DNA from: Myxococcales bacterium
GTDB lineage: Bacteria > Myxococcota_A > Polyangia > Palsa-1104 > JAEUJZ01
Assembly: GCA_016794505.1 (NCBI GenBank)
Contig: JAEUJZ010000141.1
Location: 18,204 to 82,203, forward strand
Reading direction: 5' to 3'
DNA: 64,000 nt
The notes under the pieces were generated by a model. It had not been told where the DNA came from. It worked only from the letters and a program-made list of their open reading frames with translations, and made no database searches. The position numbers and the translations under genes are program-made. Positions 1 to 64,000 of this stretch are shown piece after piece. Numbering within the stretch: position 1 is the first letter of the stretch; each line of letters opens with the position of its first letter.

Positions 1-912
1 GCCGAGCGCTCCCGTTGAGATCGCGATCAGTGCGGCCGATCCACTGAACTTGACTGGCGTGTTGTTTCCCGGTGCGCGGGTGCCGGTTTCTTCTTCCGCT
101 CGCGTGTTGTTTCGCAATGGCGAGCCCACCGGGATGATCTCGGGCGCGGGCGGAGAGAGCCCGCAGATCACGTCGCTGAGCCAGCCTTCCTCAGCGAAGC
201 TATAGAACCCCTCGCTGGCCACGACGACGTGATCGAGAAGCGGAATGCCGAGCAGGCGACCCGACTGCACAAGCTGCAGCGTCAACATGCGATCCGCTTC
301 GCTGGGCCGACAGTCACCGCTGGGGTGGTTATGCACGACCAGGGCGCCGGCCATCCCTTCGCGCAGCAGCGGTCGGAAGACATCGGCTGGGCTGACTTGC
401 ACGCGATCGACTTGGCCCAATGCGGCGACGTGGCGACAGCGAATGCGGTTGCGAGAATCGAGGCCAAAGACGTGGACGGACTCCTGCTCGGCCTGACCTA
501 GCTCGGGCCGAAGAAGCGTGGCGACGTCAGCGGCGGAGCGAACACAGAGCCCATTGAGCGGCTCATGGACGAGCGCCCGCCGGCCTAGCTCCAGGGCTGC
601 TTTGAGCTGACAGGCCCGCGCTGGTCCGACGCCACTTTTGCGCTGCAGATCGCCCAGCCCAACTCGCCACAGACCGGGCGGCCCACCGACCATGTCCAGC
701 AGATCGCGAGCCAAGCGCAGCGCTCCACCTGAGCCAAAGACCAGAGCCAAAAGCTCGTCGTCATTGAGCTGTTCTGCGCCCAAAAAGGTCAGGCGTTCGC
801 GCGGGCGCTCGTGAAGAGGGCGCTGCGCGAAGAGAGCAGACTCGGCGGTCTTCCGCTGCGCGGACGGATCGCGACATGTGGCAGCGGCTTGTCTCTTTTC
901 TTGCTGAGTCAT
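1..912 (-). CDS. radC: RadC-family JAMM-motif protein; no stop codon is seen inside the window
   Basis: ATG at 912-910. The translation is MTQQEKRQ...[28 protein letters not shown]...[22 protein letters not shown]...[23 protein letters not shown]. It has the HNHPSG metal-binding motif and the typical RadC N- and C-terminal blocks. The homologous part ends near nt 190, but the frame stays open to nt 1. Confidence 0.75.
2..204 (+). CDS. 3' end (C-terminal ~67 aa) of an Lhr-type DEAD/DEAH-box helicase; partial, begins upstream of the window
   Basis: Frame 2 is open from the window edge to TAG at 202-204. It reads ...[41 protein letters not shown].... The AADPLNL.G..PG.RVP....RVL.R.G tail matches my memory of the C-terminus of Lhr / DEAD-associated-domain helicases. 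This is motif recall only. The frame shares its third-codon positions with the antisense RadC frame, so being open is not evidence by itself. Confidence 0.4.
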
Positions 913-932
913 CTGCGGTACTTCGTGGGTGC

Positions 933-1793
933 ATGCAGAAGCGAGCGCTGCGCGGATCGTCATGGGGGCTCCTATGGGGTGCCCTTGCGGCTTTGAGCCT
1001 GGGCGGCTGGGAGGGTCTGGCTGGTGCCAGCGCCGCTGCGGGCGAGGTGCTTATCCCGGCGGGTGAGTTTGTCTATGGCGATAGCCAGGGCGAAGAGGAC
1101 GAGCGGCCAACGCGGCGCATGGTCCTGCCTGCCTTTTGGATCGATCGCACCGAGGTCACGGCGGCTGCCTATGCGGCCTGTGTTGCGGCCCGTTCCTGTC
1201 GGGCCGCGGCGAGCCCAGCCCAGGATGGACGGCTGCCGGCGGTGGGCATTGGCTTCCACGATGCCGCTACCTACTGCGCCTTTGTTGGCAAGCGCTTGCC
1301 GACGGAGTTTGAGTGGGAAAAGGCGGCCCGCGGAAGCGATGCCCGAACGTACCCATGGGGCCATGAGCTCAGCTGCGAGCGGGGCAACTTTGGCAACTTC
1401 GCCGGGGATGGTCGCTGCGCTGAGGAGGGCGCTCCAGGGCGCCCGCTTCCTGTGGGCAGCTTTCCATCGGGTGCGTCGCCCTACGGGGTCCTCGACATGG
1501 CCGGCAATGTTGCCGAGTGGGTCGAGGGGCGAGCGGGGGCCATTGTGGCGCGCACCATCGGCATCAGCGAGGGAGAGCTGCGCGTCTTGCGTGGCGGTGG
1601 CTGCTGTTCGATCTTGGGTCTGCCGCGTGCCAGCAACCGCATGGTGTTGCCCGCGGGGTACCGCGATGTCGACATCGGCTTTCGCTGCGCCCGCACACCT
1701 GGAAGCCAGGGGCCTGCCAGTCGCCGAGGGATGACCGGAGCTCCGATAGAAACCGGCGTGGCTCCGGCATCGTCTGCCGCCGCGCGTCCATAG
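933..1793 (+). CDS. Secreted formylglycine-generating-enzyme (SUMF1/FGE-sulfatase) domain protein
   Basis: The longest ORF is 876-1793. The ATG at 933 gives a signal-like N-terminus (MQKRALRGSSWGLLWGALAALSLGG). FGE-type blocks are present: FWIDRTEVT, RLPTEFEWEKAARG, YPWG, GNVAEWV, RVLRGGG, GFRCAR. The gene is divergent from radC. Confidence 0.8.
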   Translation: MQKRALRGSSWGLLWGALAALSLGGWEGLAGASAAAGEVLIPAGEFVYGDSQGEEDERPTRRMVLPAFWIDRTEVTAAAYAACVAARSCRAAASPAQDGRLPAVGIGFHDAATYCAFVGKRLPTEFEWEKAARGSDARTYPWGHELSCERGNFGNFAGDGRCAEEGAPGRPLPVGSFPSGASPYGVLDMAGNVAEWVEGRAGAIVARTIGISEGELRVLRGGGCCSILGLPRASNRMVLPAGYRDVDIGFRCARTPGSQGPASRRGMTGAPIETGVAPASSAAARP

Positions 1794-1878
1794 CGGGTAT
1801 CTGCCCGCCTGCCTCTGCTCTTGACGGCGACGGGCGATACCGGCGATAACCAGCGCAGACACAAGATTGAGAGACTGA

Positions 1879-2364
1879 GTGCCCATGTTGCCGCACGAGA
1901 TCTGTCGCCAGCTTGGCGAGGTTCGCTTCAAAGAAATGTTCATGTCGCTCAATGCCGCGGCGATGAAGCAGTCGATGCTAGAAGGCGGCTTGTCTGCCAT
2001 CCGTACGGCTGCGCAAGTCAGCATTCGCAAGCGCAACGAAGAGTGGGCCCGGCGCTTGTGGGGGAGCGTGGCTTCGGACAAGCCGTCCCCCTGCAAGCTG
2101 TTCTTGTTTGAGTGGCTGCGGCAGACCAAGACAGACCTCCTTACCGCCTTTCTCGACTCGATCTCGGTGCCGCATCAGAAGGGCCTCACCGACGCGGACT
2201 TCATGAAAGATGTGCCGGAAGAGCGCTTGCTCGAAGCAGCCAAGGCGCTCTTGGCGCATCCCAAGTACGACCGCCGTGATGTGGCGGCGTATCTGCTGTT
2301 CCTGGACTACAGCAATGAAACCGAGCGCTTTGCGACGCTGGACCTGGCCAAGCAGCTGAGCTGA
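1879..2364 (+). CDS. Hypothetical protein (161 aa)
   Basis: Clean ORF with GC-rich third positions between annotated neighbours. I recognise no family motif. The start is uncertain because internal Met codons exist. Confidence 0.5.
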   Translation: MPMLPHEICRQLGEVRFKEMFMSLNAAAMKQSMLEGGLSAIRTAAQVSIRKRNEEWARRLWGSVASDKPSPCKLFLFEWLRQTKTDLLTAFLDSISVPHQKGLTDADFMKDVPEERLLEAAKALLAHPKYDRRDVAAYLLFLDYSNETERFATLDLAKQLS

Positions 2365-2442
2365 GGCTGCCGCGCGCTGTGCGGTCCTCTTCAGCCAAGC
2401 GTGCCTGCAATTGAGCACCTAGGCTCTGATTGATCACGGCCC

Positions 2443-4110
2443 TTGGCTGTGTTCGTACTCTGTATGACAATCGCCACGTTGCTTGCTCTCTGCCCGGAAC
2501 CCGCCATGCCCAGACGAAACCTTCAGCGGCTGCAGCGCCTTCTGGTGATGCTCTGCTTGTTCGCGGGCGACGCTGCGCGGGCTGAGCCGCTCGGCGATCC
2601 GCGGCCCCCCGAGGAGCTGGGTTCGGCCTCGCGGATCTTGTTGCTGCGCCAGCAGCTTGCGGATCAGCTGCACGCCTCGGCGTTTCGCAAGCTTCGAGTC
2701 GGCGTTTCGATCATCAACACACAAGACGGCAGCGCGCTCTATAGCCAGAACGCCGATGCGTCGTTCAATCCGGCTTCGAACGCAAAGATCCTAACGACGG
2801 GGGCGGCGCTGGCGACGTTGGGATCGGACTTTCGCTATCGCACGGTCTTGCTGGCTGCAAAACCGGTGGGGGCCAGCGTGGCACCAGATGGTGTGCTGCG
2901 CGGCGACGTCTTTCTGCAGGGCAGCGGCGATCCAACGCTGCGGCCGGAAGGCCTGATTGAGCTTGTTCGTCAGCTGCGCAACGCGGGTGTCGAGCGCATC
3001 GAAGGCCAGGTGCGCCTGGATAGCCAGATGCGCGACATGGGCGCGCTGACCACGGAAGCGCGGCCAGCCAGCCATGGTTTGGGTGCGCTGCTTCTGAACC
3101 GCGACCGCATCACCGTGCATGTGTCTCCGACGAGTGTTGGCCAGCGCGCCAGCGCCTGGGTGCAGCCGCGCTCGCCTTATTTCGTTGTGCAGAGCCTGGC
3201 CAAGACGGTCAAAGGGAAGCGCTCGCGGCTGAGCATCGACGTCGCCAAGCGCGATGGGCAGTTTGTCGTCACGCTGCGCGGTCGCATTGGAAGCCGCAGC
3301 GGCACGGCCAAGGTCCGTCGTCGACTGGGAGGCAGCACCGGCTGGGCCGAGGTCACTTTGGCGCAGGCGCTTGCCGACTTTGGCATCACGGTAACGGGCG
3401 GCGTTCATGTGGGCGAGCCACCCGCGGGGCCACTTGCCATCGTCGCGGAACATCAGTCAGAGCCTCTGTCGAAGATCTGCCACACCGTCAACAAAGACAG
3501 CGACAACTACATCGCGGACATCGTGTTCAAGACGCTGGGGGCGGCTCGTTTTGGCCTGCCGGGTACGCTGGAAAAAGGCGCGCGAGCGGTGTCGGAATGG
3601 GTCGCTGAGCAGGGCCTGAGTCCCGAGCGAGTGCATCTGATCAATGGCTCGGGGCTGACGCATTCCAACCGGCTGCGTCCGGGGGATCTGGGTCTGCTCT
3701 TGAACCGGCTGTACCACCAGATGGACGTCGGACCCGAGTTCTTGCAGTCGCTGGCCGTGGGCGGGATCGATGGCACGATCCATCATCGCTTTCATGGCAG
3801 CTCCGTCGGACAGGTGCGGGCCAAGACCGGTACGCTGTTTGGTGTGTCTGTGCTTTCTGGGTACGTGGGTGATCGTCCCGGTGTGCTGGTGTTCTGCATC
3901 TTTGTGCAGGGCTTCCGCGGGCGTCGCTTGGAGTCGATCCGTCACGCCCAAGCGCGCATTGTCGAGACGCTGCTGCGGTATGTGCGCGATGGGCGCTCGG
4001 GGGATGTGCCGGCTCGGCCGACGCTGCCGCTGATCGAACCAGAAAAGCAGACCCCTGAGCGTGTGCCGATAGAGCCAAGTCCTGTCGAAGGCGAAGACGA
4101 CGAAGCCTGA
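2443..4110 (+). CDS. dacB: D-alanyl-D-alanine carboxypeptidase/endopeptidase (PBP4, peptidase S13)
   Basis: Contains SxxK (NPASNAKILTTGAAL), INGSGL and KTGTL blocks, plus the PBP4-type FLQGSGDPTL segment. The start is uncertain. The ATG at 2506 gives a good signal peptide (MPRRNLQRLQRLLVMLCLFAGDAARA). Confidence 0.88.
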   Translation: MAVFVLCMTIATLLALCPEPAMPRRNLQRLQRLLVMLCLFAGDAARAEPLGDPRPPEELGSASRILLLRQQLADQLHASAFRKLRVGVSIINTQDGSALYSQNADASFNPASNAKILTTGAALATLGSDFRYRTVLLAAKPVGASVAPDGVLRGDVFLQGSGDPTLRPEGLIELVRQLRNAGVERIEGQVRLDSQMRDMGALTTEARPASHGLGALLLNRDRITVHVSPTSVGQRASAWVQPRSPYFVVQSLAKTVKGKRSRLSIDVAKRDGQFVVTLRGRIGSRSGTAKVRRRLGGSTGWAEVTLAQALADFGITVTGGVHVGEPPAGPLAIVAEHQSEPLSKICHTVNKDSDNYIADIVFKTLGAARFGLPGTLEKGARAVSEWVAEQGLSPERVHLINGSGLTHSNRLRPGDLGLLLNRLYHQMDVGPEFLQSLAVGGIDGTIHHRFHGSSVGQVRAKTGTLFGVSVLSGYVGDRPGVLVFCIFVQGFRGRRLESIRHAQARIVETLLRYVRDGRSGDVPARPTLPLIEPEKQTPERVPIEPSPVEGEDDEA

Positions 4111-4520
4111 TCGAGCCGCAGCAAGGACACGTTGTCGAGACGTAGTGCGCGCTGGCTGAGAAGGTGCAGTCGGTCAAACTGGTGACCGTCGATGATCTCT
4201 GCGGCCAGCGCGAGGTAACAGGCCTCGCGCAGACTAGAGCAGACACGACGTCGGCTGCGCTGCTGCCGGGCATTCTGGATTCGCCAGCGTCGATAGGCTC
4301 GCTCACCCTGCGCGACTTTGCAGCGGGCTGAGCGGCGCGGGACCTGGGGATCATCAAGTCCATGACTCTGCAGCCAGGGCTCGACGGTGAGCTGCAGGTG
4401 GAGCAGCAAGCGCTCGCGCTCGCGCTGCAGTCCCTGGGTCAATACGGGGTTGTCTTGCACGGCATCGATCAGAGCATCCAGCTCATTGAGGAGCTGCGTA
4501 GAGATTCGCTGGGGAGTCAT
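3942..4520 (-). CDS. Hypothetical helical protein; the 3' end overlaps the dacB 3' end
   Basis: ATG-initiated ORF (MTPQRISTQLLNELDALIDAVQDNPVLTQGLQRERERLLLHL...) with reasonable GC3 in the non-overlapping part (4111-4520). No family is recognised. The last ~170 nt are antisense to dacB and may not be translated as drawn. Confidence 0.3.
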   Translation of the reverse strand: MTPQRISTQLLNELDALIDAVQDNPVLTQGLQRERERLLLHLQLTVEPWLQSHGLDDPQVPRRSARCKVAQGERAYRRWRIQNARQQRSRRRVCSSLREACYLALAAEIIDGHQFDRLHLLSQRALRLDNVSLLRLDQASSSSPSTGLGSIGTRSGVCFSGSISGSVGRAGTSPERPSRTYRSSVSTMRAWA

Positions 4521-4778
4521 GCCGAGCCGAGATTGCAGGACGCGTGCCTGCCCGGTGTTCTGAGGTTTCCGACGAGAACATCGGCAAGTGAGCCGCCGTG
4601 TCCGGTGCTCGGACGAGAGTGTCCGAAGCTCGGACAGAGGGTGGACGACAACCGGACAGGAGGCGGTCGAGTGGCTGGCTTCGCAGAACCGTCGGAACCG
4701 CGCATCAAAAGGCCGCAGATCAGACGGGCCACAGTCACGAGGCAGGCGGCGGGGCTGTGATAGGATAGAAAAATCACT

Positions 4779-7685
4779 GTGGCCGATAAGTACCCGCGAG
4801 AATTCGGTCGCTACACATTGCTTGCTCCCTTGGCGCAGGGGGGGATGGGCGCTCTGTATCTAGCCAGTGCTGGTGAGCGTGGGCTGGAGCGACTGTGCGT
4901 GATCAAGACCGTGCTGCCGCATCTGGCAGACCCGGAGTACGTCGCGCGTTTTCGGGACGAGGCCAAGGTGGTCGTGCGCCTGTCGCATGGCAACATCGTG
5001 CCGGTCTTTGACGCCAGCATGGTCGAGGGCGAGCTGTATCTGGCCATGGACTACGTCGAGGGCAAGGACCTGCGCGCCGTCTGGAATCGCTGCGCGAAAA
5101 AGGGCATCGCCTTTCCCATCGATGTCGCGGTGCATATCGCGCGTGAGCTGGCGCGCGGCCTGCATTACGCGCACACCTTCGGCGATCTGAAGCTGGTCCA
5201 TCGCGACGTCTCACCGCCCAATGTGCTGATTTCGTTCTCGGGAGAGGTCAAGCTGACGGACTTTGGCTTGGCAAGCTCGATTCTCAAGGTCGAGCGCACA
5301 GCGGCCGGGATCATCTACGGCAAGGTCTCGTATATGTCGCCCGAGCAGGCGCGAGGCGATGCGATCGACGGGCGAACGGATGTCTATGCCGCAGGCATCA
5401 TCCTGTGGGAACTTCTGACCGGCCGGCAGCTGTTTCCGCAGCATGCCAGCGACGGATCAGAGCTGATTGAGCGCGTACGCAGCCCGGTCATCGATCCGCC
5501 ATCCTTGCGGGCACCGCGCGTGCCGCCGGCCCTCGATCAGATTGTGCTCAAGGCCTTGGCCAAGGACGTAAGCCAGCGCTACGCGACGGGAGAGCAGTTC
5601 CGCGCCGACCTGACGGCGTTTATGGCCAGCAACAAAGACTATGTGGCCACGGACGCGGCGCGCGTCTCTGCGTTCATGCAAGAGCTGTTCGACGATGACA
5701 TCGCACGCGAGCGGGGCCAGAGACGTGAGCTTCTTGAGCACGCTCCCGAGCGACTGGCCGCTCTGCGGGCGCAGCGTCAAGCGGACTATGAGGCCGCGCT
5801 GCAGGTGCAGCAGCGCAAGGACGAGATTCTCGATGCGATCCGTCGCCCCTCCCAGGACGCGATCGCGCCGGCCAGCAACAGCCGCTTGCGCGAAGGCGAG
5901 ATTCCCGACGCTGTACGCGAGCAGCTTGCGGCGTACGACACCGGCAAAATGCTCGGCACGACGATCGAGCGCTGGAAGATCTTGCGCAAGATCGGCGAAG
6001 GGGGAATGGGCCGAGTCTTCGAGGCAGAGCACAAAGAGATCGGCCGCAAGGTCGCGATCAAGATCCTGAATCCGGTCTATTCACGCATGCCGGAGGTTGT
6101 CGCTCGCTTTCGCATGGAGGCGCGAGCAGCCTCGCAGATCAATCACCCGAACATCATCGAAGTAACCGACAGCGGCACGACGGTCGACGGATCGTTCTAC
6201 TTCGTGATGGAGCTTCTAGACGGTGTTGATGTCGCCGAGCGCCTGAAGCGCGACCGCAGCCTGCCGATCGTCGAGTCGCTAGAGATCGCGCAGCAAGTGG
6301 CCGAGGCGCTGTCGGCAGCGCACCAGAACAACATCATTCACAGAGACCTGAAGCCCGAGAACGTTTTTCTGATCAACCACGAGGGCAATTCTCACTTCGT
6401 CAAGGTGCTCGACTTCGGTGTCGCCAAGTCGCTGCAAGAAGAAAAGGTCCGGCTAACCACGCCGGGCATGGCCATGGGCACGCCTGAGTACATGGCTCCT
6501 GAGCAGGCCGCGGGGCGTGACAGCGACGGGCGCGCTGACGTCTATTCGCTGGGCGCCATCCTGTACGAGATGCTGTCGGGCACGAAGCCAATTACCGGCC
6601 GCAACTTGATGGAGGTTCTGACGCGCAAGGCGACGGAAGATCCGGTGCCGCTGTCTTCGCTGCGTCCCGATGTGCCAGCGCGTGTGGCGGCCTTGGTGAC
6701 GCGCATGCTGGCCCGCTCGCCGGATGGGCGACCTCAGACGATGGAAGCCGTCGCTGCTGAGCTTATCGCCTGCATGGATGAGATTCGTCGCGGTGTTGCT
6801 GCCCCCGCGTTGGCTGCACTCACGCGTCCAGATACTGTCAGCGAGTCCGTCGGCGCCAAGTTTCCAGCCGCGCGTCGCAATCGCGCGCTGTTTGGTTGGA
6901 TCGCGGTCAGCGGTGGGATCCTGGGCGTTGTCGTCGGTGCGTACTTCGCGTTCATTCCTCCGCGACCTGTCCCCCAACGGCCAGTGACGCCACCACCTAG
7001 CACCGGCCGTGGAGGCACGACGCAAAACACCGGGGCTGGCACGAGCGGGACGGCGACCCCTGGTTCTAGCGGGGCCAACGTGGCTGCGTCTTCGGGCAAC
7101 ACCGCGTCGGGCAATAGCACGGGAAATACCGACACGCCACCGACGGGGAACAACGGCGGCAGTGGTGTGGCCGGGGGCAACAAGGGCACGCCATCCAAGC
7201 CGTCCAAAAACCCCGGCGAGGATCGGCCGGGCACGGATTCCCCTTCGCAGGGAAGCTCCAGCAGGCCAGGCGGCAGCAGAGGCGGCTTGGGTAACTTGGC
7301 GATGCCTCCGTCGATCGATCGGCCCGTGGCGATCAGCAAGATCGAAGACGGGCGCTTGGCGCTCAACATGAACAAGAACGAAGTGGCCTTTAACCTCTGC
7401 TACACCGCCGCAGGCAACCCGCAGGTGCGCGGCTTGGCCTTGGCCTGTATGGGCGAAGCAGAGCTTGCCCGCGGCCGCCCGACCGAGGCCATCAAATGGG
7501 GCAAGCGAGCGCTCAAAGAGAAGCCCGGTACGTCCGTCTACATCCTGCTGGGCAACGCCTATCGCAAAGCCGGAAGCTGCAGAGACGCCCGCGTGTACTA
7601 CAGCAAGGTGCTAAACGGCGCCGACAGCAACAACCCCGAGGCGCTGCGGGGCCTTGAGCAGTGCAAAGACAAAGACAAAGAATAG
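4779..7685 (+). CDS. Tandem (two-domain) Ser/Thr protein kinase with a TM segment, a low-complexity linker and a C-terminal TPR-like region
   Basis: Kinase domain 1 spans about 4800-5600: GGMGALYLA, CVIKTV, HRDVSPPNVLI, DFGLA, SYMSPEQ. Kinase domain 2 spans about 5968-6780: [49 protein letters not shown] segment (ALFGWIAVSGGILGVVVGAYFAFI) lies near 6890-6960. A G/S/T/N/P-rich tract covers 6960-7300. A TPR-like tail runs to 7685. Confidence 0.9.
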   Translation: MADKYPREFGRYTLLAPLAQGGMGALYLASAGERGLERLCVIKTVLPHLADPEYVARFRDEAKVVVRLSHGNIVPVFDASMVEGELYLAMDYVEGKDLRAVWNRCAKKGIAFPIDVAVHIARELARGLHYAHTFGDLKLVHRDVSPPNVLISFSGEVKLTDFGLASSILKVERTAAGIIYGKVSYMSPEQARGDAIDGRTDVYAAGIILWELLTGRQLFPQHASDGSELIERVRSPVIDPPSLRAPRVPPALDQIVLKALAKDVSQRYATGEQFRADLTAFMASNKDYVATDAARVSAFMQELFDDDIARERGQRRELLEHAPERLAALRAQRQADYEAALQVQQRKDEILDAIRRPSQDAIAPASNSRLREGEIPDAVREQLAAYDTGKMLGTTIERWKILRKIGEGGMGRVFEAEHKEIGRKVAIKILNPVYSRMPEVVARFRMEARAASQINHPNIIEVTDSGTTVDGSFYFVMELLDGVDVAERLKRDRSLPIVESLEIAQQVAEALSAAHQNNIIHRDLKPENVFLINHEGNSHFVKVLDFGVAKSLQEEKVRLTTPGMAMGTPEYMAPEQAAGRDSDGRADVYSLGAILYEMLSGTKPITGRNLMEVLTRKATEDPVPLSSLRPDVPARVAALVTRMLARSPDGRPQTMEAVAAELIACMDEIRRGVAAPALAALTRPDTVSESVGAKFPAARRNRALFGWIAVSGGILGVVVGAYFAFIPPRPVPQRPVTPPPSTGRGGTTQNTGAGTSGTATPGSSGANVAASSGNTASGNSTGNTDTPPTGNNGGSGVAGGNKGTPSKPSKNPGEDRPGTDSPSQGSSSRPGGSRGGLGNLAMPPSIDRPVAISKIEDGRLALNMNKNEVAFNLCYTAAGNPQVRGLALACMGEAELARGRPTEAIKWGKRALKEKPGTSVYILLGNAYRKAGSCRDARVYYSKVLNGADSNNPEALRGLEQCKDKDKE

Positions 7686-7739
7686 ATCTGGCGCCTTCCC
7701 CTTCCCGGCCTTACTAAAAGCGGAACGAGGTTTTGGACA

Positions 7740-8519
7740 TTGGGACTTAGCGATTTGTTCTCACGGGAAGGCCGTGCTCGCCGCGGCTTGCAGAAGACGA
7801 TTCAGCGAGCCAGCGATAAGCACGCCCAGTCTATGGACCGCTGGAAGGCGCTTGAGCAGCTTCGCGACGACGGCAGTGAAGAGGCCATGGTGGGGCTGCT
7901 GCGTCGCTTCAGCTTCAACTACGACAAGACCATCGAAGACGAACAGGAAAAAGAGTGGGTCTTCGAGACGCTGTCGGCCATGGGGGCCAAGGTTCTGCCG
8001 GCGCTGCGCACGTACATGCGCGAGACCGAGACCCTGGCTTGGCCGCTCAAGATCCTGGAACGAGTCAGCCAAGGCGAGACGTTTCTTGAGACGCTGCGCA
8101 AGCTGTGTGAGTGGAACGACAACAGCTATGTGCGCGACCCCAGCAAGAAGATCCAACTGGTGCATTTTCTGGGGGAACATCGTCGGGCCGAGATCGCTGC
8201 GATGATCGTTGCCTATCTGGAAGACGTCGACGAGGGCGTGCGCTTTAAGGCGGTCGAAGCGCTGCTGTTTCAGCTTGGCGGGGCTGTGGGCGAGGCGGGA
8301 AAAGCCGTGCGCGAAGCGACGCTGGGTCCGCTGCTTGCGCTGCTGGGCAATCCGGCCGAAGAGTCACGCCGCATCAAGGTGCGCATTGTCGAGGGCTTGG
8401 CCGAGCTGGGCCTGTCGCTCGCAGAGCATGCCGCCGCCATCGAGAAGACCATTGCCGAGCTGGGCATCGAAGCGAAGCTGGACCGCGAAAAACGGATCAA
8501 AGTTCCGGCGGCCAAGTGA
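7740..8519 (+). CDS. HEAT-repeat protein
   Basis: TTG start, 259 aa. Repeated helical hairpins containing DEGVRFKAVEAL and ESRRIKVRIVEGL are typical of HEAT/PBS-lyase-like repeats. It lies 54 nt downstream of the tandem kinase. Confidence 0.65.
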   Translation: MGLSDLFSREGRARRGLQKTIQRASDKHAQSMDRWKALEQLRDDGSEEAMVGLLRRFSFNYDKTIEDEQEKEWVFETLSAMGAKVLPALRTYMRETETLAWPLKILERVSQGETFLETLRKLCEWNDNSYVRDPSKKIQLVHFLGEHRRAEIAAMIVAYLEDVDEGVRFKAVEALLFQLGGAVGEAGKAVREATLGPLLALLGNPAEESRRIKVRIVEGLAELGLSLAEHAAAIEKTIAELGIEAKLDREKRIKVPAAK

Positions 8520-8737
8520 ACGGACCATGCTGCAAGGGCCTTGCTGCGGTCTGGATTCCATCCCTCCTGTCCATCCCCACGCATCCTGCGTTCCTTCCAT
8601 CGCTCGTCTCCAGTAGACTGAGAGCTACGTCGTCGTCGCCGCCGTTTTAGGGTCAGGGCCGATCGGGGGCAAGAAAATGCCAGCGTCCGACGGATGCGGT
8701 GGTTGAAGGTGCTGCGACGAGCGCGTAGACTGCGTCT

Positions 8738-9280
8738 ATGTTTGGGCTTGGGCCGACGGAACTCATCGTAATCCTTGTTCTGGCACTGCTGGTGCTGGGA
8801 CCGCAGCGCATTCCCGAGGCTGCGAGTAGCTTAGGGAAAGCGATCCGCGGTTTTCGGCGGGCCACGCGCGAGCTGCGCGATCAGATCGATATCGATGATG
8901 ACGTGCGCCGACCGTTTGAAGATCTGCGCTCGGCGCTGCGCGATGAGCCACCGCCTCTGCCACCGCCACCGCTTCAGACACCGTCGACGGGCGGCGATGC
9001 GGTTGCTGCTGCAGGGGCGATCGGTTCAGCGTTGGTGAAGCCTCCCGCTGAGCCTGTACTGAGCCAGTCCGCTGATAGCGAAGGTGGCGCCGCCGTCACT
9101 GGCGACGTGGGTCCTGCAAGTCCCGCCGCCGCTCCCATCGAACACGACGGCCATCGTCCCGCTCGCGGTGAGCCGCCGCTCGCTGAGCCAGAAGCCCGTA
9201 GTGCCGCCGCCCCCAGCGCCCCCCCGACGGAACGGGGACCCGCGGCAGCGAGCGATGGCAAGCCGGAGTCCGCACGATGA
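8738..9280 (+). CDS. tatB: Twin-arginine translocase subunit, TatB-like (TatA/B/E family) with a long Pro/Ala-rich tail
   Basis: The N-terminus MFGLGPTELIVILVLALLVLGPQRIPEAASSLGKAIRGFRRA carries Glu8 and the VLGPQR(L/I)P hinge seen in E. coli TatB. The ATGA overlap with tatC indicates coupling. Confidence 0.85.
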   Translation: MFGLGPTELIVILVLALLVLGPQRIPEAASSLGKAIRGFRRATRELRDQIDIDDDVRRPFEDLRSALRDEPPPLPPPPLQTPSTGGDAVAAAGAIGSALVKPPAEPVLSQSADSEGGAAVTGDVGPASPAAAPIEHDGHRPARGEPPLAEPEARSAAAPSAPPTERGPAAASDGKPESAR

Positions 9281-10149
9281 GTGACAGCCCGCCGCTGTTG
9301 CCCGCACACGAAGAGAAACGCATGCCGTTTCTCGAACACCTGGGCGAGCTTCGCGATCGCGTGCGTAACAGCGCCTTCGCCGTGCTGTTTGCCGTCGTCG
9401 GCTGCTACATCTTCCGCGTCCGCATCTTCGCTTGGCTGGCCCTTCCCCTGGCATCCGCGTTCAAGCACGCGGAGTCGCTGGGGATCAAAGGCAAGGTCAT
9501 CTACATCAGCCCGATGGAGCAGTTCATGGTCTATCTGAAGACTGCTCTGGTGGCGTCGATCTTTGTCGCCTCGCCGGCCATCTTCCATCAGCTGTGGGCC
9601 TTCATTGCGCCGGGGCTGTACCCGCACGAGCGTCGCTGGGCGCTGCCGTTTGTGTTCTCAGCCGTGCTGTTGTTCGCCGGAGGAGGCCTGTTCTGTTACT
9701 TCTTCGTCCTGCCGCCTGGATATGAGTTCTTCATGACCAGCGGGCGGCTCAACCCCGACGAGCTAAAGCAGCTGGGCGAGGTTGCTGAGCTGTTTCTGCG
9801 CATCGAGCCGAACATCTCGATGGACGAATACTATGGCCTGACGCTGATGCTGCTTTTGGTCTTCGGTCTCGTCTTTGAGCTGCCGCTGGTGCTGGCCGTC
9901 TTGGCGATGCTGGGCATCGTCTCGGCGGGCTCGCTGTGGCGCTGGAATCGCTACGCCATCTTGGTATTTGCCGTCTGTGGAGCGATCCTCACGCCCGGTG
10001 ACTTGGTGGTGGGTCAGCTGGCGATGACCGGTTCGCTGACCGTGCTTTACAACGTGAGCATCGTCATCGCGTGGCTGGTACAGAGAAAGCGGAGAGATAC
10101 CGATGAGGCTGGCGACGACCCCGCCGCTTCCGAGGCCCCTGATGCGTAG
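9277..10149 (+). CDS. tatC: Twin-arginine translocase subunit TatC
   Basis: Contains MPFLEHLGELRDRV..., six hydrophobic segments and a typical TatC length of 290 aa. It directly follows tatB. Confidence 0.9.
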   Translation: MSDSPPLLPAHEEKRMPFLEHLGELRDRVRNSAFAVLFAVVGCYIFRVRIFAWLALPLASAFKHAESLGIKGKVIYISPMEQFMVYLKTALVASIFVASPAIFHQLWAFIAPGLYPHERRWALPFVFSAVLLFAGGGLFCYFFVLPPGYEFFMTSGRLNPDELKQLGEVAELFLRIEPNISMDEYYGLTLMLLLVFGLVFELPLVLAVLAMLGIVSAGSLWRWNRYAILVFAVCGAILTPGDLVVGQLAMTGSLTVLYNVSIVIAWLVQRKRRDTDEAGDDPAASEAPDA

Positions 10150-11539
10150 CCATCTGGCTGCTCGTCGTGGTTACGTCGGCTGGTTGCGCGGTTTTGGCCT
10201 CGTGTGTGTGGGTGTGTTGTTTGCGATGGTGCTGCACAGTTCTACGCCTGCTTCCGAGGCCTCGACACCCCCAGCCGCGGCGCCCCGCGCTCCCGAAGAT
10301 CGCTGGGTGGCGCTGCGGTTTGGCCGCTTGGTGGAAGCCAGCGGTCGCGTGGTCCGCGATGCCGTCATCGTCGTGCGCAACGATCGCATCTTCGCCGTCG
10401 GAGGGCCTGAGACAGCCATCCCGCCCAACGCCGCCTACGTCGATCTGAGCCGTCTGACCGCAATCCCTGGACTGATCGATGTGCATACGCACCTGACGTA
10501 TTACTGGGACCAGCGCGATCCGATGCGGCCCTGGGAACAGCTAGTAAGTCGACTGCCCGCGATGAGCGTCTTTCTGGCGCAAGAGAACGCGCGCAAGACG
10601 CTCGAAGTTGGAGTCACCACCGTCCGCGATCTGGGCAGCTTCGAGCAGATGGACATCGCCATGCGTGATCTGATCCAGCGGGGCGCGATGCTGGGGCCGC
10701 GCATGCTGGTGTCGGGCTATGGCCTGCAGATCAGCGACGAGCTCCCCAAACAGTCGCGCGCCACGTTAGAGAGCGGACGCGCCGATGGCCCCGCCGAAGT
10801 CATGCGCGTCGTCCGCCAGCAGATCGGGGCAGGAGCCGACTGGATCAAGATGTATGGCTCGACGGGAAGCGGCGACGACGTATCTGGCCAGCAGACCTTT
10901 ACGTATGAAGAGATGAAAGCCGCCGTCGACGCGGCACACAACCTAGGCCGCAAGATCGCCATCCATTCCTATGGGGCAAGTGGCGCTCGCGATGCCGTGC
11001 GAGCCGGCGCAGACAGCGTCGAGCATGCCGTGGATCTAGACGACGCCACACTGCAAGAGATGGTGCGCCGCCGCATCTATTACGTGCCCACGATCGATCA
11101 CAACCGCTATTACATCGACAACGCCGTGGGCTTTGGCTACACGCCGGTTGCCGTCGAGCGCATGAAGAGCTTCCTTGCGCGCAACCTGCAGACGACGCGC
11201 CGCGCGCACCAGCTTGGCGTGCGAATCGCGATGGGCAGCGACGCCGTCATGACCATGTGTGGCCAGAATACGCGTGAGCTTGCCTGGTTCGTGCAAGCCG
11301 GGATGACGCCGCTTGCCGCCTTGGCCACCGCGACGACGCAGGCCGCCGCGCTGCTGGGCAAAGAAAAGATCCTGGGCAGCCTAGCCCCTGGCTATTTGGC
11401 CGATATTGTTGCGGTCGAGGGCGACCCGGTCACCGACGTGCGCTCAGTGATCTATGGCGTGCGCTGGGTGATGAAGGGGGGCGTGGTGGTCGTGAGCCGC
11501 ATCAGCGAGGAAAAGAATCAGCTGCGCATGGTTGACTGA
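10142..11539 (+). CDS. Amidohydrolase-family metal-dependent hydrolase with an N-terminal signal or anchor
   Basis: Contains IPGLIDVHTHL (the HxH metal site), IAIHSYG, DSVEHA and GSDA blocks of the amidohydrolase superfamily. The ORF opens at 10103. The ATG at 10142 overlaps the tatC stop and precedes a hydrophobic segment. Confidence 0.8.
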   Translation: MRSHLAARRGYVGWLRGFGLVCVGVLFAMVLHSSTPASEASTPPAAAPRAPEDRWVALRFGRLVEASGRVVRDAVIVVRNDRIFAVGGPETAIPPNAAYVDLSRLTAIPGLIDVHTHLTYYWDQRDPMRPWEQLVSRLPAMSVFLAQENARKTLEVGVTTVRDLGSFEQMDIAMRDLIQRGAMLGPRMLVSGYGLQISDELPKQSRATLESGRADGPAEVMRVVRQQIGAGADWIKMYGSTGSGDDVSGQQTFTYEEMKAAVDAAHNLGRKIAIHSYGASGARDAVRAGADSVEHAVDLDDATLQEMVRRRIYYVPTIDHNRYYIDNAVGFGYTPVAVERMKSFLARNLQTTRRAHQLGVRIAMGSDAVMTMCGQNTRELAWFVQAGMTPLAALATATTQAAALLGKEKILGSLAPGYLADIVAVEGDPVTDVRSVIYGVRWVMKGGVVVVSRISEEKNQLRMVD

Positions 11540-11684
11540 TGCAGCCGTTGGGGCATCCGCTGTCCTTTACCATGCCCTGAGCCGAAGCGGGCAGCGTCAG
11601 AGGCCTCTGCCACGAGATGCACCGACAGTCCCGGTATTCGCAGAGAGGTGCGTGGTATAGTCAAAACCCGGCGGACTCCTTGCG

Positions 11685-12845
11685 ATGACGATCATCTGTC
11701 CTCGGTGTGCTGCGCGGTTTTCAGTCGCTGGGTCAAGCGGCATTACGTGTCCGGCCTGTGGGGCGCGGCTCGCGCTGCGGGATGATCCGTCTCGACGGTC
11801 TTCGACGCCGGCAGCTACAACGCGTCGTCCGCATGCCGTGGCGCCGATCATCGACTTGCCAGTTCCCAAGCGGGCGCTGACCGTCACGCTAGAGCCACTG
11901 GTCAGCACGGCCCGTGTCTCGTCGAGTGTCCCTGGTATCGCGCTTGGCAAGCGTCCCGCTGCGCGGTCGCAAGAGCGCTGGCGTCTGCGCTCAGAGCAGC
12001 TCGCTGATCTGCCAGAGCCCGTCGGTGAAACGCCGCGGCCAGGGCGCAAAAGTGCCTCTGTGCCCGGCGCACCTGCGGCCAAGTTGACAGCCCCGACTCT
12101 TGCCCCCCCTGTCGTCGAGCGTGCGCCTCCGCGGATTCCCGTCACGCGGCCCGAGATTCCAGCCGGCCTGCCAGTCCGCGACGAGGAAGCGCTGGCGCGA
12201 GCGGCTGCAGGCGCGAGCCTCGCTGTGGCGGCGGCGACCAAGCAAGAATTGGCGCCGGTTGTCGCAGAGCGACCTGAAACACAGCCCCTTACGCCGACGG
12301 CAACGGACGTAACACGCGGCAAAGAGCCTGCCGCTCGTCCGCCTGAGCCAGCGCGGGTCGCCGTCGCCGCTCAACCCCTTGAGCCCGCCCCGCCTGTTGT
12401 CAGCGCAAGCCAGGCCCCGGCCGTGGTACCGGCCCGTGTCCCTGGGGCGATCCGTGAAGCCGCGCCGCCGGGCCCGACGATGGCCGGGACTGGTCAGGCC
12501 AAGGCGGTGGCTGCGCCTGAAAGGTCCGCGATCGAGGCACCAACGAAACGACCCGAGGCCAGCGAGGTACGAGGCACCGATGGCATCCCGGCAGCGGATC
12601 CGCCGCCTGCGGCCGCTGCAGACAGCACCCTGCGCGCAGGCGAGCCAGCGGGCCCTGGCACTAGCTCGGCAGACGCAGCGCCACCGGCTGATTCCGATGA
12701 GCCGACGCGCTCTGACGAGAACCAGGCGCCGCCTGACGTCGTTCCGCCGCCTGCGCTGCAGCTAGGCTGGGTGATCGCGGTGCTGCTCGGTCTCAGCGTA
12801 TTGCTGATTGTGTGGATCCTGTATCGCGCCAGCGTCGGACACTAA
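11685..12845 (+). CDS. MJ0042-type zinc-ribbon protein with a Pro/Ala-rich region and a C-terminal TM helix
   Basis: The N-terminus MTIICPRCAARFSV...ITCPACGARL has two CxxC pairs. A long P/A-rich low-complexity region follows. The C-terminal hydrophobic segment is WVIAVLLGLSVLLIVWILY. Confidence 0.7.
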   Translation: MTIICPRCAARFSVAGSSGITCPACGARLALRDDPSRRSSTPAATTRRPHAVAPIIDLPVPKRALTVTLEPLVSTARVSSSVPGIALGKRPAARSQERWRLRSEQLADLPEPVGETPRPGRKSASVPGAPAAKLTAPTLAPPVVERAPPRIPVTRPEIPAGLPVRDEEALARAAAGASLAVAAATKQELAPVVAERPETQPLTPTATDVTRGKEPAARPPEPARVAVAAQPLEPAPPVVSASQAPAVVPARVPGAIREAAPPGPTMAGTGQAKAVAAPERSAIEAPTKRPEASEVRGTDGIPAADPPPAAAADSTLRAGEPAGPGTSSADAAPPADSDEPTRSDENQAPPDVVPPPALQLGWVIAVLLGLSVLLIVWILYRASVGH

Positions 12846-13035
12846 AAGCCATCGACCAGGCGGCTTCTAGGTCCCCGAAATTCGCGGCACACGTGTCACG
12901 AGCGAATCCGCCTTGGCTGCTAGGCACGCTGAGGGAGCATGCCCGTCGGCATGTGACTCGATGAGCGGCGCCTGCGGGGCCAGCGCAAACAGGCCCGCCG
13001 CGACTGCTTGGGTCCGTACGCGCCCGGCGCGACGG

Positions 13036-13065
13036 TTGACAGTCAGACGGGAATGGGGTTATAGG
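13036..13065 (+). promoter_or_regulatory. Candidate sigma-70-type promoter upstream of ribF
   Basis: TTGACA at 13036-13041, an 18-nt spacer, then TATAGG at 13060-13065, about 12 nt before the GTG at 13077. This is pattern match only. The very short leader suggests the real ribF start may lie further downstream. Confidence 0.25.
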
Positions 13066-13076
13066 TCCGCGCCGAC

Positions 13077-14324
13077 GTGCTGATTGTCCTCGATCATCAG
13101 GCGCTGCGAAGGCTGTCCCCGGCGGAGCTTGGCGCCGGAAAGATAGTGCAAGCGTCGACCGCTTCATCGCCGACGCAGGCCGAAAAAAGCCCGCGCCAGC
13201 GGCGGGCCGTCGTGATTGGCAACTTCGACGGTGTACACCGCGGGCACCAAGAGCTCTTTACCCAAGCGCGGGCGCTGCTGCGCAGCCTGGCCCCGGATGG
13301 TCCCGAGGGGGCAGACGCTGGGCACGTGGTGGCCCTGACCTTCTGGCCGCACCCCACGCGCGTGCTGGCCCCCGCTGTGGCTCCGCCGCTTATCACATCG
13401 CGCCAGCGCCGTCGCGAGCTGCTTGCCGACTGCGGGGTCGATGTCCTGATCGAGCAGCCGTTCGATCTGCGCTTCGCAGCGCTGTCCCCGACGCAGTTTG
13501 TGTCCGAGCTGCTGCAAGACAGCCTGCAGGCGGATGCGGTCTGTGTCGGCTATGACTTCAACTTTGGCAAAGGGCGCAGCGGCAATGCCGAGACCCTGGC
13601 CACGCTGCTTTCAGAAGTGGGTATTCGCGGGCTGGTGGTGCCGGCGTTTGCGGTGCCGGCGCTGGATGACGTGGCCGGCGGTGCCGCACCGCTTCCCGAG
13701 AGCCCGACAACGATCTGTTCCTCGACGGGAATTCGCAAAGCTGTGCAAGGGGGAAAGCTTGCGCAGGCAGAGCGACTCTTGGGACGTCCCGTCGAGCTTG
13801 AAGGCGTGGTTGAGCATGGCGCAGCCCGCGGTCGCCAGCTGGGGTTTCCAACCGCCAACCTGCGGCCCGATGCCGAGCTGACGCCGGCCGTGGGAATCTA
13901 TGCCGCCTGGGTCGAGATCTTGGGGCCCATGCCGCCGGAAGCTGTCTCGACTTCCGGGGCCAGATCGCTGTTCTATCGGCCGGTTCTTGCCCGTCATCCA
14001 GCGGCGGTCAGCGTCGGTTATAATGCAACTTTCACTGCTCGCTCGACGGCAGCACCGACCGATTCGGCTTCGTCAGAGGGGGCAGCAGCGAGGGAATCCC
14101 ACCGCGGGGGAGGTCAAGCAGCGACATGGCCGCAGCTCAGCATCGAAGCGCACGTGATACAGCCGGCCGGCGCAGCGTGGCTCGATCTGTATGGTCAGAC
14201 GCTGCGCTTGACGCTTTTGGCCCGCCTGCGCGACGAAGAGCGCTTTGCGTCGGTCGACGCACTGCGCGCCCAGATCGCGGTCGATGTCGCTATGACGCGG
14301 CAGCTCCTTGGGGTGACGGGCTAG
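13077..14324 (+). CDS. ribF: Bifunctional riboflavin kinase / FMN adenylyltransferase
   Basis: Contains VVIGNFDGVHRGHQELF (FAD synthetase motif), FDLRFAALSPTQFV and GFPTANL (flavokinase domain). It is longer than usual because of inserts in the kinase half. The start codon is uncertain (GTG at 13077 or 13143). Confidence 0.85.
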   Translation: MLIVLDHQALRRLSPAELGAGKIVQASTASSPTQAEKSPRQRRAVVIGNFDGVHRGHQELFTQARALLRSLAPDGPEGADAGHVVALTFWPHPTRVLAPAVAPPLITSRQRRRELLADCGVDVLIEQPFDLRFAALSPTQFVSELLQDSLQADAVCVGYDFNFGKGRSGNAETLATLLSEVGIRGLVVPAFAVPALDDVAGGAAPLPESPTTICSSTGIRKAVQGGKLAQAERLLGRPVELEGVVEHGAARGRQLGFPTANLRPDAELTPAVGIYAAWVEILGPMPPEAVSTSGARSLFYRPVLARHPAAVSVGYNATFTARSTAAPTDSASSEGAAARESHRGGGQAATWPQLSIEAHVIQPAGAAWLDLYGQTLRLTLLARLRDEERFASVDALRAQIAVDVAMTRQLLGVTG

Positions 14325-14337
14325 GAGGCCACGGCGC

Positions 14338-15084
14338 ATGACGCAGCACGACGGTCGCAGGGCTTCACAGCCGACCGCGGAAGCACCCGCCAGTCCTGCA
14401 GTGCAGGCCTCGCTTCCAGAGTCGATCAGCGCTCTTCCCGAGACATACGGCGTCGATGAAGTCGGCGTCTTGTGCAAGGACCCGTGGTGGTACTTCGTGT
14501 ATTGGGAAGTAACGGATGCCGGTCTTCAGGCCGCCTGCGATCAGCTGGGTGTGTCGCTGGATCAAGCGCGCTTGGTGCTTCGCGTGCTCGTTGTCGCCGG
14601 AGAGCGTCGAGGCCGCGATCCGCGCGACATCCGCGATGTCCCCGTCGATCTCACGGCGCGGCACGGCCGGCGTTACTTGGAAGCGCCGCGCCAAAATGCC
14701 GTGTTTCGCGTCGCCATGGGCCTGCTCAGCGCCGAAGGACTGTTTGCGCCGATTGCGCACTCTCCGACGGTGCGAATGCCGCCGCAGCAGCCGAGCAGCG
14801 AGACGTCGATCGAGTGGCTGCATGTCTCGCCCGGTCGTGGAGACGGCCGCCAGCGCGAGCGAATCGTCGCCGCCAGCCACGTCCACAGCGAGCGGCTTGC
14901 ACCGCCCCGAGCGGCCGACGGCGAAAGCCATGGCAAGGGGGAAGATGGGCTGCCTGAGCACCGAGGTGTCGGAGGCGCCAGCGAGCTTGTGCCTGCTCTT
15001 CCGCCCGACAGAACCCAGGGCACCGAGGCCAAGGACAGGCCGGCAAGCGCCGAGGTTCGCCCAAAAAACAAGCGGGAGCCGTGA
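14338..15084 (+). CDS. DUF4912-like protein, the usual partner of GH57 glucan-branching enzymes
   Basis: The LPETYGVDEVGVLCKDPWWYFVYWEV block matches my memory of DUF4912. The stop overlaps the start of the GH57 gene (TGATG). Confidence 0.65.
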   Translation: MTQHDGRRASQPTAEAPASPAVQASLPESISALPETYGVDEVGVLCKDPWWYFVYWEVTDAGLQAACDQLGVSLDQARLVLRVLVVAGERRGRDPRDIRDVPVDLTARHGRRYLEAPRQNAVFRVAMGLLSAEGLFAPIAHSPTVRMPPQQPSSETSIEWLHVSPGRGDGRQRERIVAASHVHSERLAPPRAADGESHGKGEDGLPEHRGVGGASELVPALPPDRTQGTEAKDRPASAEVRPKNKREP

Positions 15085-16847
15085 TGCAGCCTACGCGACC
15101 AGCCGAGGACGAGCGAGACGCGGATGCCGGGGGCGACCTGGCCCTGGTGCTGCATGCCCACCTGCCGTTTGTGCGCCATCCCGAGCATGCGTACCACCTG
15201 GAAGAAAACTGGCTGTACGAGGCGCTGACGGCGACGTACCTGCCCTTGATTGAGGTCCTGCGTGACGTCCACAGCGAGCGACAGAAGGCCGCCGCCGATC
15301 CCGCCCGGCCGCTGCGCTTGACGCTGTCGCTGTCGCCGCCGCTTTGCACGATGCTGCGCGATCCGCTGCTTTTGTCTCGTTATCGCGCCTATGTCGATCG
15401 CCTGCTGCGGCTGGGCGATGAAGAGGTGGCGCGCAGCCTCGGTGATCCGGTGCTGCACAAGCTTGCGCGCTTCTATGTCGAGCGCTTCAGTCGCTTGGCG
15501 CAGCTTTTCCGTGAGATCGACGGCGATGTCCTTTCTGCGTTCGCCGTCCTTCAGGAAGCGGGCTGCCTGGACATCATCACCACCTGCGCCACCCATGGCT
15601 ATCTGCCGGTCATTCGCGAGCCAGCGGCCCGTCGAGCGCAGATCGCCGTGGCGATTCGTGCCTATCGCGGCTGGTTTGGTCGCTATCCCCGCGGCCTGTG
15701 GCTGCCCGAGTGTGGCTATGCCGACGGGGTGGATGGGCTCTTGGCCGAGCACGACCTGCGGTACTTTTTCACCGACGCGCACGGCCTGCTGTACGCGCGC
15801 CCGCGGCCCCCACTGGGTCTGCACGCGCCCATCTTTACGCCGGCTGGTGTGGCGGCGTTTGGCCGGGATCTAGAGTCCTCGCGCTCGGTCTGGTCGGCGA
15901 CTGAGGGGTATCCCGCAGATGGGGTCTATCGTGATTTTTATCGCGATATCGGATTCGATCGACCGCTATCGGTGATAGCGCCCTATATTCATCCAGATGG
16001 TATCCGCGTAAATACCGGGTTTAAATATCATCGAGTGACGGGGCCGCGGGTCGATCTGGCCGATAAAGAGCTGTACGACCCGGACGTGGCGCAGGCGCGT
16101 GCCGACGAACACGCGCGGGACTTCGTGCGCAAGCGCCGGCAGCAGCTCGTCTCGCTGAGCAAGCGGATGGAGCGGCCGCCGATCGTGGTCTCGCCCTATG
16201 ACGCCGAGCTGTTTGGCCACTGGTGGTTCGAAGGGCCGCTGTTTCTGCGTGGGGTGCTGCGCCGCTTGTGCGGGCTGGTTCGCGACGACGATTCCGGTGA
16301 AGCGGGCACCGCCGGAGGGGCGAGTGGCCTCGCATTTTCCGGGATTCGCATGAACACTGCGACCGGCTATCTGGCCGAGTATCCCGTCAACGCCGTGTGC
16401 GAGCCGGCCCCGTCATCGTGGGGCGAGGGCGGCTATTCCGCGGTATGGGTCGACAGCGCCAATGACTGGATCTATCGCCATGTGCATCGCGCTGAGGCCC
16501 AGCTCCACGAGCTAGCCAGCCGCTACGCGGGGACCACGGATGACGTTCTGCGGCGGGCCTTAAATCAGCTCGCGCGCGAGCTGCTTTTGGCGCAGTCCTC
16601 GGACTGGGCCTTCATCCTGAAGACCGGCACCGCCGTCAAGTACGCGACCGAGCGACTGAAGAGCCACCTGTCGCGCTTTCAGCAGCTGGCGCGTCCACTC
16701 AGTCAGCTCGGCGAGTCGAACGCAGCGACGGGATCAGCCCGTGGCGATGGGTCCGCCGCCCCGCCGTCCATCGATGCTGACGCGCTGGCCGAGCTAGAGC
16801 GGCACGACAACATCTTCCCCGATATCGATTTCCGTCTGTACGCCTAG
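15084..16847 (+). CDS. Glycoside hydrolase family 57 / DUF1957 1,4-alpha-glucan branching enzyme-like protein
   Basis: Contains LVLHAHLPFVRHPE, CATHGYLP, LWLPECGY, SPYDAELFGHWWFEG and SSDWAF, which are characteristic GH57 branching-enzyme blocks. Confidence 0.85.
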   Translation: MQPTRPAEDERDADAGGDLALVLHAHLPFVRHPEHAYHLEENWLYEALTATYLPLIEVLRDVHSERQKAAADPARPLRLTLSLSPPLCTMLRDPLLLSRYRAYVDRLLRLGDEEVARSLGDPVLHKLARFYVERFSRLAQLFREIDGDVLSAFAVLQEAGCLDIITTCATHGYLPVIREPAARRAQIAVAIRAYRGWFGRYPRGLWLPECGYADGVDGLLAEHDLRYFFTDAHGLLYARPRPPLGLHAPIFTPAGVAAFGRDLESSRSVWSATEGYPADGVYRDFYRDIGFDRPLSVIAPYIHPDGIRVNTGFKYHRVTGPRVDLADKELYDPDVAQARADEHARDFVRKRRQQLVSLSKRMERPPIVVSPYDAELFGHWWFEGPLFLRGVLRRLCGLVRDDDSGEAGTAGGASGLAFSGIRMNTATGYLAEYPVNAVCEPAPSSWGEGGYSAVWVDSANDWIYRHVHRAEAQLHELASRYAGTTDDVLRRALNQLARELLLAQSSDWAFILKTGTAVKYATERLKSHLSRFQQLARPLSQLGESNAATGSARGDGSAAPPSIDADALAELERHDNIFPDIDFRLYA

Positions 16848-17142
16848 CATCCTGGGGGGCCAGGCCTGTGGGCGACGTGGGCGGGGGGGCTGCTCGTATC
16901 GCCCGCTGCGGGGAAGCCCTTCGCTGCTTCCGGTGGAGACCCGCTCTAAGCGCGGGTGGCGGCGAAATTTTTTCGGGCCGCTGGCCCCATAGCATGGGCA
17001 GGTGGGCGCGGATTCCGTCGCTGTTCGATAGACATCCCACACCGTCTTCACGTAAAATCGTCGCGGGAAATCAGCGTGTTTTGCCTCACACAGACAGGGT
17101 CCCCCTGCCATTGCGGAGCCTTCGATCAGCCTGCTAACTGAC

Positions 17143-19638
17143 ATGATCGGCGAGTACATCGGGAACTATCGCCTGACACGCCTGCTCGGCGAAGGCGGCA
17201 TGGGCATGGTGTACCAAGCCGTCCACGACGGCGTCGGTGGCCAAGCGGCGATCAAGATCCTGCGTCCCGAGGTCGCGCAGAAAAAAGACGCGACGACTCG
17301 TCTGTTCAACGAAGCGCGGGCGGCGAACTCGATCCCGCACCCCGGCATCGTGCGCATCTTTGACTGCGGGTACACCAGCCAAGGCGTCGCCTACTTGGCG
17401 ATGGAATACCTGGCTGGCGAGTCGCTGCGTGCTCGCATCGATCGCGAGCGCTCGCTGTCGGTGGCCGACGCCGTGCGCATCGCGCGCCAGATCGCATCGG
17501 TGCTGCAGGCTGCGCACTCGCGCCAGGTTGTGCATCGCGATCTCAAGCCCGACAACATCATGCTGGTGCCGGATCCCGAGCTTCCCGGCGGCGAGCGCGT
17601 GAAGCTGCTCGACTTTGGCGTCGCCAAGCTGGCCGAGACGCTGAATGCCGAGCCGATGCTGACGCGCAGCGACATGCTGATGGGCACGCCGACGTACATG
17701 GCGCCCGAGCAGTGCCGAGGGGCCAAGCATGTGACCGATCGCTCCGATGTCTACTCGCTGGGCGTGATCCTGTACCAGATGCTGGCCGGCGCACCGCCGT
17801 TTGCAGGGGACACGGTGGGCGAGCTGATCGCCATGCACTTGACAGACTCCGAGCCCGCGCTGACCGAGATCGCCCCGCATGTCGATCCCGAGATCTGTAC
17901 GCTGGTTCACTTGATGCTTCGCAAGAAACCGACGGAGCGTCCCAGCGTCGAAGCCGTCGCGCAAGAGCTCAAGCGCCTGCTGATCTTGACCTCGCAGGCC
18001 GAGGGCATGTCGCCTGTACAGGCTCGCCGTATGGCCTCTGAGACGGCCATTGCGCTCTTGCCGCCGCTTTCTCCCGAGGCGCAGGCGCTCTTGCGGGGCA
18101 ACACGGCGCCGCCGACGCTTTCGGGGGGCGACTCGGGGCCGACGCGCACGCCGCAGCCAGCGCCTCTCGCTGCCGTGGTTGGCGCGACGGCTGCCGCTGC
18201 ACGGGACGCGAAGTCCAAAGCGGCGGGGGCTAGCCAGTCGACGATGGGGCGTATTGCGACGCTGCCCCAGCGCCAAGCCAGCCGGGCCAAGCCGTCGGCA
18301 GAGGGTGCGGATCCAGCGCTGTCTTCGACATGGGATGGTGATGCTTTCGGTCGCTTGCTGCCGCCCGGAATGGATCGTCCGTCGGATGTCGCGGTTCATC
18401 CCCTGGCCGTGACCGATCGACGAATTGATGCGCCACCGGCTCCGGCTCCGGCTCCAGTATCAGCCTCGGCATCGGGTTCGGCGCTGGCCGCGGTATCGGG
18501 TTCGGCGCTGGCCTCGGCATCGGCGCCGAGCGATCCTGAAGCCACCCCACCGCTGGCCAGTGTGCCGCCCGCCAAGCTGACTTCAGCGGACACACCAAAG
18601 CGCGGAGAGCTCACACCGGCAGGCGGCCCCAGTGCCGCTTCTGCGACGCCGGCCAGGCCTCCTCTATCGAAGACCTCGTCTGTGCTTTCGTGGTCGTTGG
18701 GCGCGCTGCTGCTGGTCGGTGCGACGGCTTTGGTCTGGTCGCTTGTGCGGTCGGACTCATCGTTGCCAGCGACGGGTTTGTCGCTCGATATGGCTCCGGC
18801 CACGCAGGGCGGCGGTGTGGCGCTCAAGCGGCCAAGCTCGGGCGATCCGCATCCAAAAGAAGGGGCCAAGCCGTCGCTGCCAATCGCTGCTCCCGTCGTC
18901 GAGACGGGGCCTGATGCAGGGGTGTCGGGCCCGCGTGACGCCGCCGTTTCCCCCGAGAGCCAGCCCGGCAAACTAAAAGGCAGCGCAGCTGCGGACAGCG
19001 GCAGCAAGGCTGCGATCAGCAGTCCGGTCAGCGACAGCAAGAGCGACGCGAAGAAGGCAGCGCTTTTGGCGGATGCCAGCCAAAGTGCTGCCTGGTCGGC
19101 GCTGCGCGCCAAGCAGTACGCCGAGGCGCAGCGCCAGTCGCAGGGCTGTATCGACAAGCAGCCGAACAACTATCGCTGCTGGTGGATGCTGGGCATCGCG
19201 GCCTGTCAGCAGGGCGACGCGAGCCTTCCGGGGCAGGCTCGCGGGCGCTTGCTGTCGTTGGGCAGGGCGGCTCTCGCCAAAGAGGTCGACGCGGCGTGTA
19301 CCCGCAAGACCAGTGGCCAGGCTGCCGAAGTCAGCTTGGGGTCCCTGCGCCTGCGCGACGACAAAGAAGAGTGGCTGAATACCGCAAGCGGTCTGTTTGA
19401 GTCGGGGCGCTATCAGCAAGCGCAGGCGCTGGCCGAAAAGAACGTCGCGCAGTCGCCCACCGATGCCTGGCTGATGATCGGTCGCACGGCCTGCGCATTG
19501 GGCAATGAAGAAAAGGCAAACGACGCGCTAAATAAAGTAAAAGACCGCGGCGCGCGTGGAGATATCGTTTATTACTGCGTCGGCAAAGGATTTGCCTATA
19601 GTCTTTCCAGTGGTATATTGTCAAAGCGAGAAAAATAG
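17143..19638 (+). CDS. Ser/Thr protein kinase with a TM segment and a C-terminal TPR-like extracytoplasmic domain
   Basis: Contains GEGGMGMVYQA, AIKIL, HRDLKPDNIML, DFGVAK and GTPTYMAPEQ. A P/A/S-rich linker holds a 24-nt tandem unit at about 18470-18520. The TM segment is VLSWSLGALLLVGATALVWSLV. The C-terminal helical repeats include two CxxG-type pairs. Confidence 0.9.
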   Translation: MIGEYIGNYRLTRLLGEGGMGMVYQAVHDGVGGQAAIKILRPEVAQKKDATTRLFNEARAANSIPHPGIVRIFDCGYTSQGVAYLAMEYLAGESLRARIDRERSLSVADAVRIARQIASVLQAAHSRQVVHRDLKPDNIMLVPDPELPGGERVKLLDFGVAKLAETLNAEPMLTRSDMLMGTPTYMAPEQCRGAKHVTDRSDVYSLGVILYQMLAGAPPFAGDTVGELIAMHLTDSEPALTEIAPHVDPEICTLVHLMLRKKPTERPSVEAVAQELKRLLILTSQAEGMSPVQARRMASETAIALLPPLSPEAQALLRGNTAPPTLSGGDSGPTRTPQPAPLAAVVGATAAAARDAKSKAAGASQSTMGRIATLPQRQASRAKPSAEGADPALSSTWDGDAFGRLLPPGMDRPSDVAVHPLAVTDRRIDAPPAPAPAPVSASASGSALAAVSGSALASASAPSDPEATPPLASVPPAKLTSADTPKRGELTPAGGPSAASATPARPPLSKTSSVLSWSLGALLLVGATALVWSLVRSDSSLPATGLSLDMAPATQGGGVALKRPSSGDPHPKEGAKPSLPIAAPVVETGPDAGVSGPRDAAVSPESQPGKLKGSAAADSGSKAAISSPVSDSKSDAKKAALLADASQSAAWSALRAKQYAEAQRQSQGCIDKQPNNYRCWWMLGIAACQQGDASLPGQARGRLLSLGRAALAKEVDAACTRKTSGQAAEVSLGSLRLRDDKEEWLNTASGLFESGRYQQAQALAEKNVAQSPTDAWLMIGRTACALGNEEKANDALNKVKDRGARGDIVYYCVGKGFAYSLSSGILSKREK

Positions 19639-19684
19639 CAAAATAATAATCTATGTATTTGATATATAAAAGCGGACTAGGGCG

Positions 19685-20116
19685 CTAAAAGCGCTCGTTG
19701 CAGGACAGAAACGAGGTCGCGTCGGGGGCATCGAGCCAGCAGCGCAGGATGGCTCGCCGCGCTTTTCCGACCTGACTTTGGCACTGCACGGCAAAGAAGG
19801 CGGCGCGGCGCTCTTGCTCTTCGACGGGCAGCGCGGCGGGGCTGCGGTTGCTGACGACGACTCCGGCGTTGGGGGGAAGCTGCAGGCGCTGGCGATACGC
19901 GGCCTCGGCGAGCGGGCAGTCGTCGCTGCGCAGCGACTCCTTGGCAAGCTCGGCCGGCTGGCTGAGATCGCCTGTGGTCGTGGCGCAGCCCGAAACGGCG
20001 CAGCCGAGCGCCACCCCCCAGGCCAGGCACCCCACGCTGTAGCGGATGGCTTGGAACAGCCGCAGTCCGACGGAGCGGCCAACGCAGAACGAAAACGACG
20101 AGAGCAGAGCAGGCAA
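19685..20116 (-). CDS. Putative lipoprotein (hypothetical)
   Basis: Of three overlapping minus-strand ORFs, this frame has the strongly GC-biased third positions. It also has a lipobox-like signal (...GVALGCAVSGCATT). It lies 8 nt downstream of the YtfJ-like gene. The start is uncertain (TTG at 20116 or an internal GTG). Confidence 0.5.
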   Translation of the reverse strand: MPALLSSFSFCVGRSVGLRLFQAIRYSVGCLAWGVALGCAVSGCATTTGDLSQPAELAKESLRSDDCPLAEAAYRQRLQLPPNAGVVVSNRSPAALPVEEQERRAAFFAVQCQSQVGKARRAILRCWLDAPDATSFLSCNERF

Positions 20117-20124
20117 GCGAGGGC

Positions 20125-20733
20125 TTAGTTAGCAGGCTTTGCCGCAGCCTTGCAACCAGCGCCTTCCGGTCCACCATCAGCGGCGATTAGCTGACATAGC
20201 TTGGCCAGGGCTGCCTGCGCCTTTTCCGGCGACAGCGCTCCCTTTTCAAAGAAGTGAAGCTTCTTGTCCTTGCCGATGATCAGCACCACCGACTTGTTGT
20301 TGCAGTCGCCCAGGCCCCACTGGTCGATCAACAGGTGGCTGGGGTCGGTCAGGATGGTGACGCCGTACTTGGCGATCTTGCTGCGGACGATGCTGCGGAT
20401 GATCCAGTCGGGCTTTAGCGGCGCGTCTTTCATGTTGGCGACGCCCATCGACTGAAAGTGGGTCTTGGGCAGGCCGGCGGCCTTGACCAGATCGGCGAAG
20501 GGGTCGTTTTGGTTGGCGACGTCGGGGTCGGTGTACAGGATCAAGAGCACGCGCTCGCCAAAGCCGGGCAGGGTTGCGGGCTTGTTGCTGCCGTCGCGGA
20601 GTTCCCCATTTTTCAGCTCATCACCGACGGCGGCGGCGAAGACGAGGGGGCTGTGGGTCAAGACCCCGCACAGCGAGAGCGCGAGGGCCGGAAAGCGAAG
20701 CAGGCTGACTAGGCGATGTAGTCCGTTTTGCAC
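20125..20733 (-). CDS. YtfJ-family periplasmic protein (thioredoxin-like fold)
   Basis: It has a signal peptide and aligns by eye with E. coli YtfJ. Compare NKSVVLIIGKDKKLHFFEKGALSPEKAQAALAKLCQLI here with SSAVVVLDKDGRVQWAKDGALTPEDVQQVMDLLQKLL in YtfJ. Confidence 0.6.
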   Translation of the reverse strand: MQNGLHRLVSLLRFPALALSLCGVLTHSPLVFAAAVGDELKNGELRDGSNKPATLPGFGERVLLILYTDPDVANQNDPFADLVKAAGLPKTHFQSMGVANMKDAPLKPDWIIRSIVRSKIAKYGVTILTDPSHLLIDQWGLGDCNNKSVVLIIGKDKKLHFFEKGALSPEKAQAALAKLCQLIAADGGPEGAGCKAAAKPAN

Positions 20734-20905
20734 GTCGGTTACTCCTCTTGCGGATAAGCGAACAGGCTTGCACGTGGTCTGTAGTCAGGCGGTAGACCCA
20801 CCCCGAACGACAGAGTGGAGCCCGATTACATCAGCCGGTTTGGACCGCAAAAGCAACGAAAAATTCGACGAACAAAATCGGTGGTGCGTCCTGCGGATTT
20901 TGCTG

Positions 20906-21604
20906 TCAGTCAAGCTTGAGGCGATAGCCAACGCCCGTCTCGGTGCGCAGGTAGCGCGGCCGCGTAGGATCGGCTTCGAGCTTGTGGCGAAGCTGTGCCA
21001 TGTACACGCGCAGATAGTGGCTTTGATCGGCAAACTGCGGCCCCCACACCTGCACCAGAAGCTGCCGGTGGGTCACGACGCGGCCGGCGTACTGGAAGAG
21101 CAGCGTCAAGAGCTTGTACTCGGTCGGGGTCAGGTGGACTTCGCTGCCGTCGCGGAAGACCTGCCGCAGCGACAGGTCGACCCGGACGCTGCCCAGCGCG
21201 AACTCAGGTGGCTGCGTCGCTTGGCCTGACTGCTGTGCGTGGCGCAGCGCAACGCGGATGCGCGCCAGAAGCTCACCGATGGAAAAGGGCTTGGTCAGGT
21301 AGTCATCGGCTCCGGCGTCCAGCGCATGAATCTTGTCGGACTCTTGCCCGCGTGCCGACAGCACGATGATTGGCGTTCGGCTCCACTCGCGCAGGCGACG
21401 CGTTACTTCGATGCCGTCTCCGTCGGGAAGCCCCAGATCCAAGAGGACGAGATCGGGACTCACTGCGGCAAGCTGCGCCATGCCGTCCGCGGCGGTGCCC
21501 GCCTCGGTCAGGGCATAGCCATGGCTGGCCATCATCGAGCGCAGAAAGCCGCGCATCGAGGGGTCGTCTTCGATCAGAAGGACACGACAGCGAGGACTGT
21601 TCAT
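20906..21604 (-). CDS. kdpE: OmpR-family response regulator, KdpE-like
   Basis: It aligns with E. coli KdpE along its whole length: DLVLLDLGLPDGDGIEVTRRLREWSRTPIIVLSAR..ESDKI.ALDAGADDYLTKPF.IGEL.ARIRVALR and HLTP.E..LL..L....G.V.T.RQLL.QVWGP......HYLR.YM..LR.KLE.DP.RPR...TE.G.GYR. The ATGA overlap joins it to the upstream kinase ORF. Confidence 0.88.
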   Translation of the reverse strand: MNSPRCRVLLIEDDPSMRGFLRSMMASHGYALTEAGTAADGMAQLAAVSPDLVLLDLGLPDGDGIEVTRRLREWSRTPIIVLSARGQESDKIHALDAGADDYLTKPFSIGELLARIRVALRHAQQSGQATQPPEFALGSVRVDLSLRQVFRDGSEVHLTPTEYKLLTLLFQYAGRVVTHRQLLVQVWGPQFADQSHYLRVYMAQLRHKLEADPTRPRYLRTETGVGYRLKLD

Positions 21605-22757
21605 GCTGCACCTGCGTGATCGGATGCCGGTTGTGGGCGATGCGCGGTGGGACCGGCGCTGCCTTCGTGGGGTTCGAGGCTGCTCGGCGAGCGCTCATCC
21701 GGCGGCAGCCTGGGCGGGGTTCCTTCGAGCGGCAAAGTGAAGCGGAACAAGGCGCCGCCTTCGGGTCGGCTGTGCGCTTGAATCTGCCCGCCGTGGGCCT
21801 CGACGATGCCGCGGCAAATGGCCAGGCCAAGGCCCACGCCGCTGTCTTGTCGCGCCCGCGAGCCGCGGAAGAAGCGCTCGAACACGCGGTCTTCACACGC
21901 AGCAGGCAGGCCCGGTCCGGTGTCTTTGACCTGCACCACCAGCGTGCCCGCTTCGATGCTGGCCGAGATGAAGATGTCCGTGCCCGGAGGCGTGTGCTTC
22001 GATGCGTTCTCAAGCAGGTTGTAAAACACCTGCTCGATCAGCGTGCCGTCGATGGGCACCAGCGGCAGGCTGGGCGGCAGCGCGACATGCACGGGATGGC
22101 GGGCCAGCAGTCGTTCCAGCCGTTCCAGCGCCGAGCCGATGACTTCTTCCAGCGTCATCCATTCTTTTTTCACCAGCAGGCCGCCGGACTGCAGGCGCGA
22201 CATGTCGAGCAGGTTGCGCACCAAGCGGTTGAGGTGATCCGCTTCGTCGAAGATCATCGTCAAGAGCTCGCGCTGCTCGCTGCGGGGCAGCGGATGTTCG
22301 TCGTCGAGCAGCACGCTCGCCGAGCCCGCGATGGCACAGAGCGGCGTTCGCAGATCGTGCGAGATCGAGCTCAAAAGCGCGCTGCGCAGCGCAGCGCTTC
22401 TTTTTCGGCGCGCAGGGCCCGCTCGGCTTGACGCTTTACCTCGCCGGACAGACGGCTGATGACCAAGCCGACGATGAACATCACCGCGAACGTGAAGATG
22501 AAGCGCGTGTCGGCCACGCGAAAGGTGTAGTACGGCGGCACGAAGCAGAAGTCGAACAGGGCCACCGACAGCGTCGACGCCAACAGCGCCGGGCCGCGGC
22601 CATAGCCAACCGACACGGCGATGATGCCCAGCAGGTAGACCATGATGACTTCGGAGAGCTCGAAGTGGCGGACCAGCGCGGCCCCGATCGCCGTCGCAAG
22701 GCCGACAATCGCAAAGACCGGAGCGTAGTTGGCAAGCAGCTTGAACGCAGCGCGCAT
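21601..22757 (-). pseudogene. Truncated KdpD-like sensor histidine kinase (DUF4118-type TM domain + HisKA + HATPase_c), split by a frameshift at about 22385-22394
   Basis: The upstream ORF piece (22757-22371, from the ATG at 22757) encodes a TM block that matches E. coli KdpD (FDFCFVPPYYTFRVADTRFIFTFAVMFIVGLVI versus FDLFFIAPRGTLAVSDVQYLLTFAVMLTVGLVI). The downstream piece, in another frame, reads LRSALLSSISHDLRTPL...NLLDMSRLQSGG...KKEWMTLEEV...NLLENA.KH...D.GPGLP...GVGLGLAICR.IVE.HGG.I....RPEGGA.F. Both the N-terminal KdpD/Usp region and the GAF-like region of full-length KdpD are absent. Confidence 0.7.
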
Positions 22758-22803
22758 CGACGGCTTCGTATCCCAGGCGGCGAAGGCGAGCAACCGGCTG
22801 GCG

Positions 22804-24819
22804 TTACAGCTCAATTTGCGCACCCATCTCGACGACGCGGTTGGGGGGGATGCCAAAGAACGACGTCGCGGTCTTGGCGTTGCGCGACAGGAACGAAAAC
22901 AGCGCCTTGCGCCAGCGCGCCAAGCCCGACGAGCCCGTGGTCAGCAAGGTCTCGCGACCCAGGAAGTAACTGGTGTTCGCATCCAGCGTGTGCAGGCCCG
23001 CCTCGCGACAGCAGCGCAGGATGTCCGGCACGTTGGGCGTCTGCATGAAGCCATAGTGGGCGATGACCTGGAAGAAGCCGCGGCCTAGCTCGCGCACGGC
23101 AACGCGGCGGCTTGCTGGGACCTCGGGCACGCGGTCGGTGACAACCGCCAGCAGCACCACCTGTTCATGCAAGAGCTTGTTGTGCTTGATGTGATGCAAT
23201 AAGACCACGGGCGCACCGTCGGGATTGCTGGTCATAAAGACCGCCGTGCCAGGGACCCGCGGCACCTTGCGCTCGTCGAGATCGCAGAGGAACAGATCCA
23301 TCGGCAGGATGGCGCTTTGCACGAACGATTCCAGCGCGGCGCGGCCCGCTTTCCACGTCGTCATCAGCGCGTAAAGAGCCGCGGCGATGGTCAGCGTAAT
23401 CCAGCCGCCCGCGGCGATCTTGGCTGAGTTGGCCAAAAGAAACGCCACATCCAGGCTGAGAAACAGCGTCAGAAGCGCGCCGATCTTCCAGCGCGCCCAG
23501 CCCCAGCGCTCGTACGCCACGACGGCAAACAAGATGGATGTGATCGACATCGCGCCCGTCACCGCAATGCCATAAGCCGCGGCCAAGCCCGAGCTGCCTT
23601 CGTGTCGGAAGGCAAAGACCAAGGCCAGGCAGCCCGCGAGCAGGAACCAGTTGATCTCGGGGATATAGATCTGCCCCTCGGCGTGTCCCGAGGTGTGGAT
23701 GATCGAGACGCGCGGCCAGTAGCCAAGCTGCACCGCCTGTCGCGTCAGCGAGTACGAGCCCGAGATCAGCGCCTGCGAAGCGATGATCGCGGCGGCCGTG
23801 GCGATCCCGATCATCGGTAGCTGCAGCGCCTGCGGCACGACCTGAAAGAACGGGCTGAAGCTCGCTTTGTCGAAGTGCGAAAGCGAAAGCGTGTACGCCC
23901 CCTGACCGAAGTAGTTGAGCAACAACGCCGGGAACGCCACCGCGAACCAGGCCAGGCGGATCGGCCGTCGACCAAAGTGCCCCATGTCGGCATACAGCGC
24001 CTCGCCGCCTGTGATGCACAACACCACGGCCGACAGTGCAAAGAAGCCATGCATTTTATGTTGAATGAAAAAGTGCAGCGCATAATAGGGGTTTACAGCC
24101 CACAGGATACGCGGATATTTGATAATCCACCAAAGACCGATTAGCGCGATACTGGCGAACCAGATCAGCATCACCGGGCCGAACAGCGCGCCGACGCGCT
24201 CGGTGCCGCGCTTTTGAAACAGGAACAAAAGCACCAAGATGCCGGCGGTCAGCGGCGTGATGAAGTGCGTCATCGCCGGGAAGCGGACCTTAAGTCCCTC
24301 GACGGCGCCAAAGACCGAGATGACCGGTGTGATGGCACCATCGCCATAAAGCAGCGCCGTGCCAAACAAGGCCAAGAGCACCAGCACCATCCGCTTGCTG
24401 GCCTTTTTCCCGACGCTGCCGCGCGGTGCCAGCAGCGCCAGCAGCGACAGGATGCCGCCTTCGCCGTTGTTGTCGGCGCGCAAGATGAAGGTCAGGTACT
24501 TCAAGACGACGACCAAGAGCAGCGCCCAGAACACCAGCGACAAGATGCCCAAGACGTTTTCCGGGGTCGGCAGCACGCCGTGCTCGCCCGTGAAGCACTC
24601 GCGAATGGTGTAAAGCGGCGAGGTTCCGATGTCGCCATAGACGATACCGAGCGCACCCAGCGAGACCTTCAGCAGGTCGCGCGTGTTGCCGGGCTTGGGG
24701 GCGTGGGATGGCGATCCGGTGCTGGGGGTGCGGGCGGACGGGGGTTCCGACGAAGAAACGGCGCTCACCGACGGTGTCGAGCCGACGGCCGAGGCATCCG
24801 GTGGATTCACAGCGTTCAT
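22804..24819 (-). CDS. kup: Kup/HAK/KT-family potassium uptake transporter
   Basis: Contains LGALGIVYGDIGTSPLY near the N-terminus, about 12 hydrophobic segments, and a C-terminal cytoplasmic domain ending ...FFGIPPNRVVEMGAQIEL. The 671-aa length is typical. Confidence 0.92.
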   Translation of the reverse strand: MNAVNPPDASAVGSTPSVSAVSSSEPPSARTPSTGSPSHAPKPGNTRDLLKVSLGALGIVYGDIGTSPLYTIRECFTGEHGVLPTPENVLGILSLVFWALLLVVVLKYLTFILRADNNGEGGILSLLALLAPRGSVGKKASKRMVLVLLALFGTALLYGDGAITPVISVFGAVEGLKVRFPAMTHFITPLTAGILVLLFLFQKRGTERVGALFGPVMLIWFASIALIGLWWIIKYPRILWAVNPYYALHFFIQHKMHGFFALSAVVLCITGGEALYADMGHFGRRPIRLAWFAVAFPALLLNYFGQGAYTLSLSHFDKASFSPFFQVVPQALQLPMIGIATAAAIIASQALISGSYSLTRQAVQLGYWPRVSIIHTSGHAEGQIYIPEINWFLLAGCLALVFAFRHEGSSGLAAAYGIAVTGAMSITSILFAVVAYERWGWARWKIGALLTLFLSLDVAFLLANSAKIAAGGWITLTIAAALYALMTTWKAGRAALESFVQSAILPMDLFLCDLDERKVPRVPGTAVFMTSNPDGAPVVLLHHIKHNKLLHEQVVLLAVVTDRVPEVPASRRVAVRELGRGFFQVIAHYGFMQTPNVPDILRCCREAGLHTLDANTSYFLGRETLLTTGSSGLARWRKALFSFLSRNAKTATSFFGIPPNRVVEMGAQIEL

Positions 24820-24884
24820 AAGCGAGGAGAATAGACAAACAAACCCCGATTGCTTATGGCGGGAATCATTTTTTATGCATTTTT

Positions 24885-24932
24885 GATGTCATCTTTACAC
24901 TTTCTTGATACGGCGATGATGACATCTTGATA
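24885..24932 (-). promoter_or_regulatory. Repeat-bearing AT-rich kup upstream region (candidate operator/promoter)
   Basis: The region lies 65-115 nt upstream of the kup ATG. A 9-bp inverted repeat is present: GATGTCATC (24885-24893) and GATGACATC (24918-24926). An 8-bp direct repeat TCTTGATA occurs at 24903-24910 and 24925-24932, with 22-bp spacing. On the kup strand this reads TATCAAGA. Confidence 0.3.
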
Positions 24933-25047
24933 AATGCGCGACTAATTGATTATTAAATTGTCGAGGATTTTTATGCGGTTATCGGATGCCGGCGACGTGG
25001 CGCCGGGCTCGACGGCTGAGCGGCAGAGCAGGGAAGGGCGCGCTTGG

Positions 25048-26646
25048 TTAGTGGCCGCCTTGGCTGCGCAGGCGACGCAGGGGGGGCGCGGGGTGCGGGC
25101 TGGAGAGGCCCAGCGCGCGGCTGCTCACGCCGGGAAGCTTCATGCCGTACGTTTCGTTCAGCAGGCGCAGCGACGACTTGAACGCGCCATCGCTCCAGCC
25201 CGAGCGGTTGACGTAATAGGCCTCGCCGACCAGCCCGACGTCTTCGCCGCTGAGCGGCTGCACGGCCCAGTTCGCAAGATCGGCGTTGGAAAGCGTCGCG
25301 CTCGCGCTCAGCCAGTGCCAGGCATCGGGCCACACATGAACGTGCGTCTTGGTCGGCTTGGGAATGTTCACCGTCGCCGGCACCGTCGCGCCGTTGTGGT
25401 TAAACAGCGTGTTTAGCTGCGCCTGAAGCTCGGCTTCAAGCTTGGGCATGCCCTGCTTGGCCAGCTCTTCCCAGAACTGCACGCAGCGGATGTCGTCGTC
25501 ATAGACCGTGCGCGTGACCTTGCCCGCGGCGGCGTAGGGCTCTTGTGGGATCTCGATGAAGTTCAGACACAGGTCGGTGGTCCAGGCCCGCCACACGTTG
25601 TTGTCGCGGGTCTTGCCGGGGTCTTTGATCGTCTGCCACCAGGCTTCCGGCCACCACTGGGTGATGGTGACGACGCGCACGCCCGTGATCTGCTGGAACT
25701 CGCTGCGCTTCTGAATGTCGGTGGCGATGTCGCCTTCGATCTGCTTGAGCCAGTAGGGCGAGACCGCGACGACCAAGCGGTTGGCGTTGACCACCATGCT
25801 CTTTTGCCCGTCGCCTTGGCCTTGGCTGCGCACGCGATAGCGGAAGCCTTTGCTGCTGCGCTCGATGTGCGTGACCGCTTGCGACTTGAAGATGCGCACG
25901 CCGCTTTCGCCGGCCTTTTTTTCCATGCCGCGGATGAACGTCGACATGCCGCCCACCGGGTACGACGCCTGGCAGCAGACATCCCATTCCTCGTCGAGAT
26001 AATCCATGTAACCGCGGGCATCGAGCGGGTATTCAAAGTCAGCGCGGAAGCGCGACATATCGCGCAGAAAGTCATATCCCGAAAGGCCCGCGTGACTGCG
26101 CACGTAGGCGCGCAGATCGACGGCGCTGGCGATGCTGGCGCGGCCCGGCCCCTTGCGCAGGACGTCGTACAGCCAGGTCTCGTAATCGACGCCGGGATCC
26201 TGCTGGGCCAGCAGGCCCTGATACTGCGAGCGCAGATCGTCTTTGGCGAACGCGTACTTGCCGCGGGCGCCGATCAGATCGGCAACCAGCGGCGGCTTTT
26301 CCAGCGTGATGCCCAGCTCACTGGCCAGCGAAAACAAGACCTCTTGGGTCTCCATCACGCGACGCGCGCCGACGCCCACGCGCGGTGAATTCGCGTCTTT
26401 TTCGTCGAGAGCGACATCGTGGATGCGCCCGCCCAGCTCGCTTTCTTTTTCGATCAGGCAGACGTTTTTGCCTTGGCTTGCACCCAGACGAAACGCCGTG
26501 TGCAGACCGCCAGGACCGCCGCCCACGATGGCGATTTCACAGTCGACCGTGGTCTCGTTTGTGCCGCAGCCTGCGGCAAGCGGACCGGCCGCCAGCGCGC
26601 AGACCCAGGCCATCGTGCTGCAAATCCTGCTCCATCGAGATCGCAT
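25048..26646 (-). CDS. Secreted or lipoprotein flavin-dependent amine-oxidase-family oxidoreductase
   Basis: Lipobox-like signal (ALAAGPLAAGCGTN). Rossmann dinucleotide fold: IAIVGGGPGGLHTAFRL....VCLIEKESELGGRI. The C-terminal block VGLVGEAYYVNRSGWSDGAFKSS is typical of the amine oxidase / flavin monoamine oxidase family. Confidence 0.75.
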   Translation of the reverse strand: MRSRWSRICSTMAWVCALAAGPLAAGCGTNETTVDCEIAIVGGGPGGLHTAFRLGASQGKNVCLIEKESELGGRIHDVALDEKDANSPRVGVGARRVMETQEVLFSLASELGITLEKPPLVADLIGARGKYAFAKDDLRSQYQGLLAQQDPGVDYETWLYDVLRKGPGRASIASAVDLRAYVRSHAGLSGYDFLRDMSRFRADFEYPLDARGYMDYLDEEWDVCCQASYPVGGMSTFIRGMEKKAGESGVRIFKSQAVTHIERSSKGFRYRVRSQGQGDGQKSMVVNANRLVVAVSPYWLKQIEGDIATDIQKRSEFQQITGVRVVTITQWWPEAWWQTIKDPGKTRDNNVWRAWTTDLCLNFIEIPQEPYAAAGKVTRTVYDDDIRCVQFWEELAKQGMPKLEAELQAQLNTLFNHNGATVPATVNIPKPTKTHVHVWPDAWHWLSASATLSNADLANWAVQPLSGEDVGLVGEAYYVNRSGWSDGAFKSSLRLLNETYGMKLPGVSSRALGLSSPHPAPPLRRLRSQGGH

Positions 26647-26748
26647 GCTTTCCCCCCGTCTCGCAGCCTGTTTTGCGCAGGCTTCTCGACGAGGATATCA
26701 CGCGATGTGCCGAGCGAGCGGCCATCCAAGGATCGGCCGCGCGTCCGC

Positions 26749-28701
26749 TTAGATCGGATCGCGCGACAGCACGACAAGGCTGTACGGCCCCAGCGCCACG
26801 CCCCCAAAAAATGGCAGGCCATCGCGGGCGGTGTTCGTCGCCACGACATCGCTCGAAGGCGCTCCGCCAAAGTCCAGCGAGTAGCGACGGTCGTCGCTGT
26901 TCAGCCGCACTTTCCACGTGCCCGCCGCGGGCAGCCCGATGTCATAGCGGGTGTAGTTCCGATTTGCGAAGTTGGCGATCACGATCACGTCACGCTCGCC
27001 ATTCGACCGACGATAGGCCAGCACCTTGTCGCCGTCGTTCAGGTGGAAGATCTGGATGTCGCTGCCGGTCAGTCCAGCGCTCGTGCTGCCAAGGTTTCGG
27101 CGCAGCGCGATGGCGTCGCGGTAAAAGTCGACGATGCGGCTGTGTGCGCTGGCCCGCGTCCAGTCGAGCGGGGCCGGTGGATCGGCGAAGCGGCCGACCG
27201 ACAGGAACTCTTGCCCGGCGAACAGCATCGGCACGCCGGGCGCGGTCAGCAGGATGCCAGCGGCCAGGAGTGATCGCTTGCGCGCGGCCCAGCTTCCCGG
27301 ATCTGCGGGATCGATCTGCGAGGGCAGTCGCGTGCCCATGTTGCCGACGGTGTCGTGGCTTTCGCTGTAGATCACGCGCTGAAAGGGATCGCCGTTGTAG
27401 CGGCCACCCAAGGCATCGCGCACCGCATAGAGATTGCGCGCGGCGTCGCTGGCTCCGCTGACGGCTTGCGTCACTGCCCAGTGAAAGCCGCCGTCCCACT
27501 GGGTGTCGAAGCCGAGGCCGCCGCTCTCGATCGTGTCGGTGATGCCGGCATAGCCCTTGAGATCCTCGGCGATCAAGAGCGCGCCAGGGATCGCGCGCGA
27601 CTCGCGGTTGGCGCGCCGCAAAAGAGCCACGCCGCCCGGCACGCTGCCCTTGCCATCGACGGCGCGGATGTTTGACACCGAGTCCCAACGGAAGCCGTCG
27701 ATGCGGTACTCGCGGCGAAAGAACAGGACGTTGTCGACGATAAAGTCGGCGACTTCCTTGCGCGTGTAATCAAAGCGCGGGCCCCATGGCGTGCTCTTGT
27801 ACATGGGGTCGGAAAAGAAATACACGCCGCTGTTGTCGCGGCAGGCACCGTCGAAGCAGTAAAGCGGCGCTTTCTTCCAGCCGTCATAGTGGTTGTAAAC
27901 CATGTCCAGCACCACCGAGATGCCGCGGCGGTGCGCTTGGTCGACCAGGGTGCGAAGCTCGTCGGGACTGCCATACGGTGCGTGCGGCGCGAAGTAGCTG
28001 TGCGGGTTGTATCCCCAGCCGCGCGTGCTGCCGTGTGAGTTCGCGGGCATCAGCTCAAGGACGTTGATGCCGAGGTCGCGCAGCGTGTCCAGGCGCTCGC
28101 TGATCGAGGCGAAGCCGCAGCGCGCTGGATCTGTTGGGCAGTTGAAGCTGCCCGCGTGAAGCTCATACACGACGAGGCTGTTCTTGCCGGGGCGGACATA
28201 CGGCGGGCTGGTCCAGCGGTACGACGCCGGATCGACCAGCACCGACTGCCCGTCTTGCACCTGCCGGCCATAGGGGTCGAGACGCTGCAGCACGCTGCCA
28301 TCTTGCGCCGTGACCAGAAAGCGATAGCGCTGCCCGGCGCGGGCGCTGGCGACGCGGACCGCAAAGGCGCCATCGTGCGGTGGCGGCAGGCGGGTCATGG
28401 CAAGCGGCATCGTCGCGAAATCACCGTGCAGCGACACCGCCTTGGCCGACGGAGCCCACAGCCGAAATGTCGCGCCAGCCGAGCCGAGCGTCGCACCCAA
28501 GGGAGCCATCGCCAAGGCTGCAAGCTCAGCGGCAGCCGGCGCATCGCTCATCATCGGTGGCCCTTCGTCGCTGGGAAGCGGCGCGGCGGATCCCGCGCAG
28601 CCGACGAGCCACAGGGAAAACAGGCTGGCACGCCGCGTCCAAGACTGCGCACACAGGTTGTGCTGGAACATGCGCGCAGCATGCACAAGCCGCAGGCGCA
28701 T
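26749..28701 (-). CDS. GH13 alpha-amylase-family enzyme with an N-terminal CBM48/E-set domain (branching-enzyme/TreZ-like), with signal or lipobox
   Basis: The four GH13 regions are present: VVLDMVYNH, IDGFRWDSVSN, LLIAEDL, YSESHD. The N-terminal ATFRLWAPSAKAVSLHGDF is CBM48-like. The signal is LFSLWLVGCAGSA. Confidence 0.82.
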   Translation of the reverse strand: MRLRLVHAARMFQHNLCAQSWTRRASLFSLWLVGCAGSAAPLPSDEGPPMMSDAPAAAELAALAMAPLGATLGSAGATFRLWAPSAKAVSLHGDFATMPLAMTRLPPPHDGAFAVRVASARAGQRYRFLVTAQDGSVLQRLDPYGRQVQDGQSVLVDPASYRWTSPPYVRPGKNSLVVYELHAGSFNCPTDPARCGFASISERLDTLRDLGINVLELMPANSHGSTRGWGYNPHSYFAPHAPYGSPDELRTLVDQAHRRGISVVLDMVYNHYDGWKKAPLYCFDGACRDNSGVYFFSDPMYKSTPWGPRFDYTRKEVADFIVDNVLFFRREYRIDGFRWDSVSNIRAVDGKGSVPGGVALLRRANRESRAIPGALLIAEDLKGYAGITDTIESGGLGFDTQWDGGFHWAVTQAVSGASDAARNLYAVRDALGGRYNGDPFQRVIYSESHDTVGNMGTRLPSQIDPADPGSWAARKRSLLAAGILLTAPGVPMLFAGQEFLSVGRFADPPAPLDWTRASAHSRIVDFYRDAIALRRNLGSTSAGLTGSDIQIFHLNDGDKVLAYRRSNGERDVIVIANFANRNYTRYDIGLPAAGTWKVRLNSDDRRYSLDFGGAPSSDVVATNTARDGLPFFGGVALGPYSLVVLSRDPI

Positions 28702-28851
28702 CGTAAAGCGTGCGTTCGCGGGTCGAGGGCACGCGCGCTGAATCGAATCTGCTGCCGGCCTCGGTCGCTGCGTCGTCGGTCCGCACGTACGGTTCTGTGC
28801 GGCGCTCTAAACCAGATATCATGGCCTCTCGGACAGCAGCGAGGAGGGCGC

Positions 28852-30252
28852 ATGTCTAGCTTTGAGTACGATCTGCTCGTCATCGGCTCGGGCCCGGCCG
28901 GGCAGCGGGCAGCTATCCAGGCCGCCAAGCTGCGCAAGCGCGTCGCGGTCATCGAGCGTCGGGCCTCGCTGGGTGGTGTCTGCATCAACACCGGCACCAT
29001 CCCCAGCAAGACGCTGCGCGAAGCGGTGCTGTACTTTTCGGGCTATCGCGAGCGCAACCTGTACGGCGTCTCGCACGTGCTCAAGTCCAACGTCACCCTC
29101 GATGACCTGTTGTTTCGCACCTCGCATGTCATCCGCCACGAGCTCGACGTCATCCGTCACCAGCTGATGCGCAATCGCGTCGAGCTTCTGTCGGCCGATG
29201 CGGCGCTCTTGGATGCGCATACCGTGCGGCTGAAGTCTCTCGACGGAGTCGGCTATCGCGATGTGCGCTTTGCCCATTTGATCATCGCCACCGGCACGCA
29301 TGCGACGCGCGATGCCAGCATCCCGTTTGACGACCACACGATCTTTACCAGCGACGACATCCTGCGCTTGGATGCCTTGCCGCGGACGCTGGCTGTGGTC
29401 GGTGGCGGCGTCATCGGCTGCGAGTACGCGGCGATCTTTGCGGCGCTGGGTGTGCGCGTGACGATCATCGACAAGCGCACGCGGCTTCTGTCGTTTGTCG
29501 ACGCCGAGATCATGGACTCGCTGGCCTATCACCTGCGGCAGCAGCGCGTTACGCTGCGCCTGGGCGAAGAGGTCAGCGGTCTGCGGCCGATTCATGACGA
29601 GCGCGGGCAGCGCGTCAAGATCGAGCTAAAAAGCGGCAAGCAGATCGTCGCTGAAAAGGCCCTGTACAGCATCGGCCGAACCGGCGCCACCGAGTCCCTG
29701 AACCTGGCCAGCGTCGGCATCGAGCCCGACAGCCGCGGCCGCATCCCGGTCAACACGCACTTTCAGACCAGCCAGCCGCATATCTATGCCGTCGGCGATG
29801 TCATTGGCTTTCCCAGCTTGGCCTCGACGTCGATGGAGCAAGGTCGCCTGGCTGCCTGTCACGCGTTTTCGGTCGAGGCGCGCAGCGTGCCGGGCCTGTT
29901 TCCGTACGGCATCTACACCATTCCCGAGATCTCGATGGTCGGTCGCACCGAAGAAGAGCTGACCGATCTCGGCATTCCATATGAAGTCGGCAAAGCCCAC
30001 TATCGCGAGAGTGCGCGCGGCCAGATTACCGGCGACAACACCGGCCTTTTGAAGCTGATCTTTCACATCGAGACGCGCGAGCTCTTGGGGGTTCACATCC
30101 TTGGCGAAGGGGCGACCGAGCTGATTCACATCGGCCAAGCCGTGATGTCGTACGGCGGGCGCATCGATTACTTCATCAACACCGTCTTTAACTATCCAAC
30201 GCTGGCCGAGTGTTACAAGACCGCGGCCTTCGACGGCATCAACCGTCTGTGA
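28852..30252 (+). CDS. sthA: Soluble pyridine nucleotide transhydrogenase (Si-specific NAD(P)+ transhydrogenase)
   Basis: From the ATG at 28852: MSSFEYDLLVIGSGPAGQRAAIQAAKLRKRVAVIE...GGVCINTGTIPSK. It lacks the redox-active CxxxxC disulfide of lipoamide or glutathione reductases, as SthA does. At 466 aa it equals E. coli SthA. The C-terminus reads FNYPTLAECYK. Confidence 0.85.
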   Translation: MSSFEYDLLVIGSGPAGQRAAIQAAKLRKRVAVIERRASLGGVCINTGTIPSKTLREAVLYFSGYRERNLYGVSHVLKSNVTLDDLLFRTSHVIRHELDVIRHQLMRNRVELLSADAALLDAHTVRLKSLDGVGYRDVRFAHLIIATGTHATRDASIPFDDHTIFTSDDILRLDALPRTLAVVGGGVIGCEYAAIFAALGVRVTIIDKRTRLLSFVDAEIMDSLAYHLRQQRVTLRLGEEVSGLRPIHDERGQRVKIELKSGKQIVAEKALYSIGRTGATESLNLASVGIEPDSRGRIPVNTHFQTSQPHIYAVGDVIGFPSLASTSMEQGRLAACHAFSVEARSVPGLFPYGIYTIPEISMVGRTEEELTDLGIPYEVGKAHYRESARGQITGDNTGLLKLIFHIETRELLGVHILGEGATELIHIGQAVMSYGGRIDYFINTVFNYPTLAECYKTAAFDGINRL

Positions 30253-30261
30253 CGCGCCAGG

Positions 30262-30294
30262 GCTGGATCCTCGTGTCCAGCTTGCGGTTTTTGG
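30262..30294 (+). terminator. Candidate intrinsic terminator after sthA
   Basis: GCTGGA-(8 nt)-TCCAGC stem-loop, followed by TTGCGGTTTTTGG, starting 10 nt after the sthA stop. Confidence 0.3.
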
Positions 30295-30392
30295 GGCGGC
30301 CCGGCACGCCCTGATCCCGGTCCCCGGTTGCAAGCAGACCGCTTGCTTGCCCAAGACTGCGTGCCGCGGGTCTATGGGCACAGGGGGTCTTT

Positions 30393-32303
30393 GTGAGCAC
30401 CGCAAGCGCTGCACATCCGCAAAGGTTGCCGCTGCGCCAGGGGGATTCGGCGCTGACGTTGCAACAGCTCTTGGGCCTGTCGCTCTTTCAGGGGCTGTCG
30501 CGTCGAGCAGAGGCGCGGCTGCGCGGGAAACACGCGCAGGGACTGGCCGTCTTGCGTCACTATCGCGCGGGCGAGGTCATCTGCCGACAGGGCGAGCCGG
30601 GCTGGACCGCGTACTATCTGCTGCCGATCGCCGACCGGCTGTGGCTGCGGGAATCGCAAGAGGCCGCCGCCGAGATCTCGCAGGCTCGCTTGGCTGTTCG
30701 GTTGGGCGAGGTCGATGCCGCCGACGCATCTGAGTATTTGCCACCATCCACGGCAGAGCCCGAGGCTGCCGAGCCGGAAGACCTAGAGTCGCTGCGGCAA
30801 GCCGTGGCCTTTCGTCCTTCCGCGGATGAGCTCTCGGCGCTGCGGGCCGAGCGCGACCTGTTGGCGGCGGGCGATCGCAGCGAAGAAGAGCTTGCCGCAA
30901 GCCACTCGGACCTGCTGGCGCTGCCCGCTGCGGAAAAGCGCCGTCGGGCCGATGCGCTGGCAGAGCAAGATCGAGCGCTGGCCACCAAGCTTCAGCAGAC
31001 CGTCGAGTGTGCCGAGCGACGCATGCTGGCCCAGGTCTTCGTGCAAAAGACGACGGCTCCTGAAAAGAAGCCGCCGCCCGCGTCGGCGGGACGTTTGCTG
31101 CGGCTGCTGGGGCGACCGGATCGATCACCGCCGCGTTCTGCGCCGACGGGCGAGCCGGCCGCCTGGGATGAGACGCTGGTCGGTACGCTGCACGAAGGCG
31201 AGCTGTTCGGCGAGCTAAGCTGCTTGTACCAAACGCGACGCTCGGCGACGGTGCGCGCGCTCCGCGACTGCCATGTGCTGGAGTTCTTGGCCGTCGTGCT
31301 GGAGCTGCTTCTGACCAGCGAGCCCGTGCAGGCCGAGCTGAATGAGGTCTATCGCAAGCGCGTGCTGGGTCCGCAGCTTCGTGGCCTGCCGCTGTTCGCG
31401 CACGTCGCGGACGAGGCGATCGAGCTTTTGCGTCGGGGGGCAGAGATGATCAGCAAGCAGCCGGGCGAGGTCGTCTATGAAGAAGGGGCGCACGAGAGCT
31501 GCCTGTATCTGGTGCGCTCCGGGACGTTGAAGATCTACAGCGGCTCGGGAGAGCGCGTGCTTGGCTATCGCTCGCGCGGGGGCATCGTCGGGGAAAGCGA
31601 GCTTCTCAGCGGCGGTCCGCGATCTGCATCGTGTGCAGCGTATCAGCATCCCCGCGCGGACGGCAGCGAACGGGCGAAGGCGCTGCATGCGCTGCGCGTC
31701 GAGCTGGTGCGCATCGATCGTCCGCTCTTTGAACGGGTCTGTGCCCGCTTTCCGGCGTTTCGCCGACAGGTCGAACGAAACCTGCAAGACAGCGGCAGCG
31801 ACTCTTTGAGCCATCCGACGCAGCGCGTACAGGGCACATCGCGCTTCAACGATCTGGGCCTGAGCCAAGGGCGAAAGCTCATGCTGATTGATCTAGAGTC
31901 CTGCACGCTGTGCGGCGACTGCATCCGCGGCTGTGCCAGCGTGCAGGACGACGGGCTGCCCCGGCTCGCGTTGGCCGGCCCGCGCTTTGGCAAGTATCTG
32001 GTTCCGGTGTCGTGTCGGCAGTGCCACGAGCCGGTCTGTTTGTCCGGCTGCCCCGTCGGTGCGATTCATCACGGCGCGGCTTCCGAGATCGTCATTGAAG
32101 ACTGGTGCATCGGCTGCGGCCTGTGCGCCGCTCGCTGTCCGTATCAGGCCATCGAGCTGCGTTCAGACGCCGACCAAAAAGCGGTGGTCTGCGATCAGTG
32201 CGCGACACGGCCCCACGGTCCCGAGTGCGTTCGCGCCTGTCCGCATGATGCGGCCGGGCGGGTCGATGCCACCGCCTTTTTCGCGCGAGCGCGCGTGGTC
32301 TAG
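30393..32303 (+). CDS. Fusion protein: two cyclic-nucleotide-binding domains + a four-cluster [4Fe-4S] ferredoxin module (NrfC/DmsB-like); no signal peptide
   Basis: CNB domain 1 is split. The beta-roll start is RHYRAGEVICRQGEPGWTAYYLL and the phosphate-binding cassette is GELFGELSCLYQTRRSATVRAL. They are separated by a roughly 190-aa acidic, helical insert. CNB domain 2 reads LPLFAHV...PGEVVYEEGAHESCLYLVRSGTLKIY...GESELLSGGPRSAS. Four Cys clusters follow: CTLCGDCIRGC, CRQCHEPVCLSGCP, CIGCGLCAARCP, CDQCATRPHGPECVRACP. GTG start. Confidence 0.8.
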   Translation: MSTASAAHPQRLPLRQGDSALTLQQLLGLSLFQGLSRRAEARLRGKHAQGLAVLRHYRAGEVICRQGEPGWTAYYLLPIADRLWLRESQEAAAEISQARLAVRLGEVDAADASEYLPPSTAEPEAAEPEDLESLRQAVAFRPSADELSALRAERDLLAAGDRSEEELAASHSDLLALPAAEKRRRADALAEQDRALATKLQQTVECAERRMLAQVFVQKTTAPEKKPPPASAGRLLRLLGRPDRSPPRSAPTGEPAAWDETLVGTLHEGELFGELSCLYQTRRSATVRALRDCHVLEFLAVVLELLLTSEPVQAELNEVYRKRVLGPQLRGLPLFAHVADEAIELLRRGAEMISKQPGEVVYEEGAHESCLYLVRSGTLKIYSGSGERVLGYRSRGGIVGESELLSGGPRSASCAAYQHPRADGSERAKALHALRVELVRIDRPLFERVCARFPAFRRQVERNLQDSGSDSLSHPTQRVQGTSRFNDLGLSQGRKLMLIDLESCTLCGDCIRGCASVQDDGLPRLALAGPRFGKYLVPVSCRQCHEPVCLSGCPVGAIHHGAASEIVIEDWCIGCGLCAARCPYQAIELRSDADQKAVVCDQCATRPHGPECVRACPHDAAGRVDATAFFARARVV

Positions 32304-32309
32304 GTTCCG

Positions 32310-33233
32310 ATGCAAATCCGAAAAAAACACCGACGGTGGGCACTGCTGGTGGGAGCTGGCTGCGGGCTGGCCGTGCTGGCTGGCTGGTATGCACTGCGCA
32401 GCGCACCGACGGCACCGGGTCGCAGCCTGGTGTTGCTTTCGTTGGGAGCAGCGGCCGCGGTGCTGATCGTCTTTTCGTCCGCCTTGGGCCTTCGACGACG
32501 CCTGTCGCGCCTTGGCGTGGGCACCGCGGCTGGCTGGCTGCGAGCCCATCTGTGGCTGTCGTGGCTGAGTCTGGTGCTTTCGCTGGCGCACAGCGGTGCT
32601 CGCGCGAGTAGCCCACTTGGCACGGCTCTGGTTGCGTGTCTGCTTGTCTGCGTCGGAAGCGGCGCCGTGTTGGCACTTGTGCAGCGCATCGTACCAGGCT
32701 TGATGGCCGGCGACGCGACCTGGGAATACGCAGGCGATCCGCTGCAGACGATCACGCAGATCCGCGGCCGCGCATACCAGCTGATCTGGGCCGCCTGCGG
32801 GCATCCTCCCGACAGCGATGGCCACGTCGAAGCCAGGGCCGAGCGCGAAGCGATCCACAGCCTGCTCGGGGCGCCGCCCCCCGCCCCCGAGCGCAGTAGC
32901 CTGCTCTGCGACTTCACGCCCGGCCAGAAGAAGCTAGAGAGCTTCTACCGGCGCACCATGCTGCCCTTTTTTCGGGCCGAGCCTGCCGCGTTTTCGGTGC
33001 TGCACAAGGCCGCTGACGCCAAGCTGGCGTTCGATGCACTCAGCGGTGCAGTGGCCCCCGCGCTGCATCCCACCCTGCACGAACTTTCCGTCTTGTGTCA
33101 TGGCATGCGAGTGGCGCGGCGGCAGATTCGCTTCCAGGCGTTTCTGCGAGGCTGGTCGCTTTTGCACATCCCGCTGGCCATGGCCACGCTCACCCTTTTG
33201 TTCGTCCACGCCGTGACGGTGTTTCGGTACTAG
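32310..33233 (+). CDS. Integral membrane protein with two H-x13-H transmembrane helices (putative di-haem b-type cytochrome)
   Basis: It has five hydrophobic segments. Helix 3 reads RAHLWLSWLSLVLSLAHSG and the last helix reads LLHIPLAMATLTLLFVHAV. Each has two His residues exactly 13 residues apart. A soluble loop of about 130 aa separates them. It lies 6 nt after the previous gene and 3 nt before the next. Confidence 0.6.
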   Translation: MQIRKKHRRWALLVGAGCGLAVLAGWYALRSAPTAPGRSLVLLSLGAAAAVLIVFSSALGLRRRLSRLGVGTAAGWLRAHLWLSWLSLVLSLAHSGARASSPLGTALVACLLVCVGSGAVLALVQRIVPGLMAGDATWEYAGDPLQTITQIRGRAYQLIWAACGHPPDSDGHVEARAEREAIHSLLGAPPPAPERSSLLCDFTPGQKKLESFYRRTMLPFFRAEPAAFSVLHKAADAKLAFDALSGAVAPALHPTLHELSVLCHGMRVARRQIRFQAFLRGWSLLHIPLAMATLTLLFVHAVTVFRY

Positions 33234-33236
33234 CGC

Positions 33237-36008
33237 ATGTCGCAAGGGACTCGTGGCAGCATCCCTCGCTTTTCGATCTGGCGTGAATCACAGACCGGCT
33301 TTGCACGACGTGTTCTGTACATCGTCTCTCCGTTATGCGTCGCGGCGGCGGTGTTGCTGACCTGGCTGTTCGCGGGGGACTGGCTGTGGTCACCGGGACC
33401 GCTTTCGTCCGGCCACGCCATGTTGCAGCGCGACTGCGCGCAGTGCCATGCCAGTTCGGGTGCGGGCCTTGTTGCATCTGAGCGAGCGCGCGACGTTTCG
33501 CAGGCAAACCGCGCCTGCCTGCGCTGCCACAAGGCAACCATCGGCGCGTCGCCAAAGACCTTTACCGCCACCCACCACGAGCGCGCTGCCAGCGACGGAA
33601 GACCCTGCACGCACTGCCACATCGAGCATCGCGGGCAGCGGCTTTCCCTGGTGGCAAGCGAGTCGTGCATCGGCTGCCACCGCGATCTTGGCCCGATGCA
33701 GTCGGATGGGAAGGTATCGACCCATATCGCGGCATTTGCGCGCGGCGATCGCGCTGGCGACAGCGCCGCCAGCCTGCATCCCGAATTCCGCATCCTGGCC
33801 GAGAAGCGCGCCGATGCGGGCATTCTTGCATTCAACCACCAGCGTCATCTGTTCGGCGGAGCGATCTTGGGGCCGCAAGGGCGTCCCGTCGCGCTGTCCT
33901 GTCAGGACTGTCATCGTGCCACCGGGCAGGGCCCGTTTCGCTTTGGCCGCGGACACGATGCACGCGAGCCCTCGCGTGCGGCAGCGGCCCGACGCGGCGA
34001 TCACATGGCACCCATCGCGTTTTCTGCACACTGCGCGGGCTGCCATCCCCTGATGCTGATCGGGCACGCTGCGACGCTGGTCGGCAACGATGCAGTCGAT
34101 CGCGGTCACGTCCCGCATGCAACGCCGGCAGCGATTCGCGGGTATCTGCGCGGTCAGCTAGCCGCTTCTTCGCTCTCGTCCGCTGCGGCCGAGGCCGAGC
34201 TTTCTGCCATCGAGGGCCAGCTTTACGGCGATGCGAGCCATCCATCCCCGCTGTGCGGTGCCTGCCATACACTCAAGCGCGAGGGCGTTGAACACGGCGA
34301 GCTTCCCGTGGTTGTGCCGACGGCACTGCCAACGCGCTTTCTGCCGCGGGCGACGTTCAGCCATGCCAAGCACACGGCCGCCTCGCGGGGCAGCTATGGC
34401 TCGCTTTCGCTGCCTGCCGAAAGTGCCGACTGTCTGGGCTGCCACAGTCGCGCTGCCGACAGCCGCCTGACCTCGGATGTCTTGATGCCCAGCATTGAAG
34501 AGTGCCGTCGCTGCCACGCTCCGCCCAGCGGAACGGGAGCCGCGGCGCGCGGGGGCGTCTCGGATCGCTGCTCAATGTGCCACACCTATCACGTGCCGCC
34601 GCCGCAGGCCCTGGGGCCGACGCCGATTGCCGACGGAGCGGCCGAGGATACGCCCCCGCCGTCTCTGGTCGAGGCGGGCCAGCGCGAGGTCCGTCACGGC
34701 CTGCGCACATCGACGCCATTGTGGCCGCTGTCAGCGTTCTTCGAGCTTCCGCAAAAGGTCTGGGGACTGCCCGATGTGACGCCCCAAAGCCCGCGCTTCC
34801 AGGCCGAGGTCTTCCGTCGCTATGGCCTGTTTCCCGCCGACCGCGAAAATGACGGGCTGCCGCTCGGCCTGATCAAGACCGAAAGGACGTGGAAGGGCCA
34901 GCCGGGCCTGACCGTGACCTGCGAGTATTGTCATTCCTCGTCGCTGTTTGGGCAGATCGTGGTCGGCCAGCCGAACCCGTTTGCCGACATGGAACAGCTG
35001 TGGATCGACCTCGATGCGGTCTCAAACGGCCAGGGTAAGGACCCGCTTTACGAAAAGACACCGGCAGGCAACACCGTCGTAAACGGCGCCGATCATCTGG
35101 GGCTTCTGGGGCTTTACTATCGCAACTCCGATCTGACTGCGAGCCTGGGCAAGGCAGCGCGCTGGCTTCTGTCGAGTGGCCTGGCCGATCGTCCCGCCCA
35201 GATGAAGGCCGAGTTCGACGCGCTGGCCTATATCAAGACACCGCCCTGGTACACGTACGCGACGCGCAAGTCGGGGGCCTGTGGCCTTTACGCCGACGGA
35301 GGGCAGCCCAAGTACGGCAACTTCGCCGCCTTCACCTATCTTTTGACGTACCGCGACCTCGACGGGCAGGATCTGGCCACGGCGCTTGCGGCGTGGAAAC
35401 GCAGCGCGCCGGCCTTTTTGGCCAGCCTGAGCTCGCCGCGCTATCCCTTTTCCGTGCGCTCGTCGCTTTTGCCCCGCGGTCGCGCGCTGTACGACGCCAC
35501 GTGCGCCCGCTGCCATGGCCGCTATGCCGCGACGGATTCTTCGCCGACGGGCCTGTCTTATCCGGGGCTGGTCTTCCCGCTCGCCGAGATCGGCACCGAC
35601 CCCAAGCGAGCCCACTTTCCACCGTCGTTTACCGCGCGCATTCAGTCGATTTTGAACGAGCAGTACACCATCACCGGAGGCTATGCCGCACCGCCTTTGA
35701 CTGCCATCTGGTCGCGTGCGCCGTATCTGCACAACGGGTCGGTTCCGACGCTGGCAGAGCTGCTCGATCCACCCAGCCGGCGAGCCCGCTATGTCCTTGC
35801 CGCAAACCCCAACGCGCGGGCCGATTTCGACCACCAGCGCGTCGGCTGGCGCGTCGAGGTTCCACCGCCGGGAGCAACGCCTGCGACCGTCCATCGCCTG
35901 TATGACGCGGCGTTTGTTGAAGGTCTTGCCAACACCGGCCACACCTATGGCGCCGAGCTCAGTCCCGACGATCGCGAGGCGCTGCTGGAGTTCCTAAAGA
36001 CGCTGTAG
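33237..36008 (+). CDS. Membrane-anchored multihaem c-type cytochrome (12 CxxCH) with a C-terminal di-haem peroxidase/MauG-like region
   Basis: N-terminal TM anchor: VLYIVSPLCVAAAVLLTWLF. CxxCH motifs: CAQCH, CLRCH, CTHCH, CIGCH, CQDCH, CAGCH, CGACH, CLGCH, CRRCH, CSMCH (first ~480 aa), then CEYCH and CARCH in the last ~440 aa. The tail also has APPLTAIWSRAPYLHNGSVPTLAELL, which resembles the distal-ligand region of di-haem cytochrome c peroxidase-family proteins. Confidence 0.85.
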   Translation: MSQGTRGSIPRFSIWRESQTGFARRVLYIVSPLCVAAAVLLTWLFAGDWLWSPGPLSSGHAMLQRDCAQCHASSGAGLVASERARDVSQANRACLRCHKATIGASPKTFTATHHERAASDGRPCTHCHIEHRGQRLSLVASESCIGCHRDLGPMQSDGKVSTHIAAFARGDRAGDSAASLHPEFRILAEKRADAGILAFNHQRHLFGGAILGPQGRPVALSCQDCHRATGQGPFRFGRGHDAREPSRAAAARRGDHMAPIAFSAHCAGCHPLMLIGHAATLVGNDAVDRGHVPHATPAAIRGYLRGQLAASSLSSAAAEAELSAIEGQLYGDASHPSPLCGACHTLKREGVEHGELPVVVPTALPTRFLPRATFSHAKHTAASRGSYGSLSLPAESADCLGCHSRAADSRLTSDVLMPSIEECRRCHAPPSGTGAAARGGVSDRCSMCHTYHVPPPQALGPTPIADGAAEDTPPPSLVEAGQREVRHGLRTSTPLWPLSAFFELPQKVWGLPDVTPQSPRFQAEVFRRYGLFPADRENDGLPLGLIKTERTWKGQPGLTVTCEYCHSSSLFGQIVVGQPNPFADMEQLWIDLDAVSNGQGKDPLYEKTPAGNTVVNGADHLGLLGLYYRNSDLTASLGKAARWLLSSGLADRPAQMKAEFDALAYIKTPPWYTYATRKSGACGLYADGGQPKYGNFAAFTYLLTYRDLDGQDLATALAAWKRSAPAFLASLSSPRYPFSVRSSLLPRGRALYDATCARCHGRYAATDSSPTGLSYPGLVFPLAEIGTDPKRAHFPPSFTARIQSILNEQYTITGGYAAPPLTAIWSRAPYLHNGSVPTLAELLDPPSRRARYVLAANPNARADFDHQRVGWRVEVPPPGATPATVHRLYDAAFVEGLANTGHTYGAELSPDDREALLEFLKTL

Positions 36009-36052
36009 GTCGCGCCGCCGGTCGCGTCTGCAGCGCACAGAAGGGCTGATCC

Positions 36053-37234
36053 ATGAACCCATCGCATCCTGCCTCTACACCGTCGAGCCAGCCTTCCCTG
36101 GACGCAGAGAAGGCCCCAGCCAGCAGCCGGCGCAGCGCTGCCATCGACTGGATGCGCGGCCTGGTGATGATCGTGATGACCTTGGATCATGCCTCGCACG
36201 CTTGGAATGCCGGGCGCCTGGTCACCGATGGCGTCACGCTGTATGTCCCCGGCCAGCCGCTGCCGGGCGCGCAGTTTTGGGCGCGCTTTATCACGCACCT
36301 GTGCTTGCCGATGTTCATGTTCTTGTCCGGCGTCTCGCTGTGCATCAGCACCGAGTCCCGCGTCGCCCGCGGCGAATCACCGAGGCAGATCGATCGCCAC
36401 TTGCTGGGCCGCGGCGCTCTGCTCATCGTGCTCGACTGGCTGTGGATGTCGTGGGTGTGGTCCCCGCGCGAGGGCTTGATGCTCGGTGTGCTGTCGGCGA
36501 TCGGCCTTTCGATCTGGGCCATGACCGCGCTGCGCCGTCTGTCGAGCCGCGCCTTGCTGGTCATCGCCGCTCTGTGGCTGCTCGGCAGCGAGCTTTTGTG
36601 CGGCCTGCTTTATTCGATCGAAGGCCCGATCAGCCGCTTCGCCGTCGGCTTTCTGTGTACAGGCCGCCACTTTCACGACGTTCACATCATGGTCACCGAG
36701 CCGATGGTGCCGTGGTTTCCGCTGATGCTGTTCGGCTGGCTGTGTCAGCGGCACATCCTGTCGCAGCCGCGGCCCGTGCCACGCCTTTTGGCCCTGGCCG
36801 CGCTGTCGCTGTTCGTCTTTGTCGTCGTGCGCGCCGAAAATGGCTACGGCAACATGCGGCTTCTGCGCGTCGATTCGTCGCTTGTGCAGTACCTGCACGT
36901 CAGCAAGTACCCCGCCAGCTTGACCTTTGTGACGCTAGAGCTGGGCCTGGGCCTGCTGGTTTTCGCGGCGTTCGTCGCCATCGCGGCGCGGAGCCAGGGC
37001 ACAAAGACCCGCCTCGATGCGACGCTGCTTCTGGGGCAGACCTCGCTTTTTTATTACCTGGTTCACGTTCACCTGCTGCAGCTTGCCGCCTGGGCGACGG
37101 GTCAGCAGCAAGCCAGCACGCTGCTCACGACCGTCGGGGCCACTGGGTTGACGATCGCTGTGCTCTATCCGCTGTGCTGGGGTTTCCGCGCTCTGCGGCG
37201 CCGCCACCCCCACAGCATCCTGCGTCATCTGTGA
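36053..37234 (+). CDS. DUF1624 / heparan-alpha-glucosaminide N-acetyltransferase-like membrane acyltransferase
   Basis: The AIDWMRGLVMIVMTLDHASH motif lies near the N-terminus, followed by about 9-10 hydrophobic segments. This matches the DUF1624 family as I recall it. Confidence 0.7.
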   Translation: MNPSHPASTPSSQPSLDAEKAPASSRRSAAIDWMRGLVMIVMTLDHASHAWNAGRLVTDGVTLYVPGQPLPGAQFWARFITHLCLPMFMFLSGVSLCISTESRVARGESPRQIDRHLLGRGALLIVLDWLWMSWVWSPREGLMLGVLSAIGLSIWAMTALRRLSSRALLVIAALWLLGSELLCGLLYSIEGPISRFAVGFLCTGRHFHDVHIMVTEPMVPWFPLMLFGWLCQRHILSQPRPVPRLLALAALSLFVFVVVRAENGYGNMRLLRVDSSLVQYLHVSKYPASLTFVTLELGLGLLVFAAFVAIAARSQGTKTRLDATLLLGQTSLFYYLVHVHLLQLAAWATGQQQASTLLTTVGATGLTIAVLYPLCWGFRALRRRHPHSILRHL

Positions 37235-37303
37235 CCTCTGCCGCGACGGTTTGTGCGCGCGTTCAGCCGCCATCGAGGCGCGCTGATACGATGAAGACAT
37301 CCC

Positions 37304-37924
37304 ATGCGTACCCTGAATTCTGCAGCGGGGTCTTTGTCTTCGATCGTGGCGCTTGGCCTGGCCGCCGGGCTGGCTCTTTCGCTGAGTATATGGTCCCGGC
37401 CCGTCGACGCCGATGCCGTCCCGCCCGAGCCCGAGCGCTGTCCGACGGGATACATTCCCGTGACCAGTCATGCTGGGCCGCAGTGCGTGCTCAAGCCTCC
37501 CACGAACTGTCCGCCCGGCTGGAAGGGCATAAACGGCGGCACCTGCGTCGTGCATGTCTGTCAGACCGACGCCCACTGCACCTGGGACGGCCGCCGCGAT
37601 CTGCGCTGCAAGCCCGCCAAGGTCTGCGTTCACGAGTCGCTGCAAGAGTGGGGCTCTGCCGCAGAGCCCCCATCGACCCGGCAGGAGCGCTCGCTGTTCG
37701 CCGCACCGCCGCGCCGCTTCGACCCACCGCGCAAGGTGCAGACGCCCGTCGATGTCTGCCAAGACGGCCGCGCCTGTCCCAAGGACGCGACCTGCAGCCC
37801 GATGCGTCTTTGCCTGCCGGTGGATGTCGATCAGCCCGGCACGTATCGCGAACCCAAGCTTCCGCCCTCGCCGCTTTACATGCCCCCCACGGTGCGTCGC
37901 CCCGTCCCGCTGCCCCCGACGTAG
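37304..37924 (+). CDS. Secreted cysteine- and proline-rich hypothetical protein
   Basis: It has a signal peptide (SLSSIVALGLAAGLALSLSI) and 14 Cys arranged in CP..Y / C..H.C-type spacings. GC3 is good. No family is recognised. Confidence 0.5.
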   Translation: MRTLNSAAGSLSSIVALGLAAGLALSLSIWSRPVDADAVPPEPERCPTGYIPVTSHAGPQCVLKPPTNCPPGWKGINGGTCVVHVCQTDAHCTWDGRRDLRCKPAKVCVHESLQEWGSAAEPPSTRQERSLFAAPPRRFDPPRKVQTPVDVCQDGRACPKDATCSPMRLCLPVDVDQPGTYREPKLPPSPLYMPPTVRRPVPLPPT

Positions 37925-37929
37925 TCGCG

Positions 37930-38442
37930 ATGGCTTGGCCCGTGTCTTGGCCGCGGTGCGTTCGCGTGCATGCAAAGGTCGCGTCGCTCTGCTGGATCCT
38001 GGCCCTGCTGACGCTTTTCGCCTGCGCTCATGCCCCGCCGCCGCATCTGCCCTGTCCGGCCGGCAGCGTCGAAGATCCGCGGCGTCAGGCCGCCATCGGG
38101 AGCGTGCTGGCCGAGCAGCCCGCCTTCGCTGGGTCGCGTCTGCCGCGTCTGTGTTTCGTCAGCGGGCAAGGGCGCGGTGTTCTGGTGGGTGAGGCCGCGC
38201 TCGTCGATCCGCAGGCGTCCGATGCCGAGCTTGCCGCGCAGCTTGCCCACCTGACCGTCCACCTGGCCGATCGCCTGGGTGACGGCTGCGCACAGGGGCT
38301 TCCGGCTGCCGTGGAATCCGAGCAGCGCGCCCACGTCGTCGAGTCCCGCCTGCGCGTCGCCTTGTCCCTGCCGCCGGCCCCACCCAGCGCCGCGGCCCTC
38401 GCCGATTACCGCTCGCGCTGCCCGTCCAAGACGACTCGATAG
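37930..38442 (+). CDS. Putative lipoprotein (hypothetical)
   Basis: The ATG at 37930 begins MAWPVSWPRCVRVHAKVASLCWILALLTLFACAHA, a lipobox-like LFAC. This is the only credible part of the 746-aa ORF 36202-38442 listed in the track. Confidence 0.45.
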   Translation: MAWPVSWPRCVRVHAKVASLCWILALLTLFACAHAPPPHLPCPAGSVEDPRRQAAIGSVLAEQPAFAGSRLPRLCFVSGQGRGVLVGEAALVDPQASDAELAAQLAHLTVHLADRLGDGCAQGLPAAVESEQRAHVVESRLRVALSLPPAPPSAAALADYRSRCPSKTTR

Positions 38443-38453
38443 ATGCGGCCATG

Positions 38454-38504
38454 AATACGTTGATAAATAAATTTATCAACGTATTGGTTAATTTTTAATT
38501 AACC
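38454..38504. repeat. Two adjacent perfect palindromes in an AT-rich spacer between convergent genes
   Basis: Positions 38454-38485 read AATACGTTGATAAAT-AA-ATTTATCAACGTATT (15-bp arms). Positions 38486-38504 read GGTTAATT-TTT-AATTAACC (8-bp arms). The surrounding ~90 nt are strikingly AT-rich for this window. Confidence 0.8.
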
Positions 38505-38668
38505 TCGCCAATCACGCATTCCTAACGAATTATTCTATGAACCACCCTATCGTCGCCACCCTGGCTGCCGCCGCCGAACATCGCCACGAATCGTAGCCAA
38601 CGCTTCCGCCCAGCGGATCACTCAGACGGCACCATAGAGTGCGCCGTTGGACGCGTCGCTGCGACGGC

Positions 38669-39664
38669 TTACCGAATGTCGGGAAGGTTCAGGCCGCTTT
38701 GGCTGTAGTCGTTGATGTTCTGGTTGGCCTGCCAAGCCAGGTTCGCCTTGATGTCGTTGTCCACATCACCCAAGGCGAGCGTCTCAAGGCGCAGGTTCAC
38801 GCGGCCGGCATTTGCGCCGCCGGCATTTGGATCGATGCCCCACAGCACACGCGGATCGGCGATCAGCGTGCGCAGCGCAGCGTCTTCGTTGACCTCGTCG
38901 ATCAGGTTGCGCATCGCGGTCTTGTACTCGCCTATCGTATGCACCGTGAGCCCCCAGCCACGGTCCAGCGAGTAGGCATAGTTGAAGCCCATCTCGTCGA
39001 CGTTCATGTTGGACCAGACCTGGACATTGCGAGCGTTGTTGGTGCCGGTGATGCGCTCGAAGACCCAGGCGTGACAGCCCAAGCGGACGTAGCAGTACTT
39101 CCAGCCCACCTGGCTGAGCGCATCGAGATGCCCCTTGGCCGCGATCTTCGTAAGCTGCACATTGTCCACGACCTGCACCCACTTGTTGGCGTCGCGCCCA
39201 TCGGGCAGAAGATCCCGCAGCATGGCCGCGAAGCCGCCGCATGAGTTGGCGTACATGTCGCGAGCGCTGACCCAGGTCTCGTAGTGCTGTCGAGTGATGC
39301 CATTAAATCGCGAGGGATTGAGCTCAGCGCCCATGCCGACGTAGGTATGGGTCATGACGCGCTCAAGCTCCCAGTGGTCGCGCACCTTTTTATGCTCGGC
39401 TGCAAGCTTCATCATCGCGCAGCCGAACGTGCCGAAGCGATCCTCGGTCACCAGCGCCGCAAGCAGCCGCCGCACGCGCTCTCTTCGTCGAGCCCCCTTG
39501 TCGTTTTTGGGCATCGCGCTGCCGATGCTGAGCTGATTCGAAAGCGCGCTCTTGGCGCCGCTGCTAAGTCCCTCATAGACGCCCTTCACGCAATCGGAAT
39601 ACTGCTGCGACGTCATCGCGGTCAGTTCATCGAAGGTATTCGAGACGCGAAAGAACCTGGGCAT
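38669..39664 (-). CDS. Orphan hypothetical protein (331 aa from the ATG at 39664); no family recognised
   Basis: The ORF is open over 38669-39751. The ATG at 39664 gives MPRFFRVSNTFDELTAMTSQQY.... Codon usage is visibly less GC-biased than in the neighbours. There is no signal peptide. AT-rich, hairpin-bearing spacers flank it on both sides. Confidence 0.6.
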   Translation of the reverse strand: MPRFFRVSNTFDELTAMTSQQYSDCVKGVYEGLSSGAKSALSNQLSIGSAMPKNDKGARRRERVRRLLAALVTEDRFGTFGCAMMKLAAEHKKVRDHWELERVMTHTYVGMGAELNPSRFNGITRQHYETWVSARDMYANSCGGFAAMLRDLLPDGRDANKWVQVVDNVQLTKIAAKGHLDALSQVGWKYCYVRLGCHAWVFERITGTNNARNVQVWSNMNVDEMGFNYAYSLDRGWGLTVHTIGEYKTAMRNLIDEVNEDAALRTLIADPRVLWGIDPNAGGANAGRVNLRLETLALGDVDNDIKANLAWQANQNINDYSQSGLNLPDIR

Positions 39665-39917
39665 GTGAGTGATCCCCCGGGCTGAGTCGAGCCTATGCGA
39701 GCCCACGCTGCATGTAGCCGGCCGCATGCCGGATGCGAAGACCCCGCCCACGAATCATACACCGCGCCCGGTATCCGCAGCTCAGGGTGTGACAGACCGT
39801 GCGACGCGCCAGCGAAGCCAGCAGACTGTTGAATGAATCGGCTGCGGGTTACAAACAAACAGACGTGATTTTATCACGCTGTTTATATTGTTTTATCCTT
39901 GCGCAATCGGCCAGTCG

Positions 39918-39937
39918 CCCACGAAAGCCTTCGTGGG
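39918..39937 (-). terminator. Hairpin 20 nt downstream of the boxB stop
   Basis: On the minus strand: CCCACGAA-GGCT-TTCGTGGG (8-bp stem, 4-nt loop). No U-tract follows. A second, imperfect hairpin lies at about 39861-39882. Confidence 0.35.
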
Positions 39938-39956
39938 TCATCCCGACAACGATCCG

Positions 39957-41411
39957 TTACGCGACGATGTGCTTGACGTATTCGAACTCGAAGGGCTGGC
40001 CGTTGATGCCTCGGGCCGGAGGCGCCACCCAGCCGGCGATCTTGCCGGGCTCGGTGACGGGCTTCATCAGCGCCTGGACATACAGGCGGTCGCGCTCGGT
40101 AGGCAGGAAGTGGTCGCGGCGGCGCGTCCAGTCGGCGCTCGACAGCAGGTGGCCGTCGGGGTCAAAGAAGCTGCCCGATTCCATGCCATAGACGCCGATG
40201 TGGCGGTGGAAGCGACGGCTGGGCAGGCGCAGCTTGTGACCCTCGGCGCGCGGGCCCAGGACGCGGTCGAGGGTGCGGTTCCACTTGTCGACGGCGCGCT
40301 GGCAGTCAGCGACGTAGCCGTCGCGCAGGACTTCGTTCATGGCGTTGCGCAGCGGCACCTGCTGCGTTTCCAAGTGGCCATCGGCGTGCGGCACCAGCAG
40401 CTCGTACGTCCCGGTCAGCGCGACGTGATCTTCATAGTGGTCCTGTTCCTTGTAACGACCCTTGAGGCCCGCGGCGAAGAACTCGGCGGCGTTCGACGAC
40501 ACCTCGCCCCCGAACAGGTCTTCCGACAGGCTGAACCACAGGTTCAGGTGGCGCTGGATCATGTCGAGCGGGATGCCCCCCTGCTTCATCACGGACTCGG
40601 GGTCGTCTTTGCCTGACTCGCGCATGAGCTCGGCGGTGCGCTGCACCACGCGATCGACGCCGGTCTCGCCGACGAACATGTGGTGCGCTTCTTCCGTCAG
40701 CATGAACTTGCAGGTGCGCGACAAGGGATCGAAGCCCGACTCGGACAGCGCGCACAGCTGAAACTTGCCATCGCGGTCGGTGAACATCGTGAACATGTAG
40801 AAGTCGAGCCAGCTCTTGATCGGCTCGTTGAAGGCGCCCAGGATGCGCGGCTTGTCGGGGTTGCCGCTTCGGCGTTCGAGCATCGCCTCGGCCTCTTCGC
40901 GCCCGTCTTTGCCGAAGTACGAGTGCAGAAGGTACACCATCGCCCACAGGTGGCGGCCTTCCTCGACGTTGACCTGAAACAGGTTACGCATGTCGTAAAG
41001 CGACGGCGCCGACTGACCCAAAAGGCGCTGCTGCTCGACGGAAGCTGGCTCGGTGTCGCCCTGCGTGACGATGATGCGGCGAAGCTGCTGACGGTACTCG
41101 CCCGGCACCTCCTGCCACGCTGGATCGCCGTAGTGATCGCCAAAGCCGATGATGCGTCCCGGCTCGGGCGGTTCCAAAAAGATGCCCCAGCGATACTCGG
41201 GCATGCGCACGTAGTCGAAGTGCGCCCAGCCGTTCGCCTCGACGGAGATCGCGGTGCGCAGATAGACCTGATCGGCCTGAAAGCCCTCGGGTCCCATCTC
41301 TTTCCACCACGCGATGTAGTTGGGCAGCCACTGCTCAAGCGCCCGCTGCAGCCGCTTATCCGACGACAAGTTGACGTTGTTGGGGATCTTCTCAAAGAGC
41401 TCTACCGACAT
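39957..41411 (-). CDS. boxB: Benzoyl-CoA 2,3-epoxidase (benzoyl-CoA oxygenase) component B
   Basis: MSVELFEKIPNNVNLSSDKRLQRALEQW.PNYI.WW.EMGPE... matches the BoxB N-terminus as I recall it. Di-iron ligand-type blocks are present: EEGRHLW and LTEEAHHMFVGE. The 484-aa length fits. Confidence 0.85.
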   Translation of the reverse strand: MSVELFEKIPNNVNLSSDKRLQRALEQWLPNYIAWWKEMGPEGFQADQVYLRTAISVEANGWAHFDYVRMPEYRWGIFLEPPEPGRIIGFGDHYGDPAWQEVPGEYRQQLRRIIVTQGDTEPASVEQQRLLGQSAPSLYDMRNLFQVNVEEGRHLWAMVYLLHSYFGKDGREEAEAMLERRSGNPDKPRILGAFNEPIKSWLDFYMFTMFTDRDGKFQLCALSESGFDPLSRTCKFMLTEEAHHMFVGETGVDRVVQRTAELMRESGKDDPESVMKQGGIPLDMIQRHLNLWFSLSEDLFGGEVSSNAAEFFAAGLKGRYKEQDHYEDHVALTGTYELLVPHADGHLETQQVPLRNAMNEVLRDGYVADCQRAVDKWNRTLDRVLGPRAEGHKLRLPSRRFHRHIGVYGMESGSFFDPDGHLLSSADWTRRRDHFLPTERDRLYVQALMKPVTEPGKIAGWVAPPARGINGQPFEFEYVKHIVA

Positions 41412-41479
41412 CGTGTGCCTCGCTGCTTCGCTGACTGCGTGCGTGTCTCAAGAAAAACATACCCCGAAGTGGGCGGCTC

Positions 41480-43225
41480 TTACGTCCGCGTCCAGTCAAA
41501 GACGGGGCGCTCGGGCTTGCCATAGCTGCTTAGCGCGCCGCGCTCTCCGGTGGCGTTGGGGCGGATGAAGATCCAGTTCTGCCAGGCGGACAGGCGACCG
41601 AAGATGCGCTGCTCCATGCCTTCGCCACAGGCGGCGGCGCGCAGGTTCTGTTCCATGCCGGTCAGCGCATCAGGCGACAAGCTCAAGCGCTCTTCAAGGG
41701 CCAGGCGCAGGGTGTCAGCAAAGTCGATCTCGTCGGCCAGCACCGTGACCAAGCCCAGCGCATCGGCCGTCTGGGCATCAAATGGCGCGCGGTGTTCCAG
41801 CACCGCTTGCACCTTCTCGGACGCGCCATAAAAACGCACATCCAGGCGGCTGCGTCCGTCGAGAAGCGGCAGCGCTCCACCGTTTAGCGGGCTGGTCGCA
41901 AACTGCGTCGGCGCCCCCGCGTCGTCGAGTACATAGCTGCGATCGGCAGAAAGAAGGATCTCAAGCAAGCTGCCGGCAAAGCAGGTGCCGGGCTCGGCCA
42001 CTGCGAACAGCGTCTTGGACGTCTGATCCAGGCGGCGCAGCGTGCGCGCCATCAAAAGCAGGATCTCGCGAGCCAGCCAGTCCTTTTGCAGCGCCCACAG
42101 CGCGGCATCGGCGCGGACCACTGCGGCCGGATCTCCCTCGGTGCGCAGCACGATCAGGCCGACGGTTGGTTCGTGAAAACGCAGGCGCAAGATGGCGTCG
42201 TCTAGCTCGCGAAAGGCGCGCAGCGCCCAGCTTTGACCGGCTGCTGCCTGCGCGTGCAGCGCCTCGACGGAGTCCGGCGCAGCATAGCCAGCGTCGGGAG
42301 CACGCACGGTAAGCGTCGCCATGCGGCGCGCACGCTCAATCTTCAGCTCGACGTGACGATAGCGAATGCTGTCATCGCGGACCTGCGGCGAAAGCGGCTC
42401 AAGCTCGATGCCGTTCGTCGTCGGTCCCGCGCCGGTCTTCGAAAGAAGCTTCTGCGCTCGCGCTTGCACCGCCTGTGGAAAGCGGCTGCGCGGAGCGATC
42501 TCGTCGACCAGGCGCCAGTCGACGGCGCGCTTGCCACGGATGCCCTCGGCCAGCGTCGAAAAGATGTCGGCGCGATCGCGGCGCACCTGGCGCTTGTCAA
42601 GAAGCCGCGTCAGACCGCCAGTTCCCGGCAGCACGCCCAAAAGCGGCACTTCCGGCAAGGCCACCGTGCTGCTGCCGTCGTCGATCAGCAGGATCTCGTC
42701 GCAGGCCATGGCCAGCTCATAGCCGCCGCCAGCACAGGGACCGCTGACGGCCGCCAGGTACTTCTGCCCGCTCTTCTGCGAGGCATCTTCGATCGCAAGG
42801 CGCGTCTCGTTGGTGTACTTGCAGAAGTTCACTTTGAAGCCGTGCGTCGACGCTGCCAGCATGTGGATGTTGGCTCCGGCGCAGAACACGCGATCGCGGC
42901 CACTGCCCAAGATGACGACGCGCACCTGCGGGTGGGCAAAGCGCAGGCGCTGCACGGCGTCGCACAGCTCAATATCAACCCCCAGATCGTATGAGTTGAG
43001 CTTCAGCGGATAGCCCGGCACCAGCGGCTCGTCCTCGCGCACCGCCATGTCTAGGCGGGCGATCGCGCCGTCGACGTTCAGCTTCCAGTGTCGGTATCGC
43101 GAGGGGTGGGTCTCAAAGCTGGCTGGCACCTTGGCCGCCCCCGAAGACGCGGACCCGTAGCCAGAAGACGAGCCAGAAGACGAGCCAGAAGACGAGCCAG
43201 AAGTGGAAGAAGTCGACGCAGCCAT
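41480..43225 (-). CDS. boxC: 2,3-epoxybenzoyl-CoA dihydrolase (benzoyl-CoA-dihydrodiol lyase), a two-domain crotonase-family enzyme
   Basis: From the ATG at 43225 there is a Ser/Gly-repeat N-terminus. Then follow FETHPSRYRHWKL.VDG.IA.L.M.V.ED, LNSYDLGVDIEL.DA.QR.RF.HP.V and VF.AGANI.ML, with a second crotonase-like half. It is about 580 aa and lies immediately upstream of boxB on the same strand. Confidence 0.8.
   Translation of the reverse strand: MAASTSSTSGSSSGSSSGSSSGYGSASSGAAKVPASFETHPSRYRHWKLNVDGAIARLDMAVREDEPLVPGYPLKLNSYDLGVDIELCDAVQRLRFAHPQVRVVILGSGRDRVFCAGANIHMLAASTHGFKVNFCKYTNETRLAIEDASQKSGQKYLAAVSGPCAGGGYELAMACDEILLIDDGSSTVALPEVPLLGVLPGTGGLTRLLDKRQVRRDRADIFSTLAEGIRGKRAVDWRLVDEIAPRSRFPQAVQARAQKLLSKTGAGPTTNGIELEPLSPQVRDDSIRYRHVELKIERARRMATLTVRAPDAGYAAPDSVEALHAQAAAGQSWALRAFRELDDAILRLRFHEPTVGLIVLRTEGDPAAVVRADAALWALQKDWLAREILLLMARTLRRLDQTSKTLFAVAEPGTCFAGSLLEILLSADRSYVLDDAGAPTQFATSPLNGGALPLLDGRSRLDVRFYGASEKVQAVLEHRAPFDAQTADALGLVTVLADEIDFADTLRLALEERLSLSPDALTGMEQNLRAAACGEGMEQRIFGRLSAWQNWIFIRPNATGERGALSSYGKPERPVFDWTRT
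43160..43207 (-). repeat. 12-bp tandem repeat (about 3.7 copies) encoding the (SSGS)n N-terminus of BoxC
   Basis: On the plus strand, GCCAGAAGACGA occurs three times (43160-43195), followed by GCCAGAAGTGGA. The repeat is in frame and encodes SSGSSSGSSSGSSSG. Confidence 0.85.
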
Positions 43226-43454
43226 GGATGCCCCTTTACCGCATCCGCGCGTCGAAACACAAGCGCCTCTCCCTCGAAACGATCGGCGTGCTGCGGCTTG
43301 GCCGGGCGGTTGGGTTTTGTGGCTGGGGCCGCGCCGAAAACTCGGCCCGGTCTGTCCTTGGCAGCCCTGTCCCGCCTTTGTGCTTCCGAGGCCACGTGAC
43401 CGAGTGATACAATTTCTCGACGGGGATCGGGCCACACTCAGGTCCGCACAGGCC

Positions 43455-45002
43455 ATGCTCAGCGTTGGACAGACGGTTGGAAGTTATCGCGTCACGCGCC
43501 TGCTCGGCGAAGGCGCTATGGGTCAGGTGTTCGAGGGTCTGCAGGAAGAGATCGGCAAGCGCGTCGCGCTGAAAGTCCTGCACCCGCATCTCGCCCAGTT
43601 TCCCGAGGCAGTGAACCGCTTTTTGAACGAGGCGCGGGCGGTGAACCTGATCGGCCACCCCAGCCTGGTGACGATCTTTGAGTCGGGCCGCCTGCCCGAC
43701 GGTGCCGCCTACATCGTCATGGAATACCTGGAAGGCGAGACGCTGTCGGCGCGCATCCAGAACGGCGGCCTGACCATCGCCGACACCATGCGCCTCGGCC
43801 GCCAGATCGCATCCGCCCTAAAAGCCGCCCACGAAAAGGGCATCGTTCACCGAGACCTGAAGCCCGAGAATGTGTTTGTGGTGCGGGATCCTGAGGCGGC
43901 GTCGGGGGAACGGGCGAAGATTCTGGACTTTGGGATCGCCAAGCTCAGCGAGGAACAGCAGGGCAAGGGGGCACTGGTCAAGACGGCGGCCGGCACGATG
44001 CTGGGCACGCCGCTTTACATGTCGCCCGAGCAGTGCGACGGCATGACCCACGTCGACGGCAAGAGCGACGTGTACTCGCTCGGCGTGCTGTTGTTCGAGA
44101 TGCTGACTGGCGAGCCGCCTTTTTCCGGGCTGAGCGTCAACGCTGTGATGCTCAAGCACGTCTCGGCGCCGGTTCCGCATATCCGCGACCGCAACCCGCT
44201 GGTCCCCGATGCACTGGGGCATCTTTTGCGACGGATGATGGCCAAAGACGTCGCGGAGCGCCCAAGCATGGCAGAGGCCGCAGGCGAGCTTGAAGGGCTG
44301 CTGGCGCAGGTGCCGGGAGGCGGCCTCTCGGGGGCCTCGCTGGATGCGCTGGCTCCGACGCTCATGCAGGCACGCAAGACGGGGTCTGGGATGACGGGCG
44401 GAGCCGGGCAAACAGCGCCCGCGAGCGCGCCCGCGGAAAGCGATCCAGTGGCCGTGCGCGGTGCTGTGCCACTGCAGCCGCTGCGTTCATCCGTTGGGCC
44501 TGCCGCCCCTGAAAGCGCAGCGGGCAGCATCGGTCAGGCGCCCAGCGAAGCCTCCCAGCCAACGCGCAAGCGTGCCGTCCTGTTCGTCGGGGGGGGACTG
44601 GCTGTGCTGGGCCTGCTTGGGGCGGCTGTGGCCGTGCTGGCGCCGCGACTCAAGCCACAAAAAGTGCGGCTGCAGGTCGCAATACAGGGCGAGGTCGACG
44701 CCGGTCGCGTGATCTCGGTTCCCGTCGGCATCGACTGTGGCTATGCCTGCAGCGAGCGCTTTGCCAAGGGCACGCGGGTCCATTTGAGCGCAACGCCGGC
44801 TCTCGGGTATGAGTTTGCAGGCTGGTCTGGTGACTGCAGCGACAGCGGGCCCTGCAGTCTGCTTCTGCGCTGGGATCAAGAAGTACAGGCCCGCTTTGTC
44901 CGCAAGGCCCAGAGCCCGTCGCGAGCCAGCAATGCCCCCGCAGCGCCCGCCGCCGGTCCAAGCAGCCCCACCCCGCGCAAAAGCGGCAAAACCAAGCGCT
45001 AA
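43455..45002 (+). CDS. Ser/Thr protein kinase with a TM segment and an extracytoplasmic Cys-containing repeat domain
   Basis: From the ATG at 43455: [44 protein letters not shown]. The TM segment is [22 protein letters not shown]. The C-terminal block [46 protein letters not shown] resembles the G.V.S.P.GI.CG..C...F..G..V.L.A.P..G..F.GWSG.C repeat family (divergent InlB B-repeat-like). Confidence 0.88.
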
Positions 45003-45024
45003 AAGCTGTGGCCTGTGGGCGTCG

Positions 45025-45582
45025 CTAGCCGCCGCGGCCCCAGTACTCAAAGTGCCAGCGCTCCGATGGGACCGTGCGATAGAAGCCGTAGTCTTCGGCG
45101 TGCCGCTTCAGCCACTTGCGGACGCGCGGCGACCGCGTCTCTAGATCCAGGGCGTGGCCGCTCTGATGGTTCGAACGCCCAGGGCGCGAAGCCAAGGGCC
45201 CGCGACCGCGACGGTACAGGTCGAAGAGTGCCGCTTGCTCGGGCTGCGAGCGAAAGCCGCTGGTCACCTGAAGCTCGATGCCGTCGCGACGCGCGGCGTC
45301 GGCCATGCGCCAGAAGGCCAGCGCAGTGCGCACCTCGGCGCGGACATGGGCGCCAATCGGCACCACCGCCAAGGGCTCGGGGCGCTCGCGGGCCATGCCC
45401 AGGACGGGCTCGGCCTCGATGCCGCGCTCGGCACGGATGCGCGCCGCAAGAAAGGTGGCATCGACCCAGCTTAGGTGGCCCCGCGGCTCGTGAGAGGTGG
45501 ACGCAGCAAGCCCCTGGCTCGCCGGCACTGCGGAGGACTGCAGCGACAATACGGCACACAGAAGTGTAATTGAGCCAACCAT
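45025..45582 (-). CDS. Secreted M15-family (VanY-like) D-alanyl-D-alanine carboxypeptidase
   Basis: It has a signal peptide. The motifs are SGFRSQPEQAALF, SNHQSGHALDL and ERWHFEY, matching the M15B/VanY pattern (S.H..G.A.D plus E.WH.E metal ligands). Confidence 0.78.
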   Translation of the reverse strand: MVGSITLLCAVLSLQSSAVPASQGLAASTSHEPRGHLSWVDATFLAARIRAERGIEAEPVLGMARERPEPLAVVPIGAHVRAEVRTALAFWRMADAARRDGIELQVTSGFRSQPEQAALFDLYRRGRGPLASRPGRSNHQSGHALDLETRSPRVRKWLKRHAEDYGFYRTVPSERWHFEYWGRGG

Positions 45583-45679
45583 TGCTCGAAGAGCATAGCG
45601 AGGTCAGCCACACAATAGAATCCAAAAATTTGACAATTTTCGCAGCTTTACCGGCTGTGCCCGGTCCGCTGCGCCCGGC

Positions 45680-47068
45680 TTAGGTGGCGACGGTGCGTGG
45701 CGGACGCAAAAGGACAAACTCCTCGGCGGCGGTGGGGTGCAGGGCGATCGTCGCGTCGAACTGCGCCTTGGTGGCGCCGCAGGTGATGGCGATGGCCAAG
45801 GCCTGCATGATCTCGGGCGCGTCGGCGCCGATCATGTGACAGCCCAGGACGCGTCCGCTCGGGCGGTCGACGATCAGCTTGATCAGCGTCTGCGTGTCGC
45901 GGCCCGACAGCGTGTGCTTCATCGGCCGGAAGCGCGTGGCATAGACGTCGATGGTGTGGCCGCCCTGCCGCGCTTGCTCTTCGGTCAAGCCGACGCAGGC
46001 CAGGGGAGGAGCTCCAAAGACGGCCGTCGCGACGTTGCGATGATCGACGCGGCTGGGCTGGCCGCCAAACAGCGTGGCAGCGACGGCGCGTCCCTCGGCA
46101 ATCGCCACTGGAGTCAGGTTCAGGCGGTCGGTGCAGTCGCCGATGGCAAAGATGTTGTCGACGGCGGTGCGCGACTCTTCCGAGACGACGATGGCGCCGT
46201 GTTCCGACGGGCCGCGCAGTGCGACCCCCGCTTCGGCCAAGCCCAGGCCCAAGGTGTTGGGACGACGCCCGGTGGCGAATAGAACCACGTCGCTGGCGAT
46301 GCGCTCGCCGCTGCCCAGCACAAGATGCAAATGGCTTGCATCTGCGGATCGCTCGACCGCGGCGACTTGTTCGCCTGTGCGCAGGGTGATGCCGCGCTTG
46401 GCAAGCTCGGTCCCGTAGGCCTGACGTAGCTCTTCGTCGAAGCCGCGCAGCACGGCGTCGCAGCGCACGACCTGGGTGACGTGGGCGCCGGCCCGGCTGA
46501 AGATGCCGGCGAACTCGACGCCGATGTAGCCACCACCGACGATGATCACGCGCGCGGGCAGCGAGCGAAGCGACAGAGCTTCGTCGGATGTGATGCCTAG
46601 CTCGGCGCCTGGGATCTCGGGCTTGTGCGGCGACGATCCGGTCGCGACCAGCAGATAGCGGCCGCGCAGGCGCTGGCTCTTGCCGTCGGCCACGACCTCG
46701 ACGGTGTGGCGATCGAGCAGGCGGGCCCAGCCGTTAAAAAGCTGCACACCGCTATCGCGCAGCATGGATAGATAGACGCCGTTTAGCCGATTGATCTCGC
46801 GATCTTTGGCCGCGATCAGCGTCGGCCAGTCGAGTCGCGCGCCGTCGATCTGCCAGCCAAAGCCTGCGGCATCGTCCAAGTCATCGCGGAAGTGGCTGCC
46901 ATAGACCAAGAGCTTTTTGGGTACGCAGCCGCGCAAGACGCAGGTGCCACCGACGCGTCCGGCCTCGCACAAGGCAACGCGAGCCCCCAGCGCCGCGGCG
47001 CGACGACTGGCCGCCACTCCACCTGAGCCGGCACCAATGACCACCAAGTCAAAGTCGAGAGGTTCCAT
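45680..47068 (-). CDS. gor: Glutathione-disulfide reductase
   Basis: From the ATG at 47068: MEPLDFDLVVIGAGSGGVAASRRAAALGARVALCE..RVGGTCVLRGCVPKK (redox-active CxxxxC). A second Rossmann fold reads VIIVGGGYIGVEFAGIF. The C-terminal block is HPTAAEEFV. The ORF is open to 47137. Confidence 0.85.
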   Translation of the reverse strand: MEPLDFDLVVIGAGSGGVAASRRAAALGARVALCEAGRVGGTCVLRGCVPKKLLVYGSHFRDDLDDAAGFGWQIDGARLDWPTLIAAKDREINRLNGVYLSMLRDSGVQLFNGWARLLDRHTVEVVADGKSQRLRGRYLLVATGSSPHKPEIPGAELGITSDEALSLRSLPARVIIVGGGYIGVEFAGIFSRAGAHVTQVVRCDAVLRGFDEELRQAYGTELAKRGITLRTGEQVAAVERSADASHLHLVLGSGERIASDVVLFATGRRPNTLGLGLAEAGVALRGPSEHGAIVVSEESRTAVDNIFAIGDCTDRLNLTPVAIAEGRAVAATLFGGQPSRVDHRNVATAVFGAPPLACVGLTEEQARQGGHTIDVYATRFRPMKHTLSGRDTQTLIKLIVDRPSGRVLGCHMIGADAPEIMQALAIAITCGATKAQFDATIALHPTAAEEFVLLRPPRTVAT

Positions 47069-47222
47069 TCGCTCAGCATACGAGGCAGGGCCGAGAAATT
47101 GCCGAGCTCTGTGCGAAGTGCCACCTTGCCGCGTCATGCATCGCGGGTTACTTCTAGAAATGAATCGGATGGATGAACCAATAAGCCTTCCCGATTCCCT
47201 TCACCTGCCTTAGGAGTCCGCC

Positions 47223-49364
47223 ATGCGCTCTGCTTCTCTTCCGGTCGTGTCCGCTCACGCTGCAGGTTCTGATTCGCTCTCGTCGCGGGATAGGGGGCCG
47301 CGCATCGACATGCCCAGTGCCGTCGTGCCATCGTCGGGCCTGGCCGAGCGAGTCCCGACGCGGGGGGGGGAGTCGCGCGCCGGCTCGCTGGCTGCGTTTA
47401 CCGAGAGCGAAGCCCGCGCTTTTCTGGCGGTCGCGCGAGCCGTGATTCCCGGCGGAGAGCGCTTGCCTCCCGTCGGTCCACGCTTGGTCGCACGCATGCA
47501 GGAGCTGATGGGCGACGGCGGCGCGGCGCTGTGCCTGGGGTATCGCGGCATCCTGCGCAGCCTGGGCGTGCTCAGCCGCATCAAGTACCAAAAGGGCCTC
47601 GCGGCCTTGCAGCCCGAGCAGGTAACGGCGCTGCTCGAAGGCCTGTTGCATGGCGGCTTTTCACAGCGGCTGTTCCTGCGCGCCGTGGCGACGCCGATCA
47701 AGGCGCTGTACTTCGACGATCCCGCGATCTATTCGCTGCTGGGCCAGAAATACCGCGAGGGAACACCGACGGAACAGGCTGCTCTGCTGCGTGTGACCCC
47801 GGATGATCAGCCGCGCTATGTGCGGGAACGGACCCAGCGCGCCTGCGACATCCCCGACGGAGAGACCCTGGAAGCCGACGTCGTCGTCATCGGATCCGGG
47901 GCGGGTGGTGCCGTCGCCGCGTATGAGCTTGCCGCCGCTGGCCACGCCGTGCTGCTGCTAGAAGAAGGGCTGTTTTATGGCCGCCAGGACTTCACCGGCA
48001 GCACGTTTCGCATGCAGCACCTTCTGTATCGCGACATGGGCGCGACGACTACGCTCGGCAATGGGCAGATCTTCGTGCCGACTGGAAAGACTGTCGGTGG
48101 CTCGACGACGGTCAACAGCGGGACCTGCTATCGCATGCCGGATCGGGTCGGCCAGATGTGGGAACAGCAGCTTGGGCTTGTCGGCTATGGCCCGTCGGGT
48201 CTTGCGCCGTATTACGAGCGCGTCGAAGCGGTGCTGGGTGTCGACTATGGCGCGCCGCAGTTTCTGGGGGCGGCGGCCGCAGCGGTGGCGCGTGGCGCCG
48301 ATGCGCTGGGTCTGCGACACAAGCCCTTGCGCCGCAACGCTCCCGGCTGCGATGGACAGGGGGTGTGCTGCTTTGGTTGCCCGACGGATGCCAAGCGCTC
48401 GACCAACGTAAGCTATGTGCCGATGGCCCTGCGTGCCGGGGCCGAGCTAGTCGTCGGGGCGCGGGCCGAGCGGCTGCTGATGGAAGGGGGCCGCGCGGTG
48501 GGCGTCGAGGTCGTTTCGGCGTATCCGCAGCGCGAAGGACACCGGCTTCATCCGCGCTTCCGTGTGCGAGCCAAGGCGGTGGTGCTGGCCACCGGCACGC
48601 TGGCGACGCCGGTCTTTCTGCTGTCCGACCCACAGGCCCGACGGGCGCTGTCACGCTCGCGAGCCCTGGGGCAGCACCTGACCATTCACCCCGCAGCCGG
48701 CGTCTTTGCCGTCATGCCTGAGCTCATCAACGCCGGTCCCTCGATTCCCCAGAGCTACGCCATCGAGGAGTATCACGAGCAAGGTCTGCTGTTTGAGGGA
48801 GCAGCAACGCCGGCCGATCTGTCGGCGATCACCATGACCTTGGTGGGGCGGGAATTCGTCGAGACCATGGAGCAGTTTCAGCACCTGGCCTGCTTCGGAG
48901 TCATGCTCGAAGACTCGACCTGGGGCAGCGTGGCCCCTGGCCCGTTCCGTCGCCCGCTGGTGCGGTATGACCTGACGCCCCACGATGTCACGCGCCTCAA
49001 GCGCGCGATCGATGTGCTGAGCCGCGTGTTTTTCAGCGCGGGCGCAAAGCGCGTCCTCACCCCGGTGCATGGCTTCGAGATCCTGCACCATCCCGACGAG
49101 CTACAGCGGATGCACGGGCTGGATCTGCGCCCCAACCAGTTCGATCTGACGGCCTATCACCCGCTGGGCACGGCGCGCATGGGCGTCTCGTCTGCGTTGA
49201 GCGTCGTCAACCCCGACCTGCAGGCGCACGATCTGCCGGGCCTGTACATCTGCGATGGCAGCGTCATTCCGACCTCGCCCGCGGTGAACCCGCAGCTGAC
49301 GATCATGGCGGTGGTAAGTCGGGCCGCACAGCGCCTGGCCGAGCGCTTGCACGACCGCGCCTAG
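47223..49364 (+). CDS. GMC-family FAD-dependent oxidoreductase with an N-terminal extension of about 210 aa
   Basis: Contains DVVVIGSGAGGAVAAYELAAAGHAVLLLEEG and GGSTTVNSG, plus a C-terminal GMC block (HPLGTARMG...LYICDGSVIPTSPAVNPQLTIMA). The N-terminal part (FTESEARAFLAVARAVIPGG) resembles the small 'subunit 3' partners of gluconate-dehydrogenase-type enzymes. Confidence 0.8.
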   Translation: MRSASLPVVSAHAAGSDSLSSRDRGPRIDMPSAVVPSSGLAERVPTRGGESRAGSLAAFTESEARAFLAVARAVIPGGERLPPVGPRLVARMQELMGDGGAALCLGYRGILRSLGVLSRIKYQKGLAALQPEQVTALLEGLLHGGFSQRLFLRAVATPIKALYFDDPAIYSLLGQKYREGTPTEQAALLRVTPDDQPRYVRERTQRACDIPDGETLEADVVVIGSGAGGAVAAYELAAAGHAVLLLEEGLFYGRQDFTGSTFRMQHLLYRDMGATTTLGNGQIFVPTGKTVGGSTTVNSGTCYRMPDRVGQMWEQQLGLVGYGPSGLAPYYERVEAVLGVDYGAPQFLGAAAAAVARGADALGLRHKPLRRNAPGCDGQGVCCFGCPTDAKRSTNVSYVPMALRAGAELVVGARAERLLMEGGRAVGVEVVSAYPQREGHRLHPRFRVRAKAVVLATGTLATPVFLLSDPQARRALSRSRALGQHLTIHPAAGVFAVMPELINAGPSIPQSYAIEEYHEQGLLFEGAATPADLSAITMTLVGREFVETMEQFQHLACFGVMLEDSTWGSVAPGPFRRPLVRYDLTPHDVTRLKRAIDVLSRVFFSAGAKRVLTPVHGFEILHHPDELQRMHGLDLRPNQFDLTAYHPLGTARMGVSSALSVVNPDLQAHDLPGLYICDGSVIPTSPAVNPQLTIMAVVSRAAQRLAERLHDRA

Positions 49365-49586
49365 GTGTCACCGCCACCTTGCACCGACCGATATGATCGG
49401 TCTGCGATGCCAGAGCCGATCGAGCGACTGGACACCCCGGCTGGAAGCCGGAGCCCCACCGAAGAGCCGAGCAACAGCAAGACAGCTGCGCCTGCGCTGG
49501 ACGCCTCGGCACCGACGCTCGATGTGATCCTCCCTCAATTTCGTGGACACCCTGAGCAGCCTCCGGCTGCGGTATGAGGGTTGTTC

Positions 49587-49997
49587 ATGACAAAGCGTGT
49601 AGAGCGCATCCGTCAGCTTATCGAGCGGCACTTCGCCCAAGACCGACAGCTCGTCGATGTGTTTCGACGACTCGGCCACAGTCCCGACGCGCTGGGCCGA
49701 AGCGAAGTGTCCGGTTAGGCGTATGCCAAGCTGCAGGTGTTCAACGCTGCCCGCACGCTGATCGCGCAGATCAGCACGCCGCGTCTCAACCTCACGCAGT
49801 GCCGCACCGCCTGGGCCCACCTGTTCGACGGCGATATGCCCAACCCCAGCCGCGCCACCGCGACCCCAGTCGCCCCGCGCAGCTCATCGGCGCCCTTGCC
49901 GCCAACATCGTCGCGGTCACGCCGCTTGCCTGCCCCTCACTCCCCGGCTTCCCCTTCGCCAACCGCAACACCGATGCCGCCATGCGCTGCCGCATGA
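49587..49997 (+). pseudogene. ORF interrupted by an in-frame TAG (49716-49718); possible gene relic
   Basis: ATG at 49587 gives MTKRVERIRQLIERHFAQDRQLVDVFRRLGHSPDALGRSEVSG, then TAG. The same frame continues as AYAKLQVFNAARTLIAQISTPRLNLTQCRTAWAHLFDGD... and degenerates into a P/S/A-rich tract. I cannot assign a family. Confidence 0.3.
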
Positions 49998-50418
49998 CCA
50001 TCGGCGCCCCCGACGCCCCCCCCTCAGTCAAGCCATCCCCACCATTCAGTTCGGCAGCGAAGACCGTGCCCCACCCACCGCCGGGCTCCCCAGTCAGCCC
50101 GTCGTCGTCCTCAACACTGCCCTGCGGCGCTTCTACTCCGACAACATCACCGCGAGCTTGTTCACGCGGATGAACGCCTCCGCGCTGCAAGCAGGCATGC
50201 GCTGCGACGTGTTCGTGCTGGTCAGCGCATCGTGCTGCGAGAGGCAATGCCCTGGCCGAGAGCGTTGGGCATGGCGCAGCCTCGCAGACACGACGCGATA
50301 ACATCCGCCTCGTTGGCCATGGCGGGCACGATGGCAATCCCCCTCGGTACGGCTTGGCCTTCCCTGGTAGCGTCTGCGAGCCTTCCGCCATGTCGCTCCG
50401 CAAATGGGAGCGCGGCGG

Positions 50419-51417
50419 CTACTGGCCGAGCTGCTCAAGCTTGGTGATGAGCTCCGGCGCGAAGGTGCCCTGGCCAAGCTTGCTGCGCACCTGCTTGAAG
50501 AGCGCGTCCCACGTGGCCCGCTCGTCTGCCGTGCAGTCGATCAGCGTCATCTTGCCCTTCAGGCGACCATAGGCTGCTTCGTCTTCGTTGCGGATGCGCT
50601 TGGTCAGCGCATTCGCCGCGACCTTGGCGGTATCGAGGAGAATTTGCCGAAGATCGGCGGGCAGTGCGTCCAGCCGCTTCTGCGAAAACACCAGGGCGCC
50701 GATGGCATAGCTCTGGACCCCGCTCTGGATGGTATCGAGCTTCGAGGCCCACTGGAGCTGCTCGGCAGCCAGCGACGGCGCAAGGACGATGTTGATCGCG
50801 CCGATGTTGAGCTGCGGCAGCACCTCGGGCACGTTGAGCGGCATCGGCGTGACCCCACCCAGGGTCTGATAGAACACCGGCTGGATGGCATCGTCCCGCC
50901 ACAGATACGGCTTCTTGCCCTTGATGTCGTCGGGCACCCGCACGGCAACGCCTTTTGACAGGATGCGCACGCTGCCGACATCGCCCCAGCCGGCGATCTG
51001 GAAGCCGGCGTCACTGATCCCTTTTTCGAACTCTGCCTTCATCGCATCGCGGGCCCTGTCGAGCTTGGCCCAGCTTGAAAACAGGCCGGGGCTCTGGAGC
51101 GCGAGGATCGGCTTGTAGATCTTGCTAAGACCGACGGCGGTGACGACGGCGCCAACGAGCTGAGCAGACTTCATCTTGGCAACCGTCGCCGCCTCGTCGC
51201 CCTGCAGGCCATTGTAAAAAATCTGGATCTCAAGCCGGCCACCGCTCTTCTCTTTGACGGCCTTTTCCCAGACCGAGAGGACCTGTCCCCACGGGCTCGC
51301 CTTCGGGGCCAGCGTGGCGATCTTCAGTACGTCACCGGCCCGCGCCCTGCCCGGCGCGCCCATACCGGCGAGGAGCGCCAGGGCTCCGGTCATCTGGATC
51401 ATGCTTCTTCGTCGCAT
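50419..51417 (-). CDS. TRAP-transporter solute-binding protein (DctP family); no dctQ/dctM partner in the window
   Basis: From the ATG at 51417 there is a signal peptide (MRRRSMIQMTGALALLAGMGAPGRARA). DctP-type blocks follow: LKIATLAPKASPWGQ, EIQIFYNGLQGDE, VPDDIKGKK. The ORF is open to 51570. Confidence 0.78.
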   Translation of the reverse strand: MRRRSMIQMTGALALLAGMGAPGRARAGDVLKIATLAPKASPWGQVLSVWEKAVKEKSGGRLEIQIFYNGLQGDEAATVAKMKSAQLVGAVVTAVGLSKIYKPILALQSPGLFSSWAKLDRARDAMKAEFEKGISDAGFQIAGWGDVGSVRILSKGVAVRVPDDIKGKKPYLWRDDAIQPVFYQTLGGVTPMPLNVPEVLPQLNIGAINIVLAPSLAAEQLQWASKLDTIQSGVQSYAIGALVFSQKRLDALPADLRQILLDTAKVAANALTKRIRNEDEAAYGRLKGKMTLIDCTADERATWDALFKQVRSKLGQGTFAPELITKLEQLGQ

Positions 51418-51483
51418 GCGGATCGTTCTCCTTGAACAGTACCTTCTCGCGATTCGCGAGCGCGGCGTAAAAGATTTTTCTGC

Positions 51484-51564
51484 GCCCTCACGCTGCGCGA
51501 GCGCGGCTTTCCCCTCGACACCATCGCCCGCTGGCTCGACTCCGAAGGCTACCTCGCTACCACG
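51484..51564 (+). pseudogene. Short peptide-coding fragment resembling the helix-turn-helix segment of serine recombinases
   Basis: It translates to ALTLRERGFPLDTIARWLDSEGYLATT, which fits the (L..G.S...IA..L...G..T) pattern of resolvase and large serine recombinases. Neighbouring frames hold other short sensible stretches, such as LEQYLLAIRERG. No intact ORF exists. Confidence 0.2.
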
Positions 51565-52676
51565 GTGCATTTACTCGCAGCCACCGTACACCGTTGCACC
51601 GCAGCTGCTGGTGGAGCCCTTGATCAAACGGGACCGATCGTGCATGTGCCGCCTCTTCCCTCGCGCACCCCAGCCCACGGCCTGCGGCGATCGGATAAGC
51701 TGAGCCGGGGGCCGCTGTCAGTCCGATGGACGTGGATTTCCCGGGGGACTATCCACCATGGCGCGAGGCAACCCGATTACCGCCGAAAGACTGCGCAACA
51801 TCCTCGACTGCCGCACTGCGCAAGAATATACGGATTTTGATCTGAAAATTGTTTAATTCTGATGAAAGTGACGCCGATATTGTCGATTAGTCGCATCAAG
51901 AACCGGGTCCAATTGGGCAATACAACCTACACTGCCGGTACCGTGCTCTATCGCGACGCTGCCACCGCGCGCATTGCTGACCAAGCGACGATAGCCCGTT
52001 TGACGGCCGAGAAAGAAGCAGCCTGGGGACGGCTGAACGTCGAGCAAGCCCCTGACAAAGTGCGTCAGTTCTTATTATCCACGAAGCATGCTTGCAAGCC
52101 CAAAGTGCGATTACTGCCCTACAGCGTCCCTCCTTCGATTCTTCACAGGTAATTCTTCTTGTTTATATGGCCGCAAAAATCTGGCGAAAGCTCTGCGCAG
52201 TAAGTCGATGGTCATATCTGCCTGTGTTGATTGTGCTTCTGGCTGGCCGGCCAGGCCACCGCGCAGCTACAGGCACTGGATGACGGCGAGTACTTGTGGA
52301 GGAACCCGCTATTGCTGCGCTTGGCCTGTGACGCTGTCTGGCATCCGCACGGCGGGGGCGGCGCGCTGCAGCGTCGCACGGACCAATGCAAACACTTCGT
52401 CGCTGCGCTTCAGAGCCGCTGGGCTAGCGCCGTATATCCTGACTACACGCTAGGTCCGCGTCCCCGAAGTCCGTGACCCCTGGGCAGCTGATCAAGTAGG
52501 TGCAGTGACGGCAGGCTGACGGGGGCGGAAGCGATAGGGGGTGAGCAATGCGGGGGGTGTAGTGGTTGATGAAGGGGTGGACTGCGATTTCTACCTGAGC
52601 GCCGTGCCACGAGGTGTATGAGCTTCTGGTGAACCTGCTCGACGAGACCGAAACGGGGAATCCCAGAACACGCTGA

Positions 52677-52748
52677 GCGCCACCTTCCCGGCGCGGTCAA
52701 TGAGTACACAGACGGTGTGTTCGCGAGGACGTGCCGGGAAGGTGGCGC
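52677..52748 (-). terminator. Long perfect inverted repeat 13 nt downstream of the propeller-lipoprotein stop (terminator or repeat element)
   Basis: GCGCCACCTTCCCGGC (52677-52692) pairs with GCCGGGAAGGTGGCGC (52733-52748). The arms are 16 bp and the loop is 40 nt. The loop itself contains ACAC...GTGT. Confidence 0.4.
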
Positions 52749-52760
52749 AGAGAATCGAAG

Positions 52761-55187
52761 TTATGGCGCCACCCACTCAGGATCAATGCGCAGGACCGCT
52801 CCGGCTCCTCCGACGACCCATGCGGTCTGTGCATCCGGGACCAGCAGGGCGCTGAGCCCGACGTTGGTGAGCTTCGGTACGTGCGCGCATGACTCATTCG
52901 CGCAGCGCATCAAAGTACCCGCATAGCCAGCGATGAAATAACGCTCGGGACCGCTGCCGGCAATGGCACCAAGCTCGGTATTAGTGCCCGTCGCGATTGC
53001 GGTACACATGGACTCTTTGCAATGCAGCCCCGTTCCCTCCTTGCCGACGGCATATGCGGTATTGGCTGTAGCGGCATAGATGCGCAACAAGTGGGCGGTT
53101 GTGCCCGTGGGCAGCTTGCGGCACGTGTTGCTTGTGGCACTGCAGCGGGTGACCAGGCCGTTCTGCCCGGCAACCCACACGTCATCGTTCTGCGAAGCGA
53201 AGCCAGTCACCGAGGCGGTGGTGGGCAGATCGGGATCGCTGTCTAGCTTTTCGCAGCCAGCGGTGGTGCAGCGCAGCACAACACCGCGCTGACCCAACGG
53301 CCCTGCCACACGTTCGACGGCTGCGACCCAAACAGAATCAGGGACCGCGCTCCACATGGAAAACGCATCTCCGGCGATTTCTGTCGGGACGTCCTGGCAG
53401 TTGTCCGCTTTTTTGCAGTGCAGCAGTGTCATGCCGCCTCCGGCGATCCAGGCCGCATCGCGACCCGACGGCCAGGTTGCCCCGAGCATTTGGCCTGGGG
53501 GGCTTCTTAGGCTGGTGCAGCCGTCCTTTGTGCATGTGCTGACCGCGCCATTCACGCCTGAGGTCCATACGCGATCGGTCGTCTCCCCGCTGATGCTTAG
53601 CTGCCACGTACCGACGGCGGGCGTGGGCGTTATGCAGCCTGAACGGGCATCGCAGCGCACGACCGAGCCCTTCTGCCCAGAGGCCCAGATGATCATGGAG
53701 TCCCCCGTGACGCTGGACAGCGTAAGCGTTGCCCCAGAATACCGAGGCAGACAGCCGCGCGATTCGCCGCACTGCACGATCACCCCTGGATAGCCGACAC
53801 TCCAGATGTTCTCAGCGTCACTGGCGGCAATCGGAAAGAGGCTGCTGGTTTCATCGAGCACGATCGCGGGGCTGCACTGATTCCCATCGCAGTGGATGAC
53901 AACCCCTTGCGTGGTTTCTATACCGGGGCTGGTGTCTTTGGGGATGTATCCGCTCACCCAAATGCTGCGCGGAGACGCCGCGTAGAGATCGGTGAAGGTC
54001 GGATTGCCCTGGCTGATCAGCGTATGGCAGGTCGTTTCATCGCAAGACAGGACTCGCTTGTTCGCCACCAGAAGCAGGATCTGTTGCGGCGACACGGCGA
54101 CCACCGCGTTGATGAGGTCCGTGGTGCCCGTCGCAAAGGCTGTGCAGCGGTCGTTGACACAGGACAGCATGGTGCCACCCGCCCCGACTGCGTAGAGCGT
54201 GCCTTGGTCATCGATGCTGATCGCTGAGAGGTCTTTGGTCGTGTTCGTCACCAGCTTCGTGCATTGTCCCTTTTTGCAGCGCACCAAGGTTCCGTTTGTG
54301 CCCGCGAAATAGGCCGTATCCTTGTCGACGACCCGCGCCGCTACATAGGATTCAGCGGGGATTCCGTCGAGCGGAGTGCAGCCCATGCGGTCACAGCGCT
54401 GCACACCCGGACCGATGGCATACACGGTCTTCGAGTCAAAGCCAGCCACTTTGTAGATGGTCCCAGCGACGCTTTTTGATACCTGGCGACACGCAAGGTT
54501 TGTGCAGTGATAGACCAGCCCCTGCCCGCCACCGACCCAGGCATCATCGTTTTCATCGACCCACACCGAATAGTGATAGTCGCTGTATGGGACGCTCAGT
54601 CGCTGCCAGAAGCCGCCGTTGTAGTGCAGGATCGTTCCGGCCGCGCCGACGGCCCAGACGCTGTCGGGATCCTTGGTGGCGACGCTGGTAAGTCCGGCAC
54701 CTTGGGGAAACGGGTTTTCCCAGCACCATCCGTGGTGATTGCAGACTCGTGCCCGCCGCAGCCGAACCGGGCGCTGTTCATAGACATCCTGTTCTGCTTG
54801 CAGGGTCAGGTTGAATTCAGCACCGACCGTCGTGGCATCCACGGCGTCAGTGCTGGTCAAGGTTACGCGTAGCTCGCTTGTTCCGCGCGTTCCCAGTTCT
54901 GGATCGACGCACAGCGCAAGATCCCGAACGAACGCCACACCCCGCCTCTGTTCCTCGGTCGTGCGCACCACGCCATTGATCCGCAGCCGGGCATGGAGCC
55001 GCATCGGCACCGGGAGCCAGGACGGAGTCTGGATGTCCGAGATCGTAATCAAGTAGTGGCCATAGGGACAGGCGTTCGGCCGACTGCAGGACGCCGCAGC
55101 GAGCCAGGCAAGCAAAGGCAGCACGCCCGCTGTGTAGAGCAGTGATCGGAATCGGATTGGGAAGGGACTGCGCATCGTTCGCTCCAT
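52761..55187 (-). CDS. Large lipoprotein with about 16 propeller-type repeats of ~40 aa, most carrying a C-x3-5-C pair
   Basis: Signal and lipobox-like N-terminus: LLAWLAAASCS. An N-terminal domain of about 150 aa follows. The repeats have the form (hydrophobic)4-x-(D/S/P)-x2-(V/A)(W/Y)(A/V)(V/A)G..G.(V/L/I).(R/H/S)C....C.. (for example TLYAVGAGGTMLSCVNDRCT, DVWVAGQNGLVTRCSATSNTC, AAWIAGGGMTLLHCKKADNC). They resemble Ycf48/BNR-like propeller blades. The first and last repeats lack the Cys pair. Confidence 0.8.
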   Translation of the reverse strand: MERTMRSPFPIRFRSLLYTAGVLPLLAWLAAASCSRPNACPYGHYLITISDIQTPSWLPVPMRLHARLRINGVVRTTEEQRRGVAFVRDLALCVDPELGTRGTSELRVTLTSTDAVDATTVGAEFNLTLQAEQDVYEQRPVRLRRARVCNHHGWCWENPFPQGAGLTSVATKDPDSVWAVGAAGTILHYNGGFWQRLSVPYSDYHYSVWVDENDDAWVGGGQGLVYHCTNLACRQVSKSVAGTIYKVAGFDSKTVYAIGPGVQRCDRMGCTPLDGIPAESYVAARVVDKDTAYFAGTNGTLVRCKKGQCTKLVTNTTKDLSAISIDDQGTLYAVGAGGTMLSCVNDRCTAFATGTTDLINAVVAVSPQQILLLVANKRVLSCDETTCHTLISQGNPTFTDLYAASPRSIWVSGYIPKDTSPGIETTQGVVIHCDGNQCSPAIVLDETSSLFPIAASDAENIWSVGYPGVIVQCGESRGCLPRYSGATLTLSSVTGDSMIIWASGQKGSVVRCDARSGCITPTPAVGTWQLSISGETTDRVWTSGVNGAVSTCTKDGCTSLRSPPGQMLGATWPSGRDAAWIAGGGMTLLHCKKADNCQDVPTEIAGDAFSMWSAVPDSVWVAAVERVAGPLGQRGVVLRCTTAGCEKLDSDPDLPTTASVTGFASQNDDVWVAGQNGLVTRCSATSNTCRKLPTGTTAHLLRIYAATANTAYAVGKEGTGLHCKESMCTAIATGTNTELGAIAGSGPERYFIAGYAGTLMRCANESCAHVPKLTNVGLSALLVPDAQTAWVVGGAGAVLRIDPEWVAP

Positions 55188-55298
55188 GCTTTTTGGCTGG
55201 GAACCAAAGCACGCAATATGCCAGACGATGGCCAGCGGTGACGCGCCTGATCCGGGCTGCTTGGATCGTCGCCGCTTCTTCAGTCCGGCCGTTGATCT

Positions 55299-56096
55299 CT
55301 ACAGGCGGAAGTACCCGTCGGGAATGATGGGCCCGCGGGCTGTCATGGACTGCAGCCCGATGCCAAGCCCGACAGCACCGCCGGTAATCGTCAGTCCGAG
55401 AGCTGTCCAGAACCACCAGCGCTTGTATAGAGGCTGCGGGCCTTGGGCAGGAAGCTCGCGGGCGCTGTGCGAAGCCGCGATATCGCGCGGTGCATGCTGC
55501 GTACTCGGGTGGGGCTGCGCGTCCGCCCCCGTCGCTGCAAGGCGGATCTTCTCGGGCTCATCGGCCGGCGCAATCAGCGTGCTGTCCAGGATGGCGTAGT
55601 CTTGGTCGTTGGCGCTCGGGCACTGGACCTGCGCCTCTGCGTGCTGTGCTTTGGCCCGCTGCAGGACGTTGTGTTCAGCCCGAGCTACCTCGAAGCAAGG
55701 AATCAGTCGCGCGAGCTGCTCGGCGGTTTCACAGGGGGCGCTTCGCAGTCGCAAGAGGGCAAGATGATAGCGGAGAGTCACATGGGGCAGTCGCTGCTGT
55801 GTGGCCGTGAGCAGATCGATGGCCTGCCGATGCTGGCCTCGCTGACTCATCGCATACGCCGTCTTGATCGCGTCCCGCACATGTTCTGTTCCTGCAGGCG
55901 AGAGCTCCGGCTCACACTGCAAGTCCTGGGGGGCCACGACGGAATCACGCGGCTTGGCGCTGCAGCGCCAAGCGAACAGCAGATACATCCCCAGAAGCAC
56001 GATACAAGCCAGCTGGTGCCCCTGCATTCCCACGGGCGCCAGCAGAGACACTCTGCACCGGTCTTTAGTAGGGAAGGATCGGACTCTCTGGGTCAT
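55299..56096 (-). CDS. Hypothetical membrane-anchored protein (signal-like N-terminus, C-terminal TM helix)
   Basis: The ORF is open from 56096. The ATG at 56027 gives MQGHQLACIVLLGMYLLFAWRCSA. The C-terminus YKRWWFWTALGLTITGGAVGLGIGL is a TM anchor. The middle is helical and TPR-like. It sits between the kinase and the propeller gene on the same strand. Confidence 0.5.
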   Translation of the reverse strand: MTQRVRSFPTKDRCRVSLLAPVGMQGHQLACIVLLGMYLLFAWRCSAKPRDSVVAPQDLQCEPELSPAGTEHVRDAIKTAYAMSQRGQHRQAIDLLTATQQRLPHVTLRYHLALLRLRSAPCETAEQLARLIPCFEVARAEHNVLQRAKAQHAEAQVQCPSANDQDYAILDSTLIAPADEPEKIRLAATGADAQPHPSTQHAPRDIAASHSARELPAQGPQPLYKRWWFWTALGLTITGGAVGLGIGLQSMTARGPIIPDGYFRL

Positions 56097-57618
56097 CTGG
56101 ATTAAGGAGCTGAAGTTTTTTGGTACGCGGCTCGGTGGGCTGCGATCCCGTCCGCGCTGGGGCAGGCAGCTTTCGTCGAGGCCTCAGCAGCAGCGATTCC
56201 GATGTCTGCAGGGGCCGCGCCATCGCCGCGCGGTTTGCATCGTGAGCAGCCGCATCGGCTCCAGAGTGCCCGCGTGTTTCTGTGGATGACTGCGGCAGTA
56301 CCGCGTTCCTGGCCGGCGGGTTCCCTGACTGTTCGCGAAATCCAGCGGTCCCCAGCTGCTCGATCCGTGAAGCGTCGTTGCGTGGAAACGGACTCTCACC
56401 CACAACGCGATCGTCCTGCGACTTGGGTCGTAGCGTCGGCGAACCCGCTAGAACGGCATACGCGCCCAAAGCGCCCACAAGAAGCATCCCGAGCAACGCA
56501 AACCCCCCTGCGCGAAGGACCCATGCGCGGCGCGTGTCTACTCGATCCGCTTGCACGGGCGCTTGCGTCGTGGGGGGACCGACATTCGCAAGCGGGCTCT
56601 TTTCCCGCAGCGCAGAAGCCATGCCCATTCCCACCCGCTGGCCGCGCGCTGCCAGTCGATGGTCGGGAAGACCGCCAAGCTCCTCGGCGATGTCGCGCAG
56701 CGAATCGACAACATCTTGCAAACCAGGCCGCTTGTCTGGCGATTTGGCAAGCATCGCAGCGACAAGCTGGGAAAGCCGAATGGGTACGTCCTTGCGCAGC
56801 GCCGACAGCCAGGGAGGCGTTTCGTACTGATGCATGGCCAAGACACGGCCGGCTGCTTTGTCAACAAAGGGGGGGCGGCCCGCCAGCAGATGAAACAGAA
56901 CGGCTCCAAAGGAATAGACATCGCTGCGATGATCGACGGTGGTATCGCCCGCACACTGCTCAGGCGACATATAGTCGGGCGTCCCAAGTACCGAGTCCGG
57001 TGGGGTCTTGTGACTCGAACCAAGTGCCGGGTTGAGTACCTTGGCGATCCCAAAGTCGATGAGCTTCAGTCGCTCGCCACGCGGCATCTGGGGGTCGCAG
57101 ACCATCATCAGGTTGCTGGGCTTCAAGTCGCGATGCACAACGCCACGTTGGTGAGCAGCAGATAGGATCTCAGCAAGCTGAATTCCCACGGAGACCGTAT
57201 CGCCGAGCGGCAGCATTCCCTCGTTGCGGAGGAGGCGAGCGGCAATGGTCTCCCCCCGCAGAAGATCCATGACCAAGTAGAGCTGGCCCGTTGGCAGGCG
57301 ACCGACCTCTGAGATCTGCACGAGCCCTGGATGGGCAACGCGGTTGGTCACTCGCGCTTCCTGTTGCAGTCGGGCCTGAGCATCCTTTCGCACTGCCAGC
57401 TCGGCGTGCAAGACCTTGATTGCGACCCAGCGCTCGATATCCGGCTGCAGGCCTTCGTACACGGTCCCCATTCCGCCATCGCCGAGCACTCCCACAATCT
57501 GGTACCGCCCGATCTCAGTCAGCGCCCCGGAACGCTCGGCAGCGTCGGCATGTGTTGCCGCATCGGCTCCTGCCTTTTCGGAATGCGGGCCATTGCTGCT
57601 GCCTACTTCGGCAGACAT
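56065..57618 (-). CDS. Ser/Thr protein kinase with one TM segment and a short extracytoplasmic tail
   Basis: Contains GDGGMGTVYEG, VAIKVL, HRDLKPSNLMM, DFGIAK and GTPDYMSPEQ. The TM segment is GGFALLGMLLVGALGAYAVLAG. Its start overlaps the stop region of the upstream activator gene by 16 nt. Confidence 0.9.
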   Translation of the reverse strand: MSAEVGSSNGPHSEKAGADAATHADAAERSGALTEIGRYQIVGVLGDGGMGTVYEGLQPDIERWVAIKVLHAELAVRKDAQARLQQEARVTNRVAHPGLVQISEVGRLPTGQLYLVMDLLRGETIAARLLRNEGMLPLGDTVSVGIQLAEILSAAHQRGVVHRDLKPSNLMMVCDPQMPRGERLKLIDFGIAKVLNPALGSSHKTPPDSVLGTPDYMSPEQCAGDTTVDHRSDVYSFGAVLFHLLAGRPPFVDKAAGRVLAMHQYETPPWLSALRKDVPIRLSQLVAAMLAKSPDKRPGLQDVVDSLRDIAEELGGLPDHRLAARGQRVGMGMASALREKSPLANVGPPTTQAPVQADRVDTRRAWVLRAGGFALLGMLLVGALGAYAVLAGSPTLRPKSQDDRVVGESPFPRNDASRIEQLGTAGFREQSGNPPARNAVLPQSSTETRGHSGADAAAHDANRAAMARPLQTSESLLLRPRRKLPAPARTGSQPTEPRTKKLQLLNPDDPESPILPY

Positions 57619-58976
57619 GCACTGCGCTCCAGCTTGTAGTGATCCATCCAGCGTCGGACCTGCCGCGGCGATCGCAGCACTTCCGCGGCAACACGCGCAA
57701 CCACGCCGGCATGCTTCCGCAGCAGCGACTCCAGGGCCGTGCGCGAAATGGGAGGCTCAGGGCCCGCGTCGCTTCGTTCGTGCAAGGGGCCCGTCGTGCT
57801 AGACCACGCTCCGCGTCCTGGCGTCTGAGCGGAAGGCGGCGGCAGGCGCAGCACGGGCTCGACGTGAAACGCATCAAGCAGTGCTTCTTCGCAGCAGTGG
57901 GACTGCAAGAAGCGACCGAGCTTCTGCACGTCCCGAATATTGTGCGGCCAAGAGTGCAGAAGCAGTGCCTCGGCCAGCCGACCGCTCAGACGGGAATGAC
58001 GCGGCAGATAGGGAAATAGGAGCAACAGAACATCGTCCCGCCGCTCGCGCAGTGGGGGCAGGGTCAAACGGAACGAATCGAGTCGAGCCAGCAGATCCGG
58101 CCGAAAGGTGCCCGCTCGTTCTTCGGTGTCTACATCGCGGTTGGTCGCTGCGATGATCCGCGCCTGATAGGGTTTCGCCGATGTCGAGCCAACGGGCGTC
58201 ACGACACGCTCGCTCAGCGCTCTTAGGAGCTTCGCTTGCACAGGCAGCGAGAGCTCGCCGAGCTCGTCGAGAAACAGAGTGCCCTTCCCGGCCGCAGCAA
58301 AGAAGCCTTCGTGGGCACGGCTGGCTCCGGTATAGGCGCCCTGGCGATGACCGAACAGCGAGCTGTCGGCCAGCTCGCTGGTGAGCGTCGCGCAGTTGAC
58401 TGAAACCAAGGGACCGCCGCGACCACTTTGGGAATGGATGTACCGACAGAGGATCTCTTTGCCCGTTCCTGTTTCCCCAAGAAGCAAGATGGGATCCTCA
58501 CCCCGCGCAATGACATCGGCCAGCGCCAGGACACGGTGCATGGCAGGCGACTCTAGGACCATGCCATCGGGCGACTGGCGCAGTACGTGATCGCGGTCGA
58601 CGTTTTGACGGAACACAAAAATGGAATCCCCAGTCCGAAGGAGATCGCCATCGTGGAGGCGCTCTTCTTGGATGCGGAGGCCGTTCAGCCACGTCCCATG
58701 ACGACTGCCTTCATCGCGGACCATGACATCGTCGCCCCGCACAGTCACTGTCGCGTGCGTTCGTGAGGCACAAGGATCATCGCCGAGCCAGATCGCGCCT
58801 TGCGAATCGGTCTCGGGTGCTCGCCCGATGTAGCGCGTACCATCCCCAAGCCAATAGGAACGCGTGGGTGTCTGGATCCGCGTTGAGAACACGAGCTTGA
58901 GCAGGGCTGCTCCCTTGGATGCAGAGACTGCTTTCTCTAGAGATGCCGTCGTCCTCGCCACTCTGGACAGCAACAT
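57603..58976 (-). CDS. Sigma-54-dependent transcriptional activator (bacterial enhancer-binding protein) with an N-terminal FHA domain
   Basis: FHA-like region: YWLGDGTRYIGRAP...ASRTHATVTVRGDDVMVRDEGSRHGTWLNG...L.DGDLLRTGDSIFVF. AAA+ sigma-54 interaction domain: ILLLGETGTGKE (Walker A), GAYTGA (GAFTGA-loop variant), GTLFLDELGEL (Walker B), RLTLPPLRERRDD. C-terminal HTH: AAEVLRSPRQVRRWM. Confidence 0.88.
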   Translation of the reverse strand: MLLSRVARTTASLEKAVSASKGAALLKLVFSTRIQTPTRSYWLGDGTRYIGRAPETDSQGAIWLGDDPCASRTHATVTVRGDDVMVRDEGSRHGTWLNGLRIQEERLHDGDLLRTGDSIFVFRQNVDRDHVLRQSPDGMVLESPAMHRVLALADVIARGEDPILLLGETGTGKEILCRYIHSQSGRGGPLVSVNCATLTSELADSSLFGHRQGAYTGASRAHEGFFAAAGKGTLFLDELGELSLPVQAKLLRALSERVVTPVGSTSAKPYQARIIAATNRDVDTEERAGTFRPDLLARLDSFRLTLPPLRERRDDVLLLLFPYLPRHSRLSGRLAEALLLHSWPHNIRDVQKLGRFLQSHCCEEALLDAFHVEPVLRLPPPSAQTPGRGAWSSTTGPLHERSDAGPEPPISRTALESLLRKHAGVVARVAAEVLRSPRQVRRWMDHYKLERSACLPK

Positions 58977-59046
58977 ACTCCGCTACACAAGAGCCGCGCA
59001 ATGGCTGACGCGCCGACGGAAAACAGCGGATCGCAGATCGATGCTC

Positions 59047-59116
59047 GGCCTGATCGGGCGGCCTGATCGGGCCGCCTGCTTGAACGACCACGCTAGACGG
59101 GCGGCACGGGCGGCAC
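59047..59116. repeat. Tandem direct repeats in the divergent intergenic region (candidate activator binding sites)
   Basis: GGCCTGATCGGGC occurs twice with no gap (59047-59059 and 59060-59072). GGGCGGCAC occurs twice in tandem (59099-59107 and 59108-59116), followed by the degenerate copy GGACGGCGG. Confidence 0.7.
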
Positions 59117-59355
59117 GGACGGCGGCCCGCTTGGTCCCCTGCCACGGCTGCGAGCGCTCGTGAGCCGCAGCACAACCAGCAGGCTCTGTGCATCGCCCCG
59201 GCGCGCTGCAGCGATGGCGCGCACGGGTCAAGAGGACCACCGCTCCACCATCCCCGTCTTTGGCCTTCTGCCGAGCGTGTGAACGCCGCCCAGCCAGCCC
59301 CATCCCGTCGACTGCGATTCCGGGTCCGCGGAGCCGATTCGGTGGCGCATCTCGG

Positions 59356-59371
59356 TGGCACCGAGGTTGCA
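59356..59371 (+). promoter_or_regulatory. Sigma-54 (-24/-12) promoter
   Basis: TGGCAC-CGAGG-TTGCA matches the TGGCAC-N5-TTGCW consensus at every specified position. It lies 72 nt upstream of the ATG at 59443 and 380 nt from the divergent sigma-54 activator gene. Confidence 0.7.
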
Positions 59372-59442
59372 CAGTACCGACCGGGGGGATGGATAGACCC
59401 TCGTCTTCTAGGGGCCTTGGGCCCATGCAAAGAGAGATGTAG

Positions 59443-60816
59443 ATGACCCACGATCCAGGCAAGCCATCTGATCCGCAGACTCCGTCTGCAAGCGCTGTAC
59501 GTCACGATGTTGAGGTGCTTTCCGAGCTGCGCACGCTGCGCAGAAGCCTGCGGGCAGGCCTTGAGCTGAATGCCAAAGAACACGCGAGCACGGGCGCGCG
59601 AATCGAGCAGAGCGTCAAGGACAGTGCAGGTGCAGTGGCTCGCCTTGAGCAGAGCATCAAAGAGACGGCCGGCGTCACCGCACGCATCGAGCAGAGCACT
59701 CGGGACACAGCCGCTAGCATCGCCCGCGCTGAACAGAGCGCCAAGGAGGCAGCGAGCGCGGTCTCTCGCCTGGCACAGAACGCGGACGAAGCCACAGGCG
59801 GCATCGATCGGCTGGAGCAGAGCACGCGGGACATCGGATCCGCACTTCAGCAGACCGTCCTCGCCGTCACCCGCGTCGAGACCAGCGCTCAAGCCCGGCA
59901 CGAGACGCTCGCTGCCCTGCGCGAGACGCTTGGACACTTCAAAGGAAGCACCGCGGCTTCGCTGTCCAAGATTGAATCGCACGTCACGGATGTGTTACCC
60001 GCTCAGCTAGACAAAAACACACAAGAGATTCGCACATTTCGACAAGAGGTCTCTAACACAAGCGATCGGGTAGCAACCAGCATACAAGGCAGCGAAGCGC
60101 GGATTCTGCAGAAGCTGCAAGAGCAAGTCGCGGAAGCAACGTCAAAAATCAGCGAAGAGACCAAAAAGCACATTGAGGAGAAAGCCGCAAAGAATGCAGC
60201 CTTAAACGAAGAGACAATTCGCAAACTAAAGGAGGAGATTAGGATTCTGCGGCAAAAACTCAGAGATGCACGCCAGAAGCTCGACGAGAAAAATGGAATG
60301 GCGGCTCCGATAGTTGATATGAATGATGCCGATAGCCATGCATTGACAATTGAGAATTTATTGGATAGCAAAGTATCGTTCAACTCATCTGGCGTCGAAT
60401 TTCAAGGCCATCCACGAGCCTTTCGTCACATGATTTCATCTGTTATTATTGCAATATATTGGTTGAGTCCCGTTCTGGCGATTGGAGCATTGGCATATGG
60501 TGGATATGCTATTTATGAACGATTAGTGGTGCAGAATATCAATCGTTCTTTAGAGGAACACTCAAAACAAAAATCAGCCATCCAGGCGAAACTTGAAGAA
60601 TGCCAAGAGGGATTGCTCAACGAAAAGATAAGCACGAATAAAGCCCGAGCAGAGCTGGGGCAGTGTCAGGCCCTGCTGAAAGAGGCGCTGCATCCCAAGC
60701 CCATTCCCAAGCCCATTCTCAGGTCGCGGCCGAACCCAGCCCCGCCGGGCGCGTATTCCATCGAGGGGACCGTGCGCGTCGCCCCCCTCCCGACCCCGAC
60801 AGCAGCGACAAAGTGA
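59443..60816 (+). CDS. Coiled-coil membrane protein with six tandem 14-aa repeats, one TM segment and a Pro-rich tail (hypothetical)
   Basis: 457 aa. The repeats are ARIEQSVKDSAGAV / ARLEQSIKETAGVT / ARIEQSTRDTAASI / ARAEQSAKEAASAV / SRLAQNADEATGGI / DRLEQSTRDIGSAL. A K/E-rich coiled coil follows. The TM segment is MISSVIIAIYWLSPVLAIGALAYGGYAIY. A second coiled coil comes next, then the PKPIPKPILRSRPNPAPP tail. Confidence 0.7.
   Translation: MTHDPGKPSDPQTPSASAVRHDVEVLSELRTLRRSLRAGLELNAKEHASTGARIEQSVKDSAGAVARLEQSIKETAGVTARIEQSTRDTAASIARAEQSAKEAASAVSRLAQNADEATGGIDRLEQSTRDIGSALQQTVLAVTRVETSAQARHETLAALRETLGHFKGSTAASLSKIESHVTDVLPAQLDKNTQEIRTFRQEVSNTSDRVATSIQGSEARILQKLQEQVAEATSKISEETKKHIEEKAAKNAALNEETIRKLKEEIRILRQKLRDARQKLDEKNGMAAPIVDMNDADSHALTIENLLDSKVSFNSSGVEFQGHPRAFRHMISSVIIAIYWLSPVLAIGALAYGGYAIYERLVVQNINRSLEEHSKQKSAIQAKLEECQEGLLNEKISTNKARAELGQCQALLKEALHPKPIPKPILRSRPNPAPPGAYSIEGTVRVAPLPTPTAATK
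59596..59847 (+). repeat. Six tandem 42-nt (14-codon) repeats inside the coiled-coil gene
   Basis: Each unit starts with the conserved (A/S/D)R(I/L/A)(E/A)Q(S/N) codons. The units are in frame and contiguous from 59596. Confidence 0.8.
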
Positions 60817-61349
60817 AGCGCGCAATGGACGCTCTGAGCGCTCACCGTTGATCCAGCGGTTGTCATCCGACGGCAGCGAGGCGGCGGCGGCGATCTGGCG
60901 CAGCTGCCCGTCTTTCGACTCGCAGCCGCTATCCCATCTGCCGCCGACAGCCTGCAAGTGGGCATCGCCGATGACGAACCCGTCCAGCGTTTTTTTCGCT
61001 GCGACGGGGGTTTGGTTGATTCCGCGACCCAAGCAAGTGGATGCCTGCTACGCAAATAGGTAGGCCACTAAACTCCAATGGAAGGCAGAGAGGGGGGAAT
61101 GTCCGGGGGGCGACGGATAGAGTGGCCGGCACAGACGTTCCGGGGCGATCAGCTTGACATTACCGTAGGAGGATGCTGAGTGCGCGGAAGCGAGTCGCTG
61201 CTCATTCGCTGGGTGATGGCGGGTGCCCGAGGATCCCGAGCACCTTGTAGTCGCGCACCCAGACCAACAGGACTCCGTCGAGCTGACCAGATGTCCGTTT
61301 GCCAGGATCCCTTTGCGGCGCTGCGTGCAAGGCCCCAGAGCGAGCAGCC

Positions 61350-62315
61350 CTACAAGCTGCTTTCGTGGAGGCCTAAGGGGGCGCTGCTTCGAGCGGTGGC
61401 CAGGAATTCGTCGGCGTTCTTCCAATCGGTATGCACAAGCCGGATTCGTTCCCCCATCAGAACCTTGAGCTCCCCGACCAGACGAGCCGCCATGGACAGC
61501 GTGAATGCGCGGGCAACGAGCTCACCAGGGCGTACAAGAACGTGCCCGAGTACCTGCCTGCCCTTGCGACCACTCCAGTGCCCCTTGGGGTACTCACGGG
61601 TCCAGTCGTAGCTCTCCCCTTCCCCGTCCGTATTCTGAAAACGGAATGCGGGCGCTGCGCTGCGGAGGTGCTCTCCCGCCAAATGCTCTAGGGCGAAGGT
61701 CATCGTCGTCGGGAGCATGCGCTCTCGGCCTTCTGGCATGTCCTCCGGCTCGGGATTTTCAAGAAGCGCGTGCAACAGCTCCGGCGGGGTCAACCCTCCG
61801 GCTCCGGTCAGTCGCGCCAGCCACTGCGCTCTGCCTCCTTCCGGTCGGGGCATCAGGGCAAGAAATTGTTCGGTTTGCCCCGGCGGCCAGGACGCGCCGC
61901 TCTGTTCGGCAAACGCCCAGGCCCCATAGACATACTCTGCGGCCAGCTCGACGGGCCCTTCCTCATACGGGGGAACCAACCCCTGCGCGCCCGTTAGTAG
62001 CTTCGTCGCAGCAGTCAGAGAGTCCACGTCCCGCCCGAGCATGGAGCTGATCCCCTGCTGCGACAGGTTGAGCACAAAGAAACTGGCGGCGGCCTGCCCG
62101 TTTGGTCCCACGCGGATCACGCCCGCGGTGCCATAGCCGGAGGCCTGCCATGCGTCGCGCAGAGGGACATAGGCTCTAGCCACGGGCCAGCTCGCTCGGT
62201 CGGGAGCAAGGCGCTGTCCGGGATCCACACTGCTGAAGAACCCTTGGCGATGCGGCCACTTTCGCGACAGCTTGCGCGCCTCCTTCATTCTTTGTTGTTT
62301 TCCCATGTCTGTCAT
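61350..62315 (-). CDS. Hypothetical protein (321 aa)
   Basis: ATG-initiated ORF with good GC3, 87 nt downstream of the preceding minus-strand gene. I recognise no family with confidence. Confidence 0.55.
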   Translation of the reverse strand: MTDMGKQQRMKEARKLSRKWPHRQGFFSSVDPGQRLAPDRASWPVARAYVPLRDAWQASGYGTAGVIRVGPNGQAAASFFVLNLSQQGISSMLGRDVDSLTAATKLLTGAQGLVPPYEEGPVELAAEYVYGAWAFAEQSGASWPPGQTEQFLALMPRPEGGRAQWLARLTGAGGLTPPELLHALLENPEPEDMPEGRERMLPTTMTFALEHLAGEHLRSAAPAFRFQNTDGEGESYDWTREYPKGHWSGRKGRQVLGHVLVRPGELVARAFTLSMAARLVGELKVLMGERIRLVHTDWKNADEFLATARSSAPLGLHESSL

Positions 62316-62402
62316 CCTGTCCGTACATAGCGTCCAGACTTATCGGGTGATGGTTTCCTCGTGGAAGATTGCTTCCAGAGTCGGAGATCGCGTCCAGAAC
62401 AG

Positions 62403-63980
62403 CTAAGGCAGGAAGCCGAAGTCCTGCGCTTGTAGCCGGTCCAAGTCGGCGAGGAAGCGCGCTCGATCACAAGGTTGCTGCTGCTTCACGGTTTCGAAGA
62501 GTGAGCCCGCGACTGCCGAGCCCAGGGCATGCAGCGCCGCATGACGCGAGAGTCCCTGATTCATCAAGCGCCGCAGCGTCCTTTTGACCTCCGCGGGTTC
62601 GCCTGCGGCGAGCTGGTTTTCAACGACCAGATGGAGCAGCGCATGGAAGCGGCGATTGGGCATGGCGGGGTGGCCGGCTGCAGCGTGACGGTGAGCCCCC
62701 TCGATCGCGGCCAGTCGTTCACTCTCGTCCAGGCTCAGCCAGGTGGCCGGGTCTGGGGCGTGCTCGGCGTCATACCGTCCATCCGCCGCACCGACTAGAT
62801 CGAGCTGCTCTCGAACGCTTGTGAAGTCCATGGCTTCACCGCCCGGCATGGCTAGCGTGCTCTTCTCGATCTCGTACAGCAGCTGTTCTACGTGCCGCCT
62901 GCCGGCCTGGGTCTTTACGGCCTGCCGTGGCGTCTTCCCTGAAAGCGCCGGCAGCGGGGTGTCCGGCCACTTGGCATAGTAGCCGCGCAGGGCTTCAGCC
63001 ATCACCGCCTCTTCTGCTTGGGTGGGCGGGGTGGGTCTGCGGTGCGCCTCCCCTGAGGTTTCGGCCATGGCCTGGACGGGATCCTTGATCGTGTCCATCA
63101 GGTGCAGCACGAGTCCGGGCAAGCGAGTCTTGAGCATCTGCGTGCCGCGCTCCAAACGTTCGCGTGAGAGGGTTTCCAGAAGCAGCCCGCCTGGCTGCAG
63201 GGTGATCTGCCCGAGCACCGTTTTCCCGATGGCTGCTTGTCCCGTGCCGCCGAGCCAGACCAGGCCGTCGCCCCTGCTCTCGATATCCTGGTGCGTGCTC
63301 AGCTGGCGGCGCACCGACTCTTCCCCTTTGGCGAGGACACGGAAGTGGGCCTTGCAGAGGACGAGCTCCTGGCCATCGGTGGTTGCGAGCTGCGGCGGGG
63401 GCGTGGCCGCGACGGCCGCTTGCAGGGCGTGCAGGATGACGCCGGTATGGGGGTTTAGAAGCTGGGTCGCAGGCAGGTCGGGATGCTCCTGTTTGGACTC
63501 CTCCCGTACGCGGCGCAGGACCGAGAGCATGTGATCCTGATGCGGCGCCGGCACCTGAAGGGCTGCGCCAGTCATCTCCACGTGATCGTACAGCTCGACG
63601 AGCCAGCCGCAGACGACATCGCCGCGTCGCAGCCCGAAGCTGGCCGAGATCTCACGTACCTGGACCCGCCCAGCGTGATCGTCAAGGAGGTCAAGAAGCT
63701 CCAGGCCCACTCCTGGATGAACGGCCTCCACGGACCACAGGGACAGCCGTGCCTGCTTCAGGCAGGCCAGCGCTGCGGTCTCGGCGGGCGCAAGGTCACG
63801 TCCGTGTCGCAGCAGGAAGTGATCCAGGATGCGCTGGCCCTGCGCATCGCGGTAGCCGTAGCAGACATGGGCCACCGCCATCGGCTCTACCCAGCTCTCT
63901 TGGGGAAGCGTTCCGAGGGCACGCACGGCCGTCTCAAGAAGCGGTCGCTGTTGCTCCATATAGCGCACTAGCTTCTGCAT
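62403..63980 (-). CDS. Hypothetical protein with a DUF2384-like (Xre/MbcA/ParS C-terminal type) motif and a C-terminal DUF1841-like domain
   Basis: The central block WPDTPLPALSGKTPRQAVKTQAGRRHVEQLLYEIE resembles the W...P.LGG.TP......G...V..LL..IE motif of DUF2384. The C-terminal block FHALLHLVVENQLAAGEPAEVKRTLRRLMNQGLSRHAALHALGSAVAGSLFE resembles DUF1841 (H...VENQLA...P..V...L.RL...G..RH.A.HA). The ATG at 63980 is 20 nt from the window edge. Confidence 0.6.
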   Translation of the reverse strand: MQKLVRYMEQQRPLLETAVRALGTLPQESWVEPMAVAHVCYGYRDAQGQRILDHFLLRHGRDLAPAETAALACLKQARLSLWSVEAVHPGVGLELLDLLDDHAGRVQVREISASFGLRRGDVVCGWLVELYDHVEMTGAALQVPAPHQDHMLSVLRRVREESKQEHPDLPATQLLNPHTGVILHALQAAVAATPPPQLATTDGQELVLCKAHFRVLAKGEESVRRQLSTHQDIESRGDGLVWLGGTGQAAIGKTVLGQITLQPGGLLLETLSRERLERGTQMLKTRLPGLVLHLMDTIKDPVQAMAETSGEAHRRPTPPTQAEEAVMAEALRGYYAKWPDTPLPALSGKTPRQAVKTQAGRRHVEQLLYEIEKSTLAMPGGEAMDFTSVREQLDLVGAADGRYDAEHAPDPATWLSLDESERLAAIEGAHRHAAAGHPAMPNRRFHALLHLVVENQLAAGEPAEVKRTLRRLMNQGLSRHAALHALGSAVAGSLFETVKQQQPCDRARFLADLDRLQAQDFGFLP

Positions 63981-64000
63981 GGCTGCCAGAAAGCTGTCGT

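Follow-up and report, generated by a model that had tools for sequence, protein, structure and literature searches.

Three open reading frames lie one behind the other on the + strand (30393-32303, 32310-33233 and 33237-36008) of the 64-kb stretch of DNA analysed here, which we call the window. The gaps between them, read directly, are 6 nt (TAG GTTCCG ATG) and 3 nt (TAG CGC ATG), in agreement with the spacing given in a preliminary description of this sequence. They are not chance reading frames of a G+C-rich genome, since their homologues keep the same order in distant genomes. The locus is laid out as follows:

28852-30252, + strand: SthA-type soluble NAD(P)+ transhydrogenase, 466 aa (NCBIfam NF003585)
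30260-30283, + strand: terminator-like hairpin with a T-run, just 3' of the sthA stop (consensus scan)
30393-32303, + strand: gene 1, 636 aa, GTG start, PtdE-type (Pfam and NCBIfam matches)
30480-31292, + strand: first cNMP-binding domain of gene 1, about aa 30-300
30675-31097, + strand: Ala/Glu-rich insertion in gene 1, ~140 aa, aa ~95-235 (alignment occupancy)
31380-31772, + strand: second cNMP-binding domain of gene 1, about aa 330-460 (Pfam)
31881-32300, + strand: four-cluster ferredoxin domain of gene 1, aa 497-636, 16 Cys (Fer4_11)
32310-33233, + strand: gene 2, 307 aa, five-helix membrane protein, PtdF-type
32541-32597, + strand: helix 3 of gene 2, carrying H80-x13-H94 (hydropathy, alignment, AlphaFold)
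33153-33224, + strand: helix 5 of gene 2, carrying H286-x13-H300 (hydropathy, alignment, AlphaFold)
33237-36008, + strand: gene 3, 923 aa, membrane-anchored periplasmic cytochrome c with 12 haem sites
33312-33380, + strand: N-terminal signal-anchor helix of gene 3, aa 26-48, preceded by an Arg-rich stretch (hydropathy and inspection)
33414-34592, + strand: decahaem domain of gene 3, aa 60-452, PtdG-type (alignment, phmmer)
34779-36005, + strand: RoxA-like di-haem domain of gene 3, aa ~515-923 (PF21419, PDB 4b2n profile)
36053-37234, + strand: Acyltransferase_3/HGSNAT-type membrane protein, 44 nt 3' of gene 3 (Pfam)

Gene 1 matches the Pfam family cNMP_binding in two stretches (E = 9e-28) and continues into a ferredoxin domain for which Fer4_7, Fer4_11 and Fer4_9 all exceed their Pfam gathering cut-offs (33.3 bits against 26.2 for Fer4_11). 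Four Cys groups, at residues 504-514, 541-553, 572-582 and 600-616, supply a total of 16 Cys, of which 15 are invariant among 78 aligned homologues and the last, C603, is Cys in 73. Both the Pfam matches and this Cys pattern bear out the preliminary description, which had read gene 1 as a fusion of two cNMP-binding domains to a four-cluster [4Fe-4S] module and had looked to conservation of the Cys clusters as a test. In the first cNMP-binding domain the phosphate-binding cassette FGE...RRSAT (aa 272-285) is at least 90% conserved, and the long insertion is absent from most homologues (occupancy 0-30% there); in the second, where the best Pfam cNMP_binding stretch is aa 356-416, a G400-E401...R410-x-A412 motif is conserved. 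Conservation of the two phosphate-binding motifs (FGE...RRSA and GE...R.A) supports the suggestion that these domains are cyclic-nucleotide sensors; cNMP-binding folds sometimes bind other ligands. Pfam searches of gene 1 revealed no HTH, kinase, cyclase or other output domain.

The N-terminus of gene 1 has neither a hydrophobic signal nor a twin-arginine motif on inspection, as had been noted when the protein was first predicted to be cytoplasmic. A different part of that description fails: the iron-sulfur module had been called one that is normally periplasmic, and NCBIfam instead places it closest to the ferredoxin modules found at the N-termini of the PadI, AegA and YgfT families. With these and with HydN/HycB it shares the same pattern of four times four Cys (E = 1e-9 to 4e-16), although gene 1 scores far below the equivalog cut-offs. 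The four-cluster modules of PadI, AegA, YgfT and HydN/HycB belong to cytoplasmic proteins, and we know of none that carries cNMP-binding domains or is paired with a b-cytochrome of the gene 2 type. We considered and rejected an exported NrfC/DmsB-type subunit, given the lack of an RR motif or hydrophobic signal and NCBIfam scores that are far below equivalog level (56.9 bits against 214 for DmsB, 41 against 378 for NrfC).

Gene 2 carries two His pairs, H80-x13-H94 and H286-x13-H300, on hydrophobic helices. Its AlphaFold model (pLDDT 90.5) contains five long membrane-type helices and a helical domain, residues 134-249, that is predicted to face the cytoplasm, so model and sequence agree with the five-helix protein with two H-x13-H helices originally described. 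Checking the His pairs in relatives, as had been proposed, showed all four to be invariant among 50 homologues of 23-56% identity, together with W76, G118 and Q125. By the positive-inside rule, H80 would lie towards the cytoplasmic face and H94 towards the periplasmic face. The family is large, with more than 2000 representative sequences (2171 homologues were found), yet the window protein fits no Pfam model at E <= 0.1 and no NCBIfam model. Among its relatives, 21 of the 50 weakly match Ferric_reduct and DUF4405 (best Ferric_reduct E = 1.8e-5) and 8 weakly match Ni_hydr_CYTB. It is these weak Pfam matches in relatives that point to a fold kinship with ferric-reductase domains; searches against the PDB were negative, in that Foldseek with the gene 2 model returned nothing at E <= 0.001 (the top matches were unrelated helical proteins) and the family profile found no PDB sequence. 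A Pfam scan of ten unusually long homologues (516-883 aa) for domain fusions found none. We predict that gene 2 is a di-haem b cytochrome, distantly ferric-reductase/DUF4405-like.

The resemblance extends to the arrangement of the putative ligands. NOX/FRE proteins and MsrQ (YedZ) likewise have two His pairs, spaced by about 13 residues, on two helices one helix apart; as there, the pairs of gene 2 would hold two bis-His b-haems stacked across the membrane. Members of the gene 2 family weakly match PF01794. NOX/FRE and MsrPQ also pass electrons derived from cytoplasmic NAD(P)H to an extracytoplasmic acceptor, which for MsrPQ is a periplasmic enzyme. Gene 2 differs from NOX/FRE and MsrQ in having no significant match in Pfam or by Foldseek against the PDB and five predicted helices in place of six; unlike NOX/FRE it has no fused FAD/NAD(P)H domain, a place that would be taken by the iron-sulfur protein and, mostly, by a NuoEF-like flavoprotein described below.

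Gene 3 begins with a single hydrophobic helix at about residues 26-48 and contains exactly 12 CxxCH motifs, ten between residues 67 and 449 and two more at 562 and 756; hydropathy and motif count thus match the anchor helix and 12 haem sites previously assigned to it. The first ten motifs align column for column with those of 40 decahaem partner proteins from other genomes, and across the 41 aligned sequences the ten CxxCH and nine further (distal) His are invariant. A phmmer search with the decahaem domain matched 74 of 75 partner ORFs (E 1e-61 to 1e-16 among the matches listed).

The end of gene 3 had been called peroxidase-like and di-haem. The di-haem region stands, and it is more specifically RoxA-like: the C-terminus matches RoxA-like_Cyt-c (PF21419, E = 8.9e-17, 60.8 bits against a cut-off of 26.7), and a profile of the domain matches the RoxA structure (PDB 4b2n) with E = 1.3e-31 over RoxA residues 165-575 and 617-662, an alignment that spans both haem motifs, a PPL..W..APY.HNGSVP motif and a C-terminal GH motif. 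MbnH (PDB 6e1c) is matched more weakly, the NCBIfam model NF040606 'di-heme cytochrome c peroxidase' scores just below its cut-off (E = 7e-36, 124.5 bits against 150), and the canonical CCP_MauG Pfam family (PF03150) gave no match to gene 3. The alignment with RoxA, one member of the wider bCCP/MauG/MbnH di-haem superfamily, takes in these 410 C-terminal residues; the distance from RoxA, RoxB and RoxC themselves is large, as their NCBIfam equivalogs give 51-64 bits against cut-offs of 900-1000. The AlphaFold model of the domain, built on a 9-sequence alignment, has a pLDDT of only 42. We know of no characterised RoxA, bCCP or MauG protein fused to a membrane-anchored decahaem wire. The membrane-anchored quinol peroxidases YhjA of E. 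coli and QPO of Aggregatibacter resemble gene 3 in that a single periplasmic polypeptide unites an N-terminal anchor, an additional, electron-supplying haem domain and a catalytic di-haem domain. They differ from it in several ways: they have three haems against its twelve, their di-haem domain is a canonical bCCP domain where that of gene 3 is RoxA-like, and their donor is quinol instead of a dedicated iron-sulfur/haem b path.

The system occurs in at least 583 of the species genomes scanned, from at least 8 phyla, and we surveyed the loci of the 80 that match best. The trio lies adjacent and on one strand, with gene 2 homologues at all 80 loci, gene 1 at 77 and the decahaem cytochrome at 75, which answers the earlier question of whether it co-occurs across phyla. 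These loci span Acidobacteriota, Planctomycetota (including Kuenenia), Rokubacteria, Methylomirabilota, Verrucomicrobiia, Binatia, Eremiobacterota and Proteobacteria. The trio is a genuine and strongly co-conserved unit, which in most genomes comprises more than the three genes first proposed: a fused NuoE-NuoF-like flavoprotein (2Fe-2S_thioredx, Complex1_51K and NADH_4Fe-4S domains) is encoded directly 5' of the gene 1 homologue at 70 of the 80 loci, making it a fourth core gene, and a tetrahaem cytochrome gene is found near the system at 58 (in Planctomycetota close to the trio at loci L010, L025 and L030). A gene for a large nonahaem-LVIVD protein is nearby at 28 loci, and CHASE2 adenylate/guanylate cyclases adjoin the system at 12. 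At one locus (L007) a Guanylate_cyc gene and an NDH-2 (Pyr_redox_2) fused to a cNMP-binding domain stand beside the trio. The clade to which the window belongs lacks the NuoEF-like and tetrahaem genes, and there the decahaem cytochrome is fused to the RoxA-like domain, a fusion confined to about 8 protein clusters.

The window was searched accordingly. By tblastn and HMM it contains no NuoEF-like, tetrahaem, nonahaem or cyclase gene (the NuoEF-like gene is missing from its nearest relatives as well), no ORF besides gene 3 has two or more CxxCH motifs, and gene 1 was the only cNMP or iron-sulfur protein found. SthA is the sole flavoprotein gene adjoining the trio; a gene at 45680-47200 gave a weak generic flavoprotein match in the same tblastn/HMM search. 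The upstream gene is a clear SthA equivalog (NF003585, 648 bits against a cut-off of 465), and its assignment to a PtdC or NDH-2 type was rejected on this ground. The protein is 50-52% identical to the SthA that adjoins the homologous operon at 14 of 80 other loci, and SthA and the system adjoin each other in four different gene arrangements, that of the window among them. SthA probably serves the system as an accessory gene with a transcript of its own. The hairpin behind sthA hints that the trio may have its own promoter in the 140-nt gap upstream of gene 1, where a promoter scan found no sigma-70-like promoter. The acyltransferase gene 3' of the trio may be co-transcribed with it and lies outside the conserved system, being kept only in the two nearest relatives (L001 and L002; 71% identity). 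The other neighbours, among them Lactamase_B and MacAB-like efflux genes, are unrelated to the trio, and Rfam and tRNA scans of the window returned nothing.

The preliminary description knew of no characterised respiratory or detoxification module with this composition. Our literature search found the composition described in a single preprint, which named PtdE, PtdF and PtdG from metagenomes as part of a putative ptdABCDEFG operon of 'function completely unknown' (bioRxiv 10.1101/2023.11.21.568154). Matched by descriptions rather than by sequences, the two systems agree in composition and gene order: first a 4Fe-4S protein that binds cNMP, then a membrane protein, and last a decahaem cytochrome of the periplasm. 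PtdF is ferric-reductase-like, and gene 2 may correspond to it, given the weak Ferric_reduct matches of 21 of its 50 homologues. In our wider survey, the tetrahaem genes near the Planctomycetota trios and the NDH-2 fused to a cNMP-binding domain at L007 also recall the Ptd operon. Gene 1 agrees with PtdE in its cNMP_binding match and in Fer4 scores above cut-offs, and gene 3 agrees with PtdG in its decahaem domain behind a signal anchor, the di-haem domain being extra. Whereas the preprint ascribes two 4Fe-4S clusters to PtdE (bioRxiv 10.1101/2023.11.21.568154), the conserved Cys of the window's gene 1 number 16 and would suffice for four. The whole ptdABCDEFG operon is not matched, as the window lacks the pentahaem PtdA, a PtdC-type flavoprotein and the tetrahaem PtdD, and none of its genes was recognised as the porin PtdB. 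Relative to that mention, the NuoEF-like neighbour, the recurrence of SthA and of cyclases, and the gene loss and RoxA-like fusion in the window's clade are new.

Tmc, Hmc and DsrMKJOP of sulfate reducers resemble the trio in joining the two compartments, with a multihaem cytochrome c in the periplasm, a cytochrome b in the membrane and an iron-sulfur protein in the cytoplasm. Their cytochrome b is of the NarI/HdrE type and their iron-sulfur protein of the HdrD type, with CCG domains; unlike the trio's system, they are not known to have cNMP domains or an NADH-dehydrogenase module. Nitrate_red_gam and CCG were not matched by gene 2, its homologues or gene 1, and NrfD, the polytopic membrane subunit of NrfCD, alternative complex III and Psr-type modules, was not matched by gene 2 or its 50 homologues. 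Membership in alternative complex III (ACIII) or in the NrfCD, Tmc/Hmc or CbcL types was rejected because their defining subunits are missing, as had already been said of alternative complex III, NrfCD and CbcL.

On balance we favour the view that the trio forms a cyclic-nucleotide-gated transmembrane electron conduit that leads from the cytoplasm to the periplasm and ends, in the window, in a di-haem site. The four putative [4Fe-4S] clusters of gene 1 would accept cytoplasmic electrons and pass them to an inner b-haem of gene 2 (H80/H286), from there to an outer b-haem (H94/H300), and on to the ten c-haems of gene 3. The fused RoxA-like domain of the window's clade could serve as terminus by reducing a periplasmic oxidant, for which O2 or peroxide would be the obvious candidate. 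RoxA itself, a dioxygenase, works without electrons from outside, and the fused domain may therefore be something other than a terminal reductase. The ultimate electron donor is probably NAD(P)H, given the NuoEF-like flavoprotein directly 5' of the gene 1 homologue in most genomes and the recurrence of SthA beside the system; that the window and its nearest relatives lack the NuoEF-like gene speaks against this donor here. The potential of NADH (-320 mV) and an inside-negative membrane potential both favour outward flow. Because outward electron transfer dissipates the membrane potential, such a path would call for tight gating, and the cNMP domains of gene 1 probably toggle it on cAMP or cGMP. 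A route from iron-sulfur clusters through b-haems and a multihaem chain to a di-haem end had been outlined before; the comparative data support its architecture, and electron flow, its direction and its gating are what we infer from it.

The same membrane components might instead be the inner-membrane part of a porin-cytochrome pathway of extracellular electron transfer (the Ptd complex), which hands electrons to outer-membrane cytochromes and extracellular metals. In the preprint, pentahaem and tetrahaem cytochromes and a porin accompany PtdE, PtdF and PtdG, and extracellular electron transfer was suggested there (bioRxiv 10.1101/2023.11.21.568154); the tetrahaem and nonahaem-LVIVD genes at 58 and 28 of our 80 loci would fit. 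For the window we regard this as rather unlikely: the 64 kb hold no tetrahaem or nonahaem homologue and no second ORF with two or more CxxCH, the clade's decahaem cytochrome is fused to a RoxA-like di-haem domain instead, and the neighbours (Lactamase_B, MacAB-like efflux, acyltransferase) are unrelated.

Gene 2 could also belong to a quinol-linked module, oxidising or reducing menaquinol or ubiquinol in the way proposed for other membrane b-cytochromes that work with periplasmic enzymes, while gene 1 would have a regulatory or auxiliary redox role. Electron exchange with the quinone pool is known from b-cytochromes of related families, such as MsrQ and the HydC/FdnI-type module of CbcL, and the eight weak Ni_hydr_CYTB matches among gene 2 homologues point the same way. 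A quinol oxidase, however, would have no use for the four-cluster chain of gene 1 or for the NuoEF-like flavoprotein (70 of 80 loci), and no quinone-site motif was identified, which makes this distinctly unlikely.

A redox or cyclic-nucleotide sensor, in which haems and clusters report the periplasmic redox state to a cytoplasmic partner, would account for the sensor-type cNMP domains and for the cyclases and cNMP-domain NDH-2 nearby in some genomes. We think it very unlikely, as no output domain could be recognised in gene 1, cNMP-binding domains act as inputs rather than outputs, and twenty-plus redox centres with an NADH-dehydrogenase module far exceed what a sensor needs.

NuoEF-type modules are reversible in other enzymes, and Kuenenia and Nitrospirales are lithotrophs that need reverse electron transport, so that periplasmic or extracellular donors might be imagined to reduce NAD+ through the iron-sulfur protein and the NuoEF-like module. 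Such inward flow is most improbable even though the system occurs in Kuenenia MAGs and is reported from Nitrospirales (bioRxiv 10.1101/2023.11.21.568154), since on bioenergetic grounds the membrane potential would oppose inward electrons on a climb of ~0.5 V to NAD+ and the unit appears to offer no site for coupling, be it a proton pump or a bifurcating module.

If the outward conduit is correct, these bacteria have in common a hitherto unrecognised pathway, under allosteric control, that takes reducing power from the cytoplasm to the periplasm; this would matter for redox balancing, for electron acceptors in the periplasm or outside the cell and for defence against oxidative stress. The lineages that carry the conserved operon are abundant in soil, sediment and wastewater, namely Acidobacteriota, Planctomycetota including anammox bacteria, Rokubacteria and Methylomirabilota. 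Going further, we tentatively raise the possibility of a new class of regulated respiratory module: a vent gated by cAMP or cGMP that would release NAD(P)H electrons via iron-sulfur clusters, b-haems and the decahaem wire to periplasmic acceptors, the version in the window's clade, joined directly to a RoxA-like di-haem site, then being a transmembrane enzyme that uses NAD(P)H to reduce O2 or peroxide in the periplasm. A vent of this kind would dissipate membrane potential by a gated path, and control of a respiratory electron path by a second messenger at the protein level would be new. The NuoEF-like donor, the SthA link and the cyclase neighbours add hypotheses beyond the single prior mention of the system, and the window's variant, because it ends in a putative catalytic di-haem domain, offers the clearest hint of what the wire may feed.

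Three open reading frames lie where the preliminary description placed them, on one strand and separated by gaps of 6 nt and then 3 nt:

30393-32303, + strand: gene 1, 636 aa, GTG start
32310-33233, + strand: gene 2, 307 aa
33237-36008, + strand: gene 3, 923 aa

Gene 1 matches the Pfam family cNMP_binding over two stretches (E = 9e-28), and several 4Fe-4S dicluster families score above gathering on it, including Fer4_11, a family of four-cluster subunits. Its 16 cysteines fall into four groups (residues 504-514, 541-553, 572-582 and 600-616), bearing out the described fusion of two cNMP-binding stretches to a four-cluster Cys module; 15 of the 16 are invariant, and the remaining one is retained in 73 of 78 homologues. 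The phosphate-binding cassettes of the cNMP domains are at least 90% conserved (FGE...RRSA in domain 1, GE...R.A in domain 2). The first of these domains is interrupted by an Ala/Glu/Arg-rich insertion of ~140 aa (30675-31097, +), probably helical or disordered, which is present in the window's clade and missing from most gene 1 homologues. The N-terminus carries neither a signal peptide nor a twin-arginine motif, in line with the predicted cytoplasmic location. The earlier remark that such four-cluster ferredoxins are normally periplasmic was misplaced in emphasis, as the gene 1 FeS domain best matches the ferredoxin modules at the N-termini of PadI, AegA and YgfT, all cytoplasmic proteins.

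Gene 2 has no match to any Pfam or NCBIfam model. Its sequence and a confident AlphaFold model built from a 50-homologue alignment (pLDDT 90.5) agree on the five helices and two H-x13-H pairs originally proposed: four helices lie within residues 7-133, followed by a helical domain (134-249) and a long fifth helix (250-306), and both pairs, H80-x13-H94 and H286-x13-H300, sit on hydrophobic helices. Lys and Arg residues cluster at the N-terminus, in the helix 2-3 loop and after helix 4, so that by the positive-inside rule the N-terminus and the helical domain would be cytoplasmic. By the same rule, H80 and H286 would lie close to the inner face of the membrane and H94 and H300 close to the outer face. 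A word-index search returned just seven relatives of gene 2; an exhaustive profile search returned 2171 representative proteins at E <= 0.001, 960 of them at E <= 1e-10. Across an alignment of 50 relatives (23-56% identity), seven columns never vary: W76, H80, H94, G118, Q125, H286 and H300. The nearest mechanistic analogues are the ferric-reductase-domain transporters (NOX/FRE, MsrQ), whose two His pairs sit on the third and fifth helices, but gene 2 has five helices where these have six; profile searches with the window protein gave no match to the ferric-reductase domain, and Foldseek was likewise negative.

The N-terminus of gene 3 is rich in Arg and is followed by a single hydrophobic helix. 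Inspection of the sequence recovers all 12 of the CxxCH sites first counted, ten within residues 67-449 and two further ones at 562 and 756. The ten N-terminal motifs and nine other His residues are invariant in 41 aligned sequences. Fusion of the decahaem part to a second domain is found only in the window's small clade (~8 protein clusters). This C-terminal region matches RoxA-like_Cyt-c (E = 8.9e-17), and a profile of the fusion clade aligns with the rubber oxygenase RoxA (PDB 4b2n; E = 1.3e-31) across its two haem motifs as well as PPL..W..APY.HNGSVP and a C-terminal GH motif; this last motif supplies an axial His in RoxA. The NCBIfam model 'di-heme cytochrome c peroxidase' scores 124.5 bits (E = 7e-36), below its cut-off of 150; the canonical Pfam family CCP_MauG gives no match to gene 3, and the RoxA, RoxB and RoxC equivalogs score far under their cut-offs. 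Within the di-haem superfamily, the 'di-haem peroxidase-like' end first proposed belongs to the RoxA-like branch.

A survey with a single genome for each species gave at least 583 gene 2 loci, of which we analyzed the best 80 by ORF calling, profile searches for the gene 1 domains, CxxCH counts and clustering of all ORFs. These 80 come from Acidobacteriota, Planctomycetota (including MAGs of Kuenenia stuttgartiensis), Rokubacteria, Methylomirabilota, Verrucomicrobiia, Binatia, Eremiobacterota and Proteobacteria.

Trio homologues among the best 80 of at least 583 loci
gene 2 homologue: 80/80
cNMP-FeS protein of gene 1 type: 77/80
decahaem cytochrome of gene 3 type, ~450 aa: 75/80

In almost all loci that have them, the trio homologues are adjacent and on the same strand. 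The points on which the preliminary description had said the unit could fail, namely co-conservation, the His pairs, the Cys clusters and the lack of an export signal, all came out in its favor.

In 70 of the 80 loci, the gene immediately preceding the gene 1 homologue encodes a ~560-aa protein (e.g. L039:4155-5843, L035:4115-5830; L numbers denote homologous loci in other genomes) that combines 2Fe-2S_thioredx, Complex1_51K and NADH_4Fe-4S domains, indicating an FMN/FeS module of NADH-dehydrogenase type in which NuoE-like and NuoF-like parts are fused. In 58/80 a c554-type tetrahaem cytochrome is transcribed divergently, and the commonest order is the divergent tetrahaem gene, then the NuoEF-like gene, gene 1, gene 2 and the decahaem gene on the other strand. 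A large multihaem LVIVD-repeat protein accompanies 28 loci (e.g. L077:12561-15905, -) and could be a periplasmic or outer acceptor; it measures ~1100-1250 aa, mostly has nine CxxCH motifs and a weak ExtM-like stretch, and in Acidobacteriota is found repeatedly on the downstream side of the operon. A CHASE2 adenylate/guanylate cyclase adjoins the operon in 12 of the 80 (e.g. L087:10290-12647, -). Among Planctomycetota-type loci, L007 joins to the trio a Guanylate_cyc gene, an extra multihaem cytochrome and a fusion of NDH-2 to a cNMP-binding domain (coordinates for its Guanylate_cyc and NDH-2-cNMP neighbors: L007:12338-14113, +, and L007:15647-17314, +); at L010 and L030 the trio is accompanied by a tetrahaem cytochrome and, downstream, by a similarly sized ORF with a cNMP domain. 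Several respiratory flavoproteins in cyclase-carrying lineages may be under cyclic-nucleotide control. A protein with HbpS-like (haem-degrading/haem-binding) domains is also encoded near the operon at L080:10606-12189 (+) and at 18 other loci.

The gene upstream of the window trio (28852-30252, +) is an SthA equivalog (648 bits against a cut-off of 465). Besides the window, 14 of the 80 other loci have SthA, a soluble NAD(P)+ transhydrogenase, next to the system (those named are L015, L026, L028, L035-L037, L044, L053, L057, L058, L065, L067 and L087), at 50-52% identity to the window protein. At least four gene arrangements place it there, including that of Kuenenia (gene 2, decahaem, NuoEF-like gene, gene 1, SthA, all on one strand), which makes inherited synteny alone an unlikely cause and suggests that the system is functionally tied to the supply of NAD(P)H. 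A terminator-like hairpin follows the window sthA (30260-30283), and the trio probably has its own promoter.

The best-supported reading is that the trio forms an outward electron conduit from cytoplasm to periplasm. Electrons from a cytoplasmic donor would enter the four [4Fe-4S] clusters of gene 1, pass to the inner and then the outer b-haem of gene 2, and continue through the ten c-haems of gene 3 to the RoxA-like di-haem site. The frequent NuoEF-like module, the cNMP-fused NDH-2 of L007 and the recurrence of SthA point to NAD(P)H as the ultimate donor. The direction is the one that thermodynamics would predict: the potential of NADH is -320 mV, and an inside-negative membrane potential favors electrons moving outward. 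To reach NAD+, inward flow would need ~0.5 V and would also run against the membrane potential, and the trio has no visible coupling device. Outward transfer would dissipate membrane potential, making a switch plausible, and the conserved cNMP cassettes and neighboring cyclases point to cAMP or cGMP in that role. Of the conduit as originally envisaged, the architecture is largely supported and co-conservation is strong; what we infer is the electron flow itself, including its direction, donor, acceptor and gating, along with the topology and the binding of cofactors.

The layout is not that of NrfCD, ACIII or CbcL, as had been stated at the outset. Tmc, Hmc and Dsr share only the logic of linking cytochromes c and b with an FeS protein; their b and FeS subunits are unrelated to those in the window. 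A literature search yielded a single relevant paper, a 2023-24 preprint (bioRxiv 10.1101/2023.11.21.568154) naming a putative operon, ptdABCDEFG, which came to light through transcription of ptdAB in Alphaproteobacteria MAGs of a marine oxygen-deficient zone. As described there, PtdA is a pentahaem protein, PtdB a porin, PtdC an FAD/NAD(P) oxidoreductase, PtdD a tetrahaem protein, PtdE a cNMP-binding protein with 4Fe-4S clusters, PtdF a ferric-reductase-like membrane protein and PtdG a decahaem protein; the preprint calls the operon's function 'completely unknown'. The window trio corresponds to PtdEFG by these descriptions, and no counterparts of PtdA to PtdD were found beside it. Since the composition has been noted once before, it is not a categorically new kind; the trio is a stand-alone version of a very widespread system, named but uncharacterised, and comes with an SthA gene upstream and a RoxA-like fusion. 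What appears to go beyond the preprint's descriptions is the NuoEF-like partner, the association with SthA and with cyclases, the count of four clusters and the broad phylogenetic spread.

Within the 64-kb window we found no NuoEF-like gene, tetrahaem or nonahaem cytochrome, or cyclase, and no ORF besides gene 3 with two or more CxxCH motifs. The trio also stands alone in the nearest relatives (gene 3 identity 53-68%), where its neighbors vary: Lactamase_B, MacAB-type efflux genes and an acyltransferase. The efflux set (periplasmic adaptor, FtsX/MacB permease, ABC ATPase), of which the window has no member, directly flanks the stand-alone trio in three separate lineages (L004:12350-16905, -; L090:12714-15840, +; L092:9487-12658, +), and the L004 ATPase bears a cNMP-binding domain. 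An acyltransferase_3/HGSNAT-type membrane protein (36053-37234, +) starts 44 nt 3' of gene 3 with no terminator between, a position conserved only among the closest relatives (identity 71%); it may therefore be co-transcribed with gene 3.

Three further genes in the window encode Ser/Thr protein kinases (4764-7685, +, with two kinase domains and TPR repeats; 17056-19638, +; 43161-45002, +), a number in keeping with a genome of Myxococcota or Planctomycetota type. Others are for a second class-I pyridine nucleotide-disulfide oxidoreductase with Pyr_redox_2 and Pyr_redox_dim (45680-47200, -), TatC (9202-10149, +) and a Kup K+ transporter (22804-24819, -). Two glucan-branching-type enzymes (14958-16847, +; 26749-28701, -) come from different families, one GH57 (BE_C domain) and the other GH13 (CBM48). 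At 60-62 kb the G+C content drops to 0.58, compared with ~0.65 elsewhere, and beside the dip lies an ORF (62403-63998, -) with an Xre/MbcA/ParS antitoxin C-terminal domain and DUF1841; the stretch 60001-63998 may be a mobile or toxin-antitoxin-related island.
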